A stretch of 64,000 bases of DNA from Methanothrix sp. Lineage in GTDB: Archaea > Halobacteriota > Methanosarcinia > Methanotrichales > Methanotrichaceae. The notes beneath the pieces were generated by a model. The model was not told the DNA's origin. It was given only the letters and a program-made list of their open reading frames with translations, and ran no database searches. Position numbers and translations under genes: made by a program. Below, in pieces: positions 1 through 64,000 of this stretch. The stretch is from contig OY821645.1 of the NCBI GenBank assembly GCA_963682135.1, positions 256,001-320,000 on the forward strand, in the 5' to 3' direction. Each line of letters starts with the position of its first letter. Position 1 is the first letter of the stretch.

Positions 1-490
1 GGGTTTTGATATGCAAAAGTCTGCCCTTTTCTCTATCCTCTTTCGTGCCTATGCCGCAAGCATACTCCACGGGACTCTCGAACTTCCGGCAGGCCTCATC
101 CGGTCGGCACAGTCCAATGTCAGCTACTCCCAGGTCAGGGTAGCCTTTGCTATGCCGCTTCATAACCTTGCATTTGGGGCAATGCATCTTCAAGAACCAC
201 TCCTCAAAGATCCGCTCTTCTGTAGCCGCCACGCTCGACCAGATTCGTTTTGCCTCCTGGCGGCTGTATCCTGTCTGTCCCAGGAATGCTGCCAGAATGG
301 CGGCAGTTCTGTGCTTGCCCTTCTCGCCTGCTGCTTTTACCAATATGCCTTTGATGCAGGGCGCAAAGGCCTGCTCCTCTGCAGGCTCCTCTGCCGTCCA
401 GAGCATCTCCTCCCTTCGTTCAATGGCCTGAATGGATATTGGTATCTCCTTTCCCTCGGAGATAAGTTGGCGATGTCTATTGGAAGGCAT
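1..490 (-). CDS. Protein with a primase large subunit C-terminal (Fe-S)-like domain; partial, runs off the window start
   Basis: Not in the ORF track. Manual translation from ATG at 490: MPSNRHRQ...FAPCIKGIL...GKHRTAAILAAFLGQTGYS...MHCPKC...GLCRPDEACRKFESP. Open to base 1; begins 3 nt after the marker-14 stop. Confidence 0.7.
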   Translation of the reverse strand, partial: MPSNRHRQLISEGKEIPISIQAIERREEMLWTAEEPAEEQAFAPCIKGILVKAAGEKGKHRTAAILAAFLGQTGYSRQEAKRIWSSVAATEERIFEEWFLKMHCPKCKVMKRHSKGYPDLGVADIGLCRPDEACRKFESPVEYACGIGTKEDREKGRLLHIKT

Positions 491-493
491 CTT

Positions 494-2014
494 CTATACT
501 CTCTTGTGTCCTCCCACAAAATAAGCCTGTGTGTCCTTGTCCCCTCGCGTCTGCTGGGGCACGGGCGCCGCGCCCTTGGAAGACTCGTAGTCCATTCTTT
601 CCTTGAGGATGCATCTGCCGCCTCGCCTGCCTCCCAGCGGGTTCTTGGGAGTGCCCATTGAGTTCATGCAGCGCGCCATGACAGCCGCACCCCGCGCCAG
701 GCCGTCATCCACGAAGACCACGTTCTTCTCCACCTGATCGTACACCCCCAGTTTCTCGATCTCCTCCAAAATGAGGGCAGGCTTGCCGCCGCTTATCCCT
801 GCCCTGCCGGTCACTCCCAGAGCGGTATTTTTGGTAACGACTCCCTCCTCGATGCCCACCTGCACCAGCCTGCGGGCAACGCGGGCCATGGCAATATCCA
901 AAGTGCCGAAAAGGGTCTTCAAGTTGCGGGATTGGTAAATATCGGCGCCAATCTTGTTGAGCTTGGAAAGATCACTGCCGTTCACTCCCACATCGCAGCC
1001 GATGAGTACCACGTTATTCTGAGCTGCAGCCTGCGGGCAGACGGGCACTAGACCGTATTTAGTGCGGCTTGCCGGGACTTTCTCAATTGTCACCAGCTCA
1101 TCAATCTGATCGGCGTACTGATGCGCCTCTTTGCCATAATCTGGTTTGATATCGCCGTTAAAGATATCCAGTGTGGCTCCGGTCATCTTGTCCACCAGTC
1201 CGGTTCCCTGGACGACGGCATCGGGAATTGCACCCGCCAGTCCCAGAAGATTACCGATGGTGTAAGCGTAGGGAAGATCGCTGCTTGTCACCCTTCCGTC
1301 CAGTGTGGTGCCAAAGTCCATGGAGAGGCAGGGATTGCGAAAGTCCACATCCGTCCAGCGACTGCCTTCCTTTATGCCGGCAGTGGCAAGCTCTCCCTCC
1401 ATCTCGTTGGCTACGACTTCCACGCCTGTCGATCCTTGTGGTGGAAAACAAGAGGCTACGGCTCCCATGAAGATCACCTTCTCAATCATGGTGTACCGCT
1501 TGAACCTTTCCAGGATGTTGTGGATGCTCATGGCAGGGGTCATGAGCCGGGGCGGAACGCCTGCATCGAGGCAGCCCTTGGCCAGCGCCTGGATGAATGC
1601 GCCCACCTGATCCGGCGAGTCCAATTCGGCCACCACGCCCGTAGAGCGTACCACGAAGTGCAGGTCGGTCTTGATATCCAGCCGGGCTCTCTCGTGACTC
1701 TCAATGAGGGTATTTTTTACCAGCTCGGCAATTGATTCTCTGGTTAGAGGCGTGCCGTTGATGGTATGGGCAAATGTCTCCTCTCCAGCTTTGGGCCTTC
1801 GCACGTCTCTGGTCATCTTCACAGTCTTATTGACGATGTAGGTCTTGCCGGTGTTCATGTCCGTAGCGGTAAGAACGCATTTGGTGGTGGTATTGCCCAC
1901 CTCTACCGAGGCCACGATGTAAAATGGTTTGGTTCGAAGATCAAGATAATTGAAGGGCGGGCTGCTGGCAATGCGAGGCGATGGTTTTGACTTGAAGAGT
2001 CGAGCGAAGTTCAT
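494..2014 (-). CDS. Methanogenesis marker protein 14
   Basis: VASVEVGNTTTKC, FVVRSTGVVA, MDFGTTLDG and FVDDGLARGAAVMARCMNS motifs (actin-like ATPase fold). Confidence 0.9.
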   Translation of the reverse strand: MNFARLFKSKPSPRIASSPPFNYLDLRTKPFYIVASVEVGNTTTKCVLTATDMNTGKTYIVNKTVKMTRDVRRPKAGEETFAHTINGTPLTRESIAELVKNTLIESHERARLDIKTDLHFVVRSTGVVAELDSPDQVGAFIQALAKGCLDAGVPPRLMTPAMSIHNILERFKRYTMIEKVIFMGAVASCFPPQGSTGVEVVANEMEGELATAGIKEGSRWTDVDFRNPCLSMDFGTTLDGRVTSSDLPYAYTIGNLLGLAGAIPDAVVQGTGLVDKMTGATLDIFNGDIKPDYGKEAHQYADQIDELVTIEKVPASRTKYGLVPVCPQAAAQNNVVLIGCDVGVNGSDLSKLNKIGADIYQSRNLKTLFGTLDIAMARVARRLVQVGIEEGVVTKNTALGVTGRAGISGGKPALILEEIEKLGVYDQVEKNVVFVDDGLARGAAVMARCMNSMGTPKNPLGGRRGGRCILKERMDYESSKGAAPVPQQTRGDKDTQAYFVGGHKRV

Positions 2015-2214
2015 GGTGAGAGGAAAAGGAAGAGGTGAGATTAAAGCTTTGGGTGGGACGATTCCTGCAAGGCATCGGATTGAGACGGGGCGAATAATCC
2101 GTGCAATCCTACATAGCCTTTATATAGATTCATCTCCATTTAATAATTGAGTATTTTCTGTTCGCGCATTTAGTCTACAGAAATTTATCCATTATCAATT
2201 AAGGTGAAAAGAGC

Positions 2215-2400
2215 ATGGATCAAGATGTCACGGATCAAAAGAGCACGGATCAGCCAACTATAGATCAGACGAAAAAGAAAAAAAATGAATTGGCAAATAA
2301 GTCGGGACGCATGGCCATACTGGAAGAGGATAAAGCAAGAGAGGCTCGCAGGTGGCAGCGCAAAAGAGAGACGATCAAACGATTCGCAGGGACGAAATAG
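2215..2400 (+). CDS. Small basic hypothetical protein
   Basis: 61-aa ORF preceded by an AAGGTGA RBS-like sequence in an otherwise intergenic region. Confidence 0.5.
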   Translation: MDQDVTDQKSTDQPTIDQTKKKKNELANKSGRMAILEEDKAREARRWQRKRETIKRFAGTK

Positions 2401-2668
2401 TATTGCATTAGCTTTCTTTTCATAGAATTATCCGCAATAGACTATCGCAATTGTCTATTTCTATTGCGAATAGAATAGGATGAACGGCGATCCGAGGCAA
2501 AATACTATTTTTGTTCTCCCTCCTTTACCCGGATCTCCCTCTACTCATACTGACAAGGATAACAAAAGAAATATATATCAGATGTACATAGGTAGTGTTA
2601 GGTGATGGGGCCTCTGTACCGATCAAGACTAGTGTCCCTTCAAAGACGCCTTATCACCCTATTCACCT

Positions 2669-3646
2669 CTAATCCTTCAGCCCTTCCATAGTCACGGAGA
2701 AGACCGCCTCGCCGTCCGGCAGATTGGGCGAGTCCACCAGTCTGGCAATTCGTTTTTCGCCCTTGGACTTGCGCAGGTACAACCTGAAGGTGGACGTATG
2801 CCCCAGCACATGCCCGCCCACAGGCTTGGTGGGATCGCCAAAGAAGGTATCCGGCTTGCTCATGACCTGATTGGTCACCAGAATCAGGGCATTGTTCAGA
2901 TCGCCAAAGCGCATCAGATCGTGCAGATGCTTGTTCAGCTTCTGCTGGCGGTTGGCGAGAGTGCCGCGCCCCACATACTCTGCCCGGAAGTGGGCGGTTA
3001 CCGAGTCCACGATGATCAGGCGCACAGGATATTCCGACTCCCTCGCCTTTTCCGCCAACTCCATGGCGTTCTCCGCCAGAAGGATCTGGTGATTGGAGTT
3101 GAAGGCTCTGGCCACGCTGATGTTTTTTAAGAAATCAGCCGGATCGCGGTCCAGGCCGTCCGGTGCGGGGGGCAGGCCCTTCACCATCTGAGCGATGCGC
3201 TCCGGTCGGAAGGTGTTCTCCGTGTCGATAATAATAACCGAACCGTGCAGGCCGCCATTTTCCGTTGGCAGTTGCACGTTTATGGCCATCTGATGGGCCA
3301 CCTGTGTCTTGCCCGAGCCGAATTCGCCGTACAGCTCCACTATGGACTGAGTCTCCATACCCCCGCCCAATAGCTCATTGAAGCTCTTGCTGCCGGTGGT
3401 GATCTTGCCCACCAGGCGCCTGCGCTCCAAGATTCGGTCGCCCGTCTCAAAGCCGCCCACATCCGCAGCTTCCCGGGCCCCGGCAATGATCTTGGCAGCT
3501 GTGGCTTCTCCTACTTCTGCTGCGGCCACCAGCTCTCCAGGAGAGGCAACAGCTATAGCTTCCACGGAGCCAAAGCCGGCCTCGCGCAGCTTTTCCGCAG
3601 TGGCCGGACCCACACCCGGCAGATCTTCCAGTAATTTTGTCGGCAT
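2669..3646 (-). CDS. radA: DNA repair and recombination protein RadA
   Basis: N-terminal HhH ([15 protein letters not shown]), Walker [36 protein letters not shown]. Confidence 0.97.
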
Positions 3647-3704
3647 CTTTCCCAGTTCCTCAGAATCTTCCTCAAAGAGAATTCACAGATCTTCTTTAAC
3701 AACG

Positions 3705-4820
3705 TTATCCAGGCGGAGCGAAAGTAATCCGGGTGCGCCATCCGCAGGACAGCTCCAGTTCCTCGTTCCAGCCGCTCTTGGCCAGGGCATCTATAATCTC
3801 TGCTTTGTAGCCCAGATCCAGGGTACGCAGTAGATCGACATGCTCAGCCCAAAGAACCACTTTGATGCGACCCGTATCGTCTGAGATGTAGATATTGGCA
3901 ACTCGTCCCGCCTTTCCGTCATCTCTTTGAAACTCTCGCACCTCTCCCAGACCCGTCACAAAGCCAGAGACGCTGGCGATCATGCCCGGTTTGAGATCGG
4001 CGATTTGCGTCATCTTCTCGGAGAACTGCACAATTTCGCAGCTCTTCTTAATTGTGCTGTAGCTACCCGTCTGAATCTCCAGCGATCCATACCTCTCACG
4101 GCATGAACCGTTCATGACCTCGATCGTCTCACCCTTCTCGAGCGGCATGGCGGCCTGCAGATCCCAGAGGGTAAGCCTGATCTTGCCAGTCTCATCTCCC
4201 AAGAGCACTGAACGCACTTGCCCCTGTCCTCCGTCTTTACGAAGGAACTGCCTGATCTCGCCCGGATCCACAACTGTGCCCACAAGGCTGACATCGCTCA
4301 TGTCTGCTTTGATCTCAGCAATTTTGTGGAGCGCAGTCCTGGGGGATATGTCCAGTTCCACCTCCTCGATGCCCCCGCCTCTGCCTAAGGTAACCTCAGT
4401 CCCGGTGTAGCCCTCTTTGGCCAGACCCCTAACTTTGAGGCACTGTCCCTCTTTCAAATCTCCGGAGCGGACCAGCTCTACTGTCTCGTCCCAGAGAGCC
4501 ACGCGCACAGATCCTGTCTCATCAGCCAGTGTTAAGTTGGCAACCCGTCCCATGGATCCGTCAGAGCGAGGAAACTCGCGTATCTCTGAGACGGCGATCA
4601 CCCGGCCCGTGAAAATAACATTTCCCGTCTCCGGTCGGATGCTGCCAATCTTGGTCAGCACCTCGGATGCACCCAGGTCCCGGGCCACGAGCATTGCCGC
4701 CGTCCTGCCATCGCATAGGCCCGCCATGAGGGCTACCTTCTCATCCACTCTTGCCTGAAAATCCTCCGGAGTTATCTGATCTGCCAACTGGCGGTAGATC
4801 TCCTCTACTTGCTCGTCCAT
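3705..4820 (-). CDS. rpa: Replication protein A (three OB folds)
   Basis: Three repeats of REF.R.DG..G.V....DETG.IR..LW; adjacent to radA. Confidence 0.9.
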   Translation of the reverse strand: MDEQVEEIYRQLADQITPEDFQARVDEKVALMAGLCDGRTAAMLVARDLGASEVLTKIGSIRPETGNVIFTGRVIAVSEIREFPRSDGSMGRVANLTLADETGSVRVALWDETVELVRSGDLKEGQCLKVRGLAKEGYTGTEVTLGRGGGIEEVELDISPRTALHKIAEIKADMSDVSLVGTVVDPGEIRQFLRKDGGQGQVRSVLLGDETGKIRLTLWDLQAAMPLEKGETIEVMNGSCRERYGSLEIQTGSYSTIKKSCEIVQFSEKMTQIADLKPGMIASVSGFVTGLGEVREFQRDDGKAGRVANIYISDDTGRIKVVLWAEHVDLLRTLDLGYKAEIIDALAKSGWNEELELSCGWRTRITFAPPG

Positions 4821-4826
4821 TCCCGA

Positions 4827-6560
4827 TCATCCATGAACTCTATAGCGCTCTTCCAGGTACTTCAGATAGGGAGCATGGCAGGAAGCCAGGAAGGCGTTAC
4901 AGACCTCTGCCGGATCTCCGTCCGCCGCAATAGCTCCGTTATCAATGAGCATGGCCCGGTGGGAGATCTCCTTAACGAAATCAACATGGTGGCTGACCAG
5001 GATTATGGTGGTGCCAAGCTCTGCATTGATCTTCTTGATGGCGTTAGAGACCTCACGCATAGTGATGGGGTCGATGTCTCCGAAAGGCTCGTCCAGAATC
5101 AGGATCTTGGGCCTGGCTGCCAGGATAATTGCTAAAGATGCTCTTACCAGCTCTCCGCCGCTCAATTGCTCGGGCAGCTTCCACATGGCTTCTCGATCAA
5201 GAGATATCAGATCAAAAATAGGCTCAGCATACTTACGGGCCTCTGTTGTCGGAAAACGGGGGAACAGATCTTTGAAGATATCTCTGGTCAGTCCCAGTGA
5301 CTCGAGAGCGGCTTTAGCGTCCTCTTCCGACATATCAGTCATGGCATAAATGACATCAAGCACCTTGTCGCTTATGCCCAGCTCCTCGGCCACAGCCCGG
5401 GCATGATCAATAACATCATTGCCCTTGATGCCCATTTTGTAGGCAATCTGATCAAGAATGGTCTCTCCGGCATAGAGAGCAAACTCCTGATACATGATAC
5501 CTAAAGACCGGCGCACATTCATTCTGCCGGGCGAGTAGGTGACCATGTCCACCCACTTATCACCATAGCGATAGCACACACTGCCTTCATCCGGCAGCCT
5601 CACGCCCTGCATGATCTTGAGAAGTGTGGTCTTTCCCCCGCCACTGTTGCCTATGATGGATGTGATCTCGCTCTCGTTTATGTCGAAGTTAAGATTCTCC
5701 ATTTTAAGGACATTAAGAACCTCTCCTGTGCAAATCTGGCAGCCTCTCTTAGATAAACCTCTCACTTTAATGAGTGGCTGGGCATTGGGCCAGGATGCCA
5801 TAGGCACCATTTTTCCAATACCGTCCAGAAATCGGTCCAGGATCTCTCCCGGCTTTCCATCGGCAATGATCTTTCCTTTCTCCAGCCAAATCAGCCTATG
5901 TGCCAGATATTCATGAATCTCGGGCAGATGTGATACTACGATTATGGTCAGATCCAGCTCCTTGTTCACGTTCTTGATGGCATCCAGCACCTCTTGCTTG
6001 GTGGCCGGACAGGCCATGGTGGCCGGTTCATCCAGCAGCAATATTTTAGGTTTTTTGGCCAGTTGCCTGGCAATAAGAAGCCTCTGCTTCTCACCGCCGC
6101 TGAGGATGGTAGCCAGATGTTGTGCTTTTTCGCCCAGGCCCACCAACCGCAGATAGTACATGGCCTCCTGGTACAGCTCATCATAGTCCTCGTCCTCGGG
6201 AATAGGCAAAGCCTCATAGCCGGTTTTCCTGGCTTTAACTCTTCGCACCACGTTTTTAAGAGCAGTCTCCGTCCAGAGTGCGAAGTCTCTTTGCAGGTGT
6301 ATGGCAGTAACTGCCAACTGCTCCCTCTTCACCTCGTCGCTGGAATCTGGTGTGATGGTCAAGTCATCCAGGATTATCCTTCCGGAATCAAAGTTCTCCA
6401 TGCCTCTCAGGATCTTCATGAGAGTGCTCTTGCCACCACCGCTCTTTCCCACCAATCCCAAAATCTCACCTGGTCTGGTGGTGAAGCTGACATTTTCAAG
6501 GGCCACAACATCTCTGTCCTTCACCCTGTATGTCTTGGACAGATTTTCTATCTGGAGCAA
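4827..6560 (-). CDS. Duplicated ABC-type ATPase, AtwA (MCR component A2)-like family
   Basis: Two Walker A motifs ([16 protein letters not shown]), LSGGE signatures, [12 protein letters not shown]; no TM segments or permease neighbour. Confidence 0.75.
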
Positions 6561-6572
6561 AATAAAAACCTC

Positions 6573-8591
6573 CTACCTTACCTTAGTTCCCGTTTCCACA
6601 AATTCACGAGGCCGGAGCAGCACTGCCTTGCCGTCTGCATCTGCAGCCAGGAGCATGGCTTGCGACTCCACACCAAAGAGCTTGGTCGGCTTGAGATTGG
6701 TCAAGACTACCACCTGCGTGCCAACCAGCTCTTCAACTGAGTAAGCCTCCGCAATGCCTGCCACTACCTGACGAATCTCGCCTCCGATATCGACCTGAAG
6801 CTTGATCAGCTTCTTTGAGCCCTTAATGGGGCCCGCCTCCTTAATTTCCCCGATACGCAGGTCTAATGATCCAAACTCCTCAAAAGAGATCTCACCCTTC
6901 TTAACGTCTGCTTTTTTCTCCGCTTTCCCCTTTGCTTCAGCTTTTTCTATCCTTTCTCGAAATATGGTGTCAAGCTCTTTGACGAATGATTCTTCCATAC
7001 GTGAGAAGAGGATCTGAGGAGTGCCCAGCCGGCCATCCTCCGCCAGGGGAACCATAGCCTCCTGGAAGGATTTTTCTGCCACTGAATCCACCAGGCCCAG
7101 CTGCTTCCAGGCAGCCTCCATCTTTGTGGGCATTACCGGCTGCATGAGGATGACCAGAGCTTTGGCAATCTGCAGACAGCTTCTCAGCACGGCGCCGGCG
7201 GCTGCCTTATCACTCTTCACCAGCTTCCAGGGTTCATGACTCTGGAAGTAGATATTGCCGTAGTCCGCTAAAGTCATCACGCTGTCTATGGCCTTCTTGA
7301 ACTCGTACTCTTCCAGGTCTGCTACAACTTCGTTTAAGGTCTGGCTTATCCTGGCCATGACCTCTGGGTCAATTTCGCCTCGCGGAACGCTGCCCTCATA
7401 GTTCTTCACTGTGAATGTCAGAGCACGGTTTATGAAGTTTCCAAGCGCCCCCACCAGCTCGGTGTTTACCTTGTCGGCAAAGATCTTCCAGGCGAAGTTG
7501 ACCTCCTTGTTGTGAGCTGTGTAACTGGCCAGATAGTAGCGCAGCAGATCGGGATGAAGGCCCTTTTCCAGATAATCGTCTTTGACCCAGATGACATTGC
7601 CCCTTGATTTAGAAAATTTCTTGTCGTCTATCTTTAGCATGCCGCTGGCTACTACCGCCGATGGTAGGGTGTAGCCGGCTCCTTTGAGCATGGCCGGCCA
7701 GAAGATGCAGTGATGGTAGACGATATCCCCGCCGATGAAGTGTACGATCTTGGCCTCATTCTTCCAATAGGCCTGCCAGTCCAGGCCCTTCTTGGCGCAC
7801 CACTCCTCGGTGAAGGCAATGTAGCCGATGGGTGCATCCACCCAGACGTAGACCACCAGATCATCATGTCCTGGGAACTTGACACCCCAAGTCATATTGC
7901 GGGTGATGCACCAATCCTTCAGCTCCTGGCGCACCCACTCCATAGCATAATTGCGAGCCGATGCTGTCCCTCCCAAAGTCTCAAGATAGGAGAGCAGAAA
8001 ATCCTTGAACTGGGAGAGCTTGAAGAAATAATGGATTTGCTTTCTGTACTCAGCCTTCCCGCCGCATACCTTGCAGACTGCGTTTTTTATCTCCCCTGGC
8101 TCCAGATGGCGCCCGCATCCCATATCGCACTCGTCACCGCGAGCGGGCTTTCCGCAGTAGGGGCACTCTCCTTCCACATATCTATCCGGCAGGAAGCGCT
8201 CGCATTTGGGACAGAAGGCCAGCTCGATCTCTTTGGAATAGACGTGGCCACCATCCATGAGGACCTGTACCATCTCTTGCGTGCGATTGTGACAGGCAGG
8301 ATCGTCAGTGTCCCCGAAGAAGTCAAAATCGACGCCCATACCTTTGAAGACCTCGTCAAAATGCTGGTGGTATCTGGCGACAAGTGCTTTGGGCGTCATT
8401 CCCAGGCCTTCAGCATTGACCACGATGGGAGTTCCGTGGGCGTCCGAGCCACATACGAAGAGGACATCTTTGCCCATCTTCTTCAATCCTCGAACAAAGA
8501 TGTCCGCAGGTACATAAGTTCTTAAATGGCCCAAATGACAGGGCCCATTGGCATAGGGCAGGCCGCAGGTAACAAGGATAGGCGATGACAA
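6573..8591 (-). CDS. metG: Methionine-tRNA ligase
   Basis: [12 protein letters not shown] (HIGH), KFSKS, Zn knuckle, C-terminal tRNA-binding OB domain. Start placed at TTG 8591 rather than 8711. Confidence 0.95.
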
Positions 8592-8732
8592 TCTAGAACA
8601 CCGCTTCTGCTTATGATGAAACAGGCAGATATAGGTTTCCCAGCCTGAGCGGTCTCGTCGTTTCCTGGATAAAATGTATATAATTGAATGGCACATAGAA
8701 ATTCGAGACAATAGATAAACGGGGGTATTCAG

Positions 8733-9746
8733 ATGAGATTAATTGTTATAGCCCTTCTGCTGGTCTTGGCCTTGGGAATGGCCCAGGCCGTGCCGCTGCA
8801 GGGCAGCGATGGAAACGCGACTGTTGTGCTCTTCGGAGCCAGCCGGACGCCAACGGATGATGAGAACGCCACTCACGAAATCTTAAAGGTTGATGTCGGC
8901 CTAATGGGTGTCGAGAATGCCACATATCAACTGGTGGATGCGGATAATAATATCTACCCGGCCGGCTTGTACAAGCAGCTCTCTTCCGGAAAACAGACAA
9001 TCTGGTTCCTCACCAGCAACGATCGCCTCTTCAAACTCATCAATGTGACGCCAAATGGGGGCGCGCCCATTTACATCAACTGGTGGGCAACACCCAAAGG
9101 CAGCAACAATAACTTGATTGTAAGGTATTATGGAATCACCGACTGGCTGGTCAATTCCGATGAGCAAGGGATAGTAGTTCAGGTCCGCGTGCAGAATAAC
9201 GGGACCAAAGACCTCATTGTCAGTCCTGAAAACTTCACACTCTTGGACCAGTGGGGCTGGCCCTATCATCCTACCCTTGGCTTTGATCCGGAAACCGTCG
9301 GTCCGCAAAATGCCACCTCAGATCGTGTCAAGTTGGGCTTCACCGGAATCTCGCTTATTAGTCGTCCTGCCGCACTGGCTTATGACTATTTGATGCCGGA
9401 CCAGATTTTAATAGAGTTCGATCGAGACTATGTGCCTCTCTCGGATGAGACGGTCTACGGTGCCAATGCCACAAAGAGCGCTGCTCCTGCCCAGCCACTG
9501 CCAACCGTCGCACTGCCTGCCGCGGATCAGACCGTACCTGATCAGACCGCCGCAAGCGAGGCCGTGCAGGCTTCAGCCAAAGAGAATACAACCACTAAGA
9601 TCGGCTCCATAAAAGAAAGAGTAGCCGCCAGCAAGGCGCGGCTCGCGGCCACCAAGGAGAGTCTAGACAAGAAGACGCCGGACGCGAGCGACAACTCCAG
9701 CATATCAAGCAACGCTTCAAATAGCACATCGAGCATTTCCGCCTGA
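8733..9746 (+). CDS. Secreted/surface protein with DUF4352-like Ig-fold domain
   Basis: Signal peptide, many N-x-S/T sequons, VRVQNNGTK...[12 protein letters not shown] motif. Confidence 0.65.
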
Positions 9747-9901
9747 AGTCCTGATAAGCAGCTCTTGGGGGTGATTGCCTGCTGCCCCAAGAGCCTAGGT
9801 CATTTCTTTTTGATAAGCCAAGATTTATGAATAACATCTGTCCATTCGATGCATAGACCCAAAGAAAAGCACCCAAAGGAATATATCATAACATTGGAGG
9901 T

Positions 9902-10840
9902 ATGTTATCGATGAGATGGCTGGCTCTGGCACTGTTCATGATCCTATTACCGGGAATCGCCCAAGATTATCCTCTGCAAATAAGCAACGGCGTCGTCAAC
10001 TGCACCATCTTCGGCTCCTTCAAGGACCCCGGGTTTACGGGGACCACTTATTCCGACTCATATTCCGTCCTGGTTGTAGACGCACGCCTGACCAGATTAA
10101 ACGAAAGCGATAAAGAGACGATTAATGCTGCCTATAGCCTCACCGATGGAAACGACCGGGTTTTTCAGTCCAGTGCTCTCAATATAAAAGAGTTACAACC
10201 AGGCCGCCGGTTGATTGGTTTTGTCGTCCCCAAGGAGACAATAGCCAAGAGCCTGACCATAGATTTGTCTAAGGATAAAAGGGGAGGAGAGCAGTTTTCA
10301 CTTCGTTTTCCTGAGCTGGTCAACATCAGCAACGCAAATGTGACCTTGCTCTATTATGGAGTGCTCCGGTCCAGTGTATACTCCAATAAGAAGACGATCG
10401 AATTGGATGTGGCGATAACCAATAACGGCACAAAAAAGCTTGTACTTGATGCCGATAACTTTACATTGAAGGACCAGTGGGGCTGGAAGTATGAGAGCAA
10501 AGAGTATGATAGCTATGGAAAGAAGGGCATGTCTCAAAAGGTGCTTGTGCAAAATGAGACCATTAGATCCGGCTTGATATTCAATTCGGTCTCGCCGCTG
10601 AGCAGACCGGTGGAACTGGTCTATAGATATTCCAATAACAGCTATATGACAATGAATATAGACCTCGAGGCAGGTCTTGTCTCTGCCGTCCCGGAGAAGG
10701 TTTGCAGTGATTGTGAGAGCCCGGCGGACTCCGCCTCTAACCTGGCCGGTTCCATTAAAGCCACCAAAGCTCGTCTGGCAAAAGTCAAGAAGATTAACAG
10801 CACATCAGAGAGCGCTCAAAAAGGGAGAGATGAGCTCTGA
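9902..10840 (+). CDS. Secreted/surface protein, paralog of the upstream gene
   Basis: Signal peptide; shares YPLQ/VPLQ N-terminus, NNGTK...NFTL.DQWGW.Y, S..SRP..L.Y and KARLA motifs; GGAGG RBS. Confidence 0.65.
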   Translation: MLSMRWLALALFMILLPGIAQDYPLQISNGVVNCTIFGSFKDPGFTGTTYSDSYSVLVVDARLTRLNESDKETINAAYSLTDGNDRVFQSSALNIKELQPGRRLIGFVVPKETIAKSLTIDLSKDKRGGEQFSLRFPELVNISNANVTLLYYGVLRSSVYSNKKTIELDVAITNNGTKKLVLDADNFTLKDQWGWKYESKEYDSYGKKGMSQKVLVQNETIRSGLIFNSVSPLSRPVELVYRYSNNSYMTMNIDLEAGLVSAVPEKVCSDCESPADSASNLAGSIKATKARLAKVKKINSTSESAQKGRDEL

Positions 10841-10852
10841 GAATATGATGAG

Positions 10853-11665
10853 TTGAACATGGCAGAGCCTTTGACTGAAATAGAATATGCAGTGTGTTTC
10901 AATGCCTTCAAAAAAGCATCCACGGAATGGATGGCTATTCAAGGATGGTTAGCGGATGATTTTATTCCCTCACTTGCAGGCAAAGAGTCTGCAAAAATAC
11001 TGAGCATCGGCAGCGGAACGGGAGATTTCGACCTTACCCTGATGCGCATGCTTCTTGGCAAGATACCAAACATCTCCTATATTGCACTGGACCCTAATGA
11101 GACGCACAACCGAATATTTTTAGATCAGTATAGAGCGTCCGGTCTCAATCTTTACCAATTTCAGATCATTGCCAGGCCTTTTTGCGAGGATTTGCTTGAA
11201 GGGGGATTTGATATTGTTCATTTGACGCACTGCCTCTATTACATCCCGGACAGGAAGATGGCTATTCGCAAGTCTTATGAGATGTTAAATCCGGGGGGGG
11301 TGCTTCTCATATTTCATCAGACTCCTTTGGGAATTAACGAGATCCAGCGCATTTACTTGAAGAAAGTGAAAGGCAACGACAAGGAACTTTTTTCCTCCTA
11401 TGATATTCAACTCATCATGAAAGAACTGGATCTGAGGTTCAAATTCAACATCTTGATCTCTGATATTGATGTGACGGATTGCATAACAGGAACTGAAACA
11501 GGCAGGAGGATCTTGAGCTTCTTCCTGGAATCTAATCTAGAAGGACTCGACCGGACACAGTACAATGAGATAATTCAGACTATGAAGGAGATATGCTGGT
11601 GCAAAGATGGAAGATATTTTCTATTTCATCCCAGCGGCATCTTCTGGATAAAAAAGCCCCTTTAG
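10853..11665 (+). CDS. Class I SAM-dependent methyltransferase
   Basis: ILSIGSGTGDFD motif I, FDIVHLTHCLYY, LNPGG. Confidence 0.85.
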   Translation: MNMAEPLTEIEYAVCFNAFKKASTEWMAIQGWLADDFIPSLAGKESAKILSIGSGTGDFDLTLMRMLLGKIPNISYIALDPNETHNRIFLDQYRASGLNLYQFQIIARPFCEDLLEGGFDIVHLTHCLYYIPDRKMAIRKSYEMLNPGGVLLIFHQTPLGINEIQRIYLKKVKGNDKELFSSYDIQLIMKELDLRFKFNILISDIDVTDCITGTETGRRILSFFLESNLEGLDRTQYNEIIQTMKEICWCKDGRYFLFHPSGIFWIKKPL

Positions 11666-11718
11666 CATTGTGTCCGAATCCCAATCTCGGGAAAAGAAAA
11701 AAATAATATTTAGGTCGC

Positions 11719-12744
11719 CTATGCTTGCGAAATTCCGTCTACTGTGACCAGATTTGCATCTGCTCCACGAAACGCATTCTTAAAATGCACCTTTATCATT
11801 TGTGATTTACCTGGTTTGGAGTAGACAAAAGTGTCATCCACTTCGTTAGCAGCTATGATCACCTTGCTATCGACTACTTGCCCATCTTTGCTTAGCTCCA
11901 GGTACACCTTATTTCCATCGATATCAACGGATTTGATCGCCAATTCGTAACCTTCGTCTAAATTCAAAGGCGTTCCTGAAGTAAATGTTGATAGATTGGA
12001 GTTATTAATCAATACAAAAGAGGAATCTGATTCGGAGGTTTGCAGAACACCGTCTACTGTGACTAGATTTGCCTCTTTTCCCCGAAAAACATTCTTAAAA
12101 TGCACCTTTATCATTTGTGATGTGCCTGGTTTGGAGTAGAGAAAAGTGTCGTCCACGTCGTTAGCGGTTATGATCACCTTGCTATCGATTACTTGTCCGT
12201 CCTTGGCCAGCTCCAGGTATACTCTATTTCCATCGATGTCTACGGATCTGATTGCCAACTCGTAGCCTTCGTCTAATATCAAAGGTGTTCCTGATGTAAA
12301 TATTGACAAATCTGAGTCATTAATCAACACAAGAGATGAATCTGTTTCGGAGGTTTGCAGAACTCTGTCTATTGTGACTAGATTTGCATCTGCTCCACGA
12401 AACGCATTCTTAATATGCACAATTATCAACTGAGATGTATCGGGCTTTGAGTAGACAAAAGTGTCATCCGCCTCGTTAGCAGCTATGATAATCCTGCTAT
12501 CGACTACTTGTCCATCCTTGGTCAGCTCCATGTATATCTTATTCTGATCGATGTCTATAGACTTGATCGCCAACTCATAGCCGTCATTCAGCTTCAACGG
12601 CTCAGAATCATCGGTATCGATAGTTATTTCTGGATTGTCTTTACCAGGCATCGAGATCTCACTCTCATTTACAGAGCTAGGGTATGCCGTACTAATCAAA
12701 TTTGCAGATATGAACGCTAAAATTATAATTATAAAATATCGCAT
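11719..12744 (-). CDS. Secreted protein of three tandem S-layer-domain-like repeats
   Basis: Signal peptide, then three ~105-aa units PL.L.EGYELAIKS.DIDGNKVYLEL.KDGQVVDSK (315-bp period), resembling Methanosarcinales S-layer duplication domain sequence. Confidence 0.75.
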   Translation of the reverse strand: MRYFIIIILAFISANLISTAYPSSVNESEISMPGKDNPEITIDTDDSEPLKLNDGYELAIKSIDIDQNKIYMELTKDGQVVDSRIIIAANEADDTFVYSKPDTSQLIIVHIKNAFRGADANLVTIDRVLQTSETDSSLVLINDSDLSIFTSGTPLILDEGYELAIRSVDIDGNRVYLELAKDGQVIDSKVIITANDVDDTFLYSKPGTSQMIKVHFKNVFRGKEANLVTVDGVLQTSESDSSFVLINNSNLSTFTSGTPLNLDEGYELAIKSVDIDGNKVYLELSKDGQVVDSKVIIAANEVDDTFVYSKPGKSQMIKVHFKNAFRGADANLVTVDGISQA

Positions 12745-12891
12745 AGTTTACTTCCTCGAAAACACATAGTGCATTGATCTTAATAATCTTTCTTAAAATT
12801 TAGGATAGTAGAACTTCGACGAATTCCAGATACCTTTCCTTAAACAGGTTATCGTAAAAAATGAAAACAAAACAGGAAATAATCTAGCGGC

Positions 12892-13329
12892 TCAGACTCC
12901 TCCAAGGAAATCTGCACCCTGGGCTTTCCCTTGTTCCGATGTCGCATATTTTGCGATGGCGGCGTCCGACATGAGGTTGACATCGTTGGTAGTATATTTC
13001 GCTCCGTCACCATTTATTTCATGGGTTATGCCCTTGCTAGTTGTATTGTTTCCGGCAGCGATATAGGGCTTCTGCAAATTGACGGGTACGGTCATCTTTG
13101 CCATGAGCAAAGCAGTGTCATTTCCAAGGTTCTTGGAGACCCATGCATTCCACTGATCGACCAGGGCATTGAATGCCGGGACATCCTGACCCTGGATGGC
13201 TTTATCGTATGCCTGGCCGAGCTGGAAGGACAGGCGCACGCCGTCCACGGTGGCTTGTTGTTCTGGGGCATATGCAGCAGCCAGAGAAACGGCTGCCAAT
13301 AGGCTTACAAGAATAATAATAGTCTTCAT
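12892..13329 (-). CDS. Secreted hypothetical protein
   Basis: 145-aa ORF with a clear signal peptide (MKTIIILVSLLAAVSLAAA). Confidence 0.7.
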   Translation of the reverse strand: MKTIIILVSLLAAVSLAAAYAPEQQATVDGVRLSFQLGQAYDKAIQGQDVPAFNALVDQWNAWVSKNLGNDTALLMAKMTVPVNLQKPYIAAGNNTTSKGITHEINGDGAKYTTNDVNLMSDAAIAKYATSEQGKAQGADFLGGV

Positions 13330-13711
13330 GCTAATGGCTTTTCTATCGAGATTATTAATACCTCTTGGTCAGCCAATGAGCATAAGTAGGGTAGAGCAAT
13401 GAGTGCTAGAGCGGCTTTGCCATGGGCGGCCGGAAATCACTTTCGCGGCGCGCGGATGAGCCTTTTCTATTATTACTACTATGTATTGATCGGAGACAGC
13501 CACCCCCTCGTTCTACTCCCTTAGGCGGTCTCCAGCTATCTCTTTATAGGTGATTGCCCTGGACAATTTCGTGATCTCACCTGTGACTGCCTTGCTTTCC
13601 TTCCCCTTTCTCCTCCTGGCCTTCCGGCAAGCTTTTGCGCTATCCAATGCAGTCCTCTTTATGCCTTCACCGCTTGGCCGGGTTTGGGCTCCGGACTGCT
13701 TTTTTTGCCGG

Positions 13712-14209
13712 CTACTTCTTAAGCTCAATGACATACTCGCAATGGGGATCGCCGGTGCACATCCTCTTTGTGTACCTCATGGTGTACCGCGGGCTCAGGC
13801 TTTCGACTGAGTTTTGGCAAAAGGCCTGGCAATGAGCAGCCGTTCCTGCAGTCGGCCGATGCCCGATGTTCCTGTGAGCATTGAGCATCGGACAGCCTGT
13901 CATCTTGCCGATTACATGATCCTCATTTGCCACCAAGATCTCGCCCCTAAGCTCAGGCCCCAGAATTATGGTGGAGATGATGTCCAAAGTGCTCTCGATT
14001 TCTATAGCATTGCTCGCGGGAAGGCCCAGAGATCTTGCCAAATTCTTTGATTCCTTTCCACATTCTGTCATGATCGCATTCCAGATCTCATCGATCTTAT
14101 CGCCGATAATCTGCCGAACGAGCATGTCATAAACTACCGATTGGCTATTTGCAGCCTTGGTGGCAATCTCCCAGCGCACCTCTGCAGGAATATCCTTTAT
14201 ATTGACCAT
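13712..14209 (-). CDS. V4R/ATC-hydrolase-like protein
   Basis: GCP...C..FC...KRMCTGDPHCEY cysteine pattern; GAGG RBS. Confidence 0.6.
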   Translation of the reverse strand: MVNIKDIPAEVRWEIATKAANSQSVVYDMLVRQIIGDKIDEIWNAIMTECGKESKNLARSLGLPASNAIEIESTLDIISTIILGPELRGEILVANEDHVIGKMTGCPMLNAHRNIGHRPTAGTAAHCQAFCQNSVESLSPRYTMRYTKRMCTGDPHCEYVIELKK

Positions 14210-14261
14210 AGAAAGACCTCATTGCAAAGATAATGACGTTAATAATTAAATATTTTCTTCC

Positions 14262-14708
14262 CTAGACATAAATTCGGTCTTTCCCATCAAATGGTGGTGT
14301 AAAGATAGAGATGAGCTGCAAAGTTCCATTGCCGGTTACTTCTGATCCATGGATCGTTAATGCCGGTATGTACATCAGATCTCCGACTTTCATGACTAAT
14401 TGCTTTCCTGATACGTTCATGACAGCCTGGCCTTTAATGCAATAGGTCATCTCATCGCTGTATTGATGATAGTGCAACTTTAGGACCGAGCCGGGGGGAC
14501 CCATTACCAAATTGACGCTTGCATTTTTTCCGGATGCCACTTGAGTTATATTGAGACCGGCTATCGTGCCCACACTCTTTTGTTGGGCTAGATCAATGAG
14601 ATTGACCTTTTCTGTCAAATTTGCTGATAGATTGCTCTGCTCTTCTGCCAAGACCAGGAGACAGGAAGATAAGATGGCTAAAGACAGAGCCACAAATATT
14701 TTTTTCAT
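14262..14708 (-). CDS. Secreted cupin domain protein
   Basis: Signal peptide; HYHQYSDE...G and GDLMYIPALTIH cupin motifs. Confidence 0.8.
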   Translation of the reverse strand: MKKIFVALSLAILSSCLLVLAEEQSNLSANLTEKVNLIDLAQQKSVGTIAGLNITQVASGKNASVNLVMGPPGSVLKLHYHQYSDEMTYCIKGQAVMNVSGKQLVMKVGDLMYIPALTIHGSEVTGNGTLQLISIFTPPFDGKDRIYV

Positions 14709-14741
14709 GCCATGCGTATGTATTCTGACATTATCTATACC

Positions 14742-15293
14742 TTACGGTTCTTTGATCTGAGACATATCATCCTTCATCTTGACCAGGATCCATCCTCGCG
14801 TGGTGCGGGTGAGGGCATAGCCGCCTTTGAGCTTCTTGCCCTCCAGCCGGAAAGAAGCGTGGCCGCTATGCAGGGCCACCTTCATGGGGATCTCCTGTCC
14901 ATCTTTTTGGGTCATATTTTTATAGGAACCACTATCCCATACCACCACAGTTCCGGCTCCGTACTGGCCTGGCGGAATGGTGCCTTCAAAAGAGGCATAC
15001 TCGATGGGATGGTCCTCCGTCTCTATGGCCAGGCGCTTATCCCTGGGATCAAGGGAAGGCCCTTTGGGAACAGCCCAGGACTTGAGAACGCCGTCCACCT
15101 CCAGACGTAGATCATAGTGCAAGCTGCGGGAGCTGTGTTTTTGAACAACGAAAATACTGCCGCCTGGGGAGGAATTGCCGCCAGTGGGCTCGGAAGTGAT
15201 GAGAAAGTCTCTCTTCTCTCGGTAGATCTCTAATGGGTCCAACTTTTTCGTGCAGGATTCTAACGGATCAGATATCTTCGTGCCTTCATTCAT
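14742..15293 (-). CDS. Stand-alone LigD 3'-phosphoesterase domain protein
   Basis: FVVQKH.SRSLHYDLRLEVDGVLKSWAVPKGPS, TEDHPIEY, YGAG.V.VWD.G. Start estimated at ATG 15293. Confidence 0.9.
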   Translation of the reverse strand: MNEGTKISDPLESCTKKLDPLEIYREKRDFLITSEPTGGNSSPGGSIFVVQKHSSRSLHYDLRLEVDGVLKSWAVPKGPSLDPRDKRLAIETEDHPIEYASFEGTIPPGQYGAGTVVVWDSGSYKNMTQKDGQEIPMKVALHSGHASFRLEGKKLKGGYALTRTTRGWILVKMKDDMSQIKEP

Positions 15294-15382
15294 GAGAACA
15301 CCAGTAACTTTTTTCTCCTCACGAATATTAATTATTCTCTGGAGAGATCCCATTGAATTCATCCCATTCATACCATGAGCCC

Positions 15383-17410
15383 ATGGATCATGAGAACACG
15401 GGAAAAACCGAACCTCAAATGAAACACTCCGGTCATGCCGGACAAAGCCACGCCGGACAGAGTCATGCAGGACAGGGCCATCAGGACATGCTGGCTGATT
15501 TCAAGCGACGGCTGATCTTCTCACTCATTCTTACCGGGCCGGTGCTATTGCTCTCTCATCACGTACAGCAATTCTTTGGATATCACTTCCAGCCTTACGG
15601 CTCCGATACCATCCTTTTTCTGCTCTCTTCGGCAGTCTACTTCTATGGCGGCTATCCTTTTTTTATGGGCCTGAAGACTGAATTTCGCAAAAAGCAGCCG
15701 GGCATGATGACGCTCGTGGCAGTAGCCATAACCGTGGCCTACGTCTACAGCTCTTCTGTAATCTTTGGCTTTGCCGGCATGGACTTCTTCTGGGAGCTGG
15801 TGACACTTATAGATATCATGCTCCTCGGTCACTGGATCGAGATGCGCTCAACCATGGGAGCCTCGCGCGCCCTGGAGGAGCTGGCAAAGATCCTGCCCAC
15901 CCAGGCTCACCTGATCCGAGACGACGGTGTGCACGATGTATTTATTGCAGACTTAAGACTAGAAGATCATGTCTTGGTAAAGCCCGGCGAAAAGATTCCT
16001 GCTGACGGAAGGGTGCTGGACGGGACCACTGATGTAAATGAGTCAGCACTTACCGGGGAGTCTTTGCCGGCGATCAAGAGAGCTGGAGACGAGGTCGTGG
16101 CCGGCTCGATAAATGGCTCGGGAGCAGTGACATTGTCCGTTACGAAGACCGGCAAGGATAGCTATCTTTCCCAGGTGATCCAGCTTGTGCGCGCCGCCCA
16201 GGAGAGCCGATCAAAGACGCAAAACCTGGCTGACAAAGCAGCATTTGCGCTTACGGTTGTGGCAATAGCGACAGGCAGCATTACCCTGGCCGCCTGGTTC
16301 GCCTACGGAGCAGGTTTTGCCTTTGCGGTGGAGAGAGCCGTGACCGTCATGGTTACTGCCTGTCCTCATGCCCTGGGATTGGCCATTCCACTGGTTGTAG
16401 CCGTGTCCACCTCTCTGGCCGCCAAATCCGGGCTTCTGGTTCGAGAACGTCAGGCCTTCGAGACGGCCAAAGACATCTCTGCAGTGGTCTTCGATAAAAC
16501 AGGTACGCTTACTGAAGGGCGTTTTGGCGTGACAGACATTCTGCCTCTGGCTGAGGTGAATGTGAACAGGATCTTAGAGCTGGCTGCCTCTCTGGAGAGC
16601 CGGGCGGAGCATCCCATCGCCCAGGCAGTCACTAAAAAGGCTGTTGAGATGGGTTTGGCCATAGCCGCGCCCCAGGAGTTTCGGCTCATTTCCGGTGTTG
16701 GAATCGAAGGTCAAATAGGAGACCGCAAGCTGAAGATAGTCAGTCCTGGCTATCTAAAAGATCTGAAAACCGTTTTTCAGGACGAGAGGCTGGAGCATCT
16801 TCTCGGGCAGGCAAAGACGGTGGTGATCCTGCTAGAGGACGAAACGCCCCTGGGTGCTATTGCCCTGGCCGACGTAATCAGGAAAGAATCCCGCGAAGCG
16901 GTGGACCTGCTCAAGTCCATAGGCATAAAATGCATGATGCTCACCGGAGACAATCGATCGGTAGCCGAGGCTGTCTCCCGGGAGCTAGGGCTGGATGAGT
17001 TTTTCGCCGAGGTTCTTCCCGGCGAGAAAGCAGCTGCCATCAAGAGAGTGCAGGAGAGATTCACCGTGGCCATGGTGGGGGACGGGGTGAACGATGCTCC
17101 CGCCCTGGCTTCGGCGAATGTGGGTATCGCTATTGGCGCAGGAACGGACGTGGCCATCCAGGCAGCCGACATAATATTGGTAAGAAACGACCCGCGCGAT
17201 GTGGTCAATATCATCCGCCTATCCCGCAAGACCTATGCCAAGATGCTGCAAAACCTGCTATGGGCCACGGGCTACAACGTCATCGCCATTCCCCTGGCAG
17301 CGGGCGTTCTATATTCCTACGGCATACTGCTCAGCCCGGCGGCAGGAGCGGTGCTCATGAGCCTGTCCACAGTGATTGTTGCTGTGAATGCCAGGAGGCT
17401 TGCGATGTGA
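15383..17410 (+). CDS. copB: Copper-translocating P1B ATPase (CopB type)
   Basis: His-rich N-terminus (HAGQS repeats), CPH motif, DKTGT, TGES, GDGVND, YN and MSLST. Start estimated at ATG 15383. Confidence 0.9.
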   Translation: MDHENTGKTEPQMKHSGHAGQSHAGQSHAGQGHQDMLADFKRRLIFSLILTGPVLLLSHHVQQFFGYHFQPYGSDTILFLLSSAVYFYGGYPFFMGLKTEFRKKQPGMMTLVAVAITVAYVYSSSVIFGFAGMDFFWELVTLIDIMLLGHWIEMRSTMGASRALEELAKILPTQAHLIRDDGVHDVFIADLRLEDHVLVKPGEKIPADGRVLDGTTDVNESALTGESLPAIKRAGDEVVAGSINGSGAVTLSVTKTGKDSYLSQVIQLVRAAQESRSKTQNLADKAAFALTVVAIATGSITLAAWFAYGAGFAFAVERAVTVMVTACPHALGLAIPLVVAVSTSLAAKSGLLVRERQAFETAKDISAVVFDKTGTLTEGRFGVTDILPLAEVNVNRILELAASLESRAEHPIAQAVTKKAVEMGLAIAAPQEFRLISGVGIEGQIGDRKLKIVSPGYLKDLKTVFQDERLEHLLGQAKTVVILLEDETPLGAIALADVIRKESREAVDLLKSIGIKCMMLTGDNRSVAEAVSRELGLDEFFAEVLPGEKAAAIKRVQERFTVAMVGDGVNDAPALASANVGIAIGAGTDVAIQAADIILVRNDPRDVVNIIRLSRKTYAKMLQNLLWATGYNVIAIPLAAGVLYSYGILLSPAAGAVLMSLSTVIVAVNARRLAM

Positions 17411-17480
17411 TGGCTACAGAAGATGAAGTTGCAGCAAGCCCTGGTTAGATCCAAATACAAAATATTTATGTGGTGATATT

Positions 17481-18329
17481 ATGGAAAATGCGAAGAAAAG
17501 CCTGAAAATGGGATTTCTTGTGGTCCTCATGATCATATTGGGGACGAGTTGTATAGCATGTGCATCGGACGCAGCGAGCTTCGGGCCGCAGACGATAAGT
17601 GGAGAGCCATTGTGGAGACTGCTCTCTGCCTCTGATGCCGTGAACTCCAACCTTTCCAGAATCGAGACTGCCCTTGTCGATGCCAGCCTCGCTCTCTCAG
17701 AAACAGGCATTGACGGGCCTGCCGCTCGTGCCGTCCTGTCTGACCTCACGAAGGTGGTGCCTTCAGTAATTGACTGTATAACCATTGACGCCAATGGCAC
17801 AGTGCGTGAGGTCGAGCCCATCTCTTTTGAAAGCATGAAGGGAGAGAACTTGAAGGGGCAAGAGCATGTGAATGATACAATAAATACGAGAATGTATTCA
17901 GGTTTCCATTTCATAAGGGCTGTCGAAGGACTGCATGCAATCGATTCTGAGATGCCGGTCTTTGACAGGAATGGGACATTCATGGGAACCGTCAGCTTAA
18001 TGTTCAATAGCAGCCAGTTTTTTGGAAGTGTCCTGGAGGCATTTCAGCCGGCGGGAAATTCAAACATTTGGGTGAGCAAGGCAGATGATGCCACTATCCT
18101 GTACGACACCGATCCCACCCAGGCATTGTTCAACAGAAGCTCTTCTCTCTACCAGGATTTCCCTGAACTTTTGAGGCTTTTCGATAGGATGAGCGTTGAG
18201 AGAACAGGTTACGAAGCCTATGAGTTCCTGGACGAATCTCATGCCGGGACGATAAAGAAAGGCTGCTTCTGGACCACCATCCCCAATAGAGGTACGCAGA
18301 TGAGGCTTGTACTCACACTGGAACTCTGA
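17481..18329 (+). CDS. Extracytoplasmic Cache-like sensor domain protein without an output domain
   Basis: N-terminal hydrophobic helix, TIDANG.V, PVFDRNGTFMGTVS, ILYDTDP; GGTGA RBS. Confidence 0.65.
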   Translation: MENAKKSLKMGFLVVLMIILGTSCIACASDAASFGPQTISGEPLWRLLSASDAVNSNLSRIETALVDASLALSETGIDGPAARAVLSDLTKVVPSVIDCITIDANGTVREVEPISFESMKGENLKGQEHVNDTINTRMYSGFHFIRAVEGLHAIDSEMPVFDRNGTFMGTVSLMFNSSQFFGSVLEAFQPAGNSNIWVSKADDATILYDTDPTQALFNRSSSLYQDFPELLRLFDRMSVERTGYEAYEFLDESHAGTIKKGCFWTTIPNRGTQMRLVLTLEL

Positions 18330-18423
18330 TAGGACGGATGATCGGACGGGCACCGGAAAAGCCGCTTAATTCCAGGAGGGCGAAGAAAAATGTCGGGAAT
18401 CTGATCCTCAGAATCCCGACAAT

Positions 18424-20070
18424 CTATGCAGTGGGAACCATCTTGTAGATCTTTCCCGTATCTCCGGCAGGTCCTGCTACATCCGAAGTCAGGACATATT
18501 GCTCTCCCTCATCGTCTTGGCCAAAGGAGCGAATGTACTCATTGATCCTTCCGCCCGGTCTGTCCGCGACATGAATCTCCTCCATCTTCCACAGCCCCTC
18601 CCCGCTAGAGTTGGCCATGTAAAGTTTGCCGTCTCCTTTGGCAAAGCTGCTGGACCAGTCGGCAAATAAGTAGCTGCCGGCAAGCGGCATCAGGGCCTTG
18701 CCCTCGTATACATATCCGCCTACAACCACGGTGCGATTATTATGATCGTACTCGATTATCGGTCCCAGAAGCGGCTCACCTTTGCTGCCCAAGTCGGGAC
18801 ATCCGGATGGTGACTGCCTCGGGCTGTTGGGGTCGAAGCAGTGAGTCCCTTCTCTGATATTCCAGCCATAGTTGCCTCCTTTGCTGACCATGTCCACCTC
18901 TTCCCAGAGGTTTTGCCCGGCATCGGCCACAAAGAGACGACCGGCTGAATCAAAGGAGATTCTGTAGGGATTCCTGAGGCCATAAGCCCAGATCTCAGGC
19001 AGGAAACCCGTTCTATTTACGAAGGGATTGTCGGCAGGAATGCCATATCTCGCGCTGGCGTTATTCATAGTTGAATCAACATCAATGCGCAAAATTTTGC
19101 CCAGGAGAGTCGAGGTATTCTGGGCGTTGCCGCCGGCTACATGTCCTAAGGCAACATCGTTCGCGCCGCCTCCGTCACCCAAGGGCAGATACAAATATCC
19201 ATCCGGGCCGAAGGCAATGGTTCCTCCGTTGTGGTTCATTTGAGGCTTATCAATCTCTAGAATAACCTTCTCTGAGTTCATGTCAATAACCTTCGGATTG
19301 TCATTGGTGACGAGAAACTCAGAGAGTTTATTGGTGCAGTTCCAGCCTTGCGGCGCTCCCGACCGCAGAGGCGCGCTGTAAAATACAAATACACGACCGT
19401 TCCTGGCGAAATTGGGATGAAACGCCAAACCCAGAAGCCCACGCTCATCATACCTTGGCGATATTTTTACCATGCGATCGCTAACATTCAGAAAAGGCTC
19501 CTCTTGCAGCTTTCCATCCGCGGTCATCAGCTTGACAAGTCCAGTCTGGTCGACGACAAACATTCGTCCATCCTTTGAGCTGACAAACTCCATAGGTGCG
19601 GCAAAGCCCGACGCAACCAATTTCAACGCGACCATGGGCCCGCTTTGATTCGTCATAACATTACCAGCATCCATCTCCGTGGTTCCTGGGTCAGTAGAAT
19701 TGACCTTACTCGGATCTGTCTTTCCTGAAGCATCTGCGACTATTACATAGCCCATCATAGAAGGATGAATCAGGCATTGGTACTGGTATCTTCCCGGCTT
19801 TGTGAATACAAAATTAAACCTGCCACCGGCGGCCATATTCCCTGAGCTGAATGTGCCGTCTGAGCTGGTTACCGTATGCTCCACAGGATCATTATTTACC
19901 CAGGTCACTGCTGTCCCAGGAGACACCGTGATCGAATCTGGCTGAAAGGAAAAACTGGTGATCTCTACAACATTTGTCTGCATCTGTGGTAGCGTTTTTT
20001 CCACGCAACCTGCCATGCTGGCGGTCATTATCAGCAGCATGGCTATAGAAAAAAATTTGTAGTTTTCCAT
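18424..20070 (-). CDS. Lipoprotein: cupredoxin domain fused to a PQQ-dependent glucose/sorbosone dehydrogenase-like propeller
   Basis: Lipobox MAGC; HTVT...YQCLIHPSM type-1 Cu ligands; ERGLLGLAFHP, NHNGG.IAFGPDG, AYGLRNP, GGNYGW. Confidence 0.85.
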   Translation of the reverse strand: MENYKFFSIAMLLIMTASMAGCVEKTLPQMQTNVVEITSFSFQPDSITVSPGTAVTWVNNDPVEHTVTSSDGTFSSGNMAAGGRFNFVFTKPGRYQYQCLIHPSMMGYVIVADASGKTDPSKVNSTDPGTTEMDAGNVMTNQSGPMVALKLVASGFAAPMEFVSSKDGRMFVVDQTGLVKLMTADGKLQEEPFLNVSDRMVKISPRYDERGLLGLAFHPNFARNGRVFVFYSAPLRSGAPQGWNCTNKLSEFLVTNDNPKVIDMNSEKVILEIDKPQMNHNGGTIAFGPDGYLYLPLGDGGGANDVALGHVAGGNAQNTSTLLGKILRIDVDSTMNNASARYGIPADNPFVNRTGFLPEIWAYGLRNPYRISFDSAGRLFVADAGQNLWEEVDMVSKGGNYGWNIREGTHCFDPNSPRQSPSGCPDLGSKGEPLLGPIIEYDHNNRTVVVGGYVYEGKALMPLAGSYLFADWSSSFAKGDGKLYMANSSGEGLWKMEEIHVADRPGGRINEYIRSFGQDDEGEQYVLTSDVAGPAGDTGKIYKMVPTA

Positions 20071-20224
20071 TTTGATCGTTCCTTACGATTTTTGAAAATT
20101 TTTCAGATATTTATTAGGTGTCACTCCGATATATAATTTATCCAAAGAACTGATGCATTTGGATCGAGATATCAATGCCCGCTTGGACATTCGCATAATT
20201 TGGAAATTGCTGCCTTATCTCGAA

Positions 20225-20380
20225 TCAGACTTCGATCTTCACGTTGCGCTTTTCAAAGAACTCCTTTAGCGCTTCCTCTACAACTTCACTCTGGGCACGC
20301 AGGCTGCTCTTTGTTTTTGCAGTATACACCTTCAATGTTTTGGCCATGGGTTCGGAGAGAGTTAATGTCGTTTTGGGCAT
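20225..20380 (-). CDS. Ribbon-helix-helix-type small DNA-binding protein
   Basis: MPKTTLTLSEPMAKTLK...QSEVVEEALKEFF strand-helix-helix pattern. Confidence 0.6.
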   Translation of the reverse strand: MPKTTLTLSEPMAKTLKVYTAKTKSSLRAQSEVVEEALKEFFEKRNVKIEV

Positions 20381-20508
20381 AAAGTCCTTGCAACAGAATA
20401 TTATGTATTTATAGATTCTGATGCTTACAAATTTAGGTACCAACAGCTTTATATTTAAAAATATCGTGTTAAGATAATATAAAAATAAGTTTAAATGGAG
20501 AATTTAAA

Positions 20509-20676
20509 ATGCAAAATAAAAAGGATAAGAGAACAAAGGGTGTTACTGTAAAAGCAACGCCTGATGTGAAGAAGACAGGCGCTTCTGGAAATGCGGATGC
20601 AAAGAAAGGAGCTGCTGACTCTGGGAAGAAAGGTGTCCCCGCGAAAGGTGACGCGCGGAAAGGGTGGAAAAAGTAG
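20509..20676 (+). CDS. Small Lys/Gly/Ala-rich protein (55 aa)
   Basis: Below the ORF-track cutoff; GGAG RBS; MQNKKDKRTKGVTVKATPDVKKTGASGNADAKKGAADSGKKGVPAKGDARKGWKK; followed by inverted repeat cggtctt/aagaccg. Confidence 0.55.
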   Translation: MQNKKDKRTKGVTVKATPDVKKTGASGNADAKKGAADSGKKGVPAKGDARKGWKK

Positions 20677-20725
20677 AAGATCACAGCGCTCAACCAATAG
20701 CGGTCTTAAGGGTAAAGAAAGACCG

Positions 20726-20825
20726 GTGACCATTCCCGCCAATGAATTGGCGGGCATCTAGGCTGATGCCAAAGACTGTAGCCCCAGTCTTGCGATGTTA
20801 AGAGCAGCATTGAGATCTCTATCTG
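20726..20825 (-). mobile_element. IS200/IS605 right-end remnant (last tnpB codons plus terminal hairpin)
   Basis: Minus strand reads DRDLNAALNIARLGLQSLASA*, then CCCGCCAA-TTCA-TTGGCGGG hairpin and terminal TCAC. Confidence 0.8.
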
Positions 20826-20906
20826 AAATAGATATTAATTGGATTTATATAAACTAAGAGCCATATACGTTAATATACAATGCCTGAAACTACATCTAAC
20901 ATCTGA

Positions 20907-21260
20907 ATGCAGGAGGCGAATGAATTGACTAAAGATGTTTTAACCGAAAAAGATCTGGACGTGAATGAGAAGAAGGTATTTGGCCGAATTATAGATATGT
21001 GGAGCCTGGGAAGCGAGGCAGATCCTTATGCTCAGAGCACCAGGTCTGAAGTTATAAAATACTCCAAGAAGGACGGACTCTCTGAAGAACAGATTTTGAG
21101 CATATTGAAGAGACTTGAGTCATACAAACTGATCCACGTTGATGAGGTGAACGGCAAAGCATTTATCAAATATAATGTCGAAGCGGTCCATATTGTCAAA
21201 GAGCTTCAGAAAACAGAATATGTTAATAGCAGAACGAAGTTCATACCGCCTCATCATTGA
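20907..21260 (+). CDS. Hypothetical protein, possible winged helix
   Basis: 117-aa ORF; LSEEQILSILKRLESYKLIHV pattern. Confidence 0.55.
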   Translation: MQEANELTKDVLTEKDLDVNEKKVFGRIIDMWSLGSEADPYAQSTRSEVIKYSKKDGLSEEQILSILKRLESYKLIHVDEVNGKAFIKYNVEAVHIVKELQKTEYVNSRTKFIPPHH

Positions 21261-21306
21261 ATGAGATTCCAGAGAATTCAGAATAATATTGGAGCCAAGA
21301 GTCGAA

Positions 21307-21573
21307 TTAGAGCTCTAGACTCCTCTCTGCCAAATACGCTCTGGCCTTCTCGGGATCACTAGCAAGTTCATCAATTCGTCTCTCCGACATCTCCCAGAAT
21401 AGATCATCAATTGCAGTCTCGTCATCTCTCTTCAGCCACCAGGATTGACAGATTTCAGCAGCCAGCCTGCAGGCGTCCTCGTCTGCCAAATTGAGTGACG
21501 AGCAGAACGTCTCGCCAACGCATGCACCCACCGACGCTCTAGTACAAAGATCACAGGTCATTTTAGACTCCAT
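21307..21573 (-). CDS. Hypothetical Cys-rich protein
   Basis: 88-aa ORF with CDLC and further Cys residues; no family recognised. Confidence 0.45.
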   Translation of the reverse strand: MESKMTCDLCTRASVGACVGETFCSSLNLADEDACRLAAEICQSWWLKRDDETAIDDLFWEMSERRIDELASDPEKARAYLAERSLEL

Positions 21574-21644
21574 TTTAAGATTTCCGGCATTTATTAATGA
21601 TATTCATCATCAGCTATTAATTATTCCACATGCAGCATTTCACA

Positions 21645-22091
21645 TCACAGTTTTCCTTCCAGGATATCGCGCATTCTTTCATAATCTTCTACAGGAAAGC
21701 GGATGGATACGGATAACTCAATTGAGCACGATTGGGTGGGGTTCAATCCGATGCAACCATCCTCTTCGTCGATGTATTCTCTGGCATCATGCGGATGAGC
21801 GGTATATTGCCAACCACCATTTGCACCCGTTATTCTGGAGTAAAGCCAGTTGTCGGCTTTTGGGTTGTTGATAGGGTCAAGGCCCGATACTATGCGCGTT
21901 AAAAAAGCTTCTGCATCTTCAGCAGCGAGAAACTCAATCCATATTATGCCAGGCTTATTTTCTTGACATGAATTAGTAGTAATGATGCCGTAGTTCCAGA
22001 TGATTTGCAGCAATGGAGCTATCTCTTCGTCCACCTCGATCACCATGTTTGATGCCGGGTCGAGAATTGCGGTTTGCTTGTGCTTAATCAA
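21645..22091 (-). CDS. Hypothetical protein
   Basis: 148-aa ORF with GGAG RBS; VDEEIAPLL...GI.T.NSCQ motif. Confidence 0.55.
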   Translation of the reverse strand: MIKHKQTAILDPASNMVIEVDEEIAPLLQIIWNYGIITTNSCQENKPGIIWIEFLAAEDAEAFLTRIVSGLDPINNPKADNWLYSRITGANGGWQYTAHPHDAREYIDEEDGCIGLNPTQSCSIELSVSIRFPVEDYERMRDILEGKL

Positions 22092-22285
22092 AATTCTCCA
22101 GCTCCTTTTTGTTGCTCTGGGACGTGATGTCTCTCTTGTCAGGCTTACCTACCAAATGCTTTTTGAAATAGCGATTGGTGAGGCAAAACCGTAAGCTGCC
22201 AAAAAGTTGAAAATCTGCAGGGCAGTATGTCGCCCCACATAGCCGATTATAGACGGCTAGAACAGATTGCTCAAATCAAATATGT

Positions 22286-22486
22286 CTAGTATCTTCCAGG
22301 TGACCTGGCAGGTCTGTGCTTCTGGTAGCACTCGCTGCAGTAAACCGGCCTGGATCCATCCGGCTTGAAGGGAACCTGGGTTTGCTTGCCGCATTCGGAG
22401 CAAGTTACATCTGTCATTTCTCTGGGACCGCTATTGTAGCCGCCTCTGCTGCCGCTACCACTGTTCTCATATTTTCTCTCAAACAT
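22286..22486 (-). CDS. CxxC-x17-CxxC zinc-ribbon protein
   Basis: CSECGK...VPFKP...RPVYCSECY. Confidence 0.9.
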   Translation of the reverse strand: MFERKYENSGSGSRGGYNSGPREMTDVTCSECGKQTQVPFKPDGSRPVYCSECYQKHRPARSPGRY

Positions 22487-22650
22487 TTAATTCACGTACC
22501 TTTTGAATCGATTCAAAGAATCGAATCTCGCTACAAAAAACATCTCAACAAATCTCTTTGAATCGACGAGAATGTAACGGCTTATAAAGGATTAACTAGA
22601 TGATATACCTGTTGGTCGAATTAACAAATTAGTTGGCAAAAATAATGAGG

Positions 22651-23838
22651 CTAAATGATCAATAGTGCCTCTTCCTTGATGACCTTTCCCAGCCTGGTTA
22701 TGCCCTCGAAGATCCGATCTTTATCGGAGGCGGAAAAGTTCAGCCGCATGGTATTGCTGCCGCCACCATCGGCATAGAAGGCCTGACCTGGCACGAAGGC
22801 CACTTTTTCTTTAATAGCCCGGTTGAAAAGATCAAGAGACGACATGCTCTCCGGCAGTGTCGCCCAGAGGAACATTCCGCCCTCCGGTCTGGTGAAGCTG
22901 ACGTTCTCAGGGAAAGTCTCCTGCATGGTCTGCACCATAAAATCCCTTTGATCCTTGTAGGCTCTTCGTATCTTGGCTATGTGCCGTTCTATGTCGTTGT
23001 CATTGAGGTACTGATGTAAGATCCTCTGACACAGATAATTGGAATGCAGGTCTGACGCCTGTTTGGCAACTATCAGCTTCTCCATGATCTCCTGGCAGGC
23101 ACAGACCCATCCCAGACGCACTCCTGGTGCGACGATCTTGGAGAAAGAGCCGAGCAAAACGGCATTCTCCCCCAGGTAATTTCTCATTGACGGCCTGTCC
23201 TCGCCCATGAACCTCAGATCGCCATAAGGATTGTCCTCTATGAAGATCGTGCTGCTGTCGCTCAGCTCTTGCGCTACGGCTCCGAGTTTATCCCGGGAGT
23301 AGGTTATGCCTGTGGGATTCTGGAAGTTGGGGACGGAGTAGAACAGCTTGGAGTCACCCTTTGAGAGAACCCTCTTCAATGCCTGTGGGTCAACTCCGTC
23401 CTCTTGCAGCGGTATGGAGTGAAATTTAGGCTCGAAAAAGCCGAATGACTGAATTGCTGCCAGATAGGTAGGCCGCTCCAAGATGACGCCGTCACCTTTA
23501 TTCAAGAATACCTTGCCCAGGAGGTCGAGGGCCTGCTGAGAGCCATTGGTGATCAAGATCTCGGATGCACTTACCTTTACGCCCCTTCTGGCGTACCTCT
23601 GCGCGATCATCTCTCTGAGTGGAAGGTAGCCTTCCGTTGTGCTGTACTGTAAAGACGCTTCGCCGCATTCAGAGAGAACCTTCTCAGCGGCCGATGCTAT
23701 CTCTTGCACCGGGAAATATTTGGGATTGGGAAGCCCTCCGGCAAAGGATATGATTTCGGGGTCCTCCGTCACCTTCAGGATCTCTCTCACAAACGATCTA
23801 TGGACACAACTCATCCTATCTGCAAATAATCTGGTCAT
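22651..23838 (-). CDS. PLP-dependent class I aminotransferase (2-aminoadipate/aromatic type)
   Basis: ISFAGGLP, PNFQNPTG, EDNPY, GSFSKIVAPG.RLGW, PEGGMF. Confidence 0.9.
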   Translation of the reverse strand: MTRLFADRMSCVHRSFVREILKVTEDPEIISFAGGLPNPKYFPVQEIASAAEKVLSECGEASLQYSTTEGYLPLREMIAQRYARRGVKVSASEILITNGSQQALDLLGKVFLNKGDGVILERPTYLAAIQSFGFFEPKFHSIPLQEDGVDPQALKRVLSKGDSKLFYSVPNFQNPTGITYSRDKLGAVAQELSDSSTIFIEDNPYGDLRFMGEDRPSMRNYLGENAVLLGSFSKIVAPGVRLGWVCACQEIMEKLIVAKQASDLHSNYLCQRILHQYLNDNDIERHIAKIRRAYKDQRDFMVQTMQETFPENVSFTRPEGGMFLWATLPESMSSLDLFNRAIKEKVAFVPGQAFYADGGGSNTMRLNFSASDKDRIFEGITRLGKVIKEEALLII

Positions 23839-23898
23839 TTTGGTTTCTCTCTACATTCTCTAAACCTGCCTTAAGATAATGTTATATCTCCTTAGCGA

Positions 23899-25623
23899 TT
23901 GACAAGCAATTTCATGCCAGGCAAAGTCTCATACAGCTATGCTTTTCGCGGCTCGGAAAAACCGCTTATTGGAAAGACTATCGGAGATCTGTTCGATGAA
24001 ATGGCGGATAAATATCCCGATAACGACGCAATTGTATCCATCCATCAGGGAACGCGATACACATACCGTGAGCTGCAAAAGGAGCTGGACCGCGCCGCTA
24101 AGGGTTTCATTGCACTGGGCCTCAAGAAGGGCGACCGTCTGGCCATTTGGGCTACAAACCTGGCAGAATGGATAATCACCCAGTTCGCCACAGCAAAAGC
24201 CGGCATCATCATGGTCAACATCAATCCCGCCTACCGGACGCACGAACTGGAGTATGCTCTGCGCCAATCAGAAGCGCAGGCTCTGCTGCTCATGGACCGC
24301 TTCAAGAGTTCTGACTATGTGCAGATGTTCTACGAGGTCTGCCCCGAGGCCAGGACAGCCCAGTTAGGCAAGATTCACTCCGAGAAGCTGCCATTTCTGC
24401 GCACAGCTGTGATGATCCGAGGCGAGAAGCCGCAGGGCATGTGGTCCTGGGATGAAGTGCTCAGGATGGGAGATGAGGTGCCTGATGAGATTTTGCAGGA
24501 GAGGGAGGAAAGCCTGGACTTTGACGATCCCATAAATATTCAGTATACTTCAGGCACAACCGGCTTCCCTAAGGGCGTGGTTCTCACGCATCATAACATA
24601 TTGAACAACGGCTACTTTATCGGCGAATGCATGAATTTTACAAATAAAGACCGGCTTTGCATACCTGTACCATTTTATCATTGTTTTGGCATGGTGCTCT
24701 CCAATTTGGCCTGCATGACGCACGCAGCCACAATGGTGCTGCCTGCGGAGTACTTTGATCCCGTCATGGTTATGTCGGCCATTGAGAAAGAGCACTGCAC
24801 AGCGGTGCACGGTGTGCCCACCATGTTCATCGCCGAACTTGAGCACCCCGATTTCTCCAAATACGATTTCTCAAGCCTGCGCACCGGAATCATGGCCGGA
24901 TCGCCCTGCCCCATTGAGTTCATGAAGAAGGTCAGCACTCTCATGAACATGCGAGAAGTGGTAATCACTTACGGCCAAACGGAAGCCTCGCCAGGCATCA
25001 CCATGTCCTCCACCGATGATTCCCTGGATCAGAGAGTCTCGACCATCGGCAGGCCCATGCCCCATACCGAGATGAAGATCGTGGACCCCAAGACTGGGAA
25101 AATGGTCCACCGCGGGGAGACGGGCGAGATATGTGCCCGCGGCTACATGATCATGCGCTGCTACTACAACAATCAGGTGGCCACAGACCAGTGCGTAGAC
25201 AAGGAAGGGTGGCTGCACACCGGCGACCTGGGCACTCTGGATGAGGTGGACTACTGCAAGATAACAGGCCGGCTCAAAGATATGGTCATCCGGGGCGGAG
25301 AGAATATCTATCCCCGAGAGATTGAGGAGTTCCTCTATACCCATCCGGCTGTAAGCGATGTGCAGGTCATTGGTGTACCTGACAAGAAGTATGGAGAGGA
25401 GATCATGGCCTGGATCAAACTCAAGAAAGGAGTTACGGCCAGCGCAGAGGAGATCAAGGCTTTCTGTAAAGGAAGGATCGCGCACTTCAAAGTTCCCAGG
25501 TACATCAAATTTGTGGATGACTTCCCCATGACTGTTAGCGGCAAGATTCAGAAGTTCAAGATGAGAGATGAGTCCATCAAGGAGCTGGGACTGGAGGAAG
25601 CAGCCAGAATGAAGACGGCCTGA
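23899..25623 (+). CDS. AMP-dependent acyl-CoA synthetase
   Basis: YTSGTTGFPKG, YGQTE, WLHTGDLG, GRLKDMVIRGGENIYP, SGKIQK. Confidence 0.92.
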   Translation: MTSNFMPGKVSYSYAFRGSEKPLIGKTIGDLFDEMADKYPDNDAIVSIHQGTRYTYRELQKELDRAAKGFIALGLKKGDRLAIWATNLAEWIITQFATAKAGIIMVNINPAYRTHELEYALRQSEAQALLLMDRFKSSDYVQMFYEVCPEARTAQLGKIHSEKLPFLRTAVMIRGEKPQGMWSWDEVLRMGDEVPDEILQEREESLDFDDPINIQYTSGTTGFPKGVVLTHHNILNNGYFIGECMNFTNKDRLCIPVPFYHCFGMVLSNLACMTHAATMVLPAEYFDPVMVMSAIEKEHCTAVHGVPTMFIAELEHPDFSKYDFSSLRTGIMAGSPCPIEFMKKVSTLMNMREVVITYGQTEASPGITMSSTDDSLDQRVSTIGRPMPHTEMKIVDPKTGKMVHRGETGEICARGYMIMRCYYNNQVATDQCVDKEGWLHTGDLGTLDEVDYCKITGRLKDMVIRGGENIYPREIEEFLYTHPAVSDVQVIGVPDKKYGEEIMAWIKLKKGVTASAEEIKAFCKGRIAHFKVPRYIKFVDDFPMTVSGKIQKFKMRDESIKELGLEEAARMKTA

Positions 25624-25716
25624 ATGGCCTATTATTTTCCCATTGGGTCGAATGTGATTCATTTCAATTCGTGCCGCAATCAGAAGGTATCTTATATCAC
25701 TTACTCCTAAGAGTCA

Positions 25717-26433
25717 TTGATGTTACGCCAAAGGTTCGTGCTGGATACGACAGCCCTCACGGACTCTTTAGCCTGGGAGAGCGAGGGTGCAGCCAGCATC
25801 TGTGAGGGAATGAATGCCATTTTAGATCGGGTGGCAGAAGGAAGACTACATCTGGGAATCAGTTGCTACATCCCGTATCCTTCAGTCTACAATGAGATCA
25901 AGGATTTCGCCAGGCATAATAATTGTGATGCTCGAGTCCTGGGTAAGGTCGATACCTGGCTTGTCAAAAAGTCACCGGACAGATACAAGGTGAAGGTGCC
26001 TTCCAAGATATTTTATGAATATGTCGACTACATGAGAAGCCGCATAAACAAAGGCATGAACATCTCCGAAGAGGCCATATGGGAATCCGTCTCCCGATGC
26101 ATATCCCTCTCCGAGCGCGAGAGCGGCCTCGCGAACATGAAAGATGAGATCGAGCGGGAGATTGTGGGCAGCATAATACGCAAATTTAGAGAGAAGTACA
26201 GGGCTGCACTGCGCTATGGCATACTGGACAGCGCTCCGGACATCGACGTATTGTTATTGGCAAAAGAGCTGGATGCGGCGGTTGTCTCTCAAGACCTGGG
26301 TATACAGCGCTGGGCAGAACAGCTAGGCCTTCGATTTATGGAATCCAGATCATTTCCAATTATGATTAAAGAGTACCTGAACGCCTTGCCCGAACTGTAC
26401 ATAGAGGAGAAAGAAGAGGATCGAATGATTTGA
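25717..26433 (+). CDS. RNA-free RNase P (HARP, PIN-like; UPF0278)
   Basis: [54 protein letters not shown]. Confidence 0.85.
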
Positions 26434-26448
26434 TATCCAGAAAATTAT

Positions 26449-29400
26449 TTATGAGCCACTCGTTTCAATGACTTGTTCGCATTTTTCCAATGCCAACTTC
26501 AGTTCTTCTATACGTATCGGTTTGCTGAGATAGTCGTCCATGCCAGCTTTAAGAAACTCCTCTCGATCCCCATCAAGAGCATAAGCCGTCATGGCTATTA
26601 TGTAAGGCTGTTTTTTCATTTTTTGCTCGCGGATACTGCGCGTGGCATCCAATCCGTCCATATCCGGCATTTGTATGTCCATAAGAATGAGATCATAATC
26701 CTTTCTTTCCAAAGACGACAGAACATCAAGGCCGTTGCCAGCGATATCAGCTCTATAGTTTAGGCGTTTTAGCATGCTCAGAGCCACTTTCTGATTTACC
26801 AGATTATCCTCAGCCAGGAGAATGGCAAGATTGCTCTTCCTCTCAGGCTTGCCTAAAGGAAGCTGTCCTTTTGCGGCTTCATTCTCTTTGCTCTTAGGAG
26901 TGAGCAAGCCGACCAGCAGACGCTTGAGCTGGAGAGGCTTGACTGGTTTGGTTAACCAGCCGCTCACAGAAGGGTCTCGTTCTATCTTGCTTCCTATGTG
27001 ACTTATCATCACAATAAATGGATGCCTTTGCATGGACTTGATCCGTCTCAACAAGAGCCTGCAATCCATATCAGGCAAGAATGCATCAATGATCACATAG
27101 TCATATTTTTCACTTTCCAGGATCTTTGCAGCATCCATTCCACCAGCTATTGCCTTTGCATTCATTTGCCAGGACTCTGCTGCCTTCGTGAGCATATTTC
27201 GCACTGATTCGCTGCCTTCTACTATCAACAGGCTCTTTTTGGCCAAAATTGGATCGCTTGGCAACATCGCTTTATTTTCAACTGAAACGCCGCATAAGAT
27301 GGAAAAGTAAAAGGTGCTGCCCTTTCCAGCTGTACTGTCTACGGAGATCTCTCCTCCCATCATCTCCACCAGCTTGCGGCTTATGGCCAGCCCAAGGCCG
27401 GTTCCGCCGTAATACCTGGTTGTGGATGAGTCAACCTGAGTAAATGACTGAAATAGCTTGCCCAGGTTTTCCTGGGATATGCCGATACCTGTATCTTTAA
27501 TGGCAAAATGGAGCATGACTTTATCGCCCTGCAAGGGAGAGGAGGTTACCAACAGTACGACCTCGCCCTTTTCCGTAAATTTCACGGCATTTCCCAGGAG
27601 ATTGGTTAATATCTGACGCAGCCTGATCTCATCGCCCATAAGCATTGTAGGCACATCCTCCTCCTGGAAATAAGTAAACTCCACCCCTTTCTCCGCCGCC
27701 CTGGCAGCCACCAGATCCATCGAAACCTCAATGCATCTGGCCAGATCAAAGGGCTGGATATCCAGCTCGAGTTTATCTCCATCTATCTTTGAATAGTCTA
27801 AAATGTCGTTGATTATTGCGAGCAGGGCATTTCCGCTGCTACGAATGGTCTCCAGGTAATCACGCTGCTCGATTTTTGGATCCATCTGCAAGAGAAGATC
27901 GCTCATGCCTATGACGGCATTCATGGGGGTGCGGATCTCATGGCTCATATTGGCCAGGAAATTCGATTTGGCCTTTGTGGCCGATTCCGCTCTATTCTTG
28001 GCACTCTTCAGGTCTTCTTCTGCCATTTTTCTATCTGTGATATCCCTTATGGACTCGATGGCCCCATAGATCGTCCCCTCTGAGTCATAGAGGACCCCTG
28101 CACTTCCCAATAGATATGCCGGCTCGCCCAGCATTTCGGAGACAAAGGAGTCTCCCTCCAATGTGCCGTCTTCTTGCCATTTGATGCGCTCATATTCCTT
28201 TTCCAAAGTGGCATCGGGCTTTAAAACCAGATCGATTAGCATAGGCCTTCTCACTTTGTAGAATGGAAGAGCATACTCATAGTTGCCTTTACCCAGAATA
28301 TAAGCGGCCTTGATGCCTGTAATCTTCTCGATTGCCCTGTTCCATGCAATTACCACGCCGCCTCTGTTTATGACAAATGTAGCATCGGGCAGGAAGTTTA
28401 TGATATCGGCCAATCTGCGCTCGGAGTCCTTAAGAGCATCCTCTGCCATCTGACGCACCTGGATTTGTTTCTGCAAATCTATGTTGGACGCCTCGAGCTG
28501 AGAGGTGCGCTCTGCAACTCTTTTCTCCAGTCCTTCATTGAGGCGTATGACTTCCTGTTGCGCAAGATCGCGCTCGACGATATCTTGCTGTGCCTCATGA
28601 TAGAGCTGAGAATTTTCATTGAGGGCCAGAACCTGGCGTATTATAGTCAATCCAATTATCAAAGCTACAGCCCAAGACAGTGATTCGAAGGATAAACCAA
28701 TAGTATGATCATGACTCCAGATGAGCAACGCAAACGCACCTGCCGCACAGAAATAGGGCAGATAAAGTGGCCAGGTGAGCTGTCCATAATGAGTATTTTT
28801 ATTCAAGAATGCGCAAGATGCACCCCTATGAATAACGTCGACCTGAGACATGGCTGCAAGCCCGATCAGGACATATGAGATCGGCCAGCCCATATCCAGT
28901 AGCCCTCCCGCAACATATGTTTCATCTAGAGACTGGCGAAAGAAAATAGCATCAGTTATTATCAGAGCGGATATTCCGCCGACAAGAAATAATAATGGTG
29001 TCTGTCTTTTCTCATAAATCCTCTTGAAAAGCAACTCCAGGACCGCAAAGAGCAAAACTAAATCCGCCACAGGATATGCAATGGAAAGTGCTAGAGAGAT
29101 GGCATCGGTGTCTCCTGATTCCTGGATAGTAGGGGAGATGATGAGACTCCAGAAGATAAGAATCGCCGAAATCATCACTATTCCCGTATCTATCATCATC
29201 TTGAGCCGCTCGCTAGTGGAGAATTTTATGCTGGGCAAAAAGAAGATGCCGAGCAGAAATAGCGGGTAATATACTATATAGAAATAGTCAGCAATAGAGG
29301 GAAAAGGACTTTCCTGGAGGACGATTTCCGTATAAGTCCAAATGGTATCAGCAACGGTGAAGTCGAGCCTGGCTATTGCCAAAAACAGCCAGGCTAAGTA

Positions 29401-29694
29401 GACCCCATTTCCATGGAAATAGGAGTACATGGAACAATAAAACAGAGCCAGAGTTACGATGAAGTCAATGACAGATGTGGCAATATCTGTGAAAATGGTA
29501 TTCGCCTCTTGATCTGGGCTCAGTGCCATCATCGACAGGTAAAAAGAGATAATAATCAAAGCCCCAACAGCCAAAGAATAACGAAATGGCGGGACCCAAC
29601 CCATTGTAGCAGATCCCGCCCCTGCCGCTAACCTGAAGATGCTGGCGGAGAGAGAATCATCAGCCATTTCTCTCGCTTCACCCGAAGATTGCAT
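26449..29694 (-). CDS. Membrane hybrid sensor histidine kinase (multi-TM, PAS, HisKA/HATPase, two REC)
   Basis: About 10 hydrophobic segments, [38 protein letters not shown]. Confidence 0.92.
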
Positions 29695-29837
29695 AATTCA
29701 TCATCCATGCCACTATTCAACATCAATCGCAGAGGGCCTTCCATTATCAACTCTACAGACCTATTATGTGTTCTAGCTTCAGATATAACAATATATCCAT
29801 TTCGTGCCAGATTATGATTTAGAACGGAATCAGGGCT

Positions 29838-30260
29838 AATCCCCGCCTTTTCAAAGGCAGGAGTGTTTCGATATAGACTCAAGCCAACAAAAGCTCAAGT
29901 AACCAAGCTGAAATGAGCGACTGAAGCTTTGCCGATGGGTCTATAACGAAACGTTGGATATGCGAAAGAATGCCTTTGAACAAGATGGGAAATATGTAAG
30001 ATACTTTGAATCCAAGAGGATGCTACCGATCTGGAAAGAGATGAAGCCGGAACTGAAAAAAGTTCATTCTCAGGTATTGCAGGACGTGGTTCTGAGGGTT
30101 GACCTCGCATTGAGAGCATTCTTAAAACGGGTTCAATCTGGCGAAGAAGAAGAAGTTTGTTATCCTCGCTTCAAGGGAAAGAACAGATACGATAGCTTCA
30201 GTTATCCACAGAGTGGCTTTTGCATAGACGGCAACATGATTTGGTTATCCATTGGCGAGT
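29838..30260 (+). pseudogene. tnpB: IS200/IS605 tnpB N-terminal fragment
   Basis: FRYRLKPT..Q, internal stop and frameshift, RWVYNETL, HSQVLQ, YPRFKGKNRYDSFSYPQSGF; preceded by a ccccgcctt/aaggcagg hairpin; truncated before RuvC. Confidence 0.85.
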
Positions 30261-30328
30261 TTGGCGAGAGTCGTGACGTGAAAGGAGAAGATAAGACCTT
30301 CTCCCGGCCTATGCTGCGCAACTGTTTC

Positions 30329-31615
30329 TCACGCCTTCGGCTCCAGCCTTCTTCTAACTGATTCGGCATGTGCCTTCAGGCCTTCCGCCTCGGCCAGTGT
30401 AGTAATAGTATCCTCCAGACCCAGGAGCCCTTCATCGGTTATCATCTGCACTGATATCTTCTTGGTGAAGTGGTCCACATTTAATCCTGAAAATGTTCTG
30501 GCGTAGCCGGAGGTGGGAAGCACGTGATTGGTGCCGCTGGCATAGTCGCCAGCCGCAACAGGCGTGAACTTGCCCAAGAATACGCTGCCAGCATTGCGAA
30601 TGTGCCTGAAGACATCCATGGGGTCACGGGTGATTATCTCCAAATGTTCCGGCGCAAAGGCATTGCAAAAGTCCACTGCTTCGTCCATGTCATCGGCCAG
30701 GAGAACGGCGCTGTGATTCAGGCTCTGCTCTACTATCTCGCGGCGCGCTGCTCCTGCTGCTTGAATGCTCAGTTCCTCGATCACAGCACTGGCCAGCAGG
30801 TCGTCTAATGCCACCAACACGGAAATGGACCTGGGATCATGCTCGCCCTGAGCGATCATGTCAGCGGCGATAACCCCCGGATCGGCGGTCCGATCGGCCA
30901 GGATGAGAACTTCGCTCGGGCCTGCCGGAAAGTCTATCTCCACGCTGCCACGCAGAAGCATCTTGGCGGCAGTGACATAGACATTGCCCGGTCCCACGAT
31001 CTTTTGCACTCGCTCGATGCTCTCAGTGCCTAGACCCATAGCAGCTATGGCCTGAGCCCCGCCCAACTTGTAAATCTCATCTGCTCCGGCCTTGTCGGCT
31101 GCCACAAGAGTCAGGGGAGTTATGGATCCGTCCGCTTTGGGGGGAGTGCATACTACTATCCTGGAGACGCCGGCAACTTTTGCAGGAATTATGTTCATCA
31201 ATGCAGAGCTAGGATAAGAGGCTCTCCCGCCGGGCACATAAGCACCCACAGAGTCGATAGGCACTACCTTCTGGCCAACAGAGACGCCGGGAGCAATCTC
31301 AGTCATCCACAATTGCCGCTCCTTTTGCAGCCTATGGAATTGGAAGATATTTTCTGCCGCATCAGACAGGGCTTCCATCAGCCTTTCCTCCACCAGATCG
31401 TAGGCTGCATCAATCTCTTCTTCGCTTACCCGCAGGTCGTCGAGACGAGCACCCTCAAACGTCTCTGTGAACTTGAAGAGAGCTTCATCACCTTTGCTTC
31501 CCACGTCCATGACAATATCATTGACTGCGGAAAGCACCTCGGAAATGCCCACATCTCGAGAGAGAAGGGCTTGCAGCTCTTCATCCTTCAGCTCACTTAA
31601 CATCTTTGTAATCAT
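30329..31615 (-). CDS. hisD: Histidinol dehydrogenase
   Basis: [43 protein letters not shown]. Confidence 0.97.
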
Positions 31616-33306
31616 CTCTTATTGCCTCCAATGGAATTGCTCCTACCCCTCTGTCCTTTGTAGAGGGTAATGACGCGCTCCAGGCTGTCCGCCTCCTCCA
31701 GAGATTTATCGTACCTTACGGCGACCATCCTGGGAAAACGCAGCGCATATCCGGAGGAGTAGTTGGGACTATGCTGTATCTCCTCGTAAGCCACCTCGAA
31801 GATCACCGCCGGCTTGATCTCCACCTCCATGCCCTTCTCCAGAACAATCAGCTCCCGGAACATTTCCGTGAGTTCCGTCAGTGACTCATCTGAAAATCCT
31901 GTGGCCACAAAGCCCATATCCAAAAGATTACCGGTAGCAGTGTCCTGGCATGCCAGCCGGAAGGATCCCAATAAGCTCGCTCTGCGGCCCTCGCCCCATT
32001 TTGCGCCGATTATCACCAGGTCCAGAGTCTCCATAACCGGCTTAATCTTCAGCCAGTTCTTGCCCCTCTTTCCCGGAGCGTAAACTGAGGCGGGATTCTT
32101 TAAGATAATTCCTTCATGGCCGGCAGCCAGAGCATGACGGTAGATATCTTCCACAGCTTCAACGCTGCCGGACAGAACCTGACCGGCAAGAAGATTGGGA
32201 CTGGCAATCTTCTCCAGGAGTTGTCGTCTCTCGGAAAGGGGCAGATCTGTCACGCTCCTCTCATCCAAATAGATCAAATCGAAAAGGAAAAGGCGTAACG
32301 GAATCTGAGCGGCAAGCTTTTCTACATTGTATTTTCTGCGAAACCGTTTCAAGATATCCTGAAAGGCCATGGGCCGGCCGTCTTTGCCGATGGCCACTGC
32401 TTCTCCATCCATTATGGCACTCTTGGCGGTTATCTCTCTGGCAGCCGAGACAATCTCCGGCAGAGATGCCGTCACATTCTCCAAGCGCCGCGAGAATACT
32501 GCAACATGGTCTCCGTCTTTATGGATCTGAACCCGAGCGCCGTCATACTTCCACTCGATAGCAGCAGTGCCGATCTCCCCCAGAGCCGACGCAATGCTCT
32601 CGCCGAGCTGTGCCAGCATCATCTTGATGGGGTGATTGATCATGACCGATAGATCCGCCAGAGTGCCTTGCCTGGCGTTTCTTGCCACCAGGCCCATATC
32701 GTTGGTTAGGTTATAGGCCTGTTCTACAGTATCCGCATCTACCCCGCTCTTGGAGAATGCCCGGGCGACAGCATCCCGCATGCCACCTTCACCAATGCCG
32801 ATCCTCATGTCCTCAATGGCCAGGCGGGCGATATACCTGGCCTCCAGAGGGCCGGCCAGGCTGAATAGAAATTGCAGGTTCTTGACTTTGATATCCTGGC
32901 TTTTCTTGCCGGAAGCGCGAGCTGTTGCCACAAATCGCTCATAAACTTGCGCAATGGTGAGCGGCTCTGCTTCTTGGAAGGCGGCAAAGCCAATCGGTCT
33001 TCTCTTCTCTACAACGCCGGCGGCCACCAGTCCCGGATCACCGGTGGCACGAAGCATCTGTGAGATCTGCTCGGCCGGGCAGCCACAGGCTTTCGCCAGG
33101 GCCTCGTAGAGGATGCTGGGCCCCACGCCCATTACCAGATTCTGGCTGGGGGGAAAGAGCGTGCCCATGACAAAGCTACAGGCCACAGAGAGTTCAGACT
33201 CATCCAGGCCTGATAGGAATGCTGCGACTAGGTCGATCTTCTCCAGGGAGCCGGATACGGCCTCAACCTTCTGGCAGAGCTGTGCAAAGGCAAGAAAGCT
33301 GGTCAT
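31612..33306 (-). CDS. lig: ATP-dependent DNA ligase
   Basis: EWKYDGAR adenylation motif, EGIILK, WLKIK, LRFPR. Confidence 0.97.
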   Translation of the reverse strand: MTSFLAFAQLCQKVEAVSGSLEKIDLVAAFLSGLDESELSVACSFVMGTLFPPSQNLVMGVGPSILYEALAKACGCPAEQISQMLRATGDPGLVAAGVVEKRRPIGFAAFQEAEPLTIAQVYERFVATARASGKKSQDIKVKNLQFLFSLAGPLEARYIARLAIEDMRIGIGEGGMRDAVARAFSKSGVDADTVEQAYNLTNDMGLVARNARQGTLADLSVMINHPIKMMLAQLGESIASALGEIGTAAIEWKYDGARVQIHKDGDHVAVFSRRLENVTASLPEIVSAAREITAKSAIMDGEAVAIGKDGRPMAFQDILKRFRRKYNVEKLAAQIPLRLFLFDLIYLDERSVTDLPLSERRQLLEKIASPNLLAGQVLSGSVEAVEDIYRHALAAGHEGIILKNPASVYAPGKRGKNWLKIKPVMETLDLVIIGAKWGEGRRASLLGSFRLACQDTATGNLLDMGFVATGFSDESLTELTEMFRELIVLEKGMEVEIKPAVIFEVAYEEIQHSPNYSSGYALRFPRMVAVRYDKSLEEADSLERVITLYKGQRGRSNSIGGNKR

Positions 33307-34314
33307 TTAGAATATGGCGTCGATGCGTTTCGTCCGGTAGATGCTGATGATGTCGGTCAGAATGGCGGAAGCAGTCTCGATGGATCCGGCGCCTAGGCCA
33401 GTTACAGTTATGGTTCCAGATAGATCGGTGTAGATTGCCGCGGAGTTCAGGGTTCCAGACACCGCTATGGGGCTGCCCAGCGGCACCAGAGTGGGTCGCA
33501 CAGTGAGGGCAGGCACATCACCGATGAGCTTGATGGCATAACCGCGCTTCTTGGCCAGAGCCAGGGCCTCGGGTGTGACGCCGGTAATGCCGGTCACATC
33601 CACGTCGCTGTACTTGATGTTCATGTTGAAGAGCGAATTGGCCAGGATGACTACCTTTCCGGCAGTGTCCACCCCCTCAACATCATAACTGGGATCAGCC
33701 TCGGCGATTCCCATGTCCTGGGCCTCGCTCAGAGCATGAGCGTAGGGTATGCCCTCCTCAGTCATACGGGTGAGGATATAGTTGCAGGTGCCGTTGAATA
33801 TTCCCCTGATGCCGAAGATGGTGTTGCCCACCAGGGTGCGTTCCACCAGGCTGATGAGGGGCATGGTGCCGCCCACGGTTGCTTCAAACTTCATCATCAC
33901 GCCGTTGTCCTCAGCCAGCTTTTTCAGGCGGCTGTAGGAGACTACCAGCGGTCCTTTGTTGGAGGTGACGACATGCTTGCCGCTGGAGAGGGCAGCTTCC
34001 ATGTGACCAAGGCCAGGTTGACCGTGTACGATGTTGGTAGGAGTGACCTCTATCACCAGATCGGAATCGATGGCAGATATGGCCTCTTTGCCCTTCATGC
34101 TGGTGGTGGCCACATTGGCCAGCGTCTTCTCACCCAGAATCCTATCCGCATCCACACCATCTTCCGCCATAACGGTACCGGTGTGATCGGTGACGCTGAT
34201 CAGCTTGAGATTCAAACCCATATCCTTGAGCATCTTCTTCTTTCGATTGAGAACGTCTACCACGCCGTGGCCGACGATGCCGTAGCCCACCAGGGAAACT
34301 TTGATGTCCCTCAT
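33307..34314 (-). CDS. hom: Homoserine dehydrogenase
   Basis: GYGIVG, HVVTSNKG, EATVGG, NGTCNYIL, AEADPSYDVEG, GAG..ETA. Confidence 0.95.
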   Translation of the reverse strand: MRDIKVSLVGYGIVGHGVVDVLNRKKKMLKDMGLNLKLISVTDHTGTVMAEDGVDADRILGEKTLANVATTSMKGKEAISAIDSDLVIEVTPTNIVHGQPGLGHMEAALSSGKHVVTSNKGPLVVSYSRLKKLAEDNGVMMKFEATVGGTMPLISLVERTLVGNTIFGIRGIFNGTCNYILTRMTEEGIPYAHALSEAQDMGIAEADPSYDVEGVDTAGKVVILANSLFNMNIKYSDVDVTGITGVTPEALALAKKRGYAIKLIGDVPALTVRPTLVPLGSPIAVSGTLNSAAIYTDLSGTITVTGLGAGSIETASAILTDIISIYRTKRIDAIF

Positions 34315-34316
34315 AT

Positions 34317-34823
34317 TCAGACCGCCTCCGCTTCTATCGGCTCAATAACAAGCAACTTCTTCTCTGCTCCTACTTCGCGCAGGATGGCCAATGCCTTCTG
34401 AATCTCGGCCTTTCCGGTGGCCCGGATCTTGAGATAGGCGGAAGACGGCTCATCCACACCGGTCATGGTCAAAGAAACATCCATGACCTCGGCAAAGCCG
34501 GTGGAGTCGATGCGGTTTACGGTATCACCCAGATCGCTGTGCAGCACATGGCCTACGAGCACCACTGAGACGGCCTCGATGAGGCGGTCTTCGCCGGCTC
34601 GCACAACGGAGATGCCGCACTCCTTGAGCTTGGCGTTGACGGTCTCGATCTTGGTCCGGTCCATCTCCACTACGAAGCGAACCGGGATCATGCCGCGAGG
34701 TGTCTTTCTGTCCCTGTGATGAACCACGCTGATGATATTGGCCTTATTGTCCCTAAAGGGCTGCAAAGCCAGAAGAAGCTGACCTGGTATATCCTGTAGC
34801 TCTAAATCCATGGAAAGTCGCAT
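34317..34823 (-). CDS. ACT-domain (amino acid-binding) protein upstream of hom
   Basis: LELQDIPGQLL...ANIISVVH ACT motif; start placed at MRLS. Confidence 0.85.
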   Translation of the reverse strand: MRLSMDLELQDIPGQLLLALQPFRDNKANIISVVHHRDRKTPRGMIPVRFVVEMDRTKIETVNAKLKECGISVVRAGEDRLIEAVSVVLVGHVLHSDLGDTVNRIDSTGFAEVMDVSLTMTGVDEPSSAYLKIRATGKAEIQKALAILREVGAEKKLLVIEPIEAEAV

Positions 34824-35015
34824 AGCATTCCTCATAATCTGATGAGGGTGTGGTTTATGTGATGGGAAATAAAGGTTGTGCAGAGACAATGCAAAAACCG
34901 ATGGCCAACATCTCCTCTGAGTCCTAATGATTGCATTTGACGGAAGGTTTATTGTAATTTTAAAATTTTATATACACTTTCGCACTGCATGGATTAGGGA
35001 CATATATGAGCAAAT

Positions 35016-35915
35016 ATGAATATACACTTGATGAAAAGGCTAATTGCATACGTATCGGGAAGTGTTCAAAAATCCGGTTATCGGTCCAAGGTCATAGACA
35101 TAGCGAAGCGTTTTGAAATAAAAGGCCATATAGAAAATCTTGCCGATGGCAGGGTCCTGATAATAGCCGAAGGTGAAGAAAACGACCTGGAGAGATTTGC
35201 GAAAGCCATTGTCATCCAAAACACCATCATCAATGTTACGGGTATTGAGAAGGAATACAAGACAGCTACAGGTGAATACAAGAGCTTTGCCAAATTGGTG
35301 GAAAGCGGAGAGACGGATTCACGACTTGACGCCGCCGTAGATCAATTAAAAGCGCTCATAGTCGTAACTAAAGAGGGTGTAGATGTAAGCCGAGAGATTC
35401 TAGCAGTAACATTGGAGAACCTGTCAGTTGGAAAAGAGACACTTGCGGTTAGCAAGGAGACACTTGCGGTTAGTAAGGAGACACTTGCGGTTAGTAAGGA
35501 GACACTTGCGGTTAGTAAGGAGACACTTGCGGTTAGTAAGGAGACACTTGCGGTTAGTAAGGAGACACTTGAGGTTAGTAAATCCGGCTTTTATGAGATC
35601 AATAGCAAACTCGATTGCATGCTTTCAAAACAAGACTTGATGATAAGCAGGCAAGATTTGCAGCTAGACAAAACCGATCTGATCCATGACAAGCAGGATG
35701 GAACAATGGATATGTTGGGCAAAGTGATAGAAAGACAAGATATTATGATTGAAAAGCAAGACGAGCTGGTGGAGAAAATGGATGAGTCCAAAAAGGAGAT
35801 CGTTAAGGAGACCAGGGATTTGCGTAAAGATCTGAAACCGAGCTTGGAGGACAGACTATTCCGAATCGAGAATGATATAGCTCAAATTAAAGCCAAGATT
35901 GGGCTTGAGAAGTAG
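35016..35915 (+). CDS. Acylphosphatase with a long coiled-coil tail
   Basis: VSGSVQKSGYR...GHIENLADGRV.IIAEG acylphosphatase domain followed by heptad repeats. Confidence 0.85.
   Translation: MNIHLMKRLIAYVSGSVQKSGYRSKVIDIAKRFEIKGHIENLADGRVLIIAEGEENDLERFAKAIVIQNTIINVTGIEKEYKTATGEYKSFAKLVESGETDSRLDAAVDQLKALIVVTKEGVDVSREILAVTLENLSVGKETLAVSKETLAVSKETLAVSKETLAVSKETLAVSKETLAVSKETLEVSKSGFYEINSKLDCMLSKQDLMISRQDLQLDKTDLIHDKQDGTMDMLGKVIERQDIMIEKQDELVEKMDESKKEIVKETRDLRKDLKPSLEDRLFRIENDIAQIKAKIGLEK
35436..35582 (+). repeat. 21-bp coding tandem repeat x7 (ETLAVSK)
   Basis: gagacacttgcggttagtaag repeated with only single-base variants. Confidence 0.95.
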
Positions 35916-36300
35916 GCGGAAGATGGCTCGTCCACACCGGTCATGGTTAGAGAAACGTCCTTGTGCTCGGAAAGCCGGTGGAGTCGATGCGGTTTACGGT
36001 ATCTCCCAGATCGCTATGCAGAACATGGCCTACCATCACCACTGAGACGGCCTCAATGAGGCAGTCTTCGCCGGCTCGCACAACGGAGATGCCGCACTCC
36101 TTGAGCTTGGCGTTGACGGATTCGATCTTGCTGCGGTCCATCTCAACAACGAAGCGAACCGGGATCATGCCGCGAGGTGTCTTTCTGTCCCTATGATGAA
36201 CCACGCTGATGATATTGGCCTTGTTGTCCCTGAAGGGCTGCAAAGCTAGGAGAAGTTGACCTGGTATATCCTGTAGCTCTAAATCCATGGAAAGTCGCAT
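35913..36300 (-). pseudogene. Truncated, frameshifted copy of the ACT-domain gene
   Basis: Near-identical to 34435-34823; 1-nt deletion (ctcggcaaag to ctcggaaag) and missing 3' end. Confidence 0.85.
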
Positions 36301-36964
36301 GCATTCCTCATAATATGATAGACGTGTGCTTCGCCTGATGGCAAATAAACCTTGTGTAGATGAGATAGCTATTTCTGTGGTAAGAGGATGATTAATTTTA
36401 TGCAGTAGGTCGAAGAAGTAATGACCATAATCGTCTTGCGCTCGTCTCGGATATAGACCTGCGACCTTTTGCTGAGGCTGAAGACAATATGGATCTCATT
36501 CTATCCTTTTATCTTGCTGCAAATAGCAAAGATGATGGTTTGCTGTTGCAGTTCAAGCTGAAGGCTATAAAGAGAGCCCTGCTCGCAGATCTCCGGAAGA
36601 CTTTCTGAAGACCTTGGATATAATCAAGCCCGGAGAGGGCTGCCTACCGCATAGTTGAGGCGGATAAAGCACAGGAGGAAAGCCGAGTTAATCATCTTGC
36701 TTCTCCAGCGGCTTTGCCCTGCCTTCGATGATATGCAAAAATGCCACTTTGCCCATGAAAGATGGAAGGGCAGATGCGGGCCATGAGCCTGGAGAGGCTT
36801 TGCTAGCAGGCAGAAAGGACATAACTGAAGTGACAATAGACGATGGCGATAAATTTCTGGGGATATCTGAGGAATTGATGGAACGGGCCTTTTGCTCTTG
36901 CTTCCCCAATTGCTGTGTTGATTAATTGAATCTGAACCTAATGTTGAAATCAAATGATTTAACA

Positions 36965-37818
36965 TATTTAGTCATAAGCTCAAAATTATACTATAAAACG
37001 CGAGCATCCTCCATACTTCATTGAATATTTGCTCAGTTGAGGTTGCTCTTACAGTCTCACCAAAGATTCGCTAATCGCCGAGAAAACGCTTTCTACAGCC
37101 CATCTTCTATATTGATGCACTATTCTGGAACTGCAGAACCGATTCAGCCCTTTCAGATCCTGCTTTGACAACCGCGTTCTTCTTTATTTTTATTCCAGGT
37201 AGTTTCACACCTTTTTGCTTTTGAATTTGAACACATCTTCTTTGTCATAAGCTCCGTCCATCAGAGCATCTTCCAGGTTTATATTTTCGAGAAGCGGCTT
37301 TGCCATTTCATGATCAGCAGTCTCCTCATCAGTTATCTCGAAAGTTATCGGCTTTCTCGTTTTGACGTCCACAACAACATGTACTTTGATCCAACCTCTA
37401 CGTTCGACGCCATGCTTTTCTCTCATCCAATATCCTCTATTTAGTAACCTTCATGCCGGTTGAATCAAGAGCAACTACAATATCATTTTCGGGTATCAAA
37501 ACATTAAGTTGCACTTTCGTGATCCTCTGCCATAGCGTAGTATAATCAGCAGACCTTAGTTCAGGAATAAATCCGCTTAATGCTTGCAGGTAGCCTTCCA
37601 ATTAGCGATACGGAAGACGCAGAAAGGTGTAAATTAGGCCACTGAATTGAATGAATGTCTCTGGAAATTTAAAGGGCTGTCCGTTCTTATCACATCACGG
37701 TTCATATCTTCTAATTCTTCATCCCAATGTTCCAGAAACCGGTGGAGAGATAGAACCAGCCTCTTCTAACCAATTGATCTTTGTATTCAGGCCAGTTTCG
37801 TTTGTCTTCATAAACCAT
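36965..37818 (-). pseudogene. Degraded IS5-family transposase
   Basis: KRNWPEY..QLVRRG, LRLPYR*LEG, ALDSTGMKV, RRGWIKVH, DGAYD, RWAVE.VFS pieces across several frameshifts and stops. Confidence 0.85.
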
Positions 37819-37974
37819 GTTTAATTAATATTTTTACTAAGTATAATAGTTAATCGACACCGCATCTCCAATTATACTGAGGATATATGCTTTTCTTGCA
37901 GAAGCTAATTCTATTTTTCGATTCTAATGGTCAGGATCCGGAACGAAAGCTAATAGATAAAATATAAAATAGTA

Positions 37975-39918
37975 TTAATCTAATAGATCTAATATCAATT
38001 GACCTAAGCAAACTAATGCAGGTATTGAGAGAAGAAGAGTTGTTTCGAATATAAATAAAGGTAAAATCTTATTAAGATCATATAATATCTCCATATGCAG
38101 TGGAGGAATAGTCCTTATTATCATACCACATATAGATATTATAATTACGGTTGTATATAATATTATAAAATTTTTGATTTTAAATTTTATAGAATTAAGT
38201 TTTTTAACCTTTCTTGCATTGAGATGATGATTTCCCCTATTATTACTATCTCGATTCATTGCTACCATAGCTACAATTGCTAAAATTGCTCCGAAAGTTT
38301 GTGTCATCATGCTGTAATACCAGAATATATAATTATAAATTATCGTTTCATAAATACCGGGGATGCTTTTGGTTATCTCTAGATCTGATGATAACTCAGG
38401 AATAATTAAAATAACAAGCAATGCAAGGACAAGCATGCACACGATAGTCAAATACCATATTTTCCAAGTATTGAAGTCGAATATAATCTGCTCTCGTAGG
38501 GAATTTAGTTGTATTTCTCTAGATTTAGGAAATGATGAAATTATAAAGTAACTTGCATAAGATATAATTAGTGATAAAATAAATAACTCTAAGATGCCAA
38601 CATTTAATGCCAACGTCTTATGAAATACATACATATATATGTACACGATTATTATTACTATCATCGATATTACTACCCTTGACAGATTATTGATATGAAT
38701 CTTAAACATCCCAAACAAGAGTATTAGCACGGCTAATAGAATCGATGCAGGCAATACCAGAGAATTATAGTATTCGGTTTTCGTCTTCCACTCTACTCTA
38801 AGATTCTCATTGAGACTTGATCTAGTTTTTAAGCCGCCTCGGTCTTTTACAATCAAATATAACTCGTCATAATTTCCTATATCTAATTTTTTTGAGATAT
38901 TCATTCCTTCGCCGATTTTGTCTTTGCCGTTAAACCATTCATAGGTCAAATTTTTTCCATTTTCCAAATCATAAGCTTCACATGAGAAAGAAATAGTCTC
39001 ATCGCTTGATAGCTTTTTAAATCCATTTTCGATGGGCCAATTTTCTGTGAAAGACATGCATGTAGACAAAATATCTGGATTATTATTACGTGCATAAATC
39101 CTCAAATTAGGAAAGATCGGTGCTCCATCGGAACGATTAAATCTTATTTGATAGCTCTCTGATTTGAATGAATAGTCACTTGGAAGATCTTTTGCGATTA
39201 GAGCGATATATCCGAATTTAACCGATTCGTTTGGCCTCAAATCGAAATTTTCGTAATTGAAACCTAGGATATTGTCATTGAACTCGCAATTTATACAGGA
39301 TATATTTGAGAAACAAGAGGATATATTCTGCTTAAATCTAATGTCCGTTAATGTGATATTATCTAGGACATTTGGATTTGATAACTCATAAAATACTTCA
39401 ATGGTTCTTTTTTGATTTGACCCACTAATATTCGAATATATATCCAAATTTAATAATATATTATATAAATTAGCATCAGATTCGTCTGAACTTTCGGATT
39501 CATGAAGCCGTTCGCCCTCTATTCCTTTTTTTTCAACCATCGCTTTAGCATCGGGGTCCTTAGATTTGGTTGATGAGCTATCTGACATCGCTTTAGCATC
39601 GGAGTCCTTTGATTTGGTTGATGAGCTACCTGACATCGCTTTAGCATCGGAGTCCTTTGATTTAGTTGATGGGCTACCTGACATCGCTTTAGCATCGGAG
39701 TCCTTTGATTTGGTTGATGAGCTACCTGACATCGCTTTAGCATCGGAGTCCTTTGATTTGGTTGATGAGCCATCTGACATCGCTTTAGCATCAGAATCTC
39801 TTGATTGAGGATTGGAGTCGTGAACATCTGCTTGAGAAATACAATTGGAACAAAAATATAAAATCAAAATGAATGTTATAAAAATTTTGCTTTGAGTGTT
39901 CGATTTTTTAGCAAGCAT
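37975..39918 (-). CDS. AT-rich membrane protein: signal peptide, Ser/Lys repeats, Ig/PKD-like domain, multi-TM C-terminus
   Basis: FSCEAYDLE...LTYEWF Ig-like pattern; about 7 hydrophobic segments at the C-terminus. Confidence 0.65.
   Translation of the reverse strand: MLAKKSNTQSKIFITFILILYFCSNCISQADVHDSNPQSRDSDAKAMSDGSSTKSKDSDAKAMSGSSSTKSKDSDAKAMSGSPSTKSKDSDAKAMSGSSSTKSKDSDAKAMSDSSSTKSKDPDAKAMVEKKGIEGERLHESESSDESDANLYNILLNLDIYSNISGSNQKRTIEVFYELSNPNVLDNITLTDIRFKQNISSCFSNISCINCEFNDNILGFNYENFDLRPNESVKFGYIALIAKDLPSDYSFKSESYQIRFNRSDGAPIFPNLRIYARNNNPDILSTCMSFTENWPIENGFKKLSSDETISFSCEAYDLENGKNLTYEWFNGKDKIGEGMNISKKLDIGNYDELYLIVKDRGGLKTRSSLNENLRVEWKTKTEYYNSLVLPASILLAVLILLFGMFKIHINNLSRVVISMIVIIIVYIYMYVFHKTLALNVGILELFILSLIISYASYFIISSFPKSREIQLNSLREQIIFDFNTWKIWYLTIVCMLVLALLVILIIPELSSDLEITKSIPGIYETIIYNYIFWYYSMMTQTFGAILAIVAMVAMNRDSNNRGNHHLNARKVKKLNSIKFKIKNFIILYTTVIIISICGMIIRTIPPLHMEILYDLNKILPLFIFETTLLLSIPALVCLGQLILDLLD
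39538..39798 (-). repeat. 48-bp coding tandem repeat x5.5 (DSDAKAMSGSSSTKSK)
   Basis: catcgctttagcatc recurs every 48 bp. Confidence 0.95.
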
Positions 39919-41299
39919 TGACTAGCTCCAAATAATCAGAGCAATAATTACCAACTTCCCTTATGTTTAAGCAATTACTTAATTTTGTAATGAAGTTGCC
40001 ACTAAGATTATATCGGTTTCGGTTGATATCTATTCTACTAGAATCTTTCAATCCAATTGCATTAGCACCTAAAAATATATTATTTGTAATGTTCACTATA
40101 CTGCTATTTTTTATGAAAATTCCAGTATTGCCGGATCCTGAATTGATTGGACTGAAGCAATTTTCAGATATATTGGTCTTTTTTGTATTGCATAATTTTA
40201 TTCCAAATCCTAAAACCTCAAACTTATTTCCGATAATTGTGTTATTTATGCCAGTAATATTTAAAGCTACATCGAAGTCTAAAAAACTAATATTTTTAAT
40301 TATACTGTGGTTAGCATTGATGTGAAATCCATCTGGCTCGTTTCCGCTTGTACTCAATGGACGCAGGAATGTTCTATTTTTTCCTTCGCCATTTATTACT
40401 ACATAATTTGTTACATTCACAGGGTTATTAACATAATATACCCCGTCTTTTATCTCAATTTTGCTGATATTATTTTTGTAAGAGTCATTAAGACCATCCT
40501 CTAATTTTGCCCATTTATGCAAATCAGGATAATTAATTGTTAGAGATGAATCGACAACTATCACCGACGACATATTAGCCCCTTGCAGCTCATCGCCTTC
40601 GGATCTCTTATCTGCTTCTGGATTTTCCTCAATATTCGGCTGTTTTTCTGCATCTGACCTTTCCTCTACTGAATGCTCTTCGTCTGCCCTCGGTGTTTCC
40701 CTTATCCAAGGCTGTATTTCTACATCGGACTCATTTTCGTTGGTTTGATTTCTAATCTTACAAATCTTAAGATCATCAATCCAAGCTGATGATACCTTAT
40801 TCCCTTTCTGAGATGTATCTCGCAATCTATAGTCGAACGTAATTATATAATCACCATCATCAACCTCAAGACTCTCATTTCCCCAATTATAATTCCATTG
40901 CTTTGAATCATAAACCATAAATATTGTATTTTTATTATCATAAACGACCAATTCCAATGATGGGTCGAAATCTCTTTTCCACCAGAAATCGATTTTAGCT
41001 GGTCCAACAACATGCCTTGACGCAAAACTTGATGTCCCATTTGGTGGAACTAACATTAATGATTGAGTTCCTTCATGGCTTTGTTTTTTATCCAAAGAGC
41101 AAGCACCTTGATACGAGAAATTCCATCCTTGACCAAAGCTTTTTTCGAAATTGAATTCTTCGCACGCTATTGCCATGGGTGCGAATAACGTTAATCCAAA
41201 CACTATTATATAAATATATTTTAAAAAGTTCATACCAATAAACGTCCCCATAAAATACCCTTCCCCCATACGTTTCAAATGTTGTTCTCCGAGTATCAA
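39908..41299 (-). CDS. Secreted protein with a C-terminal parallel beta-helix (NosD/PbH1-like) domain
   Basis: Signal-like N-terminus; IKDGVYY, I.GEGKN.T, Asn/Ile-rich repeats (NNTIIGNKF, NITNNIF). Exact start uncertain. Confidence 0.7.
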   Translation of the reverse strand: MILGEQHLKRMGEGYFMGTFIGMNFLKYIYIIVFGLTLFAPMAIACEEFNFEKSFGQGWNFSYQGACSLDKKQSHEGTQSLMLVPPNGTSSFASRHVVGPAKIDFWWKRDFDPSLELVVYDNKNTIFMVYDSKQWNYNWGNESLEVDDGDYIITFDYRLRDTSQKGNKVSSAWIDDLKICKIRNQTNENESDVEIQPWIRETPRADEEHSVEERSDAEKQPNIEENPEADKRSEGDELQGANMSSVIVVDSSLTINYPDLHKWAKLEDGLNDSYKNNISKIEIKDGVYYVNNPVNVTNYVVINGEGKNRTFLRPLSTSGNEPDGFHINANHSIIKNISFLDFDVALNITGINNTIIGNKFEVLGFGIKLCNTKKTNISENCFSPINSGSGNTGIFIKNSSIVNITNNIFLGANAIGLKDSSRIDINRNRYNLSGNFITKLSNCLNIREVGNYCSDYLELVNAC

Positions 41300-41556
41300 A
41301 GCTATCTCAAAGATCTCAAATAAATAGCTTCCTGTAGTCCTGGATCAGTGGAGGAGTGATTACGAGAATGTCCATGTGCTGCCGCGGAAGACGCAAATAG
41401 GCAGATGATTAAAACCTAAGTTGAATACGTGGGACCTTTCTACCCGCAGCAAAGCGGTAAGATATTATTGGTAAATCCATTCGCAGTATTTAATATTAAA
41501 TTATGATCTGGTGTGCGGCCATTTGACTTTCTTTATTTCTAAGACATCTCCGGCAT

Positions 41557-42372
41557 TTAAAAAAAAACGTGTACAGAAAGATAGCATGGGCCGACTTGAG
41601 ATGCGATTGCATATAACCACGCCGCCCCCCTCATCTCCTCGTCTCCCGGCACCCTCGCGAGCCCCAACCTCCTCGCCAGCAGCGCAGCCTTTTCCCGCCC
41701 GAAGTAGATCTCCATGCCTTTGAGGCGCAGCAGAAGAAGAAACAGCTCCTCCTCAGGCCGAGCAGACTTAAAGAGCCCTTCCAGTTCTTTCTTAGCCTGA
41801 TCATCTTCGTCGAGCCTCGATCTAAAATCCGCTATCCTGGCTCTCAGTTTTTTATCCGCAGAGCATATCGGAAAATCATTAATCTTTCTCTGCTCTTCGC
41901 ATTTGATCAGATTCATTTTAGTCAGGTAAAGTGCAGCCACGCATACCCGCGGCTTTACAGAATGGATGCGACATCCCGGCAAGCTGAAGTCAAAAAAAGG
42001 ACAGGGCTCGCCCTCCTTTTTGCCGAGCATCCTGGCCGATCCCACTATTTCGCTCTTCAGATCATGAGGCCTTGTGTAGTCTCTCATAAAACTCTTCAGG
42101 CTCAGGCCCAGATGCCGGGCAAGCCTGCGGCAGTCATCGATGGAGACAGCAATTCCCTTTTCTTCCAGACAGCACCGGCCGCATCTCTCGCAAACGGACA
42201 GCAAGTGCAATGCTGTGTTTGACAGAAAATAGGGCTCGAATTCCGGGGAGATCATCTCATCCATCTCCTCCTTGACCAACTCCAGGTTTTTCAGCCCTCC
42301 TTGCGGTACGAGTTTTTGCAAAGCCTGCATGGCCCTTACGCCGCGATCAATTTCTTCCATTCCTAAATCCAA
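41557..42372 (-). CDS. YkgJ-family cysteine cluster protein
   Basis: CERCGRCC, CPFFD...CRIHSVKPRVC. Confidence 0.85.
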   Translation of the reverse strand: MDLGMEEIDRGVRAMQALQKLVPQGGLKNLELVKEEMDEMISPEFEPYFLSNTALHLLSVCERCGRCCLEEKGIAVSIDDCRRLARHLGLSLKSFMRDYTRPHDLKSEIVGSARMLGKKEGEPCPFFDFSLPGCRIHSVKPRVCVAALYLTKMNLIKCEEQRKINDFPICSADKKLRARIADFRSRLDEDDQAKKELEGLFKSARPEEELFLLLLRLKGMEIYFGREKAALLARRLGLARVPGDEEMRGAAWLYAIASQVGPCYLSVHVFF

Positions 42373-43043
42373 TTTACGGTTATCTCATCCCCAATCTCGA
42401 TGAGCACTGCAAATCCCTGTCGCAACTCTCCCACATTGACGATCCTGGTGGTTCCGATGAAGCTCATTCCGCGCGCCTCGTGGATATGCCCGCAGAGCAA
42501 TAGAGCGGGCTGATACTCTTCCACGAAGCGGCGCAGGCTGACCGATCCCGAGCTTTCCCCATTGTAAAGAGTATCCTGTGCCCCCCGAGGCGGCTGATGG
42601 ACAACCACTATCTTGATTCTTGCATCAATTATATCCTGATAAGCCGTAGCTAGAGTTTCATACACCTCAATATCATGGTGATAGTAGCGAGCAGGGTCTA
42701 CCAGACGCCGGGGATCTTTCGCTATCATTCCGCCCATGCCCAGAAAGCCGATGTCTCCAAGGCAAAAGGAGGAGCGATGTATCATTTGCAGACCCGCTTC
42801 ATCCCATAGATCAGGCACTACATCTCTGTGGTCCATATTTCCGGGAACGATGAGCACCGACGGCCCCAGACCGGCCAGGGCAAGAGCCGCAGGACGGGCT
42901 TTCTCCCTGTTGCCCCCATTGTGCAGATCGCCGCAAAAGACAATGAGATTTGCATCAATACCCCTCAGTCGATCAAGCATATCGATGCGGTCATGCAGAT
43001 CTGCTAGCCCTAAAATCCTAAGAGTTTTCTTTGCTCCGGCCAT
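42363..43043 (-). CDS. Metallophosphoesterase
   Basis: DLH, GDL, GNMD, HQPP and GHIHE motifs; start placed at MAGAKK. Confidence 0.9.
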   Translation of the reverse strand: MAGAKKTLRILGLADLHDRIDMLDRLRGIDANLIVFCGDLHNGGNREKARPAALALAGLGPSVLIVPGNMDHRDVVPDLWDEAGLQMIHRSSFCLGDIGFLGMGGMIAKDPRRLVDPARYYHHDIEVYETLATAYQDIIDARIKIVVVHQPPRGAQDTLYNGESSGSVSLRRFVEEYQPALLLCGHIHEARGMSFIGTTRIVNVGELRQGFAVLIEIGDEITVNWI

Positions 43044-43101
43044 ATTCCATTCAGATATTTCCAAGCGCCAGGATGATATAAATAGAATACGAGGAGAAAA
43101 C

Positions 43102-43713
43102 ATGAAAGAATCAATATTATTTCTCATATGCATGGCATTTCTGGCTTGCATTGTAGGGCTGGCTTCTTTTGCATCCGCCGAATGTTCATCTTGCATGAAA
43201 GAAGGCGACTGGAGCCAGAGCGCCAACAACTTTATTGAAGGCAAACCCACAAGCGACGTGCCCGTCGATTTCGGTCCAAAAGTAGCAAGAAAGACCACGT
43301 CACAATTCGATAAAACAAATGCAGCTACCGATGCCGCGTCGCAGCCTCAAACTGCCGAATTAATTCTCAAAAGCATCAATGCTACTCCAGCTTTGGCATA
43401 CTCTTCAAGCACGGTAAAGATCACAGCCGCTTTTGCCCAAAACGGCTCTACAGAGGAGGAAAACCAGGCGGAAATACAGTTAACAGCAACAGCTTCCATC
43501 AAAGATGCGACCGGCAAAGAGGTGGAAAAGCTCAACCTGATTAAGACATCAGGAAATGAGTATTCCAAAGATTGGACGGTTAATGTCCCGGCCGGTGTCT
43601 ACAGTGTGGACATCGCTGCCTCATCTCTCGATGGAGCAGGAAATTTCGTCAATGCTCTGCAAATTGAGGTAGTCGACTCCGGAAATGCTACAGGGGCAGC
43701 TCCAGTAGCATAA
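43102..43713 (+). CDS. Secreted protein with an Ig-like C-terminal domain
   Basis: GAGGAG RBS before ATG 43102; signal peptide; CSSC; WTVNVPAGVYSVDI. Confidence 0.7.
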   Translation: MKESILFLICMAFLACIVGLASFASAECSSCMKEGDWSQSANNFIEGKPTSDVPVDFGPKVARKTTSQFDKTNAATDAASQPQTAELILKSINATPALAYSSSTVKITAAFAQNGSTEEENQAEIQLTATASIKDATGKEVEKLNLIKTSGNEYSKDWTVNVPAGVYSVDIAASSLDGAGNFVNALQIEVVDSGNATGAAPVA

Positions 43714-43727
43714 GGCAATTGAAAGGC

Positions 43728-43764
43728 AAAGCTGGCGAAAAAGCCGGCTTTCCATTTTTTTTTT
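43728..43764 (+). terminator. Hairpin plus oligo-T terminator
   Basis: aaagctggc-gaaaaa-gccggcttt followed by a T10 run just after the stop codon. Confidence 0.6.
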
Positions 43765-43808
43765 AATCGTTAAATAATAATATCTTAAAAATTTTTAAAA
43801 TATTGCTA

Positions 43809-43880
43809 TGGACTTGACGGGATTCGAACCCGTGGCCTCCGCCTTGCGAAGGCGGCGATCTACCACTGATCTACAAGCCC
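43809..43880 (-). tRNA. tRNA-Ala(CGC)
   Basis: Reverse complement GGGCTTGTAGATCAGTGGTAGATCGCCGCCTTCGCAAGGCGGAGGCCACGGGTTCGAATCCCGTCAAGTCCA folds as a cloverleaf; anticodon CGC; G3:U70 pair. Confidence 0.97.
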
Positions 43881-43898
43881 AACAATAAAGAGAGTGGT

Positions 43899-44168
43899 TT
43901 AGAGGAGTCCGACCTCTTCCACCTCTGCCGATTCTACGCCGGGTAAATTGCGGACTGCTTCTTCAATCTCATCCGGGCTTCTGCCTCCCTTATCGTCCAT
44001 TATTGTTACGACGATCAAGGCCTTCAAACCAAAGGCTATGGGCACTTCCTGAATGGCATGCAGCCTGGCAAAGGATGGCACTACCTTCTTGATCTCCTCG
44101 GCGAGCTTTTTCAGATCTACATCCATGCTCTCCGGCATAACCTTCATTCTTACTGCTGCGTCTCCCAT
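43899..44168 (-). CDS. ef1b: Translation elongation factor 1-beta
   Basis: KVMPESMDVDL, PIAFGLKAL, VESAEV. Confidence 0.95.
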   Translation of the reverse strand: MGDAAVRMKVMPESMDVDLKKLAEEIKKVVPSFARLHAIQEVPIAFGLKALIVVTIMDDKGGRSPDEIEEAVRNLPGVESAEVEEVGLL

Positions 44169-44178
44169 CGATTACACC

Positions 44179-44349
44179 TCACGGTCCTGAGAAGCCACAG
44201 ACTTTGCAGGAATAAACGTTGCTCTGCTTTTTACATTTGTTGCATCTGGCAATTACGGTTCCGCAGCTGGGGCAGGGAAACTTCGTCCCACCCACGCCGG
44301 TCAGCGCAACGCCACATGATATGCATTTCTCTGGTATTTCTTCCTTCAT
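44179..44349 (-). CDS. Small Zn-ribbon protein (DUF1610/HVO_2753-like)
   Basis: CISCG...FPCPSCG..I.RC.KC.K.SN.Y.C..CGF.GP; usual position upstream of EF-1beta. Confidence 0.9.
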   Translation of the reverse strand: MKEEIPEKCISCGVALTGVGGTKFPCPSCGTVIARCNKCKKQSNVYSCKVCGFSGP

Positions 44350-45071
44350 GTTATCTCCTCCCAAGTTGATGTATTTCTCTGTATAAACCTTCCCATAGAT
44401 AGACCGAAATCAGGATGATTTTTGCCGCAATTGCTCTCTTGCCAGGCCTTGATAATTGTACCGCCCTCGTTGCTCTTAAGGGCTCTGATGAATTGCTGCG
44501 CATCGGTGCCGTTGAGCACCCAGATGCTGTTTCCTCTAAGAGGACCACAGAGAAGCTTAATTGTGCCCTGATCTACGCAGCTTTTGCGTCCCAGCATGCA
44601 GTTTGCCGGCACCTCTGAAACTACTTTTCCGTCAAGCATCACTCCATCCACATCAGTAGCCTTAATGAGTGGGGCAGATAGCTGTGCGGCGACAAGAGCC
44701 GCCACTGCGTCCGAGGTATAGTCCCAGTTATGCAGAAGACCGCGATCATTCTTAAGGAGGACCTGGTAGGGCAAGAGAACTTGCACGCCGCAATCCTTTT
44801 TCGGGCGGCAAATTTCCCTGGTGAGAACATCCCCATTTCCGTCCGCCAGAAAATAGGCATATTGCTCCATGGCTAAGATAGCCATCCAGTGCGCGGCCTC
44901 CTGGCTGAGATCGCCACGAGAGTAGATATCTCGCACCAGATCGGCCATGGGACCGCCGCCCGGTACCACCAGGAAGCTGTAGCCTTCCTCCGCGAGGGCC
45001 AGGAGGGCGCGCATGAGTGGCCGGGCGCAGGCCATGAGGCTACCTCCCATCTTGAGAACATAAAATGGCAT
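44346..45071 (-). CDS. Amino-acid-kinase family protein (MfnE-like)
   Basis: VLKMGGSL, VVPGGGPMAD, AHWMAILAM, HNWDYTSD, KATDVDG. Confidence 0.8.
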   Translation of the reverse strand: MPFYVLKMGGSLMACARPLMRALLALAEEGYSFLVVPGGGPMADLVRDIYSRGDLSQEAAHWMAILAMEQYAYFLADGNGDVLTREICRPKKDCGVQVLLPYQVLLKNDRGLLHNWDYTSDAVAALVAAQLSAPLIKATDVDGVMLDGKVVSEVPANCMLGRKSCVDQGTIKLLCGPLRGNSIWVLNGTDAQQFIRALKSNEGGTIIKAWQESNCGKNHPDFGLSMGRFIQRNTSTWEEIT

Positions 45072-45251
45072 GAATCGAGAAATTGCCCTAACCAGTATTC
45101 ATAGTATCTTACTATCTTGTTGAAAAATTAGCCAAAGGCCGATTGGATGTAGGGTAGGGAAGGATTTTGCATTTCATCGACCTTTGCCGTACAGACATCC
45201 GACTTGAGCCGTAGATAAGCCTTTTGGTTGCAGCAACGTAAATCCAGCACA

Positions 45252-45677
45252 ATGAACGAAACGAAAAGGATTGTGACTCCCCTTCTGGCGGTGGATGCCG
45301 TCATATTTTTTGCGGGGGGAATTGTGCTCATCAAAAGAGATAACCCACCCTTTGCTGGCTGCTATGCCCTGCCTGGAGGATTTGTAGAGATGGGCGAGAC
45401 GGTTGAGGCGGCGGCAGCCAGGGAAGCCCGCGAGGAGACGGGCCTGGTCATTGAACTGCTGGGACTGGTGGGCATCTACTCGAACCCCGCCCGCGATCCC
45501 CGTGGCCATGTGGTCTCCGCTGCTTTTCTCGCCCGGGGCAGGGGCGAGCTGCAAGCCGGATCGGATGCCAGAACGGCTCAGGTCTTTTCCCTGAAAAGCC
45601 TGCCGCCTCTTGCGTTTGATCACGATAAAATCATAAGCGATGCGCTTTCTATGAACAATCAAATTAAAGTAGAGTGA
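45252..45677 (+). CDS. NUDIX hydrolase (ADP-ribose pyrophosphatase-like)
   Basis: PGGFVEMGETVEAAAAREAREETG Nudix box; RDPRGH; LAFDH. Confidence 0.92.
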   Translation: MNETKRIVTPLLAVDAVIFFAGGIVLIKRDNPPFAGCYALPGGFVEMGETVEAAAAREAREETGLVIELLGLVGIYSNPARDPRGHVVSAAFLARGRGELQAGSDARTAQVFSLKSLPPLAFDHDKIISDALSMNNQIKVE

Positions 45678-45760
45678 TCGAGATTGGCTCAATCACCTTG
45701 AAGGGAAGAAGAGAGGGCATCAATTTCCCCTCGATCTTCCGGGCCTTTGGGAGATGTTTC

Positions 45761-47440
45761 ATGGAAGAGATCAGAGAGCTCGTAGAAAAGTATGCGCTGC
45801 AAAATGCCGTGAAGTACAAAGCCGCACCCAATGCCGGGGCGGTCATGGGCAAGCTCCTGGGCGAGCACGCGGACCTTCGCGCCCGGGCCAAAGAACTGTC
45901 GCCTCTGGTAAAAGAGGTACTGGAGGGCGTGGAGAAGACCAGCTTGAAAGAGTGGCAAGAGAGGCTGCAGGCCATCGCCCCGGAACTGCTGGCTGAGCTC
46001 TCTGAAAGGAAGGAGCCTGACAAGGGCCTGCCCGCTTTGCAGGGGGCAGAAAAAGGCGTGGTCATGCGCTTTGCTCCCAACCCCAATGGACCGCCGACGC
46101 TGGGCAGTGCGCGCGGCATCATCGTCAACTCAGAGTATGTGAAAAAGTACGGCGGCAAGTTCATCATTCGCTTTGATGACACCGATCCGGTAAAGAAGCG
46201 GCCCATGCCCGAGGCCTACGGTTGGTATCTAGAGGACTGCAAGTGGCTGGGCGCCTTGCCGGATCTGGTGATAACGGCCAGCGAGCGGGTTGACCAGTAC
46301 TACCCCATTGCCGAAGAGCTGATTTCTCGGGGCGGAGCCTATGTTTGCAGCTGTGCGCAGGCCGTCTTCAAAGAGCACAAGGATAAAGGAATAGAATGCG
46401 AGCATCGCAGTCAGAGCATCGAGCAGAATCTGGATCTGTGGCAGCAGATGCTCGACGGCCGCATGCCGGAAGGCGGTGCTGTCCTGCGGGTTAAGACAGA
46501 CATGCACCACAAGGATCCGGCCATACGCGACTGGCCTGCTTTTCGCATCGTCACCGCCTCTCATCCTCTGGTAGGAACAAAGTATCGCGTCTGGCCGCTG
46601 CTCGATTTTGAGTCGGCAGTGGAAGACCACCTGCTGGGGACCACGCATATCATTCGGGGCAAGGATCTGGCAGACAGCGGAAGCCGGCAGAGGTATCTTT
46701 ACGAATACTTGGGCTGGCAATACCCCCAGGTGATTCACTGGGGCAGGATCAAGATTCATCAGTTCGGCTCCTTCAGCACCAGCAAGCTTCGCAAAGCCAT
46801 CGAGGCCGGCGAGTATTCGGGCTGGGACGACCCGCGCGTCCCAACCGTGCGGGCCATGCGCTGCCGGGGCATCCGGCCTGAAGCGCTGCGCAAGTTCATG
46901 ATCGACCTGGGCGTGGGCGAGACGGACATCTCGATTAGCATGGACTCTATCTATGCCGAGAACCGCAAGATCATCGACCCCGAGGCCAACCGCCGCTTCT
47001 TCGTCTGGGATTCGGTAAAGCTGGAGATCGAGGGTGATGTGCCCGCATTAGCGCATGCGCCACTGCATCCCACGATAGATCGGGGCTTTAGGGAGATTCC
47101 TGCCGGAAACCGGATCTTCATCTGCAAGAGCGACCTCGCCGGCATGCAGGTGGGAGACAATATCCGCCTCAAGGATCTGTGTAACGTGGAAATCACAGGC
47201 CTGGAGCCGGCCAGGGCGCGCTTCCTGGGCAAGGATATGGGCAAGAGGACCAAGATCATTCAGTGGGCGCCCCTAGACGGACCGAAGGTGCGGGTGCTGA
47301 AGCCCGATGGAATGGACGAGGGCGTGGGCGAAGCGGGCATTGCCGAGGAGCTGGGTAAAGTGGTGCAGTTCGAGCGCTACGGATTTGTGCAGGTCAACTC
47401 AGTGGGTGAGATGATAGTGGCGAACTTTGCGCATCGATAA
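45761..47440 (+). CDS. gltX: Glutamate-tRNA ligase
   Basis: RFAPNPNGP, RFDDTDP, THIIRGKD, WDDPR, QFERYGF; start placed at MEEIRE. Confidence 0.95.
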   Translation: MEEIRELVEKYALQNAVKYKAAPNAGAVMGKLLGEHADLRARAKELSPLVKEVLEGVEKTSLKEWQERLQAIAPELLAELSERKEPDKGLPALQGAEKGVVMRFAPNPNGPPTLGSARGIIVNSEYVKKYGGKFIIRFDDTDPVKKRPMPEAYGWYLEDCKWLGALPDLVITASERVDQYYPIAEELISRGGAYVCSCAQAVFKEHKDKGIECEHRSQSIEQNLDLWQQMLDGRMPEGGAVLRVKTDMHHKDPAIRDWPAFRIVTASHPLVGTKYRVWPLLDFESAVEDHLLGTTHIIRGKDLADSGSRQRYLYEYLGWQYPQVIHWGRIKIHQFGSFSTSKLRKAIEAGEYSGWDDPRVPTVRAMRCRGIRPEALRKFMIDLGVGETDISISMDSIYAENRKIIDPEANRRFFVWDSVKLEIEGDVPALAHAPLHPTIDRGFREIPAGNRIFICKSDLAGMQVGDNIRLKDLCNVEITGLEPARARFLGKDMGKRTKIIQWAPLDGPKVRVLKPDGMDEGVGEAGIAEELGKVVQFERYGFVQVNSVGEMIVANFAHR

Positions 47441-47591
47441 ATTGAGTAATTTTTTATTTATTTTACTTAATAGCCTATGACCACATATACAATTCATTTG
47501 GGATAACTCTATTAAGGAACGCCACCGAATTGATAGCATATCGTCCTTCTGGAATCATATGAGATATTGATATATTAATTGGAGCGGAATA

Positions 47592-48797
47592 ATGACCCGA
47601 AAAGAAGAAAGAATGCCGATGATTGTCGAAATTAAACTTAGCAATCTGCTGTCTTTCGGACCCGATACGGAGCCATTAGCTCTAAAGAATCTCAATATGC
47701 TAATAGGCACTAATGGCTCGGGAAAGTCCAACTTCATTGAGGCAATATCCCTCCTGCGCTCCGCTCCGAGCGACATACGCGCGGTCATTCGTCGCGGGGG
47801 AGGCGTTAGTGACTGGATATGGAAAGGGGATTCAGAAGGTGTTGCCTCTATCGATGTCGTAATCGGAAATCCTCAAGGAAGCATGCCGCTACGCCATGTC
47901 CTAGCCTTTCGAAAAGTGAATCATGCATTCAGCATGGTGGAAGAACGAATCGAGAACGAGAAATCCTATCCAGATTATAATGCGCCCTATTTCTACTATA
48001 ACTATAAGGATGGAAATCCGGTTGTCAACATCAGGAACAAAGGCGAAGATGACAAAACAGAACAACGCAAACTAAAACCTGAGACAATCGATTCGGATCA
48101 ATCCATACTAGCCCAGCGACGAGATCCTGAGACATATCCAGAAATCTCATATCTGGCAAACGCTTATGATAAGATTAAGATATACCGGGAGTGGTACTTT
48201 GGACGTAACGCAGTCTTCCGCGAGCCGCAGAAGGCCGACATGCGTAATGATCGACTGGAGGAAGACTTCTCGAACTTGGGCCTGTTCCTGAACCGTCTGC
48301 GTAGAGTGCCGAAGGCGAAGAATATGATTCTCGAAGCACTTGGTGACCTCTACGAAGGCTTCGATGACTTCGATGTGAGCATCGAAGGCGGCGCGGTCCA
48401 GGTATTTTTCACCGAAGGAGATTTTACAATCCCAGCAACCAGGCTATCGGACGGGACTCTGCGATATCTCTGTTTGTTGGCGATTCTGTGCGATCCATCA
48501 CCGCCACCGCTCATCTGTATCGAGGAGCCAGAACTCGGTCTTCATCCAGACATCCTTCCTAAAGTAGCCGACCTGCTCTATGCCGCCTCAGAGCGCACTC
48601 AGTTAATCGTAACCACACACTCGGACATACTCGTCGATGCGATGACTGAGCAACCAGATGCTGTCCTCGTCTGTGAGAAGCATGATGGCCGGACAAAAAT
48701 CAGAAGACTCGAAAGCGAGAAGCTTGAAAAATGGCTGATGGACTATCGTCTGGGCGAACTCTGGACCCGTGGTGCGCTCGGGGGTACGAGATGGTGA
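47592..48797 (+). CDS. AAA_21/ABC-type ATPase
   Basis: GTNGSGKSN Walker A, LSDGTLR, IEEPELGLHP, TTHS. Confidence 0.88.
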   Translation: MTRKEERMPMIVEIKLSNLLSFGPDTEPLALKNLNMLIGTNGSGKSNFIEAISLLRSAPSDIRAVIRRGGGVSDWIWKGDSEGVASIDVVIGNPQGSMPLRHVLAFRKVNHAFSMVEERIENEKSYPDYNAPYFYYNYKDGNPVVNIRNKGEDDKTEQRKLKPETIDSDQSILAQRRDPETYPEISYLANAYDKIKIYREWYFGRNAVFREPQKADMRNDRLEEDFSNLGLFLNRLRRVPKAKNMILEALGDLYEGFDDFDVSIEGGAVQVFFTEGDFTIPATRLSDGTLRYLCLLAILCDPSPPPLICIEEPELGLHPDILPKVADLLYAASERTQLIVTTHSDILVDAMTEQPDAVLVCEKHDGRTKIRRLESEKLEKWLMDYRLGELWTRGALGGTRW

Positions 48798-49393
48798 GCG
48801 TAACGATATTTGTCGAAGGAGGCGGTGAGAGCAAAGAACTCAAATCGCGATGCCGTGAAGGTTTCAGCAAGCTCATTAAGAAAATGGGCTTTGTCGGACA
48901 TATGCCGAAAATCGTTGCTTGCGGAGGACGCAAAAATGCCTATGACATGTTCAATATAGCTATGACATCAGCTGGATATGATGAATATCCGATACTTTTG
49001 GTCGATAGCGAAGATCCGATTTCCTCGGACCGTCCTTGGGATCATCTTCATGTCCGCGACAGATGGGACCGTCCAGTTGGTGCAAACGATGATCAAGCTC
49101 AGATGATGGCGACTTGCATGGAGACGTGGATAATGGCGGATCATGAGGCCCTGCAAAAAGTATTCGGTTACTGCCTCCGGAGAGGATCTCTCATCCCGGC
49201 AAACAATTTAGAGGAAAGATCAAGGCAAGAACTGCTGGAGGCGCTCAAATCTGCTACGGATAATTGTGGAAGAAACAAAGGATACGATAAAGGAAAACGT
49301 TCATTCCAGATTTTGGCTGAACTGAATACCAGATCGCTTGAGAACTTGAGCTATTTCTGCCGGTTCAAAGAAGCACTTAGCAGGCATCTATAA
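48791..49393 (+). CDS. DUF4276-like (TOPRIM-like) protein
   Basis: IFVEGGG, IVACGGR, LLVDSE, CMETWIMAD; start overlaps the ATPase stop. Confidence 0.75.
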   Translation: MVSVTIFVEGGGESKELKSRCREGFSKLIKKMGFVGHMPKIVACGGRKNAYDMFNIAMTSAGYDEYPILLVDSEDPISSDRPWDHLHVRDRWDRPVGANDDQAQMMATCMETWIMADHEALQKVFGYCLRRGSLIPANNLEERSRQELLEALKSATDNCGRNKGYDKGKRSFQILAELNTRSLENLSYFCRFKEALSRHL

Positions 49394-49415
49394 TCGCCAT
49401 GCTTGTTCGGACTAC

Positions 49416-50243
49416 TTAAATTGGGTGCAGATTCAACGGCAGCAATGCCGCCGCGAGAAAAGCCGCCAGCGCCACAGCCATTCCCTTTTTCAGCGCCTTT
49501 TGACAGCCTGTCGCATCCCCGCGGGCGATCTTCTGCACGGAAAGCAGGAAGAAGAGATCCGCCACTACTACTATCGCTAAATACACTTTGCCGAAAGGAG
49601 CAAAGAATCCTAAGCCTACCGCCGCCAGAGCGAAGGCCGCGGCCAGCGCCGCGCTGGCGCGCTCGCCTGCCAGTATGGGCAATGTGCGCGCCCCGCCTTG
49701 CCGGTCGCCTGCCATATCCTCGATGTCTTTGGCGATCTCCCGGCTCATGCTGACCAGAAAGGAGAGGAAAAATGGAACCTTGTTGGCCAGCAGGCCCGCT
49801 GCGCCTGCTGCTGCGCCTCCGAAGAGAAAGGTGGAGCCGGTGAGAAAGGCAACTGTGATGTTCCCGGCCAGCGGCATGGCCTTGAGGCTTCTGGCATAAA
49901 GAAAGAGGAGAATCGAGTTAAAGGCAGCAACAGTCAGACATATCTGGTTCACCAAACCCGCGAAAAGGCATCCTGCCGCAAAGAGGGCCAGAGAATAATA
50001 AAAAGCCGCTTGCGCACTCATGCGCCCGCTGGGAATGGGCCGCCCCGGCCTATTTATGGCATCAATTTCTCGATCGTAGTAATCGTTAATGGCGTTTCCC
50101 GCGCCCGTAATCAGGAAGACTGTGAGGAAGATGAGTGCTGCTGCTTCTGCATGCAGACCTCGGGCGATGGCAAGACCAATGATAGCCGCAGCTGCCGCCA
50201 TCATGCAGTTGAATGGACGCAATATCTCCCAGTATGCTCTCAA
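49416..50243 (-). CDS. Digeranylgeranylglyceryl phosphate synthase (UbiA family)
   Basis: RPFNC, NAINDYYDREIDAINRPGRPIPSG, REIAKDIEDMAGD. Confidence 0.92.
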   Translation of the reverse strand: MRAYWEILRPFNCMMAAAAAIIGLAIARGLHAEAAALIFLTVFLITGAGNAINDYYDREIDAINRPGRPIPSGRMSAQAAFYYSLALFAAGCLFAGLVNQICLTVAAFNSILLFLYARSLKAMPLAGNITVAFLTGSTFLFGGAAAGAAGLLANKVPFFLSFLVSMSREIAKDIEDMAGDRQGGARTLPILAGERASAALAAAFALAAVGLGFFAPFGKVYLAIVVVADLFFLLSVQKIARGDATGCQKALKKGMAVALAAFLAAALLPLNLHPI

Positions 50244-50267
50244 TGTAAGCCAAGCCCCTGGCGGCCT

Positions 50268-50609
50268 CTAGCCTGAGATGCCGCGCACCAAGTAGAGCAG
50301 ATAGAACTCAGTTAAGTAGCTATCGATGTTGCGCCGGGCTGGTTTGTCGAAGGCTATCTCCTGGACGGGCCGGGTGAGCTTTAAAAGATAGGTGCTGCTG
50401 GCGGGAACTTTCTCGCGATAAATGAGACCGCAGCTTTGCATCTTGCATACTATCTTTGAGCACTTGCTGCTGTCGATGGACATGAGACGGCGCAGCTCCG
50501 ACTGATAAAGGCCGTCTCCTTGCGAGCCGATAAGATCAAGTGCTTTCTCCTGCAGAGCAGAGACGCTGTTGGAGGGATCGTTTATCGAATTTTTTGACAT
50601 TTCTACCAC
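50268..50609 (-). CDS. Small winged-helix protein
   Basis: GLYQSELRRLMSIDSSKCSKIV..M...GLI.R pattern. Confidence 0.7.
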   Translation of the reverse strand: MVEMSKNSINDPSNSVSALQEKALDLIGSQGDGLYQSELRRLMSIDSSKCSKIVCKMQSCGLIYREKVPASSTYLLKLTRPVQEIAFDKPARRNIDSYLTEFYLLYLVRGISG

Positions 50610-50935
50610 AGAGCCAATCTTAGACTTAATTTAATTTGATATACTGTCATGAGGTACTTTTAGTATAAAATCTTTTTGTAATTGTGTCATATTTGGCTCA
50701 AATATTGGGAGAAATCCTAATAGCAGTAAGATAAATTCATGATTGATTTTTATTAATGTATTCTAAATAAAATATACGATTTTATAGTAATTCTTTTCAA
50801 GAAGTACGTCTTTCGCCTAATTGGATATTCATCTCATTACGATCCGATTGATGCTGAAATACCTCTGGCTCATGCTTTCCTTCTCAAAGAGATCATTGGA
50901 AATATTTATTAGCCATCCGAACAAAACCACGTTTT

Positions 50936-51466
50936 ATGTCAGATCCATTTATTGGCGAAATCAGATTGTTTGCAGGCAATTTTGCGCCACTTGACTGGGC
51001 ATTTTGCGACGGCCAGATTATGCAAATAGCTCAAAACACGGCTCTATACTCCATCCTGGGCACAACGTACGGAGGAGATGGAAAGACAACATTTGCTCTG
51101 CCCAATCTCATGGGAAGGATTCCCCTTAGTTTTGGGCAGGGGCCCGGACTCACTAAACATGAACTGGGCGAGACATTTGGAAGCGAGACCATCACACTGA
51201 GCGCAAATCAGATGTCAGCGCACAGTCATTCCGCCACCGTCAAAGCTGCAAACGCTGGCACCACCAATCAGCCGCAAAATAACCTCTTTGGCAAGATCGC
51301 CAGATCTAATATTTATAATACGCCTGATGCAGCTCTAGCAAACATGGCCGAAGGATCTCTTTCCCTGTCTAATTCCGGTGGATCTCAGCCTCATTCCAAT
51401 ATGCAGCCATACTTGACTTTAAGCTTCATCATCTGCGTTTATGGACTCTATCCTGTAAGGGATTAG
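50936..51466 (+). CDS. Phage tail-collar domain protein (microcystin-dependent-protein-like) 1
   Basis: FIGEIRLFAGNFAP..WAFCDGQ...ALYSILGTTYGGDG.TTFALP.L.GR; HSH; PH.NMQPY...FII...G.YP.R. Confidence 0.92.
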   Translation: MSDPFIGEIRLFAGNFAPLDWAFCDGQIMQIAQNTALYSILGTTYGGDGKTTFALPNLMGRIPLSFGQGPGLTKHELGETFGSETITLSANQMSAHSHSATVKAANAGTTNQPQNNLFGKIARSNIYNTPDAALANMAEGSLSLSNSGGSQPHSNMQPYLTLSFIICVYGLYPVRD

Positions 51467-51541
51467 AATTAAGGTAAAGATGCAAAGGCAGATAAAAAAT
51501 TACAAGAAATATTTAATAGCTTAAATATCGATGGAGAAACT

Positions 51542-52072
51542 ATGTCAGAAGGATTTATTGGTGAGATAAGAATGTTTGCAGGCGGTTTTGCTCCACAAGG
51601 TTGGATGGAGTGCAACGGACAGGTCCTGACCATATCTCAATATAATGCGCTCTACAGTATTCTGGGTATAGCATATGGCGGCAATGGAACGACGACCTTT
51701 GCTCTTCCCAATCTCAATGGGCGGGTGCCGATGCATTTCGGCCAGGGACAGGGACAAAACCACATCATTGGCGAGTCGGCAGGATCGAGCAGTGTGGCAT
51801 TTTCAGTTGATCAAATGCCTACCCATTCGCATAACGCCAGACTGAAGGGAGCGAGCCAGGGCAACAGGGATTCGCCCGCTGGAAATGTACCAGGCGCTAC
51901 TGCAGGCATCAAGGCATACAGTCAGTCCTCCGGAGGCACTCTGGCCAATATGGATGGGCAGTCTGTGGTCATCGGCAATGCCGGTGCATCTGCGCCACAC
52001 GAGAATATGCAGCCATATATCGTTACGAATTTCATAATCTGCGTGTCAGGAATCTATCCGTCGCGATCATAA
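51542..52072 (+). CDS. Phage tail-collar domain protein 2
   Basis: Same motifs as paralog 1; GGAG RBS; HSH. Confidence 0.92.
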   Translation: MSEGFIGEIRMFAGGFAPQGWMECNGQVLTISQYNALYSILGIAYGGNGTTTFALPNLNGRVPMHFGQGQGQNHIIGESAGSSSVAFSVDQMPTHSHNARLKGASQGNRDSPAGNVPGATAGIKAYSQSSGGTLANMDGQSVVIGNAGASAPHENMQPYIVTNFIICVSGIYPSRS

Positions 52073-52087
52073 ATTGGAGGAAATTAC

Positions 52088-52621
52088 ATGGACCCATACC
52101 TAGGCGAGATAAAGATATTCGCAGGAACATATGCACCCATGGGCTGGATGATGTGCCAGGGTCAGATTCTACCTATATCTGGAAATGACGCACTTTTTGC
52201 AGTAATAGGTGCCACCTACGGAGGAGACGGCGTAACCAACTTCGCTCTACCGGACTTTCGAGGAAGAGTGCCTCTTGGATACAGTACAAGCTATCCATTA
52301 GGGCAGAAAGACGGATATGAGACGGTAGCGCTCGCTGCAGATAATCTTCCGGTGCACGGCCACCCGGGTCAGGTAAAATGTACCAATAGGAGCGACTCTG
52401 AAACTCCAGGCGGAAATGTACCTAGTGCCGCAGTGATTTCCAGTACTGATGCTCCGAGGAACGAATATGTCCCGTCGGCAGGTCAGACGCTGGTAGATCT
52501 TGCCAGCAGTTGCGTTTCCATCGATCCGGCAGGCGGATCCGTTGCTCATCAGAATATTCAGCCTTCTATGGCATTGAACTTTATCATAGCAGTGGAAGGG
52601 ATCTTTCCAACCAGGGGATGA
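52088..52621 (+). CDS. Phage tail-collar domain protein 3
   Basis: Same motifs; GGAGG RBS; HGH. Confidence 0.92.
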   Translation: MDPYLGEIKIFAGTYAPMGWMMCQGQILPISGNDALFAVIGATYGGDGVTNFALPDFRGRVPLGYSTSYPLGQKDGYETVALAADNLPVHGHPGQVKCTNRSDSETPGGNVPSAAVISSTDAPRNEYVPSAGQTLVDLASSCVSIDPAGGSVAHQNIQPSMALNFIIAVEGIFPTRG

Positions 52622-53164
52622 ATGAAAGGAAGAGAGTCGGGCAGTCCGGAAGGCTGCTGTTGGAGCTATTTAGGCTCGCGGCTGACACTGCGCCCTGCAT
52701 GCCGGGAGGATGATCTGTTTCTTTTTCATCTCTTTTGCAGCATTCGCGAACCTGACTTCGCCTTTCTTGGAGAATTGGAAAGGAAAAAAATAATGGAATT
52801 GCAATTTGCCGCCCAGCAGAGACACTATCAGGCGAATATGCCTGAGGCGGAGCACCTGATTGTCCTTCAGGATGGCGGGTCGATTGGCAGAATGATCCTC
52901 CTTCAGAGGAATGATGAGTTGCATCTGGCAGAGATCGCCCTTTTGCCTGAGCATAGGAACCATGGGATCGGCAGCATATTGATTAAAGAACTTATTAAGG
53001 CTGAGGCAGAACAGGGGCATGCGATCAGGCTGCAGGTCTACAATCATAGCGCAGCGGTGCGTTTCTATCAGCGATTGGGTTTTGTAAAGGCAAGAGATGA
53101 TGGTGCTTACTTGTTTCTGGAAAAGCTTCCCACAATCGGGGGCGATGGTGGGAACATATTTTAA
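52622..53164 (+). CDS. GNAT family acetyltransferase
   Basis: IALLPEHRNHGIGS acetyl-CoA motif, A.RFYQRLGF, LQFAAQQRHY; abuts the third collar gene. Confidence 0.9.
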   Translation: MKGRESGSPEGCCWSYLGSRLTLRPACREDDLFLFHLFCSIREPDFAFLGELERKKIMELQFAAQQRHYQANMPEAEHLIVLQDGGSIGRMILLQRNDELHLAEIALLPEHRNHGIGSILIKELIKAEAEQGHAIRLQVYNHSAAVRFYQRLGFVKARDDGAYLFLEKLPTIGGDGGNIF

Positions 53165-53347
53165 AATAGCGATTAAATTGAAATTTAATTAATAATATTA
53201 TTATTAAGCGGCATGGTAGGGGGCCAAATTAATGAACTATATCGGTCATTACGGCAATGAATCCTTAATTGAGGGTCTTTCAGGGCAGATATTCCGTATT
53301 TTATTGAATGAATTGATTATTCCTTTAAAGGTTCAAGGAGACGCGCA

Positions 53348-56300
53348 ATGTCTCCAATAATGGCAAGATCGGCAGGAATCTGCCTTGCCGCACTTCTTAT
53401 TATGCTGGCGGCGACTGCTCCAGCCAGCGGCGCCTGCACTATGAGCGTTTCCAGGATCGGGACGGCTTCTGATGCCAACGGCGTTTTCGTCTTGAATGAT
53501 AAGGTGTATATCGCATCGACAAATGGACATTACATCATTATGCCTTTGAGCAGCCTGGTTGCAACATCGGATTTTAATATTGGAGGCTCACCGTATGACG
53601 TATTTGTATCGGGTAGTACTGCTTATCTGACCGATTTTTATAGCAGCAATGGAGTCAGGGTTGTCAATGCAGATACGGGGGCCCCTCTGGGAGAATGCAC
53701 CAACTGGCCTTCAGGTCTTTCTGCCATCGGCATTTATAACTCCGGCAGCTACGCCTATGTGGGAGCAACTGACTACACGAACGGCTACCTTGTTGTCTTG
53801 AGCCTGACAACTCCTAACTCACCGAGCGTTGTCAATACCATTTCAAGCGGCCCTATGGCTCAGGGCGGAGGCGGCCTATGTGTTACCGATGGCAAGATTT
53901 ACCTGGCAACCGATAATGGCGTGGATGAATTCACCCTCGGTAACCCAGCCAGTCCCTCCTACTCGGGAACCATTTCTACGCCCTATGGCGCATATGATGT
54001 TCACGTATTCGGCACCAATGCCTATGTTGTTATGGGAACAAATCCGCCTTCCGGCCAACCCAATGTAGTGGTCCTTGACCTCGCTAATTCAGGCACCCAG
54101 ACAGACTGTTATTATGATAGCACTCCGTCTTATGCCCTCCCGCCTTATGCCATCCAGTTCTACAATGGAAAAATATACATCGTTGATCCGAACGGACTCA
54201 AAGAATTGAGCGTAGGATCGGTGTCGGGATCGCTGACCGTTAACCTGGATGCCGTTCCAAATAATGCTCAGGACTTCACCTTCTCAGGCGACCTGGGAAG
54301 CTTCATTCTAGATGACGATAGCGATGACACCTATCCCAGCACCAAGACATTCAGCAGTCTGGCAGCAGGATACTATGCATTCCATCAGACGGTGCCATCA
54401 GGCTGGATCGTGAGCAGCATAACGGCATCAGATGCCAGCAAGGTCACGTACAGCAGCGATGGCAACTCGTGGCACAGCACCTTCACTTCCGGCGATACCT
54501 GGGCGAAGGCCTCAGTACAGGCCGGCGGCAGCACCCTGACGGTAAATTTCCAGGATACCAGAGTTTATTCCATCTCCGGGCATGTGATTTACGATCTGGA
54601 CGGCAACGGGGCTAAGAATAATTTTGAAGGCTACGTGCCCAACGGCTGGGTGGTGCAGCTTTGGAAAGATGGCACACAGACCTCTCAGACAACAACTCTG
54701 AGCGGCGCTTATTCATTCAGCAATCTTCCTGCCGGAAATTACGAGGTAAGGTCCATCTTGCAGACCGGCTGGGTGAATACCATCCCTGCAACCGGAATTC
54801 GCAGCTATTCGCCTCTCTCCTCAGATCAGACCAATCAGGACTTCGGAGTCCGCGGCAGCCAGTCCATTGCCGGCATGAAGTTTCACGACCTTGATGGCGA
54901 TAGAGCCAAGGATGCAGGCGAGCCGGGCCTGGCGAGCTGGACCATCGATCTGAAGAAAGACGGCAATAAGATAGCCAGCACTCAGACCGCTGCCGGAGGC
55001 GCATATTCTTTTGCCGGCCTGGCGCCGGGCAGCTACACCGTCGAGGAGACTCTGCAGTCCGGTTGGATACAGTCCTACCCCGCCTCGCCAGGCACACATG
55101 CAGTAACACTGGTCGCAGGAGTTGCCGGACCGACAGATAAGGACTTTGGCAATTACCAGACTACCGGATTTTCCGGCGTGAAATTCGAGGATCTCAATGG
55201 CAATGGTGCCAAGGATGCGGGCGAGCCGGGCATCTCTGGCTGGACCATTAAACTCAAGCAAGGCGCAACTGAGATCGCCAGCACCCAAACAGGCACAGTC
55301 GGAGCTTATTCCTTTACCGGAATTGCCCCTGGCAGCTACACTGTAGAAGAAGTGGCTCAGAGCGGCTGGACGCAGTCCTATCCTGCAACGCCCGGCACTT
55401 ATCCATTAACTCTAGTCTCGGGAGTTGCCGGGCCGACGGACATCAATTTCGGCAACTTGCGATCCACCGGATTTTCCGGCGTGAAATTCGAGGATCTCAA
55501 TGGCAATGGTGCCAAAGATGCGGGCGAGCCGGGTCTATCCGGCTGGACCATTAAACTCAAGCAAGGCGCAACTGAGATCGCCAGCACCCAAACAGGAACA
55601 GTCGGAGCTTATTCCTTTACCGGAATTGCCCCTGGCAGCTACACTGTAGAAGAAGTGGCTCAGAGCGGCTGGACGCAGTCCTATCCTGCAACGCCCGGCA
55701 CTTATCCATTAACTCTGGTCTCGGGAGTTGCCGGGCCGACGGACATCAATTTCGGCAACTGGCGGGCCACTGGATTTTCCGGCATGAAGTTTGAAGACCT
55801 CAACGGCAATGGAGCCAAGGATGCAGGCGAGCCGGGCATCTCAGGCTGGACCATCAAACTCAAGCAAGGGGCAACCGAGATCACCAGCATCCAAACCGGT
55901 ACAGGCGGAGCCTATTCCTTTACCGGAATTGCCCCCGGCAGCTACACTGTAGAAGAAGTGGCTCAGAGCGGCTGGACCCGATCCTATCCTGCCTCGCCGG
56001 GCACTCATTCATTAACTCTGGTCTCGGGAGTCGCCGGACCGACGAATATTGATTTCGGCAACTGGAAATCGACCGGTCTTTCTGGCGTGAAGTTTGAAGA
56101 TCTCAACGGCAATGGGGCCAAGGATACAGGAGAGCCCGGCATCTCAGGCTGGACAATTAAGCTCATGAGCGGCGCAACCGAGATTGCAAGCACCCAGACC
56201 GGCGCGGGCGGAGCCTATTCCTTCGCCGGCATTTCTCCCGGCAGCTATACCGTCAAGGAAGAAGTCGAGAGCGGTTGGACGCAGTCCTATCCTGCAACGC

Positions 56301-59300
56301 CCGGCACTTATCCATTAAATCTGGTATCGGGAGTCGCCGGCCCGACTAACATCGACTTTGGCAACTGGAAATCGACCGGTCTTTCTGGCGTGAAGTTTGA
56401 AGATCTCAACGGCAATGGTGCCAAGGATACAGGAGAGCCTGGCATCTCAGGGTGGACAATTAAGCTCATGAGCGGCGCAACAGAGATTTCAAGCACCCAA
56501 ACCGGTGCCGACGGCAGCTATTCCTTCGCCGGCATTGCGCCCGGCAGCTACACTGTAACGGAAGCTATGCAGCCCGGCTGGACGCAGTCCTATCCTGCAA
56601 CGCCCGGCACTTATCCATTAACTCTGATCTCGGGAGTCGCCGGACCGGCGAACATCAATTTCGGTAACTGGCGCACCACTGGTCTCTCGGGCATGAAATT
56701 CGAGGATCTCAACGGCAACGGTGCCAAGGATGCAGGCGAGCCCGGCATCTCAGGCTGGACAATTAAACTCATGAGCGACGCAACCGAGATTGCAAGCACC
56801 CAAACCGGTGCCGACGGCAGCTATTCCTTCACCGGCATTGCACCCGGCAGCTACACCATAGAAGAAGTAGCCCAGGGCGGCTGGACGCAATCCTATCCTG
56901 CAACGCCCGGCACTTATCCATTAACTCTGATCTCGGGAGTCGCCGGACCAACGAACATCAATTTCGGTAACTGGCGCACCACTGTTTTCTCCGGCATGAA
57001 ATTCGAAGATCTCAACGGCAACGGGGCCAAGGATGCAGGCGAGCCGGGCCTAAAGGACTGGACCATCAAGCTCATGAACGGCGCAACAGAGATTTCAAGC
57101 ACCCAGACCGGCGCCGATGGCGCCTATTCCTTCACCGACATTGCGCCCGGCAGCTACACCGTAGAGGAGGCTATGCAGGCTGGCTGGGCTCGGACTTATC
57201 CCGCCTCGCCAGGCACGCATACGATAAACCTGGTCTCAGGAGTCGCCGGCCCGACTAACATCAATTTCGGCAATGCCAGAGCTACTGGTTTTTCCGGAAT
57301 GAAATTCGAAGATCTTAACGGCAATGGTGCCAAGGATTTAGGCGAGCCGGGCCTCGAGGGCTGGACAATTAAGCTCATGAGTGGCGCAACAGAGATTGCA
57401 AGCACCCAGACCGATGCCGATGGAGCCTATTCCTTCACCGACATTTCTCCTGGCAGCTATACCGTCAAGGAAGAGGTCAAGAGCGGTTGGACGCAGTCCT
57501 ATCCTGCAACGCCCGGCACTTATCCATTAACTCTGATCTCGGGAGTCGCCGGCCCGACTAACATCGACTTTGGCAACTGGAAATCAACCGGTCTTTCTGG
57601 CGTGAAGTTTGAAGATCTCAACGGCAACGGTGCCAAGGATACAGGAGAGCCCGGCATCTCAGGCTGGACAATTAAGCTCATGAGCGGCGCAACCGAGATT
57701 GCAGGCACCCAAACCGGCGCCGATGGAGCCTATTCCTTCACCGACATTGCGCCCGGAAGCTATACTGTGGAGGAAACTGCGCAAGCTGGCTGGACGCAGT
57801 CCTATCCTGCAACGCCCGGCACTTATCCATTAACTTTGGTGTCGGGAGTTGCCGGACCAAATAACATCGATTTCGGTAACTGGCGCACCACTGGTCTCTC
57901 GGGCATGAAATTCGGGGATCTCAACGGCAACGGTGCCAAGGATGCAGGCGAGCCGGGTCTAAAGGACTGGACCATTAAGCTCATGAGCGGCGCAACAGAG
58001 ATTGCGAGCACCCAGACCGGCGCCGATGGAGCCTATTCCTTCACCGGCATTGCTCCAGGCAGCTACACCGTAGAAGAAGTAGCCCAGAGCGGCTGGACGC
58101 AGTCTTATCCTGCAGCGCCCGGCACGTATCCAGTAACTTTGTCTTCGGGATTGCTGGCTGCTAATATCGATTTCGGCAACTGGAAAGCAACCGGTTTCAC
58201 GGGCCTGAAGTTCGAGGATCTCAACGGCAACGGGGCCAAGGATGCAGGCGAGCCGGGCCTCGAGGGCTGGACAATTAAGCTCATGAGTGGCGCAACCGAG
58301 ATTTCAAGTACCCAGACCGATGCCGATGGAGCCTATTCTTTCACCGACATTGCTCCCGGTAGCTACACCGTCGAGGAGGCTATGCAGGCTGGCTGGGCTC
58401 AGACTTGTCCCGCCTCACCAGGCACGCATACGATAAACCTGGTCTCAGGAGTTGCCGGACCGACGAACATCAATTTCGGCAATGCCAGAGGTACCGGCTT
58501 TTCCGGCATGAAATTCGAGGATCTCAACGGCAATGGTGCCAAGGATGCAGGCGAAACGGGCCTTGAGGGCTGGACCATTAAGCTCATGAGCGGCGCAACA
58601 GAGATTGCAAGCACCCAGACCGATGCCGATGGCAGTTATTCTTTCATCGGCATTACTCCCGGTAGCTACACCGTGCAAGAAGAAGCCCAGGCAGGCTGGA
58701 CGCAGTCTTATCCTGCAACGCCCGGCACTTATCCATTAAATCTGGTATCGGGAGTTGCCGGGCCGACTAACATCGACTTCGGCAACTGGAAAGCAACCGG
58801 TCTTTCTGGCGTGAAGTTTGAAGATCTCAACGGCAACGGTGCCAAGGATACAGGAGAGCCCGGCCTCACTGGCTGGACCATTAAGCTCATGAGCGGCGCA
58901 ACAGAGATTGCAAGCACCCAAACCAATGTCGATGGCGCCTATTCCTTCACCGGCATTGCGCCCGGCAGCTACACTGTAACGGAAGCTATGCAGCCCGGCT
59001 GGACGCAGTCCTATCCTGCAACGCCCGGCACTTATCCATTAACTCTGGTGTCGGGAGTCGCCGGACCGACGAACATCAATTTCGGTAACTGGCGCACCAC
59101 TGGTCTCTCGGGCATGAAATTCGAGGATCTCAACGGCAACGGTGCCAAGGATGCAGGCGAGCCCGGCATCTCAGGCTGGACCATTAAGCTCATGAGCGAC
59201 GCAACCGAGATTGCAAGCACCCAAACCGGTGCCGACGGCAGCTATTCCTTCACCGGCATTGCACCCGGCAGCTACACTGTAGAAGAAGTAGCCCAGAGCG

Positions 59301-62300
59301 GCTGGACGCAATCCTATCCTGCAACGCCCGGCACTTATCCATTAACTCTGATCTCGGGAGTCGCCGGACCGACGGACATCAATTTCGGCAACTGGCGCAC
59401 CACTGGTTTCTCCGGCATGAAATTCGAAGATCTCAATGGAAATGGTGCCAGGGATGCAGGCGAGCCGGGCCTAAAGGACTGGACCATCAAGCTCATGAAC
59501 GGCGCAACAGAGATTTCAAGCATCCAGACCGGCGCCGATGGCGCCTATTCCTTCACCGACATTGCGCCCGGCAGCTACACCGTAGAGGAGGCTATGCAGG
59601 CTGGCTGGGCTCGGACTTATCCCGCCTCGCCAGGCACGCATACGATAAACCTGGTCTCAGGAGTCGCCGGCCCGACTAACATCAATTTCGGCAATGCCAG
59701 AGCTACTGGTTTTTCCGGAATGAAATTCGAAGATCTTAACGGCAATGGTGCCAAGGATGCAGGCGAGCCGGGCCTCGAGGGCTGGACCATTAAGCTCATG
59801 AGCGGTGCAACCGAGATTTCGAGCACCCAGACCGATGCCGATGGAGCCTATTCCTTCACCGACATTTCTCCTGGCAGCTATACCGTCAAGGAAGAGGTCA
59901 AGAGCGGTTGGACGCAGTCTTATCCTGCAACGCCCGGCACTTATCCATTAAATCTAGTATCGGGAGTAGCCGGCCCGACTAACATCGACTTCGGCAACTG
60001 GAAAGCAACCGGTCTTTCTGGCGTGAAGTTTGAAGATCTCAACGGCAATGGTGCCAAGGACGCAGGCGAAACGGGCATCTCAGGCTGGACAATTAAACTC
60101 AAGCAAGGAACAACCGAGATCTCCAGCACCCAGACAGGCACAGGCGGTGCTTATTCCTTTACCGGCATTGCCCCCGGCAGCTACACTGTAGAAGAAGTGG
60201 CTCAGATCGGCTGGACGCAGTCCTATCCTGCCTCTCCGGGCACTCATTCATTTACTCTGGTATCGGGAGTTGCCGGACCAACTAACATCGATTTCGGTAA
60301 CTGGCGCACCACCGGTCTCTCGGGCATGAAATTCGAGGATCTCAACGGCAACGGTGCCAAGGATGCAGGCGAGCCGGGCCTCAAAGACTGGACCATTAAG
60401 CTCATGAGCGGTGCAACAGAGATTGCAAGCACCCAAACCGGTGCCGACGGCAGCTATTCCTTCACCGGCATTGCACCCGGCAGCTACACCATAGAAGAAG
60501 TAGCCCAAGGCGGCTGGACGCAGTCTTATCCTGCAGCGCCCGGCACTCATTCGTTAGCTCTGGCCTCGGGAGTCGCCGGACCAACGGACATCAATTTCGG
60601 CAACTGGCGCACCACTGGTCTCTCGGGCATGAAATTCGAAGATCTCAACGGCAATGGTGCCAGGGATGCAGGCGAGCCGGGCCTAAAGGACTGGACCATC
60701 AAGCTCATGAGCGGCGCAACCGAGATTTCAAGTACCCAGACCGATGCCGATGGCGCCTATTCCTTCACCGACATTGCGCCCGGCAGCTACACCGTCGTGG
60801 AGGCTATGCAGGCTGGCTGGGCTCAGACCTATCCCGTCTCGCCAGGCACGCATTCGATAAACCTGGTCTCAGGAGTTGCCGGCCCGACTAACATCAATTT
60901 CGGCAATGACAGGGCTACTGGTTTTTCCGGAATGAAATTCGAAGATCTTAACGGCAATGGTGCCAAGGATGCAGGCGAGCCGGGCCTTGAGGGCTGGACC
61001 ATTAAGCTCATGAGCGGTGCAACCGAGATTGCAAGCACCCAGACCGATGCCGATGGCGCCTATTCCTTCACCGACATTGCACCCGGCAGCTACACTGTCA
61101 AGGAAGAGGTCAAGAGCGGCTGGACTCAGTCCTATCCTGCAACGTCCGGCACTTATCCATTAACTCTGGTGTCAGGTGTCGCCGGACCGACTAACATCGA
61201 CTTCGGCAACTGGAAATCGACCGGTCTTTCTGGCGTGAAGTTTGAAGATCTCAACGGCAACGGTGCCAAGGATGTAGGCGAGCCGAGCCTTGAGGGCTGG
61301 ACCATTAAGCTCATGAGCGGCGCAACCGAGATTTCAAGCACCCAGACCGATGCCGATGGCGCTTATTCTTTCATCGACATTGCACCCGGCAGCTACACGG
61401 TCAAGGAAGAAGTCAAGAGCGGCTGGACTCAGTCCTATCCTGCGTCACCAGGCACGCATGCAATCACTCTGGTCTCGGGATTGCCAGTTACTAATATCGA
61501 TTTCGGCAACTGGAAATCGACTGGATTTTCCGGCGTGAAGTTCGAGGACAACAACGGCAATGGAGCTAAGGACGCAGGCGAGCCGGGCCTCAAAGACTGG
61601 ACCATCAAGCTTATGAAAGGCACAACAGTGGTTTCGGTCATCCCGACCGATGCCGATGGCGCCTATTCCTTCACAGACATTGCACCCGGCAGCTACACCG
61701 TCGAGGAAGCTGCGCAAGCTGGCTGGACGCAGTCCTATCCCGCCTCGCCAGGCATGCAGACCGTTAACCTGGTCTCAGGTGTGATCGGGCCGAAAAATGT
61801 CGATTTCGGCAACTGGCGTAGCACAGGTTTCTCGGGCATGAAGTTCGAGGACCTCAATGGTAACGGTGCCAAAGATAGCGGTGAACCGGGTCTGTTCGGC
61901 TGGGCCATCGTGCTTAAGAAAGGCGAAACAGTTGTTTCGGTCACCCAGACTGACCCCGACGGCGTTTATTCCTTCGCAGACATTGCACCCGGCAGCTACA
62001 CCGTCGAGGAGGCTATGCAATCAGGCTGGACTCAGACAAATCCCATATGGCCAGGCACGCATTCAGTGACACTGGTATCAGGAATAGCTGGACCGAATAA
62101 TATCGATTTTGGTAACGCGAGAACTACAGGCTTTTCCGGTCTGAAGTTCGAGGATCTCAACGGCAATGGGGCCAAGGACGCAGGCGAGCCGGGCCTCAAA
62201 GACTGGACCATCAAACTCATGAGCGGTGCAACCGAGATCTCCAGCACCCAGACAGCAGCCGATGGCAGTTATTCTTTCATCGGCATTACTCCCGGTAGCT

Positions 62301-64000
62301 ACACCGTGCAAGAGGAAGCCCAGGCAGGCTGGACGCAGTCTTATCCTGCAACGCCCGGCACTTATCCATTAACTCTGGTGTCGGGAGTTGCCGGACCGAC
62401 GGACATTGATTTCGGCAACTGGAAATCGACCGGTTTTTCCGGTATGAAGTTCGAAGATCTCAACGGCAATGGGGCCAAGGACGCAGGCGAGCCGGGCCTC
62501 AAAGACTGGACCATCAAACTCATGAGCGGTGCAACCGAGATCTCCAGCACCCAGACAGCAGCCGATGGCAGTTATTCTTTCATCGGCATTACTCCCGGTA
62601 GCTACACCGTGCAAGAAGTAGCCCAGGCAGGCTGGACGCAGTCTTATCCCGCCTCGCCAGGCACGCATGCAATCACTCTGGTATCAGGAGTGGCCGGACC
62701 GACGGACCTCGATTTCGGCAACTGGAAATCGACCGGCTTTTCCGGCCTGAAGTTCGAAGATCTCAACGGCAATGGAGCCAAAGATGCGGGCGAGCCGGGT
62801 CTGGCTGACTGGACCATCAGGATTATGAAAGGTGCAACAGTGGTTGCCAGCGCCCTGACATTGGCCGACGGTGCTTATTCTTTCACCGGCATTGCGCCCG
62901 GAAGCTACATTGTGGAGGAAACTGCGCAAGCTGGCTGGACTCAGTCCTATCCCGCCTCGCCAGGCACCCAGACCGTTAACCTGGTCTCGGGAGCAGCCGG
63001 ACCGAATGACATTGATTTCGGAAACTGGAGAGCGACCGGTTTCTCGGGAATGAAGTTTAATGACCTGGATAGAAATGGTGCCAGGGATGCAGGCGAGCCC
63101 GGCCTCTCAGGCTGGACCATTAAGCTCATGAAAGGTGCAACCGAGACCTCCAGCACTCAAACAGCAGCCGATGGCAGCTATTCTTTCACCGACATTGCTC
63201 CTGGCAGCTACACCGTGCAAGAGGCAGCCCAATCCGGCTGGGTTCAGTCCTATCCAGCAACGCCCGGAATGCATCCAATCACCCTGGTATCGGGAATAGC
63301 TGGACCGACTGACATTGACTTCGGCAACCGTGGCTCTCTCGCTATCTCCGGCATGAAATTCCATGACAAGAATGCCAACGGCATACAGGATGATGGCGAG
63401 CCGGGTCTCTCAGGCTGGGATATCCAGCTTAAAGATAGCAGCGATAATCTCTTGCAGACCGCCACTACCAGCGCGGAGCCTGGCAAGGAGGGAGTCTATG
63501 AGTTTGCGGATCTGCCGCCGGGAACCTATCGGGTCTACGAGGCACCCAAAACCGGCTGGGTTCGGACTGCACCCGCGGAGGATCACTACGTAATAACCCT
63601 AACTGATTCATCCTCCCGGGGAAATCTCTTTGGCAACAATCAGCTTGCCATCTCCGGTATGAAGTTCCATGATAAGAACGCCAACGGCATAAAGGATGAT
63701 GGCGAGCCGGGTCTCTCCGGCTGGCAGATTCAGCTCAAAGACGGCAGCGACAACCTCCTGCAAACCGTCACCACCAGCTCAGATCCTGGCAAGGAAGGAG
63801 TCTACGAGTTCCTGGATTTGCAGCCCGGCACCTATCATGTCTACGAGATCCAGCAGGATGGCTGGATTCGGACTGCTCCAGATCAGGAGTACCATTCTGT
63901 GACCCTGTCCAACATGCCCTCCCGGGGAAATATGTTCGGAAACAATCTTGTGAATCTCTCCGGCACGAAGTTTGAGGACCTCAACGGCAACGGAGCGAAA
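53348..64000 (+). CDS. Giant secreted surface protein (>3550 aa, partial): LVIVD-like propeller, prealbumin-like domain, about 31 SdrD-B-like repeats
   Basis: Missing from the ORF track because there is no stop in the window. AAGGAG RBS; MSPIMARSAGICLAALLIMLAATAPASG signal peptide; DVFVSGSTAYL and YLVVLSLTTPNSP blades; repeats SG.KFEDLNGNGAKDAGEPG..GWTIKL...G.YSF..IAPGSYTV.E...GW.QSYP...FGN. The last codon at 64000 is in frame with the start. Confidence 0.93.
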   Translation, partial: MSPIMARSAGICLAALLIMLAATAPASGACTMSVSRIGTASDANGVFVLNDKVYIASTNGHYIIMPLSSLVATSDFNIGGSPYDVFVSGSTAYLTDFYSSNGVRVVNADTGAPLGECTNWPSGLSAIGIYNSGSYAYVGATDYTNGYLVVLSLTTPNSPSVVNTISSGPMAQGGGGLCVTDGKIYLATDNGVDEFTLGNPASPSYSGTISTPYGAYDVHVFGTNAYVVMGTNPPSGQPNVVVLDLANSGTQTDCYYDSTPSYALPPYAIQFYNGKIYIVDPNGLKELSVGSVSGSLTVNLDAVPNNAQDFTFSGDLGSFILDDDSDDTYPSTKTFSSLAAGYYAFHQTVPSGWIVSSITASDASKVTYSSDGNSWHSTFTSGDTWAKASVQAGGSTLTVNFQDTRVYSISGHVIYDLDGNGAKNNFEGYVPNGWVVQLWKDGTQTSQTTTLSGAYSFSNLPAGNYEVRSILQTGWVNTIPATGIRSYSPLSSDQTNQDFGVRGSQSIAGMKFHDLDGDRAKDAGEPGLASWTIDLKKDGNKIASTQTAAGGAYSFAGLAPGSYTVEETLQSGWIQSYPASPGTHAVTLVAGVAGPTDKDFGNYQTTGFSGVKFEDLNGNGAKDAGEPGISGWTIKLKQGATEIASTQTGTVGAYSFTGIAPGSYTVEEVAQSGWTQSYPATPGTYPLTLVSGVAGPTDINFGNLRSTGFSGVKFEDLNGNGAKDAGEPGLSGWTIKLKQGATEIASTQTGTVGAYSFTGIAPGSYTVEEVAQSGWTQSYPATPGTYPLTLVSGVAGPTDINFGNWRATGFSGMKFEDLNGNGAKDAGEPGISGWTIKLKQGATEITSIQTGTGGAYSFTGIAPGSYTVEEVAQSGWTRSYPASPGTHSLTLVSGVAGPTNIDFGNWKSTGLSGVKFEDLNGNGAKDTGEPGISGWTIKLMSGATEIASTQTGAGGAYSFAGISPGSYTVKEEVESGWTQSYPATPGTYPLNLVSGVAGPTNIDFGNWKSTGLSGVKFEDLNGNGAKDTGEPGISGWTIKLMSGATEISSTQTGADGSYSFAGIAPGSYTVTEAMQPGWTQSYPATPGTYPLTLISGVAGPANINFGNWRTTGLSGMKFEDLNGNGAKDAGEPGISGWTIKLMSDATEIASTQTGADGSYSFTGIAPGSYTIEEVAQGGWTQSYPATPGTYPLTLISGVAGPTNINFGNWRTTVFSGMKFEDLNGNGAKDAGEPGLKDWTIKLMNGATEISSTQTGADGAYSFTDIAPGSYTVEEAMQAGWARTYPASPGTHTINLVSGVAGPTNINFGNARATGFSGMKFEDLNGNGAKDLGEPGLEGWTIKLMSGATEIASTQTDADGAYSFTDISPGSYTVKEEVKSGWTQSYPATPGTYPLTLISGVAGPTNIDFGNWKSTGLSGVKFEDLNGNGAKDTGEPGISGWTIKLMSGATEIAGTQTGADGAYSFTDIAPGSYTVEETAQAGWTQSYPATPGTYPLTLVSGVAGPNNIDFGNWRTTGLSGMKFGDLNGNGAKDAGEPGLKDWTIKLMSGATEIASTQTGADGAYSFTGIAPGSYTVEEVAQSGWTQSYPAAPGTYPVTLSSGLLAANIDFGNWKATGFTGLKFEDLNGNGAKDAGEPGLEGWTIKLMSGATEISSTQTDADGAYSFTDIAPGSYTVEEAMQAGWAQTCPASPGTHTINLVSGVAGPTNINFGNARGTGFSGMKFEDLNGNGAKDAGETGLEGWTIKLMSGATEIASTQTDADGSYSFIGITPGSYTVQEEAQAGWTQSYPATPGTYPLNLVSGVAGPTNIDFGNWKATGLSGVKFEDLNGNGAKDTGEPGLTGWTIKLMSGATEIASTQTNVDGAYSFTGIAPGSYTVTEAMQPGWTQSYPATPGTYPLTLVSGVAGPTNINFGNWRTTGLSGMKFEDLNGNGAKDAGEPGISGWTIKLMSDATEIASTQTGADGSYSFTGIAPGSYTVEEVAQSGWTQSYPATPGTYPLTLISGVAGPTDINFGNWRTTGFSGMKFEDLNGNGARDAGEPGLKDWTIKLMNGATEISSIQTGADGAYSFTDIAPGSYTVEEAMQAGWARTYPASPGTHTINLVSGVAGPTNINFGNARATGFSGMKFEDLNGNGAKDAGEPGLEGWTIKLMSGATEISSTQTDADGAYSFTDISPGSYTVKEEVKSGWTQSYPATPGTYPLNLVSGVAGPTNIDFGNWKATGLSGVKFEDLNGNGAKDAGETGISGWTIKLKQGTTEISSTQTGTGGAYSFTGIAPGSYTVEEVAQIGWTQSYPASPGTHSFTLVSGVAGPTNIDFGNWRTTGLSGMKFEDLNGNGAKDAGEPGLKDWTIKLMSGATEIASTQTGADGSYSFTGIAPGSYTIEEVAQGGWTQSYPAAPGTHSLALASGVAGPTDINFGNWRTTGLSGMKFEDLNGNGARDAGEPGLKDWTIKLMSGATEISSTQTDADGAYSFTDIAPGSYTVVEAMQAGWAQTYPVSPGTHSINLVSGVAGPTNINFGNDRATGFSGMKFEDLNGNGAKDAGEPGLEGWTIKLMSGATEIASTQTDADGAYSFTDIAPGSYTVKEEVKSGWTQSYPATSGTYPLTLVSGVAGPTNIDFGNWKSTGLSGVKFEDLNGNGAKDVGEPSLEGWTIKLMSGATEISSTQTDADGAYSFIDIAPGSYTVKEEVKSGWTQSYPASPGTHAITLVSGLPVTNIDFGNWKSTGFSGVKFEDNNGNGAKDAGEPGLKDWTIKLMKGTTVVSVIPTDADGAYSFTDIAPGSYTVEEAAQAGWTQSYPASPGMQTVNLVSGVIGPKNVDFGNWRSTGFSGMKFEDLNGNGAKDSGEPGLFGWAIVLKKGETVVSVTQTDPDGVYSFADIAPGSYTVEEAMQSGWTQTNPIWPGTHSVTLVSGIAGPNNIDFGNARTTGFSGLKFEDLNGNGAKDAGEPGLKDWTIKLMSGATEISSTQTAADGSYSFIGITPGSYTVQEEAQAGWTQSYPATPGTYPLTLVSGVAGPTDIDFGNWKSTGFSGMKFEDLNGNGAKDAGEPGLKDWTIKLMSGATEISSTQTAADGSYSFIGITPGSYTVQEVAQAGWTQSYPASPGTHAITLVSGVAGPTDLDFGNWKSTGFSGLKFEDLNGNGAKDAGEPGLADWTIRIMKGATVVASALTLADGAYSFTGIAPGSYIVEETAQAGWTQSYPASPGTQTVNLVSGAAGPNDIDFGNWRATGFSGMKFNDLDRNGARDAGEPGLSGWTIKLMKGATETSSTQTAADGSYSFTDIAPGSYTVQEAAQSGWVQSYPATPGMHPITLVSGIAGPTDIDFGNRGSLAISGMKFHDKNANGIQDDGEPGLSGWDIQLKDSSDNLLQTATTSAEPGKEGVYEFADLPPGTYRVYEAPKTGWVRTAPAEDHYVITLTDSSSRGNLFGNNQLAISGMKFHDKNANGIKDDGEPGLSGWQIQLKDGSDNLLQTVTTSSDPGKEGVYEFLDLQPGTYHVYEIQQDGWIRTAPDQEYHSVTLSNMPSRGNMFGNNLVNLSGTKFEDLNGNGAK
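54570..64000 (+). repeat. About 303-bp coding tandem repeat array (about 31 full units plus start of another)
   Basis: The ttcgaggatctcaacggcaa motif recurs near 55183, 55486, 55789 ... 63971 at about 300-307 bp spacing. Confidence 0.97.

What the first reader, a model, noticed from the sequence alone, without database searches (positions are those of the whole stretch)
50936..64000. Non-phage tail-collar trio + GNAT + giant repeat stalk protein: candidate surface appendage/adhesion system in a methanogen
Seen: three co-oriented, diverged 176-177 aa tail-collar paralogs, an abutting GNAT and a >3550-aa signal-peptide protein, all downstream of one AT-rich region (50640-50930). No capsid, terminase, sheath, baseplate or integrase gene is in the window. 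Known: collar domains belong to trimeric phage fibres. From recall, not searched: collar-trio plus GNAT cassettes occur beside very large surface proteins in bacteria, with no function I know of. Inference: the three paralogs form a heterotrimeric fibre-like module that works with, or caps, the giant stalk, and the GNAT modifies a component. This would be a domesticated phage-fibre surface system, probably acquired from bacteria.
Basis: partly seen in the sequence, partly recalled or inferred. Interest (0 to 1): 0.9.

Follow-up and report, generated by a model that had tools for sequence, protein, structure and literature searches.

The report
Collar-trio, GNAT and giant surface-protein cassette
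A methanogen carries, as one gained-or-lost block, three small phage-fibre-tip-like genes, an acetyltransferase and a 5316-residue surface protein; the small-gene part is a widespread but unstudied bacterial cassette that usually sits beside large surface proteins.

Summary
Three co-oriented Collar-domain genes (176/176/177 aa, 42-52% identical), an abutting GNAT and a signal-peptide giant lie at 50936-64000. The giant runs on to window coordinate 69298 (5316 aa).

No phage or contractile-injection genes flank the block.

The recalled linkage holds. Of 80 bacterial loci, 59 have exactly three tandem collar genes and 54 hold a homologue of this GNAT. Of 62 loci with at least three collars, 37 have an adjacent co-oriented ORF of at least 1000 aa; away from the cassette such ORFs are 2.7%. 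A fifth part, DUF6916, is in 45 of 80 loci but not in this genome.

In most bacterial trios the three genes fall into three orthologous clades, one of each per locus.

In Methanothrix the five genes behave as one unit. They are present in 6 of 59 genomes, in different flanks, and a related genome has an empty site.

The giant is not homologous to the bacterial ones: beta-propeller head, about 40 SdrD_B repeats, and a C-terminal module common in the genus.

Heterotrimer formation, surface location of the collar proteins and the GNAT substrate remain untested. A published virophage collar trio does form a 1:1:1 heterotrimer.

The parts
50610..50935 (.). AT-rich intergenic region between the divergent MarR-like gene (50268-50609, minus strand) and p1; presumed promoter region of the cassette
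   Evidence: GC 0.298 against 0.501 for the genome; sequence read. Promoter function is inferred, not tested. The MarR-like gene stays in place in the genome with the empty site, so it is not part of the cassette.
50936..51466 (+). Collar paralog p1 (176 aa): Collar domain at residues 7-63, HxH motif, variable head region, conserved C-terminal strand
   Evidence: Pfam Collar E 1.5e-27; Gp10_C 25.1 bits, below its cut-off of 27. H96 and H98 are invariant in a 42-sequence alignment. No hydrophobic segment.
51542..52072 (+). Collar paralog p2 (176 aa)
   Evidence: Pfam Collar E 7.5e-28. H95 and H97 invariant. 52% identical to p1.
52088..52621 (+). Collar paralog p3 (177 aa), the most divergent, with an insertion in the variable head region
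   Evidence: Pfam Collar E 1.7e-26. 42% identical to p1 and to p2. H90 and H92 invariant.
52622..53164 (+). Dedicated GNAT acetyltransferase (180 aa); its start codon abuts the p3 stop
   Evidence: Acetyltransf_7 E 6.1e-15 and Acetyltransf_1 E 1.7e-13. No NCBIfam family reaches its cut-off; the best is rimI at 40.4 bits against 86.4. Homologues at E 3e-31 to about 1e-22 (the 40 rows printed) lie beside collar genes in 54 of 80 bacterial loci.
53165..53347 (.). AT-rich 183-bp spacer between the GNAT and the giant gene; a possible second promoter
   Evidence: Sequence read. Function not tested.
53348..53434 (+). Signal peptide of the giant protein, ending in a conserved G-[A/S/N]-C
   Evidence: The only hydrophobic windows of the 5316-aa protein are at its N-terminus. 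G28 and C30 are invariant in five orthologues. Lipobox-like anchoring is an inference.
53435..54217 (+). N-terminal beta-propeller domain of the giant (about residues 30-290), found full-length only in collar-bearing genomes
   Evidence: AlphaFold2 block means are 83-93 over residues 31-230 and 70-83 over 231-290. Foldseek PDB hits are beta-propellers, including the 1l0q YVTN propeller of an archaeal S-layer protein (E 1e-9) and 8okv (E 4.3e-10). Matches with E of 1e-47 or better occur only in the six collar-bearing genomes, five of them covering nearly the whole 420-aa query.
54218..54577 (+). Ig-like beta-sandwich linker (about residues 291-410)
   Evidence: Strand-rich but low-to-moderate confidence part of the model (block pLDDT 45-68). 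Partial matches to this stretch occur in other Methanothrix giants.
54578..64000 (+). SdrD_B/Cna_B-type repeat stalk. It continues beyond the window to about residue 4450, followed by the C-terminal DUF11-containing module; the gene ends at window coordinate 69298.
   Evidence: 31 SdrD_B stretches inside the window. 39 D-x-[ND]-x-[ND]-G motifs, mostly 101 aa apart, in the full protein. Full length. Three DUF11 stretches in the last 816 aa.

Best explanation
This is a chromosomal, non-viral five-gene cell-surface cassette.

Shown:
- Three tandem Collar-domain paralogs and a dedicated GNAT form a module that is widespread in bacteria. There it also includes a small DUF6916 protein, and it usually lies beside a very large, co-oriented surface protein.
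- A few Methanothrix species carry the module, and it always sits directly upstream of one particular giant protein: signal peptide, N-terminal beta-propeller, about 40 SdrD_B repeats, and a genus-typical C-terminal DUF11 module.
- The five genes are present or absent as a block.

Inferred:
- The three paralogs assemble 1:1:1 into a compact trimeric knob of the phage receptor-binding-tip type, centred on a metal held by the HxH motif. The variable region at about residues 98-145 of each subunit would form a three-part binding face.
- The knob works at the cell surface with the giant protein, most likely docked on its cassette-specific beta-propeller head or bound to its glycans. It would add or tune binding specificity.
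- The GNAT acetylates a cassette protein before export.
- The collar and GNAT part came from bacteria and was re-coupled in Methanothrix to an archaeal-type stalk.

The confidence given (0.45) is for the whole model including the inferred steps. The shown part alone (a conserved, non-phage cassette of bacterial type that is co-inherited with this giant) I would put at about 0.9.
For: Family membership and motif.

Cassette in bacteria:
- 59 of 80 loci have exactly 3 tandem co-oriented collar ORFs, and 2 have 6.
- A GNAT homologue is in 54 of 80 loci.
- DUF6916 is in 45 of 80 loci, and 57 of 58 copies lie within 3 kb of the collars.
- An adjacent co-oriented ORF of at least 1000 aa is present in 37 of 62 loci with at least 3 collars. 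Among ORFs more than 3 kb away, 13 of 485 are that long.
- The large neighbours carry Big_9, cadherin-like, beta-helix, DUF11 and SLH domains.

Three distinct subunits:
- Bacterial trio members fall into clades A (55), B (52) and C (45). Of 62 trios, 44 have exactly one of each.
- IQ-TREE recovers A with SH-aLRT 95.7, B with 84.9 and C with 56.
- p1, p2 and p3 are each orthologous across three Methanothrix genomes (97.7, 91.7, 94).

Precedents:
- Three consecutive collar proteins of virophage DSLV2 co-purify as a roughly 55-kDa 1:1:1 heterotrimer (PMC12724248, passages read).
- On viral contig L180 a 1450-aa tail-fibre gene is followed by a 123-aa gene and three short collar genes.

Behaviour as a unit in Methanothrix:
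- The same five-gene order is seen in G004 and G069 (same flanks) and in G026 (different flanks). In G071 the order runs through the start of the giant before the match ends.
- G062 has MarR and DHH 281 bp apart with no cassette between them.
- The 420-aa N-terminal region of the giant matches at E of 1e-47 or better only in the six collar-bearing genomes of 59.

Extracytoplasmic hints:
- The giant has a signal peptide.
- Some bacterial collar homologues carry N-terminal signal peptides.
- About 10 of 58 DUF6916 copies carry twin-arginine-type signals.

Bacterial origin:
- Collar matches occur in 7 of 401 genomes sampled from the phylum and 7 of 59 in the genus.
- The Methanothrix clade is nested among bacterial sequences.
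- Bacterial homologues are about 50% identical; the best phage match is 38%.
Against: - The collar proteins and the GNAT have no signal peptide or hydrophobic segment, and Methanothrix lacks DUF6916. No export route is visible.
- The Methanothrix giant shares no detectable similarity with the bacterial large neighbours. If the link is physical it cannot rest on a conserved docking domain.
- The giant's C-terminal module is in 55 of 59 genomes, with 16 matches in this genome alone, and nearly all lack collar genes nearby. G011 seems to have a related giant next to DHH without collar genes.
- 25 of 62 bacterial loci with at least 3 collars lack an adjacent ORF of at least 1000 aa. Some of these are cut contigs.
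- The Methanothrix paralogs form their own clade rather than joining A, B and C, and their profile scores against A, B and C are ambiguous.
- A monomer model was poor (pLDDT 47.8).
- The 183-bp AT-rich spacer may give the giant its own promoter.
- No expression data were obtained.
Confidence: 0.45

Rival explanations
1. The module is the same, but the three paralogs form three separate homotrimers with different binding specificities, not one heterotrimer.
For: Solved collar-domain fibres are homotrimers, for example the T4 short tail fibre matched. Most phage records hold a single copy (561 places in 518 records). Several lineages, including Methanothrix, L095, L062 and L034/L060, show lineage-specific clustering of their three copies. 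That pattern fits simple duplication for diversity.
Against: Exactly three copies recur in 59 of 80 loci, rather than a spread of copy numbers. One member of each of three ancient clades is kept in 44 of 62 trios. The virophage trio was shown biochemically to be a heterotrimer (PMC12724248).
Confidence: 0.2
2. The collar proteins and the GNAT act inside the cell, for example in maturation, quality control or regulation of the large secreted protein, or in an unrelated acetylation-linked function. They never reach the surface.
For: p1-p3 and the GNAT have no signal peptide or hydrophobic segment. Most bacterial collar ORFs start at the collar domain. GNATs use cytoplasmic acetyl-CoA (general knowledge). 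Methanothrix has no DUF6916 or other visible export partner.
Against: The fold is that of an extracellular receptor-binding tip. Some homologues carry signal peptides, and some DUF6916 copies carry Tat-type signals. No catalytic or chaperone role is known to me for collar domains (recalled).
Confidence: 0.2
3. The knob is a self-made copy of a viral receptor-binding head that coats the cell's own exposed receptor, the giant protein or its glycans. It would block virus adsorption, acting as a receptor-masking defence.
For: The collars are homologous to phage receptor-binding tips. The cassette lies in a variable island next to a HEC-01 defence pair. Its distribution is patchy and accessory. A paper reports a positive-selection signal for collar paralogs in Solibacter (PMC3174227, passages read). 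The propeller head diverges fast: 32% identity between G000 and G026 in the tblastn alignment, against 61% for the C-terminal module.
Against: There is no match to any PADLOC model. No experimental hint exists. The export problem is the same as for the best explanation.
Confidence: 0.08
4. The block is a remnant of a prophage, tailocin or contractile injection system, or its collars are tail fibres used in trans by the sheath-encoding locus elsewhere in the genome.
For: The collar domain is a phage tail family. The genome has one sheath-like gene at G000:496997. Four of the six collar-bearing genomes have a sheath match.
Against: No phage or injection-system genes lie within about 11 kb upstream or 20 kb downstream. 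The sheath gene is about 170 kb past the end of the giant gene in G000 and about 62 kb from the trio in G026. Sheath matches occur in 23 of 53 genomes without collars. No conserved phage structural family appears among the neighbour clusters of the 80 bacterial loci.
Confidence: 0.03
5. The adjacency is chance. The trio and GNAT are functionally unrelated to the giant gene next to them.
For: The giant belongs to a 16-member paralog family in this genome. It may have its own promoter. It is not homologous to the bacterial large neighbours.
Against: The same five-gene order is kept in different flanks. A clean empty site exists. The collars and this giant's N-terminal domain co-occur perfectly across 59 genomes. 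Large neighbours are about 20-fold enriched in bacteria.
Confidence: 0.04

Closest known systems
Tripartite tail proteins of virophage DSLV2 (J Virol 2025, PMC12724248; passages read)
   Same: Three consecutive small genes, each with a collar domain and a variable head region. The reported complex mass is 58.3 kDa for three subunits, about the size of p1+p2+p3. The proteins were shown to co-purify as a 1:1:1 heterotrimer and to bind a cell-surface glycan (LPS).
   Different: DSLV2's proteins are part of a virion, modelled as docking on a capsomer. They have no GNAT, DUF6916 or giant surface protein. Here the genes are chromosomal in an archaeon with no virion genes nearby. I did not compare the sequences directly.
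T4 gp12 short tail fibre and other phage collar-domain fibre tips (PDB 1ocy, 1pdi, 5iv5, 8kec)
   Same: Collar domain followed by a head region with an HxH motif. The profile of the family matches these chains (8kec E 8.7e-10; 1ocy E 1.5e-4). That the HxH of gp12 holds a metal on the trimer axis is recalled, not tested here.
   Different: The phage proteins are homotrimers and carry a long N-terminal fibre shaft. p1-p3 start at the collar domain (residue 6-7) and have no shaft. Identity to phage proteins is at most 38%.
Phage tail modules with a long fibre gene followed by three short collar genes
   Same: A long repetitive fibre protein (1450 aa, phrog_5073 E 9e-174) followed by three short collar ORFs of 190, 165 and 175 aa. 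This is the same 'long stalk plus trio' layout.
   Different: The gene order is reversed (fibre first). The fibre is collagen-like, so presumably trimeric. There is no GNAT. Of 78 viral loci, 14 have at least 3 short collars, and some of those contigs may be cellular.
RhiB (Rhizobium rhiABC) and MrpB (Microcystis mrpAB), COG4675 'microcystin-dependent protein'
   Same: Cellular, non-phage collar-domain proteins of unknown function (PMC13133039; PMC6969944; PMC3328848; passages read).
   Different: These papers describe a single collar gene beside RhiA/RhiC or MrpA. They mention no trio, GNAT, DUF6916 or giant neighbour. I did not compare their sequences or loci.
SdrD/Cna-type repeat adhesins and archaeal YVTN-propeller S-layer proteins (PDB 1l0q)
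   Same: The giant has SdrD_B repeats and a beta-propeller head resembling 1l0q. It is a stalk-like, secreted, repeat-built surface protein.
   Different: No sortase-type or transmembrane C-terminal anchor was seen: there is no C-terminal hydrophobic segment. Instead it carries a Methanothrix-typical C-terminal DUF11 module. No accessory collar genes are known to me for those families (recalled).

Membership tests
Pfam Collar (PF07484) tail-collar domain proteins | Full-length match to the Collar HMM above the gathering score | tested here: met
   95.8, 96.7 and 92.3 bits against a cut-off of 24, covering model positions 1-57 of 57.
Phage gp12-type receptor-binding fibre tip | HxH motif after the collar domain (metal site on the trimer axis in gp12; that role is recalled) | tested here: met
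   Both histidines are invariant in alignments of 13 and 42 sequences and align with HxH of PDB 8kec. Metal binding itself was not tested.
Phage gp12-type receptor-binding fibre tip | Long N-terminal fibre shaft that joins the tip to a baseplate | tested here: not met
   The collar domain begins at residue 6-7 of each 176-177-aa protein.
Phage gp12-type receptor-binding fibre tip | Trimeric assembly | tested here: inconclusive
   The monomer model was poor (pLDDT 47.8). The one complex job gave no verdict (see Tried and rejected).
Virophage-type tripartite heterotrimeric collar tail (DSLV2) | Three consecutive short collar genes | tested here: met
   p1, p2 and p3 are separated by 75 and 15 bp.
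Virophage-type tripartite heterotrimeric collar tail (DSLV2) | 1:1:1 heterotrimer | not testable with these tools
   Only indirect support: three orthologous clades in bacteria.
Virophage-type tripartite heterotrimeric collar tail (DSLV2) | Encoded with virion genes (capsid, packaging) | tested here: not met
   No such genes in the flanks. No Phage_capsid match in the genome.
Bacterial collar-trio / GNAT / DUF6916 cassette (defined here) | Three tandem co-oriented short collar genes | tested here: met
   The same is seen in 59 of 80 bacterial loci.
Bacterial collar-trio / GNAT / DUF6916 cassette (defined here) | Homologue of the cassette-specific GNAT next to the collars | tested here: met
   P0004 finds GNAT ORFs in 54 of 80 loci, at E 3e-31 to about 1e-22 in the 40 rows printed.
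Bacterial collar-trio / GNAT / DUF6916 cassette (defined here) | DUF6916 (PF21880) small protein within about 3 kb | tested here: not met
   No hit at E up to 10 in a six-frame search of the whole G000 genome with an HMM built from the bacterial copies.
Bacterial collar-trio / GNAT / DUF6916 cassette (defined here) | One member each of collar clades A, B and C | tested here: inconclusive
   The Methanothrix paralogs form their own clade (support 0.985 FastTree; 86.9 SH-aLRT together with two bacterial sequences). Profile scores against A, B and C differ by at most about 30 bits and are not consistent.
Bacterial collar-trio / GNAT / DUF6916 cassette (defined here) | Adjacent co-oriented large surface protein of the Big_9/cadherin/beta-helix kind | tested here: not met
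   A large surface protein is adjacent, but it is not similar to the bacterial ones: no phmmer hit at E 1e-3 and no BLAST link.
Prophage / tailocin / contractile injection system | Neighbouring sheath, tube, baseplate, capsid, terminase or integrase genes | tested here: not met
   The nearest sheath-like gene is about 170 kb past the end of the giant gene.
GNAT acetyltransferases | GNAT fold match and an acetyl-CoA-binding R/Q-x-x-G-x-G/A motif (motif recalled) | tested here: met
   Five GNAT-type Pfam families match; four of them exceed their cut-offs and Acetyltransf_3 (23.7 bits) falls just below its cut-off of 25.4. 'RNHGIG' is present in the translation. No NCBIfam equivalog reaches its cut-off, so the substrate class is unknown.
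SdrD/Cna-type repeat adhesins | Tandem SdrD_B/Cna_B repeats | tested here: met
   SdrD_B E 0 with 31 stretches in the window part; a 101-aa period.
SdrD/Cna-type repeat adhesins | C-terminal sortase (LPXTG) or membrane anchor | tested here: not met
   There is no hydrophobic window outside the N-terminal signal. The C-terminus was read. An LPXTG motif was not searched for specifically.
RhiB / MrpB loci | Partner genes rhiA/rhiC or mrpA beside the collar gene | not tested

The most novel reading that the evidence does not exclude
A widespread, so far unrecognised prokaryotic surface system exists: DUF6916, a collar heterotrimer, a GNAT and a giant adhesin. In it, a heterotrimeric knob derived from a viral receptor-binding tip is made in the cytoplasm and acetylated. 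In some bacteria it is carried out by a Tat-signal-bearing DUF6916 partner. It then serves as the exchangeable specificity-determining tip, or the glycan-binding partner, of very large stalk proteins. The system crossed from bacteria into the methanogen Methanothrix. There it lost DUF6916 and was re-coupled to an unrelated, archaeal-type stalk with a beta-propeller head. The partnership would therefore be with 'a long stalk', not with a particular protein family.
Probability: 0.3. Interest if true: 0.8.

Novelty: new variant of a known kind. Interest (0 to 1): 0.66.

Why it matters
Collar-domain proteins are understood as parts of virus particles. The cellular ones (RhiB, MrpB, COG4675) have had no function for decades.

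This analysis gives them a defined genomic setting: a strict trio with three ancient subunit types, a dedicated acetyltransferase, a small DUF6916 partner that sometimes carries a Tat signal, and a large surface protein next door.

That setting turns an annotation curiosity into a testable system in culturable bacteria such as Paenibacillus, Myxococcus, Hymenobacter and Dyadobacter.

For Methanothrix, a key acetoclastic methanogen that lives in sheathed filaments and aggregates (recalled), the cassette marks an accessory, horizontally acquired surface structure. It could bear on aggregation, partner contact or virus resistance.

It would also be a clear case of a viral receptor-binding module reused by cells across domains.

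Tried and rejected
Complex prediction. One complex-prediction job with p1+p2+p3, each given as a 42-row alignment (41 rows counted for chain 2) and with p3 as partner, returned 'no answer'. The score was 0.33, but a control with chain 1 replaced scored 0.35. It is no evidence either way.

Monomer fold. The model of p2 had pLDDT 47.8, so no fold search was run on it.

Expression. The look-up of sequencing runs listed six holders and none on record as RNA. No RNA holder was listed.

Similarity of the giant to the bacterial large proteins. phmmer with the giant's N-terminal 400 aa, a repeat stretch and the C-terminal 756 aa found nothing at E 1e-3 in the ORFs of the 80 loci. BLAST clustering left the giant alone. 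No profile-profile comparison was done.

Assignment of p1, p2 and p3 to bacterial clades A, B and C by HMM scores was ambiguous.

Defence-system membership of the trio and GNAT: no PADLOC hit.

CIS fibres in trans: sheath genes are not linked to the trio and are common in genomes without collars.

Literature searches:
- No papers hold 'DUF6916', 'tail collar' with 'GNAT', or 'Methanothrix' with 'tail fiber'.
- 'RhiB' with 'tail' gave nothing relevant; the eCIS preprint only has a locus tag containing those letters.
- Supplementary files were not consulted. Supplements of PMC3174227 and PMC12724248 might list loci or sequences that bear on the comparison.

Rows dropped or caveats before counts:
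- The tree used only loci with exactly three near-full-length co-oriented collars: 59 of 80, plus three Methanothrix trios.
- ORFs were called from the longest start, so some lengths and overlaps are overestimates.
- My crude signal-peptide rule was unreliable and is not used.
- Of 11 regex hits for twin-arginine motifs, one (L037) is not a signal by eye.
- Window 1-39900 was not annotated.
Full report
**What is in the window**

The ORF list and translations confirm five co-oriented genes:
- p1, 50936-51466, 176 aa
- p2, 51542-52072, 176 aa
- p3, 52088-52621, 177 aa
- a GNAT, 52622-53164, whose ATG follows the p3 stop
- a giant ORF from 53348 that runs off the window

Each small protein matches Pfam Collar over the whole model (E about 1e-27). 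Two also show a sub-threshold Gp10_C match in the rest of the protein. The fourth is a GNAT. The paralogs are 42-52% identical. No NCBIfam model names the collar proteins, and the GNAT reaches no equivalog cut-off.

The window is G000:C1:256001-320000 of a single 3.04-Mb contig. Source names attached to the closest homologues say Methanothrix. Read on in the genome, the giant is 5316 aa and ends at window coordinate 69298.

**Anatomy of the giant**

- The only hydrophobic windows are at the N-terminus, which is a signal peptide. It ends in a G-[A/S/N]-C that is invariant in five orthologues. This looks lipobox-like, but that is an inference.
- Residues about 30-290 fold with confidence (block pLDDT 83-93 over residues 31-230, 70-83 to 290) into a beta-propeller. 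Its best PDB matches are surface-protein propellers, including the YVTN propeller of an archaeal S-layer protein.
- A weaker Ig-like domain follows. After it come about 40 SdrD_B repeats with a 101-aa period.
- The protein ends in a non-repetitive C-terminal module of about 750 aa with three DUF11 stretches. There is no C-terminal hydrophobic anchor.

**Surroundings**

Upstream lie GluRS, a HEC-01 defence pair (AAA_21 plus DUF4276), a UbiA prenyltransferase and a divergent MarR-like gene. A 326-bp intergenic region with GC 0.298 follows.

Downstream of the giant lie a DHH phosphoesterase, a phosphodiesterase, a TPR protein, phosphatidylserine decarboxylase and other housekeeping genes.

In the whole genome:
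- The nearest integrase match is about 590 kb away.
- There is no HK97-type capsid match.
- The single sheath-like gene is about 170 kb past the end of the giant gene.
- Sheath genes occur in 27 of 59 genomes of the genus, 23 of which lack collars.

So this is not a prophage, tailocin or injection-system locus.

**The trio and GNAT form a widespread bacterial cassette**

I kept the best 80 loci, which come from many phyla.

- **Copy number.** 59 loci have exactly three tandem co-oriented collar ORFs, 2 have six, 1 has four, 4 have two and 14 have one.
- **GNAT.** A homologue of this particular GNAT lies beside the collars in 54 of 80 loci (E 3e-31 to about 1e-22 in the rows printed).
- **DUF6916.** Clustering all neighbours brought out one further conserved partner, a protein of about 100 aa identified as DUF6916 (PF21880, E 1e-25). 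It is in 45 of 80 loci, and 57 of 58 copies lie within 3 kb of the collars. About 10 copies carry a twin-arginine-type signal peptide, and nine loci hold both a signal-bearing and a signal-less copy.
- **Phage genes.** No phage structural family is among the conserved neighbours.

I found no paper holding 'DUF6916', or 'tail collar' together with 'GNAT'.

**Linkage to large surface proteins**

Of 62 loci with at least three collars, 37 have a co-oriented ORF of at least 1000 aa directly next to the cassette: 16 upstream, 18 downstream and 3 on both sides. Of 18 loci with fewer collars, 3 do.

In the same loci, ORFs of that size make up 13 of 485 ORFs lying more than 3 kb from the collars. Several of the 25 loci without a large neighbour are cut contigs or have neighbours of 820-920 aa.

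Thirty-eight of the 44 large neighbours link up by BLAST. The five I scanned carry Big_9, cadherin-like, right-handed beta-helix, Calx-beta and DUF11 domains, and in Paenibacillus an SLH anchor. They are large cell-surface proteins.

**Three subunit types**

In a tree of 186 collar sequences from 62 trios, the bacterial sequences form three clades of 55, 52 and 45 members. The A and C clades take at most one member from any locus; B holds two from one locus. Of the 62 trios, 44 have exactly one of each: 34 in order A-B-C, 9 in B-A-C and 1 in B-C-A.

A second method recovers A (SH-aLRT 95.7), B (84.9) and, more weakly, C (56).

Several lineages, including Methanothrix, instead have three copies that cluster together. 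That means either separate triplications or gene conversion. Either way, the number three is restored.

Within Methanothrix, p1, p2 and p3 are each orthologous across three genomes (97.7, 91.7 and 94). The three types therefore predate those species.

Both histidines of the HxH motif are invariant in all alignments. Residues about 98-145 are the variable part.

**Viral counterparts**

A 2025 paper shows that three consecutive collar-domain proteins of virophage DSLV2 co-purify as a 1:1:1 heterotrimer, form fibres of about 16 nm and bind Synechococcus cells (PMC12724248, passages read).

In IMG/VR contigs, 14 of 78 loci have at least three short collar ORFs. On one clearly phage-like contig, a 1450-aa collagen-like tail-fibre gene is followed by a 123-aa gene and three short collar genes.

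In deposited phage genomes the family is mostly single-copy, and the best match is 38% identical to p2. Bacterial cellular homologues are about 50% identical.

**The cassette in Methanothrix**

- **Distribution.** Collar matches occur in 7 of 59 genomes of the genus; one of these (G020) is a weak match below the family cut-off. Five genomes have three matches, and one (G010) has a single copy at the start of its contig. In a sample of 401 genomes of the phylum, 7 have any match, and only this genome has the short tandem trio.
- **Gene order.** Where contigs allow, the order is always trio, GNAT, giant. G004 and G069 share the G000 flanks. G026 has the full order in other flanks. In G071, also in other flanks, the order runs through the start of the giant.
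- **Empty site.** G062 (99% complete) has the same flanks, but MarR and DHH are 281 bp apart. The whole 18.4-kb block is missing.
- **C-terminal module.** It is a genus-wide paralog family: 55 of 59 genomes, and 16 matches in G000.
- **N-terminal region.** The 420-aa N-terminal region matches strongly (E of 1e-47 or better) only in the six collar-bearing genomes. Other matches are weak and partial.
- **Between G000 and G026.** The collars are 48-55% identical, the GNAT 51%, the propeller region 32% and the C-terminal module 61% (tblastn).
- **G011.** It seems to have a related giant next to DHH, with other genes beside MarR and no collars. Its contigs are short.

**Reading**

The shown facts fit a horizontally acquired accessory surface cassette. 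The collar and GNAT part is of bacterial type. It is tied to one specific propeller-headed giant built on a native-type stalk and C-terminal module.

I think the likeliest mechanism is a heterotrimeric knob of the receptor-binding type that works with the giant at the cell surface. The cassette-specific propeller is the best candidate for a contact site.

The weak points are plain:
- There is no signal peptide on the collars and no DUF6916 in Methanothrix.
- The archaeal and bacterial large proteins are not homologous.
- I obtained no binding, localisation or expression evidence.
- The GNAT substrate is unknown. My guess is a cassette protein.

Which end of the giant is anchored is also open. 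A possible N-terminal lipobox would put the propeller near the membrane.

Noticed in passing
window 47592-49393: An AAA_21 ATPase plus a DUF4276 protein match the PADLOC candidate defence system HEC-01 (HEC-01A E 1.7e-180, HEC-01B E 2.5e-68). The pair is present at the same place in G004 and G068. It is absent in G062 and G029, where GluRS lies next to UbiA.
   Followed up: partly
window 50268-50609 to window coordinate 69345 (beyond the window); loci L143, L146, L126: The gap between the MarR-like gene and the DHH gene is a variable site in the genus. It is empty in G062 (281 bp). It holds the five-gene cassette in G000, G004 and G069. In G011 it holds a methyltransferase-like and a rhodanese-like secreted protein beside MarR, and a different giant beside DHH.
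   Followed up: partly
G000:C1, e.g. 1392442-1400175, 1857753, 353331, 2770418, 1987652, 2760755 (outside the window): The giant's C-terminal module of about 660 aa has 16 matches in this genome, in ORFs of up to 6167 aa. It occurs in 55 of 59 genomes of the genus, so it marks a very large lineage-specific family of surface proteins. The closest paralog is 2578-2582 aa, 85% identical at the C-terminus and 36% over part of the N-terminus. It has no collar genes upstream.
   Followed up: partly
G000:C1:496997-497488 (outside the window): A Phage_sheath_1 match sits in a 508-aa ORF, the only one in the genome. Sheath matches occur in 27 of 59 Methanothrix genomes, which suggests contractile injection-like loci are common in the genus. 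Its neighbours were not examined.
   Followed up: no
bacterial loci, e.g. L070:8019-8510, L086:7346-8506, L056:7857-8336, L100:527-979: DUF6916 proteins beside collar trios come in two forms, often both in one locus: a form of about 100 aa without a signal, and a longer form with a twin-arginine-type signal peptide. This raises the idea of Tat-dependent co-export of a folded complex. It was not tested.
   Followed up: partly
viral contig locus L180:3224-9546: A phage-like contig encodes a 1450-aa collagen-like tail fibre, a 123-aa protein of phrog_30535 (unknown function) and three short collar ORFs in a row. This is a viral 'stalk plus trio' layout.
   Followed up: partly
window 53420-53440 (giant residues 25-31): The signal peptide ends in G-[A/S/N]-C, and the Cys is invariant in five orthologues, including the 35%-identical G026 protein. 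The other cysteines of the propeller are not kept in G026. This may be a lipoprotein-type anchor.
   Followed up: no
G044, G045, G051, G265 (same class, other genera): Single Collar matches occur in larger ORFs of 277-475 aa in a few related methanogen genomes. Their architecture differs from the short trio. They were not examined.
   Followed up: no

Follow-up and report, generated by a model that had tools for sequence, protein, structure and literature searches.

A giant Methanothrix gene as a candidate sheath adhesin with a propeller head on a stalk of SdrD_B repeats

RESULTS

Genes and features of the giant locus

The window analyzed in this study (a 64,000-nucleotide stretch of Methanothrix sp. 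DNA) ends inside a very long gene. The features of this region, including the part of the protein that is encoded beyond the window, are as follows:

50936-51466, 51542-52072, and 52088-52621, + strand: three tandem phage-tail-collar-domain genes, here called collar genes (Pfam Collar, E = 1.5e-27, 7.5e-28, and 1.7e-26)
52622..53164, + strand: GNAT acetyltransferase gene (Acetyltransf_7, E = 6e-15; Acetyltransf_1, E = 1.7e-13)
53165..53347, + strand: AT-rich spacer of 183 nt, read from the sequence
53348..53434, + strand: predicted signal peptide, residues 1 to ~29 (...TAPASGA / C30), from a hydrophobic segment
53435..54217, + strand: head, a six-bladed LVIVD-related beta-propeller, residues ~30-290 (phmmer, AF2, Foldseek)
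54260..54565, + strand: possible prealbumin-like (SpaA-type) linker domain, residues 305-406, from the Pfam families of its relatives
54566..64000, + strand: SdrD_B stalk, with repeats R1-R31 whole and R32 cut by the window end (Pfam, alignment, TRF)
genome positions 322683-325298 (outside the window), + strand: candidate C-terminal anchor module of ~870 aa, residues 4446-5316 (Pfam, NCBIfam, hhalign)

When open-ended reading frames are listed, the giant frame extends on the + strand from an ATG at position 53348 to position 64000, with its 3′ end open and 3551 codons inside the window. In the whole genome, it comprises 5316 codons encoding a protein of 555 kDa, and its last base is genome position 325298, which would correspond to position 69298 in window numbering. 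An in-frame stop codon lies 12 codons before the ATG. An earlier note on this DNA had described the same 3551-codon frame and named in-frame stops or frameshifts as the way in which it might fail; translation reveals no stop codon, and neither the frame nor the repeat phase breaks anywhere in the 5316 codons. Thus, the open frame is real and represents one very long gene. The note had also called this frame hidden. However, the ORF track misses it only because of the window edge: frames that run off the window are listed only with open ends, and the gene extends past that edge.

The spacer upstream of the giant gene carries TTTAAA ~20-25 nt and GGAG ~8-11 nt before the ATG, which might serve as promoter and ribosome-binding elements, respectively. 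A sigma-70 promoter scan of the same upstream DNA was discarded as meaningless for an archaeon. The encoded protein is very acidic, with a pI of 4.5 and 551 D+E residues versus 311 K+R residues.

A stalk of 40 SdrD_B repeats

In the assembly, the largest part of the protein is an array of 40 repeats with a period of 100-102 aa. The earlier count of about 31 repeats of 101 aa holds for the window, which contains 31 whole copies and one that is cut, but the array continues beyond it to R40 (residue 4445, genome position 322682). The SdrD_B scan that had been proposed as a check gives a match to PF17210 at E = 1e-147 (483.5 bits; gathering cut-off, 29.7) that covers 10 stretches within 1000 aa, and TRF reports a period of 303 bp in 27.9 copies plus further arrays in the stalk DNA. 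A loop of the DLNGNGAKDAGE type had been assigned to every repeat. The strict pattern D-x-[DN]-x-[DN]-G-x-x-D-x-x-E is present in 29 of the 31 whole window repeats (38/40 overall) and a looser pattern in all 40, whereas the exact string DLNGNGAKDAGE occurs in only 16. The comparison with SdrD and Cna-B domains also stands, as the repeats align loop on loop with the B domains of Staphylococcus aureus SdrD (PDB 10ps_A, E = 1.8e-13). Judged by these sequence comparisons, the stalk consists of repeats of the SdrD_B/Cna-B type that carry EF-hand-like loops.

Across 350 pairs of repeats (R3-R29), the median dN/dS is 0.17 at a median dS of 0.79, and all pairs are below 1. By this measure, the repeats are more than a chance pattern. 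The array is also organized into super-repeats, with DNA identities of up to 97.7-99% between units at offsets of 4, 8, and 3. The stalk has a single sequon in ~4000 aa versus 17 in the last 870 aa of the protein, a difference to which we attach no significance, given that all 40 repeats are copies of a single unit.

Such similarity between units raises the question of whether the array was assembled correctly. Units at distances of 3, 4, or 8 share 93-99% DNA identity, and exact internal repeats reach 324 bp. Contigs from four public short-read runs break in the array, none spans it, and a junction in one contig jumps back 906 bases, equal to three units. Orthologues from metagenomes are also shorter. 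On this evidence, the gene would be real but would hold fewer or more than 40 repeats. We regard this as fairly unlikely, since the 3.04-Mb genome is assembled into one contig free of N, the DNA divergence among most repeats is 20-25% (dS ~0.8), and the phase of the repeats is never lost. Likewise, all 30 gene bins are covered by contigs of at least 99% identity in 4/4 runs, although the assembly may itself have been built from these runs. One contig joint that skips 9446 bases was disregarded, as it has only 20 letters on one side.

A propeller head behind a signal peptide

The sole hydrophobic segment of the 5316-aa protein is at residues 1-32 (Kyte-Doolittle, window of 19, above 1.6), in agreement with the signal peptide noted previously. 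Cleavage would fall after ...TAPASGA and before C30.

The region that follows had been described as an LVIVD-like propeller head. Searches with phmmer yield 3526 relatives at E ≤ 0.001, with matches down to E = 6e-43 to proteins with 7-16 LVIVD repeats. When nine relatives were picked from these 3526 for a Pfam scan, eight carried LVIVD. The Pfam scan of the head itself, which the earlier note had suggested, fared differently: LVIVD (PF08309) has no match at E ≤ 1 in residues 1-420, and the head sequence likewise has no match at E ≤ 1 among PDB sequences. In the suggested structure prediction, the AF2 model (pLDDT ~90) has 24 strands arranged as six groups of four, from which the blade count of six is taken, and Foldseek returns at least 500 beta-propeller matches in the PDB at E ≤ 0.001. 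The best of these has E = 6e-10, and PDB 1l0q is among them (E = 5e-9, 20% identity). The head is therefore a divergent relative of LVIVD propellers rather than a model-level member of the Pfam family, because the Pfam model finds no match whereas both the relatives and the fold support kinship.

Between head and stalk, residues 305-406 had been proposed to form a prealbumin-like domain. Relatives that are 38-49% identical in this region carry PF24514/PF17802/PF19403, which hints at such a domain. However, SpaA_4 scores below its cut-off here (E = 0.29), and the AF2 pLDDT of this part is 40-69.

A C-terminal module homologous to small sheath-like proteins

The earlier note expected a PGF-CTERM signal, a transmembrane segment, or another anchor at the C terminus beyond the window. 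Instead, the protein ends in the ~870-aa module, which contains four DUF11 domains and DUF7507 (Pfam), TIGR01451 (NCBIfam), and, between DUF11 domains, two tandem domains that resemble the core of sheath (SH) proteins (residues 4686-4891 and 4894-5035). The last 300 aa have no hydrophobic segment (highest hydropathy 0.9), the last 200 aa have neither LPxTG nor PGF, and no NCBIfam sorting-signal family, PGF-CTERM included, matches the protein. Two modes of surface attachment were rejected accordingly: that of archaeosortase substrates (PGF-CTERM and its kin), which calls for a C-terminal motif together with a transmembrane helix and a basic tail, and that of sortase-anchored (LPXTG) MSCRAMMs like SdrD, which calls for LPXTG together with a hydrophobic stretch and a charged tail.

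A profile of the inter-DUF11 region was compared with the 4047 ORFs of the genome and found 14 small ORFs of 160-346 aa (E = 6e-10 to 4e-5). Profile-profile alignment with hhalign gave 99.0% (E = 9e-18) for the module against 13 of the small ORFs, 99.3% (E = 3e-20) for the first SH-like half against the small proteins, 96.7% (E = 4e-10) for the second half, and 98% (E = 1.6e-13) for the two halves against each other. The control, in which SdrD repeats were aligned with the small proteins, gave 0.5%. As judged from these alignments, residues 4686-5035 are homologous to the small SH-like proteins. By eye, these small secreted proteins share long identical stretches with Methanothrix proteins called sheath-like in Supplementary Data 1 of PMC11576556 (here and below, this citation stands for the passages, tables, and supplementary sequences of the paper that were covered). 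The link to sheath proteins rests on the structure-based classification in that paper and on the viral SH-like sequences printed in it.

For the two-domain region, AF2 predicts an all-beta structure with high confidence (pLDDT 91.3, pTM 0.84) and 18 strand elements, 10 of which span 18-22 residues; the published SH core fold consists of two beta-sheets of six antiparallel strands each (PMC11576556). Foldseek found no match to this model in the PDB or BFVD at E ≤ 0.001. VIA-align matched the model to long antiparallel sheets, and its best scores (Z = 8.3, rmsd 8.2 Å), to TonB receptors, porins, and OspA, are at background level. The sheath model of Methanospirillum hungatei is deposited in EMDB only and is absent from the PDB (PMC10593813). 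Sequence searches of the PDB gave one match for the C-terminal module (E = 0.089), a best E of 0.032 for its profile, and nothing for the small-protein profile (best E = 0.41). PHROGs has no family for the SH-like region or the small proteins, Pfam has none for five of the seven small or mid-size proteins scanned, and the Protein Atlas gave no usable match from its stored homologue of the C-terminal region. The 120 listed relatives of one small sheath-like protein are all named hypothetical or are nameless.

Distribution of the module, the head, and the neighboring genes

The C-terminal module is common to ~10 giant paralogues in this genome, whose passenger parts are quite different and whose signal peptides are ordinary and have no cysteine like C30. 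All paralogues keep four sequons of the module, which also has a WLxCC motif and an acidic Cys-rich tail (W-x-PP-E-W-G-L-D...C..CxC). Of 60 further genomes searched within the family, 58 encode the module. Among 400 other genomes of the phylum, it was found in all 12 from its own family, in 7/54 and 1/64 from two other families, and in none elsewhere. The head-plus-stalk gene is sporadic, with the full head in only one out of 60 genomes from the rest of the family.

Orthologues of the giant gene differ in their stalks. Seventeen loops are present in a full-length orthologue (3088 aa), and five in the orthologue from the genome G042 (3071 aa). Since the loop pattern is missing from most repeats of the G042 orthologue, the giant gene does not have a conserved need for Ca2+ binding. 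The three collar genes are the only ones in the whole genome, and the GNAT gene sits between them and the giant gene. The GNAT gene has the same place in G042 and, by ORF size and order only, in L052. The order of the three collar genes is conserved upstream of the orthologue in G042 and on a Methanothrix MAG contig. The collar genes are possibly an accessory block.

DISCUSSION

A sheath adhesin as the best explanation

An adhesin with a head on a stalk is the best reading of the giant gene, and the earlier proposal of a ligand-binding head held out in this way is retained, given the propeller head and the SdrD_B repeats. More specifically, we consider it likely that the protein is a sheath adhesin, rooted in the hoops of the sheath, with its head carried on a Ca2+-stiffened stalk. 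SH proteins with Ig-like chains have been proposed to act as sheath adhesins that replace membrane-anchored ones, and the extra domains of published SH proteins are described as caps that face outward (PMC11576556). Table S2 of that paper includes Methanotrichales SH proteins with two core domains and lengths of up to 4560 aa. The corresponding features are found here, namely an N-terminal signal peptide, SH core domains by homology, and an Ig-like chain composed of 40 SdrD_B domains, four DUF11 domains, and perhaps the prealbumin-like domain.

After export by the Sec pathway, the SH-core-like domains (residues 4686-5035) would be incorporated, alongside the small sheath proteins, into the cross-beta hoops of the tubular protein sheath, a step suggested by homology, and no membrane anchor would then be needed to root the molecule. 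The DUF11 flanks, the conserved sequons, the WLxCC motif, and the Cys-rich tail are probably parts for capping, glycosylation, and disulfide linking. By analogy with S. aureus SdrD, the 40 SdrD_B domains would bind Ca2+ and form a stiff stalk. If each domain adds ~4 nm, as for domains of the Cna-B type, the stalk would be ~150 nm long. The six-bladed propeller at its far end might then bind a ligand that other filaments, partner cells, or particles present. Unequal recombination between super-units of three and four repeats could alter stalk length between strains.

Three other placements of the protein were considered. First, it might be secreted and remain unrooted, with SH-like domains that let it self-assemble or adhere to outer sheath surfaces and so form a scaffold for the extracellular matrix of granules. 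The protein carries no membrane or covalent sorting signal, SH-like domains are amyloid-like and self-associating (PMC10593813 and PMC11576556, in the parts covered), and the acidic composition reported above would suit cation bridging. Nevertheless, the two-core module is at the same place in ~10 paralogues with different passengers, and thus a docking device fits better than ten matrix proteins. The published model also puts such proteins in hoops (PMC11576556). We consider a released matrix protein unlikely.

Second, instead of being an adhesin that points outward, the protein might be a structural component inside the filament, for example of the spacer plugs or of the gap separating cell from sheath, where it would act as a ruler or tie. 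A role in plug support has been suggested for SH proteins that bear small caps (PMC11576556), and in the M. hungatei SH protein, the inward-facing base loops are proposed binding sites for plug proteins (PMC10593813). However, caps are reported to face the exterior (PMC11576556), and a ~150-nm stalk fits poorly into the narrow space under the sheath. The sporadic occurrence of the head-plus-stalk gene also argues against a core structural part, because such a part would be expected everywhere. An internal role is very improbable on these grounds.

Third, the topology might be reversed, with the N terminus held in or on the membrane by an uncleaved signal anchor or a lipid on Cys30, the head near the cell, and the SH-like module distal. 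Indeed, a cysteine directly follows small residues after the hydrophobic segment. Lipobox motifs have Leu at -3, however, and ASGA-C, which does not, is a poor example. The ordinary signal peptides of the paralogues have no such cysteine, and what the family shares is the C-terminal module rather than the N terminus. A ligand-binding propeller at the membrane, under a closed sheath, would also make little sense. This arrangement has hardly any chance of being correct.

Comparison with known systems

The sheath-adhesin reading places the giant protein closest to the sheath adhesins described for Methanotrichales and ANME-1 (Medvedeva et al., ISME J 2024, PMC11576556), which by the names of homologues belong to the same lineage and likewise have a signal peptide, two SH core domains, and several paralogues per genome. 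At 5316 aa, the giant protein exceeds the longest entry (4560 aa) in the covered parts of Table S2, where the number 5316 does not occur. In the passages of that paper covered here, there is no description of SdrD_B repeats with EF-hand-like loops, an LVIVD propeller, DUF11 flanks, a Cys-rich tail, or collar and GNAT neighbors. A literature search returned the term sheath adhesin from PMC11576556 and otherwise only in an unrelated Helicobacter pylori context, and found nothing that pairs Methanothrix with SdrD and three papers that pair it with DUF11. By term search, the covered part of a paper on co-culture transcriptomes of Methanothrix soehngenii has no mention of such giant proteins.

SdrD of S. 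aureus (PDB 4jdz and 10ps) shares the SdrD_B family with the giant protein, including an aligned loop of the form D-x-N-x-N-G-x-x-D/E-x-G-E, and follows the same design, in which a ligand-binding part is held off the cell on B repeats. Nevertheless, SdrD is bacterial and has 5 B repeats, as opposed to 40 in the archaeal protein, and its DEv-IgG-type A domain, Ser-Asp repeat, and LPXTG peptidoglycan anchor have no equivalent here. The same building principle, with tens of Ca2+-rigid Ig-like domains that carry ligand-binding domains at a distance from the cell, is known from giant adhesins of Gram-negative bacteria, such as the ice-binding adhesin of Marinomonas primoryensis and SiiE. These proteins differ in their BIg repeats, type I secretion, and outer-membrane anchor, and are not homologous to the giant protein as far as tested.

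Two archaeal systems are also informative. The sheathless, pseudomurein-walled Methanothermobacter sp. CaT2 has MTCT_1020, a methanogen surface protein that, like the giant protein, has a signal peptide and Cna-B-like repeats followed by DUF11 repeats. A nonsense mutation in its gene abolishes aggregation, which Ca2+/Mg2+ enhances in the wild type only, and its Cna-B-like repeats are annotated as Ca-binding (PMC6759345, in the parts covered). Unlike the giant protein, MTCT_1020 has 11 DUF11 domains, a C-terminal membrane span, and no SH-like core, and the same parts of that paper describe no propeller head. The LVIVD/YVTN propellers of Methanosarcina surface proteins stand beside Ig-like domains, as here (PMC2447325, in the parts covered; PDB 1l0q). 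In contrast, the head of the giant protein is missed by Pfam LVIVD and accommodates six blades in ~260 aa.

Implications for Methanothrix surfaces and granules

In digesters and wetlands, Methanothrix is the principal methanogen living on acetate. To our knowledge, no Methanothrix adhesin has been tested so far. The giant gene provides a concrete candidate with a separable head, putative Ca2+ stalk, and putative sheath root. Its predicted anatomy, in which a fiber is fused to the sheath's own building block, would let a protein-wrapped cell with a hidden membrane display a long fiber. This anatomy supports and sharpens the sheath adhesin proposal of 2024, which so far rests on predicted structures. 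Furthermore, the conserved two-core module could mark the whole surface repertoire of these archaea, and it might be used to attach cargo to sheaths for display. The giant gene appears to be a very large example of a protein kind whose first description dates from 2024 (PMC11576556), and because that kind is already in print, it is less novel than the earlier note implied. Viewed purely as an observation, it remains an ordinary giant repeat adhesin, and its kind has been described before.

A more far-reaching possibility, which we consider doubtful, is that this protein and its ~10 paralogues are a Ca2+-switched, sheath-rooted glue with a reach tuned by recombination, and that the collar/GNAT block is part of the device. 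If so, Methanothrix filaments would use this glue to start methanogenic granules and to catch syntrophic partners. Reach would be tuned among strains by super-repeat recombination (5, 17, or 40 loop-bearing repeats in orthologues), and the three collar proteins and the GNAT protein would have a part in the device such as that of a trimeric tip, an adaptor, or a modifier. Methanothrix is widely held to seed granules, and a review reports that granulation is initiated by Methanosaeta/Methanothrix and improved by 100-1000 mg/L Ca2+ (PMC10495608, in the parts covered). Such a glue would give both this initiating role and the Ca2+ effect a protein basis.

In the single listed RNA run, a fraction of 0.05 of the sampled words was present. 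Upstream of the giant gene, the block of three collar genes and the GNAT gene occurs in 3/3 genomes with this head.

Frame and product of the giant gene

The plus-strand frame that opens with the ATG at window position 53348 runs to 64000 and is still open there (3,551 codons in an ORF listing that includes open ends), and its translation contains no stop, as the earlier note had claimed. That note also called the ORF hidden. However, the ORF track did not call it because the frame runs out of the window, and frames leaving the source are merely omitted from the default listing. In the source genome, which is one contig of 3,043,341 bases with the window at 256001-320000, the gene has 5,316 codons and ends at genome position 325298. 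An in-frame stop lies 12 codons upstream of the ATG. The product has a mass of 554.6 kDa, a pI of 4.5 and 12 cysteines, and its sole hydrophobic segment (residues 1-32) agrees with the signal peptide proposed earlier. Its parts, all on the plus strand, are as follows.

Residues 1 to ~29 (+), signal peptide (hydrophobic N-terminal segment)
Residues ~30-290 (+), head, a predicted six-bladed beta-propeller (phmmer relatives, AF2 model, Foldseek)
Residues 305-406 (+), possible prealbumin-like domain, weakly supported
Residues 407-4445 (+), stalk of 40 repeats (R1-R40), 100-102 aa each
Residues 4446-5316 (+), C-terminal module (DUF11 x4, DUF7507, TIGR01451)

Window positions 54001-64000 differ from their flanks in composition, with a GC content of 0.55-0.57 and a positive AT skew of about +0.10 to +0.12. 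This shift is the compositional footprint of the repeated unit and no sign of foreign origin.

A stalk of repeats with EF-hand-like loops

The stalk repeats belong to the Pfam family SdrD_B (E 1e-147 across ten repeats) and align loop on loop with the B domains of Staphylococcus aureus SdrD (10ps_A, E 1.8e-13; 4jdz). A strict EF-hand-like loop, D-x-[DN]-x-[DN]-G-x-x-D-x-x-E, occurs in 38 of the 40 repeats and a looser form in all 40, which bears out the repeat type assigned in the earlier note; the exact loop string quoted there occurs 16 times. Its count of about 31 is right for complete repeats inside the window (31), although the complete protein has 40. Among 350 repeat pairs, median dN/dS is 0.17 and median dS 0.79, with every pair below 1 in dN/dS, and the repeats are under purifying selection.

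The array also has a higher-order repeat structure. TRF resolves it into successive arrays of 27.9 copies with a 303-bp period, 2 copies at 306 bp and 7.7 copies at 303 bp. Median DNA identity between repeats is about 75%. Within R6-R23 the closest match of a repeat sits at a distance of 4, 8 or 12 units and reaches 97.7% identity; within R34-R39 it sits at 3 units and reaches 99%. Exact repeats within the gene extend to at most 324 bp. Contigs from four public runs in two studies cover 30 of 30 gene bins at 99% identity or more, with breaks inside the array, and one of them joins back by 906 bases, or 3 units. These runs may be the source of the assembly itself. Because the contigs break in the array and the runs may not be independent of the assembly, the count of 40 is provisional; judged separately from any reading of function, a misassembled count is unlikely.

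The head is a divergent propeller

The earlier note described the head as an LVIVD-like propeller. The head has no match in Pfam or NCBIfam at E<=1 and none in a sequence search of the PDB, so the family name is not recovered directly, but its relatives and modeled fold agree with the description. A phmmer scan of 1.84 billion representatives returned 3,526 relatives at E<=0.001 (13 at E<=1e-30). Nine relatives were scanned with Pfam (eight picked among the 150 matches listed, plus P0015), and eight of them carry 7-16 LVIVD repeats each; the ninth, a close orthologue, is missed by the Pfam LVIVD model just as the query is. In an AF2 model built from 7 sequences, mean pLDDT is 75.8 overall and about 90 across the first 260 residues, and the model's 24 strands fall into six sets of four. 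Searching the PDB with this model, Foldseek matched 500 or more propellers at E<=0.001, among them Bacteroides surface lipoproteins, BamB and 1l0q, the YVTN propeller of the Methanosarcina surface layer. Taken together, the LVIVD-bearing relatives, the model and the Foldseek matches indicate that the head folds into a propeller of six blades, diverged from but related to those built of LVIVD repeats. That repeat was defined in surface proteins of Methanosarcina (PMC2447325).

A C-terminal module shared by giant paralogues

The earlier note expected a C-terminal anchor (PGF-CTERM or transmembrane), and following the frame to its end revealed neither. The C-terminal module has no transmembrane segment, no NCBIfam sorting-signal family, no LPxTG and no PGF. 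We therefore rejected an archaeosortase substrate, since the C-terminus lacks a transmembrane segment, a sorting-signal family and PGF. The giant protein is likewise no MSCRAMM, because LPXTG, the A domain and the SD repeat are missing. We consider it quite improbable that the protein is a released matrix protein.

The same module ends about ten other long frames in the genome (1,414-6,167 aa stop to stop). A hydrophobic segment is present at the N-terminus in all but one of these paralogues and at the C-terminus in none, and the tail W-x-PP-[DE]-W-G-L-[DN] followed by Cys is common to most. Other genomes carry the module behind quite different N-terminal parts, in proteins source-named Methanothrix sp. 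The module holds 17 of the 18 N-x-S/T sequons of the giant protein. Its DUF11 domains enclose a stretch of 350 aa that matches no family and has strongly conserved motifs, and the sequons N4766, N4834, N5100 and N5146 within it are invariant across 9 of 9 aligned paralogues.

From their first Met, the roughly ten giant secreted paralogues are 1,339-6,159 aa long, with the same DUF11/SH-like/Cys-tail module and different N-terminal parts (SH, sheath protein). One of them, with 6,159 aa and 20 EF-hand-like loops, is longer than the 5,316-aa protein. Genome positions are as follows.

1987610-2006113 (-), giant paralogue
2751185-2761819 (+), giant paralogue
1857723-1866764 (-), giant paralogue
1392439-1400187 (-), giant paralogue
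353226-360080 (-), giant paralogue
2770415-2777413 (-), giant paralogue
1712289-1719029 (-), giant paralogue
1665916-1670316 (+), giant paralogue
2714196-2718440 (+), giant paralogue
2573193-2573616 (-), anchor-module fragment
2573699-2574181 (-), anchor-module fragment

The two fragments are 69-73% identical to the module of the giant gene, have TAA and TGA stops, and are probably a decayed paralogue.

The module is related to sheath-like proteins

Besides the paralogues and a protein of 513 aa, a profile of the inter-DUF11 stretch searched against all 4,047 genome ORFs of at least 120 aa picked up 14 small ORFs with lengths of 160-346 aa (E 6e-10 to 4e-5). The small ORFs were aligned (13 of them, the 160-aa fragment being omitted) and compared with the module using hhalign.

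Profile comparisons by hhalign
Module vs small proteins: 99.0%, E 9e-18
First half of stretch vs small proteins: 99.3%, E 3e-20
Second half of stretch vs small proteins: 96.7%, E 4e-10
Two halves against each other: 98%, E 1.6e-13
Control, SdrD repeats: 0.5%

These comparisons of the whole, the halves and the control indicate that the stretch consists of two tandem copies of one domain, which also occurs on its own as small free-standing secreted proteins. Five of seven small or mid-size proteins scanned match no Pfam family, the small proteins match none in PHROGs, and their 2,420 relatives have no informative name among the matches listed. The small proteins are letter-for-letter identical over long stretches with the Methanothrix viral "sheath-like" proteins printed in Supplementary Data 1 of PMC11576556 (ISME J 2024). 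Five of the small sheath-like genes cluster at genome 2097526-2104211 (-), encoding 258-392 aa, and further copies lie at 242549, 1075663, 1432986, 1920831, 2016822, 2022089, 2539113, 2812041 and 2941070. Several of these proteins are mutually 82-99% identical.

According to PMC11576556, SH proteins are defined by a signal peptide together with a core in which two beta-sheets have six strands each, and Methanotrichales genomes encode up to 40 each. In all Methanotrichales some carry Ig-like extensions; these are termed "sheath adhesins", with outward-facing caps, and are proposed to substitute for membrane-anchored adhesins. The two-domain stretch occurs in 58 of 60 other family genomes (1-12 matches each, frames up to 5,901 aa). 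In a phylum sample of 400 other genomes it occurs in 12/12 of its own family, 7/54 of one other family (a single genus), 1/64 of another and none of the rest, which fits the patchiness that the same source describes for Methanotrichales and ANME-1.

An AF2 model of the stretch (9 sequences; pLDDT 91.3, pTM 0.84) is all-beta, with 10 of 18 strand elements 18-22 residues long. A fold search found no neighbor in the PDB or BFVD at E<=0.001, and VIA-align gave likeness to long antiparallel sheets at background level only. The M. hungatei sheath model is deposited in EMDB alone (PMC10593813), and we class the stretch as putatively SH-like from homology and the classification in PMC11576556.

Proposed working of the protein

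We consider it likely that the giant protein is a sheath adhesin, and it is consistent with that published kind in all sequence-testable features. The observations beneath this reading are the parts list, which includes no membrane or covalent anchor signal, the homology of the root module to sheath-like proteins, the propeller fold and the EF-hand-like loops. The SH-like pair would be incorporated into the sheath hoops, while the DUF11 domains, the WLxCC motif and the Cys-rich tail might provide the cap and disulfide links; rings of the M. hungatei sheath are tied by disulfides (PMC10593813). That the protein is instead an inner structural tie seems very unlikely, and to a reversed topology we give still less credence. 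As a sheath adhesin, it would resemble SdrD and other Ca2+-stiffened repeat adhesins in its working, and by this analogy Ca2+ may stiffen the 40-domain stalk. The usual per-domain length multiplied by 40 would give a stalk of about 150 nm. The propeller head would then bind a partner.

Genetic data are available for an analogue in another methanogen. In Methanothermobacter CaT2, loss of MTCT_1020 stops aggregation, and Ca2+ or Mg2+ boosts aggregation solely in the wild type; MTCT_1020 combines a signal peptide and Cna-B-like repeats with 11 DUF11 domains and a transmembrane anchor (PMC6759345).

Although the kind is already published, the giant protein appears to be a so far undescribed and unusually large member. 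In Table S2 of PMC11576556, as far as accessible, the Methanotrichales SH proteins marked "2 core domains" span 1,000-4,560 aa, and the length 5,316 aa is not listed. The accessible part of that paper, whose supplementary figures may show similar architectures, lacks such detail on the root module, the loop-bearing stalk, the propeller and the conserved neighbors.

Distribution and genomic neighbors

The head-plus-stalk gene occurs sporadically. Of 60 other family genomes, G042 alone encodes the complete head (36% identity; frame of 3,085 aa stop to stop), and the match in four more is confined to the prealbumin part. In contig L052, from a Methanothrix MAG, the head is 71% identical. An orthologue recovered at full length from a metagenome (3,088 aa) has 17 loop-bearing repeats, and the G042 orthologue (3,071 aa from the first ATG), with the same root and tail, has 5. 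The stalk therefore varies between orthologues, although repeat collapse during metagenome assembly may contribute.

Window positions 50936-53164, immediately upstream of the giant gene, hold a tandem trio of phage-tail-collar genes and a GNAT gene. The collar genes (PF07484) lack signal peptides, have no counterparts elsewhere in the source genome, and encode proteins that PHROGs groups with tail and tail-fibre proteins. Five of 60 other family genomes have collar genes, and G042 alone has the trio. The five-gene order is kept in G042 (contig L045, 10943-13183, minus strand), with different outer flanks, and in L052 (3485-5761). Since the three genomes are kin, this order is a lead to a functional link and no proof of one.

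Elsewhere in the window, a low-GC island at 38001-42000 (0.33-0.39 vs ~0.5 around it) contains an ORF at 39908-41299 (-) encoding 463 aa with a hydrophobic N-terminus and Asn-rich repeats. At 47592-49393 (+), two ORFs overlap; the product of one, 401 aa long, contains the Walker-A sequence GTNGSGKS, and the other encodes its 220-aa partner. The two may be an ATPase/small-partner pair of the defence-system kind.
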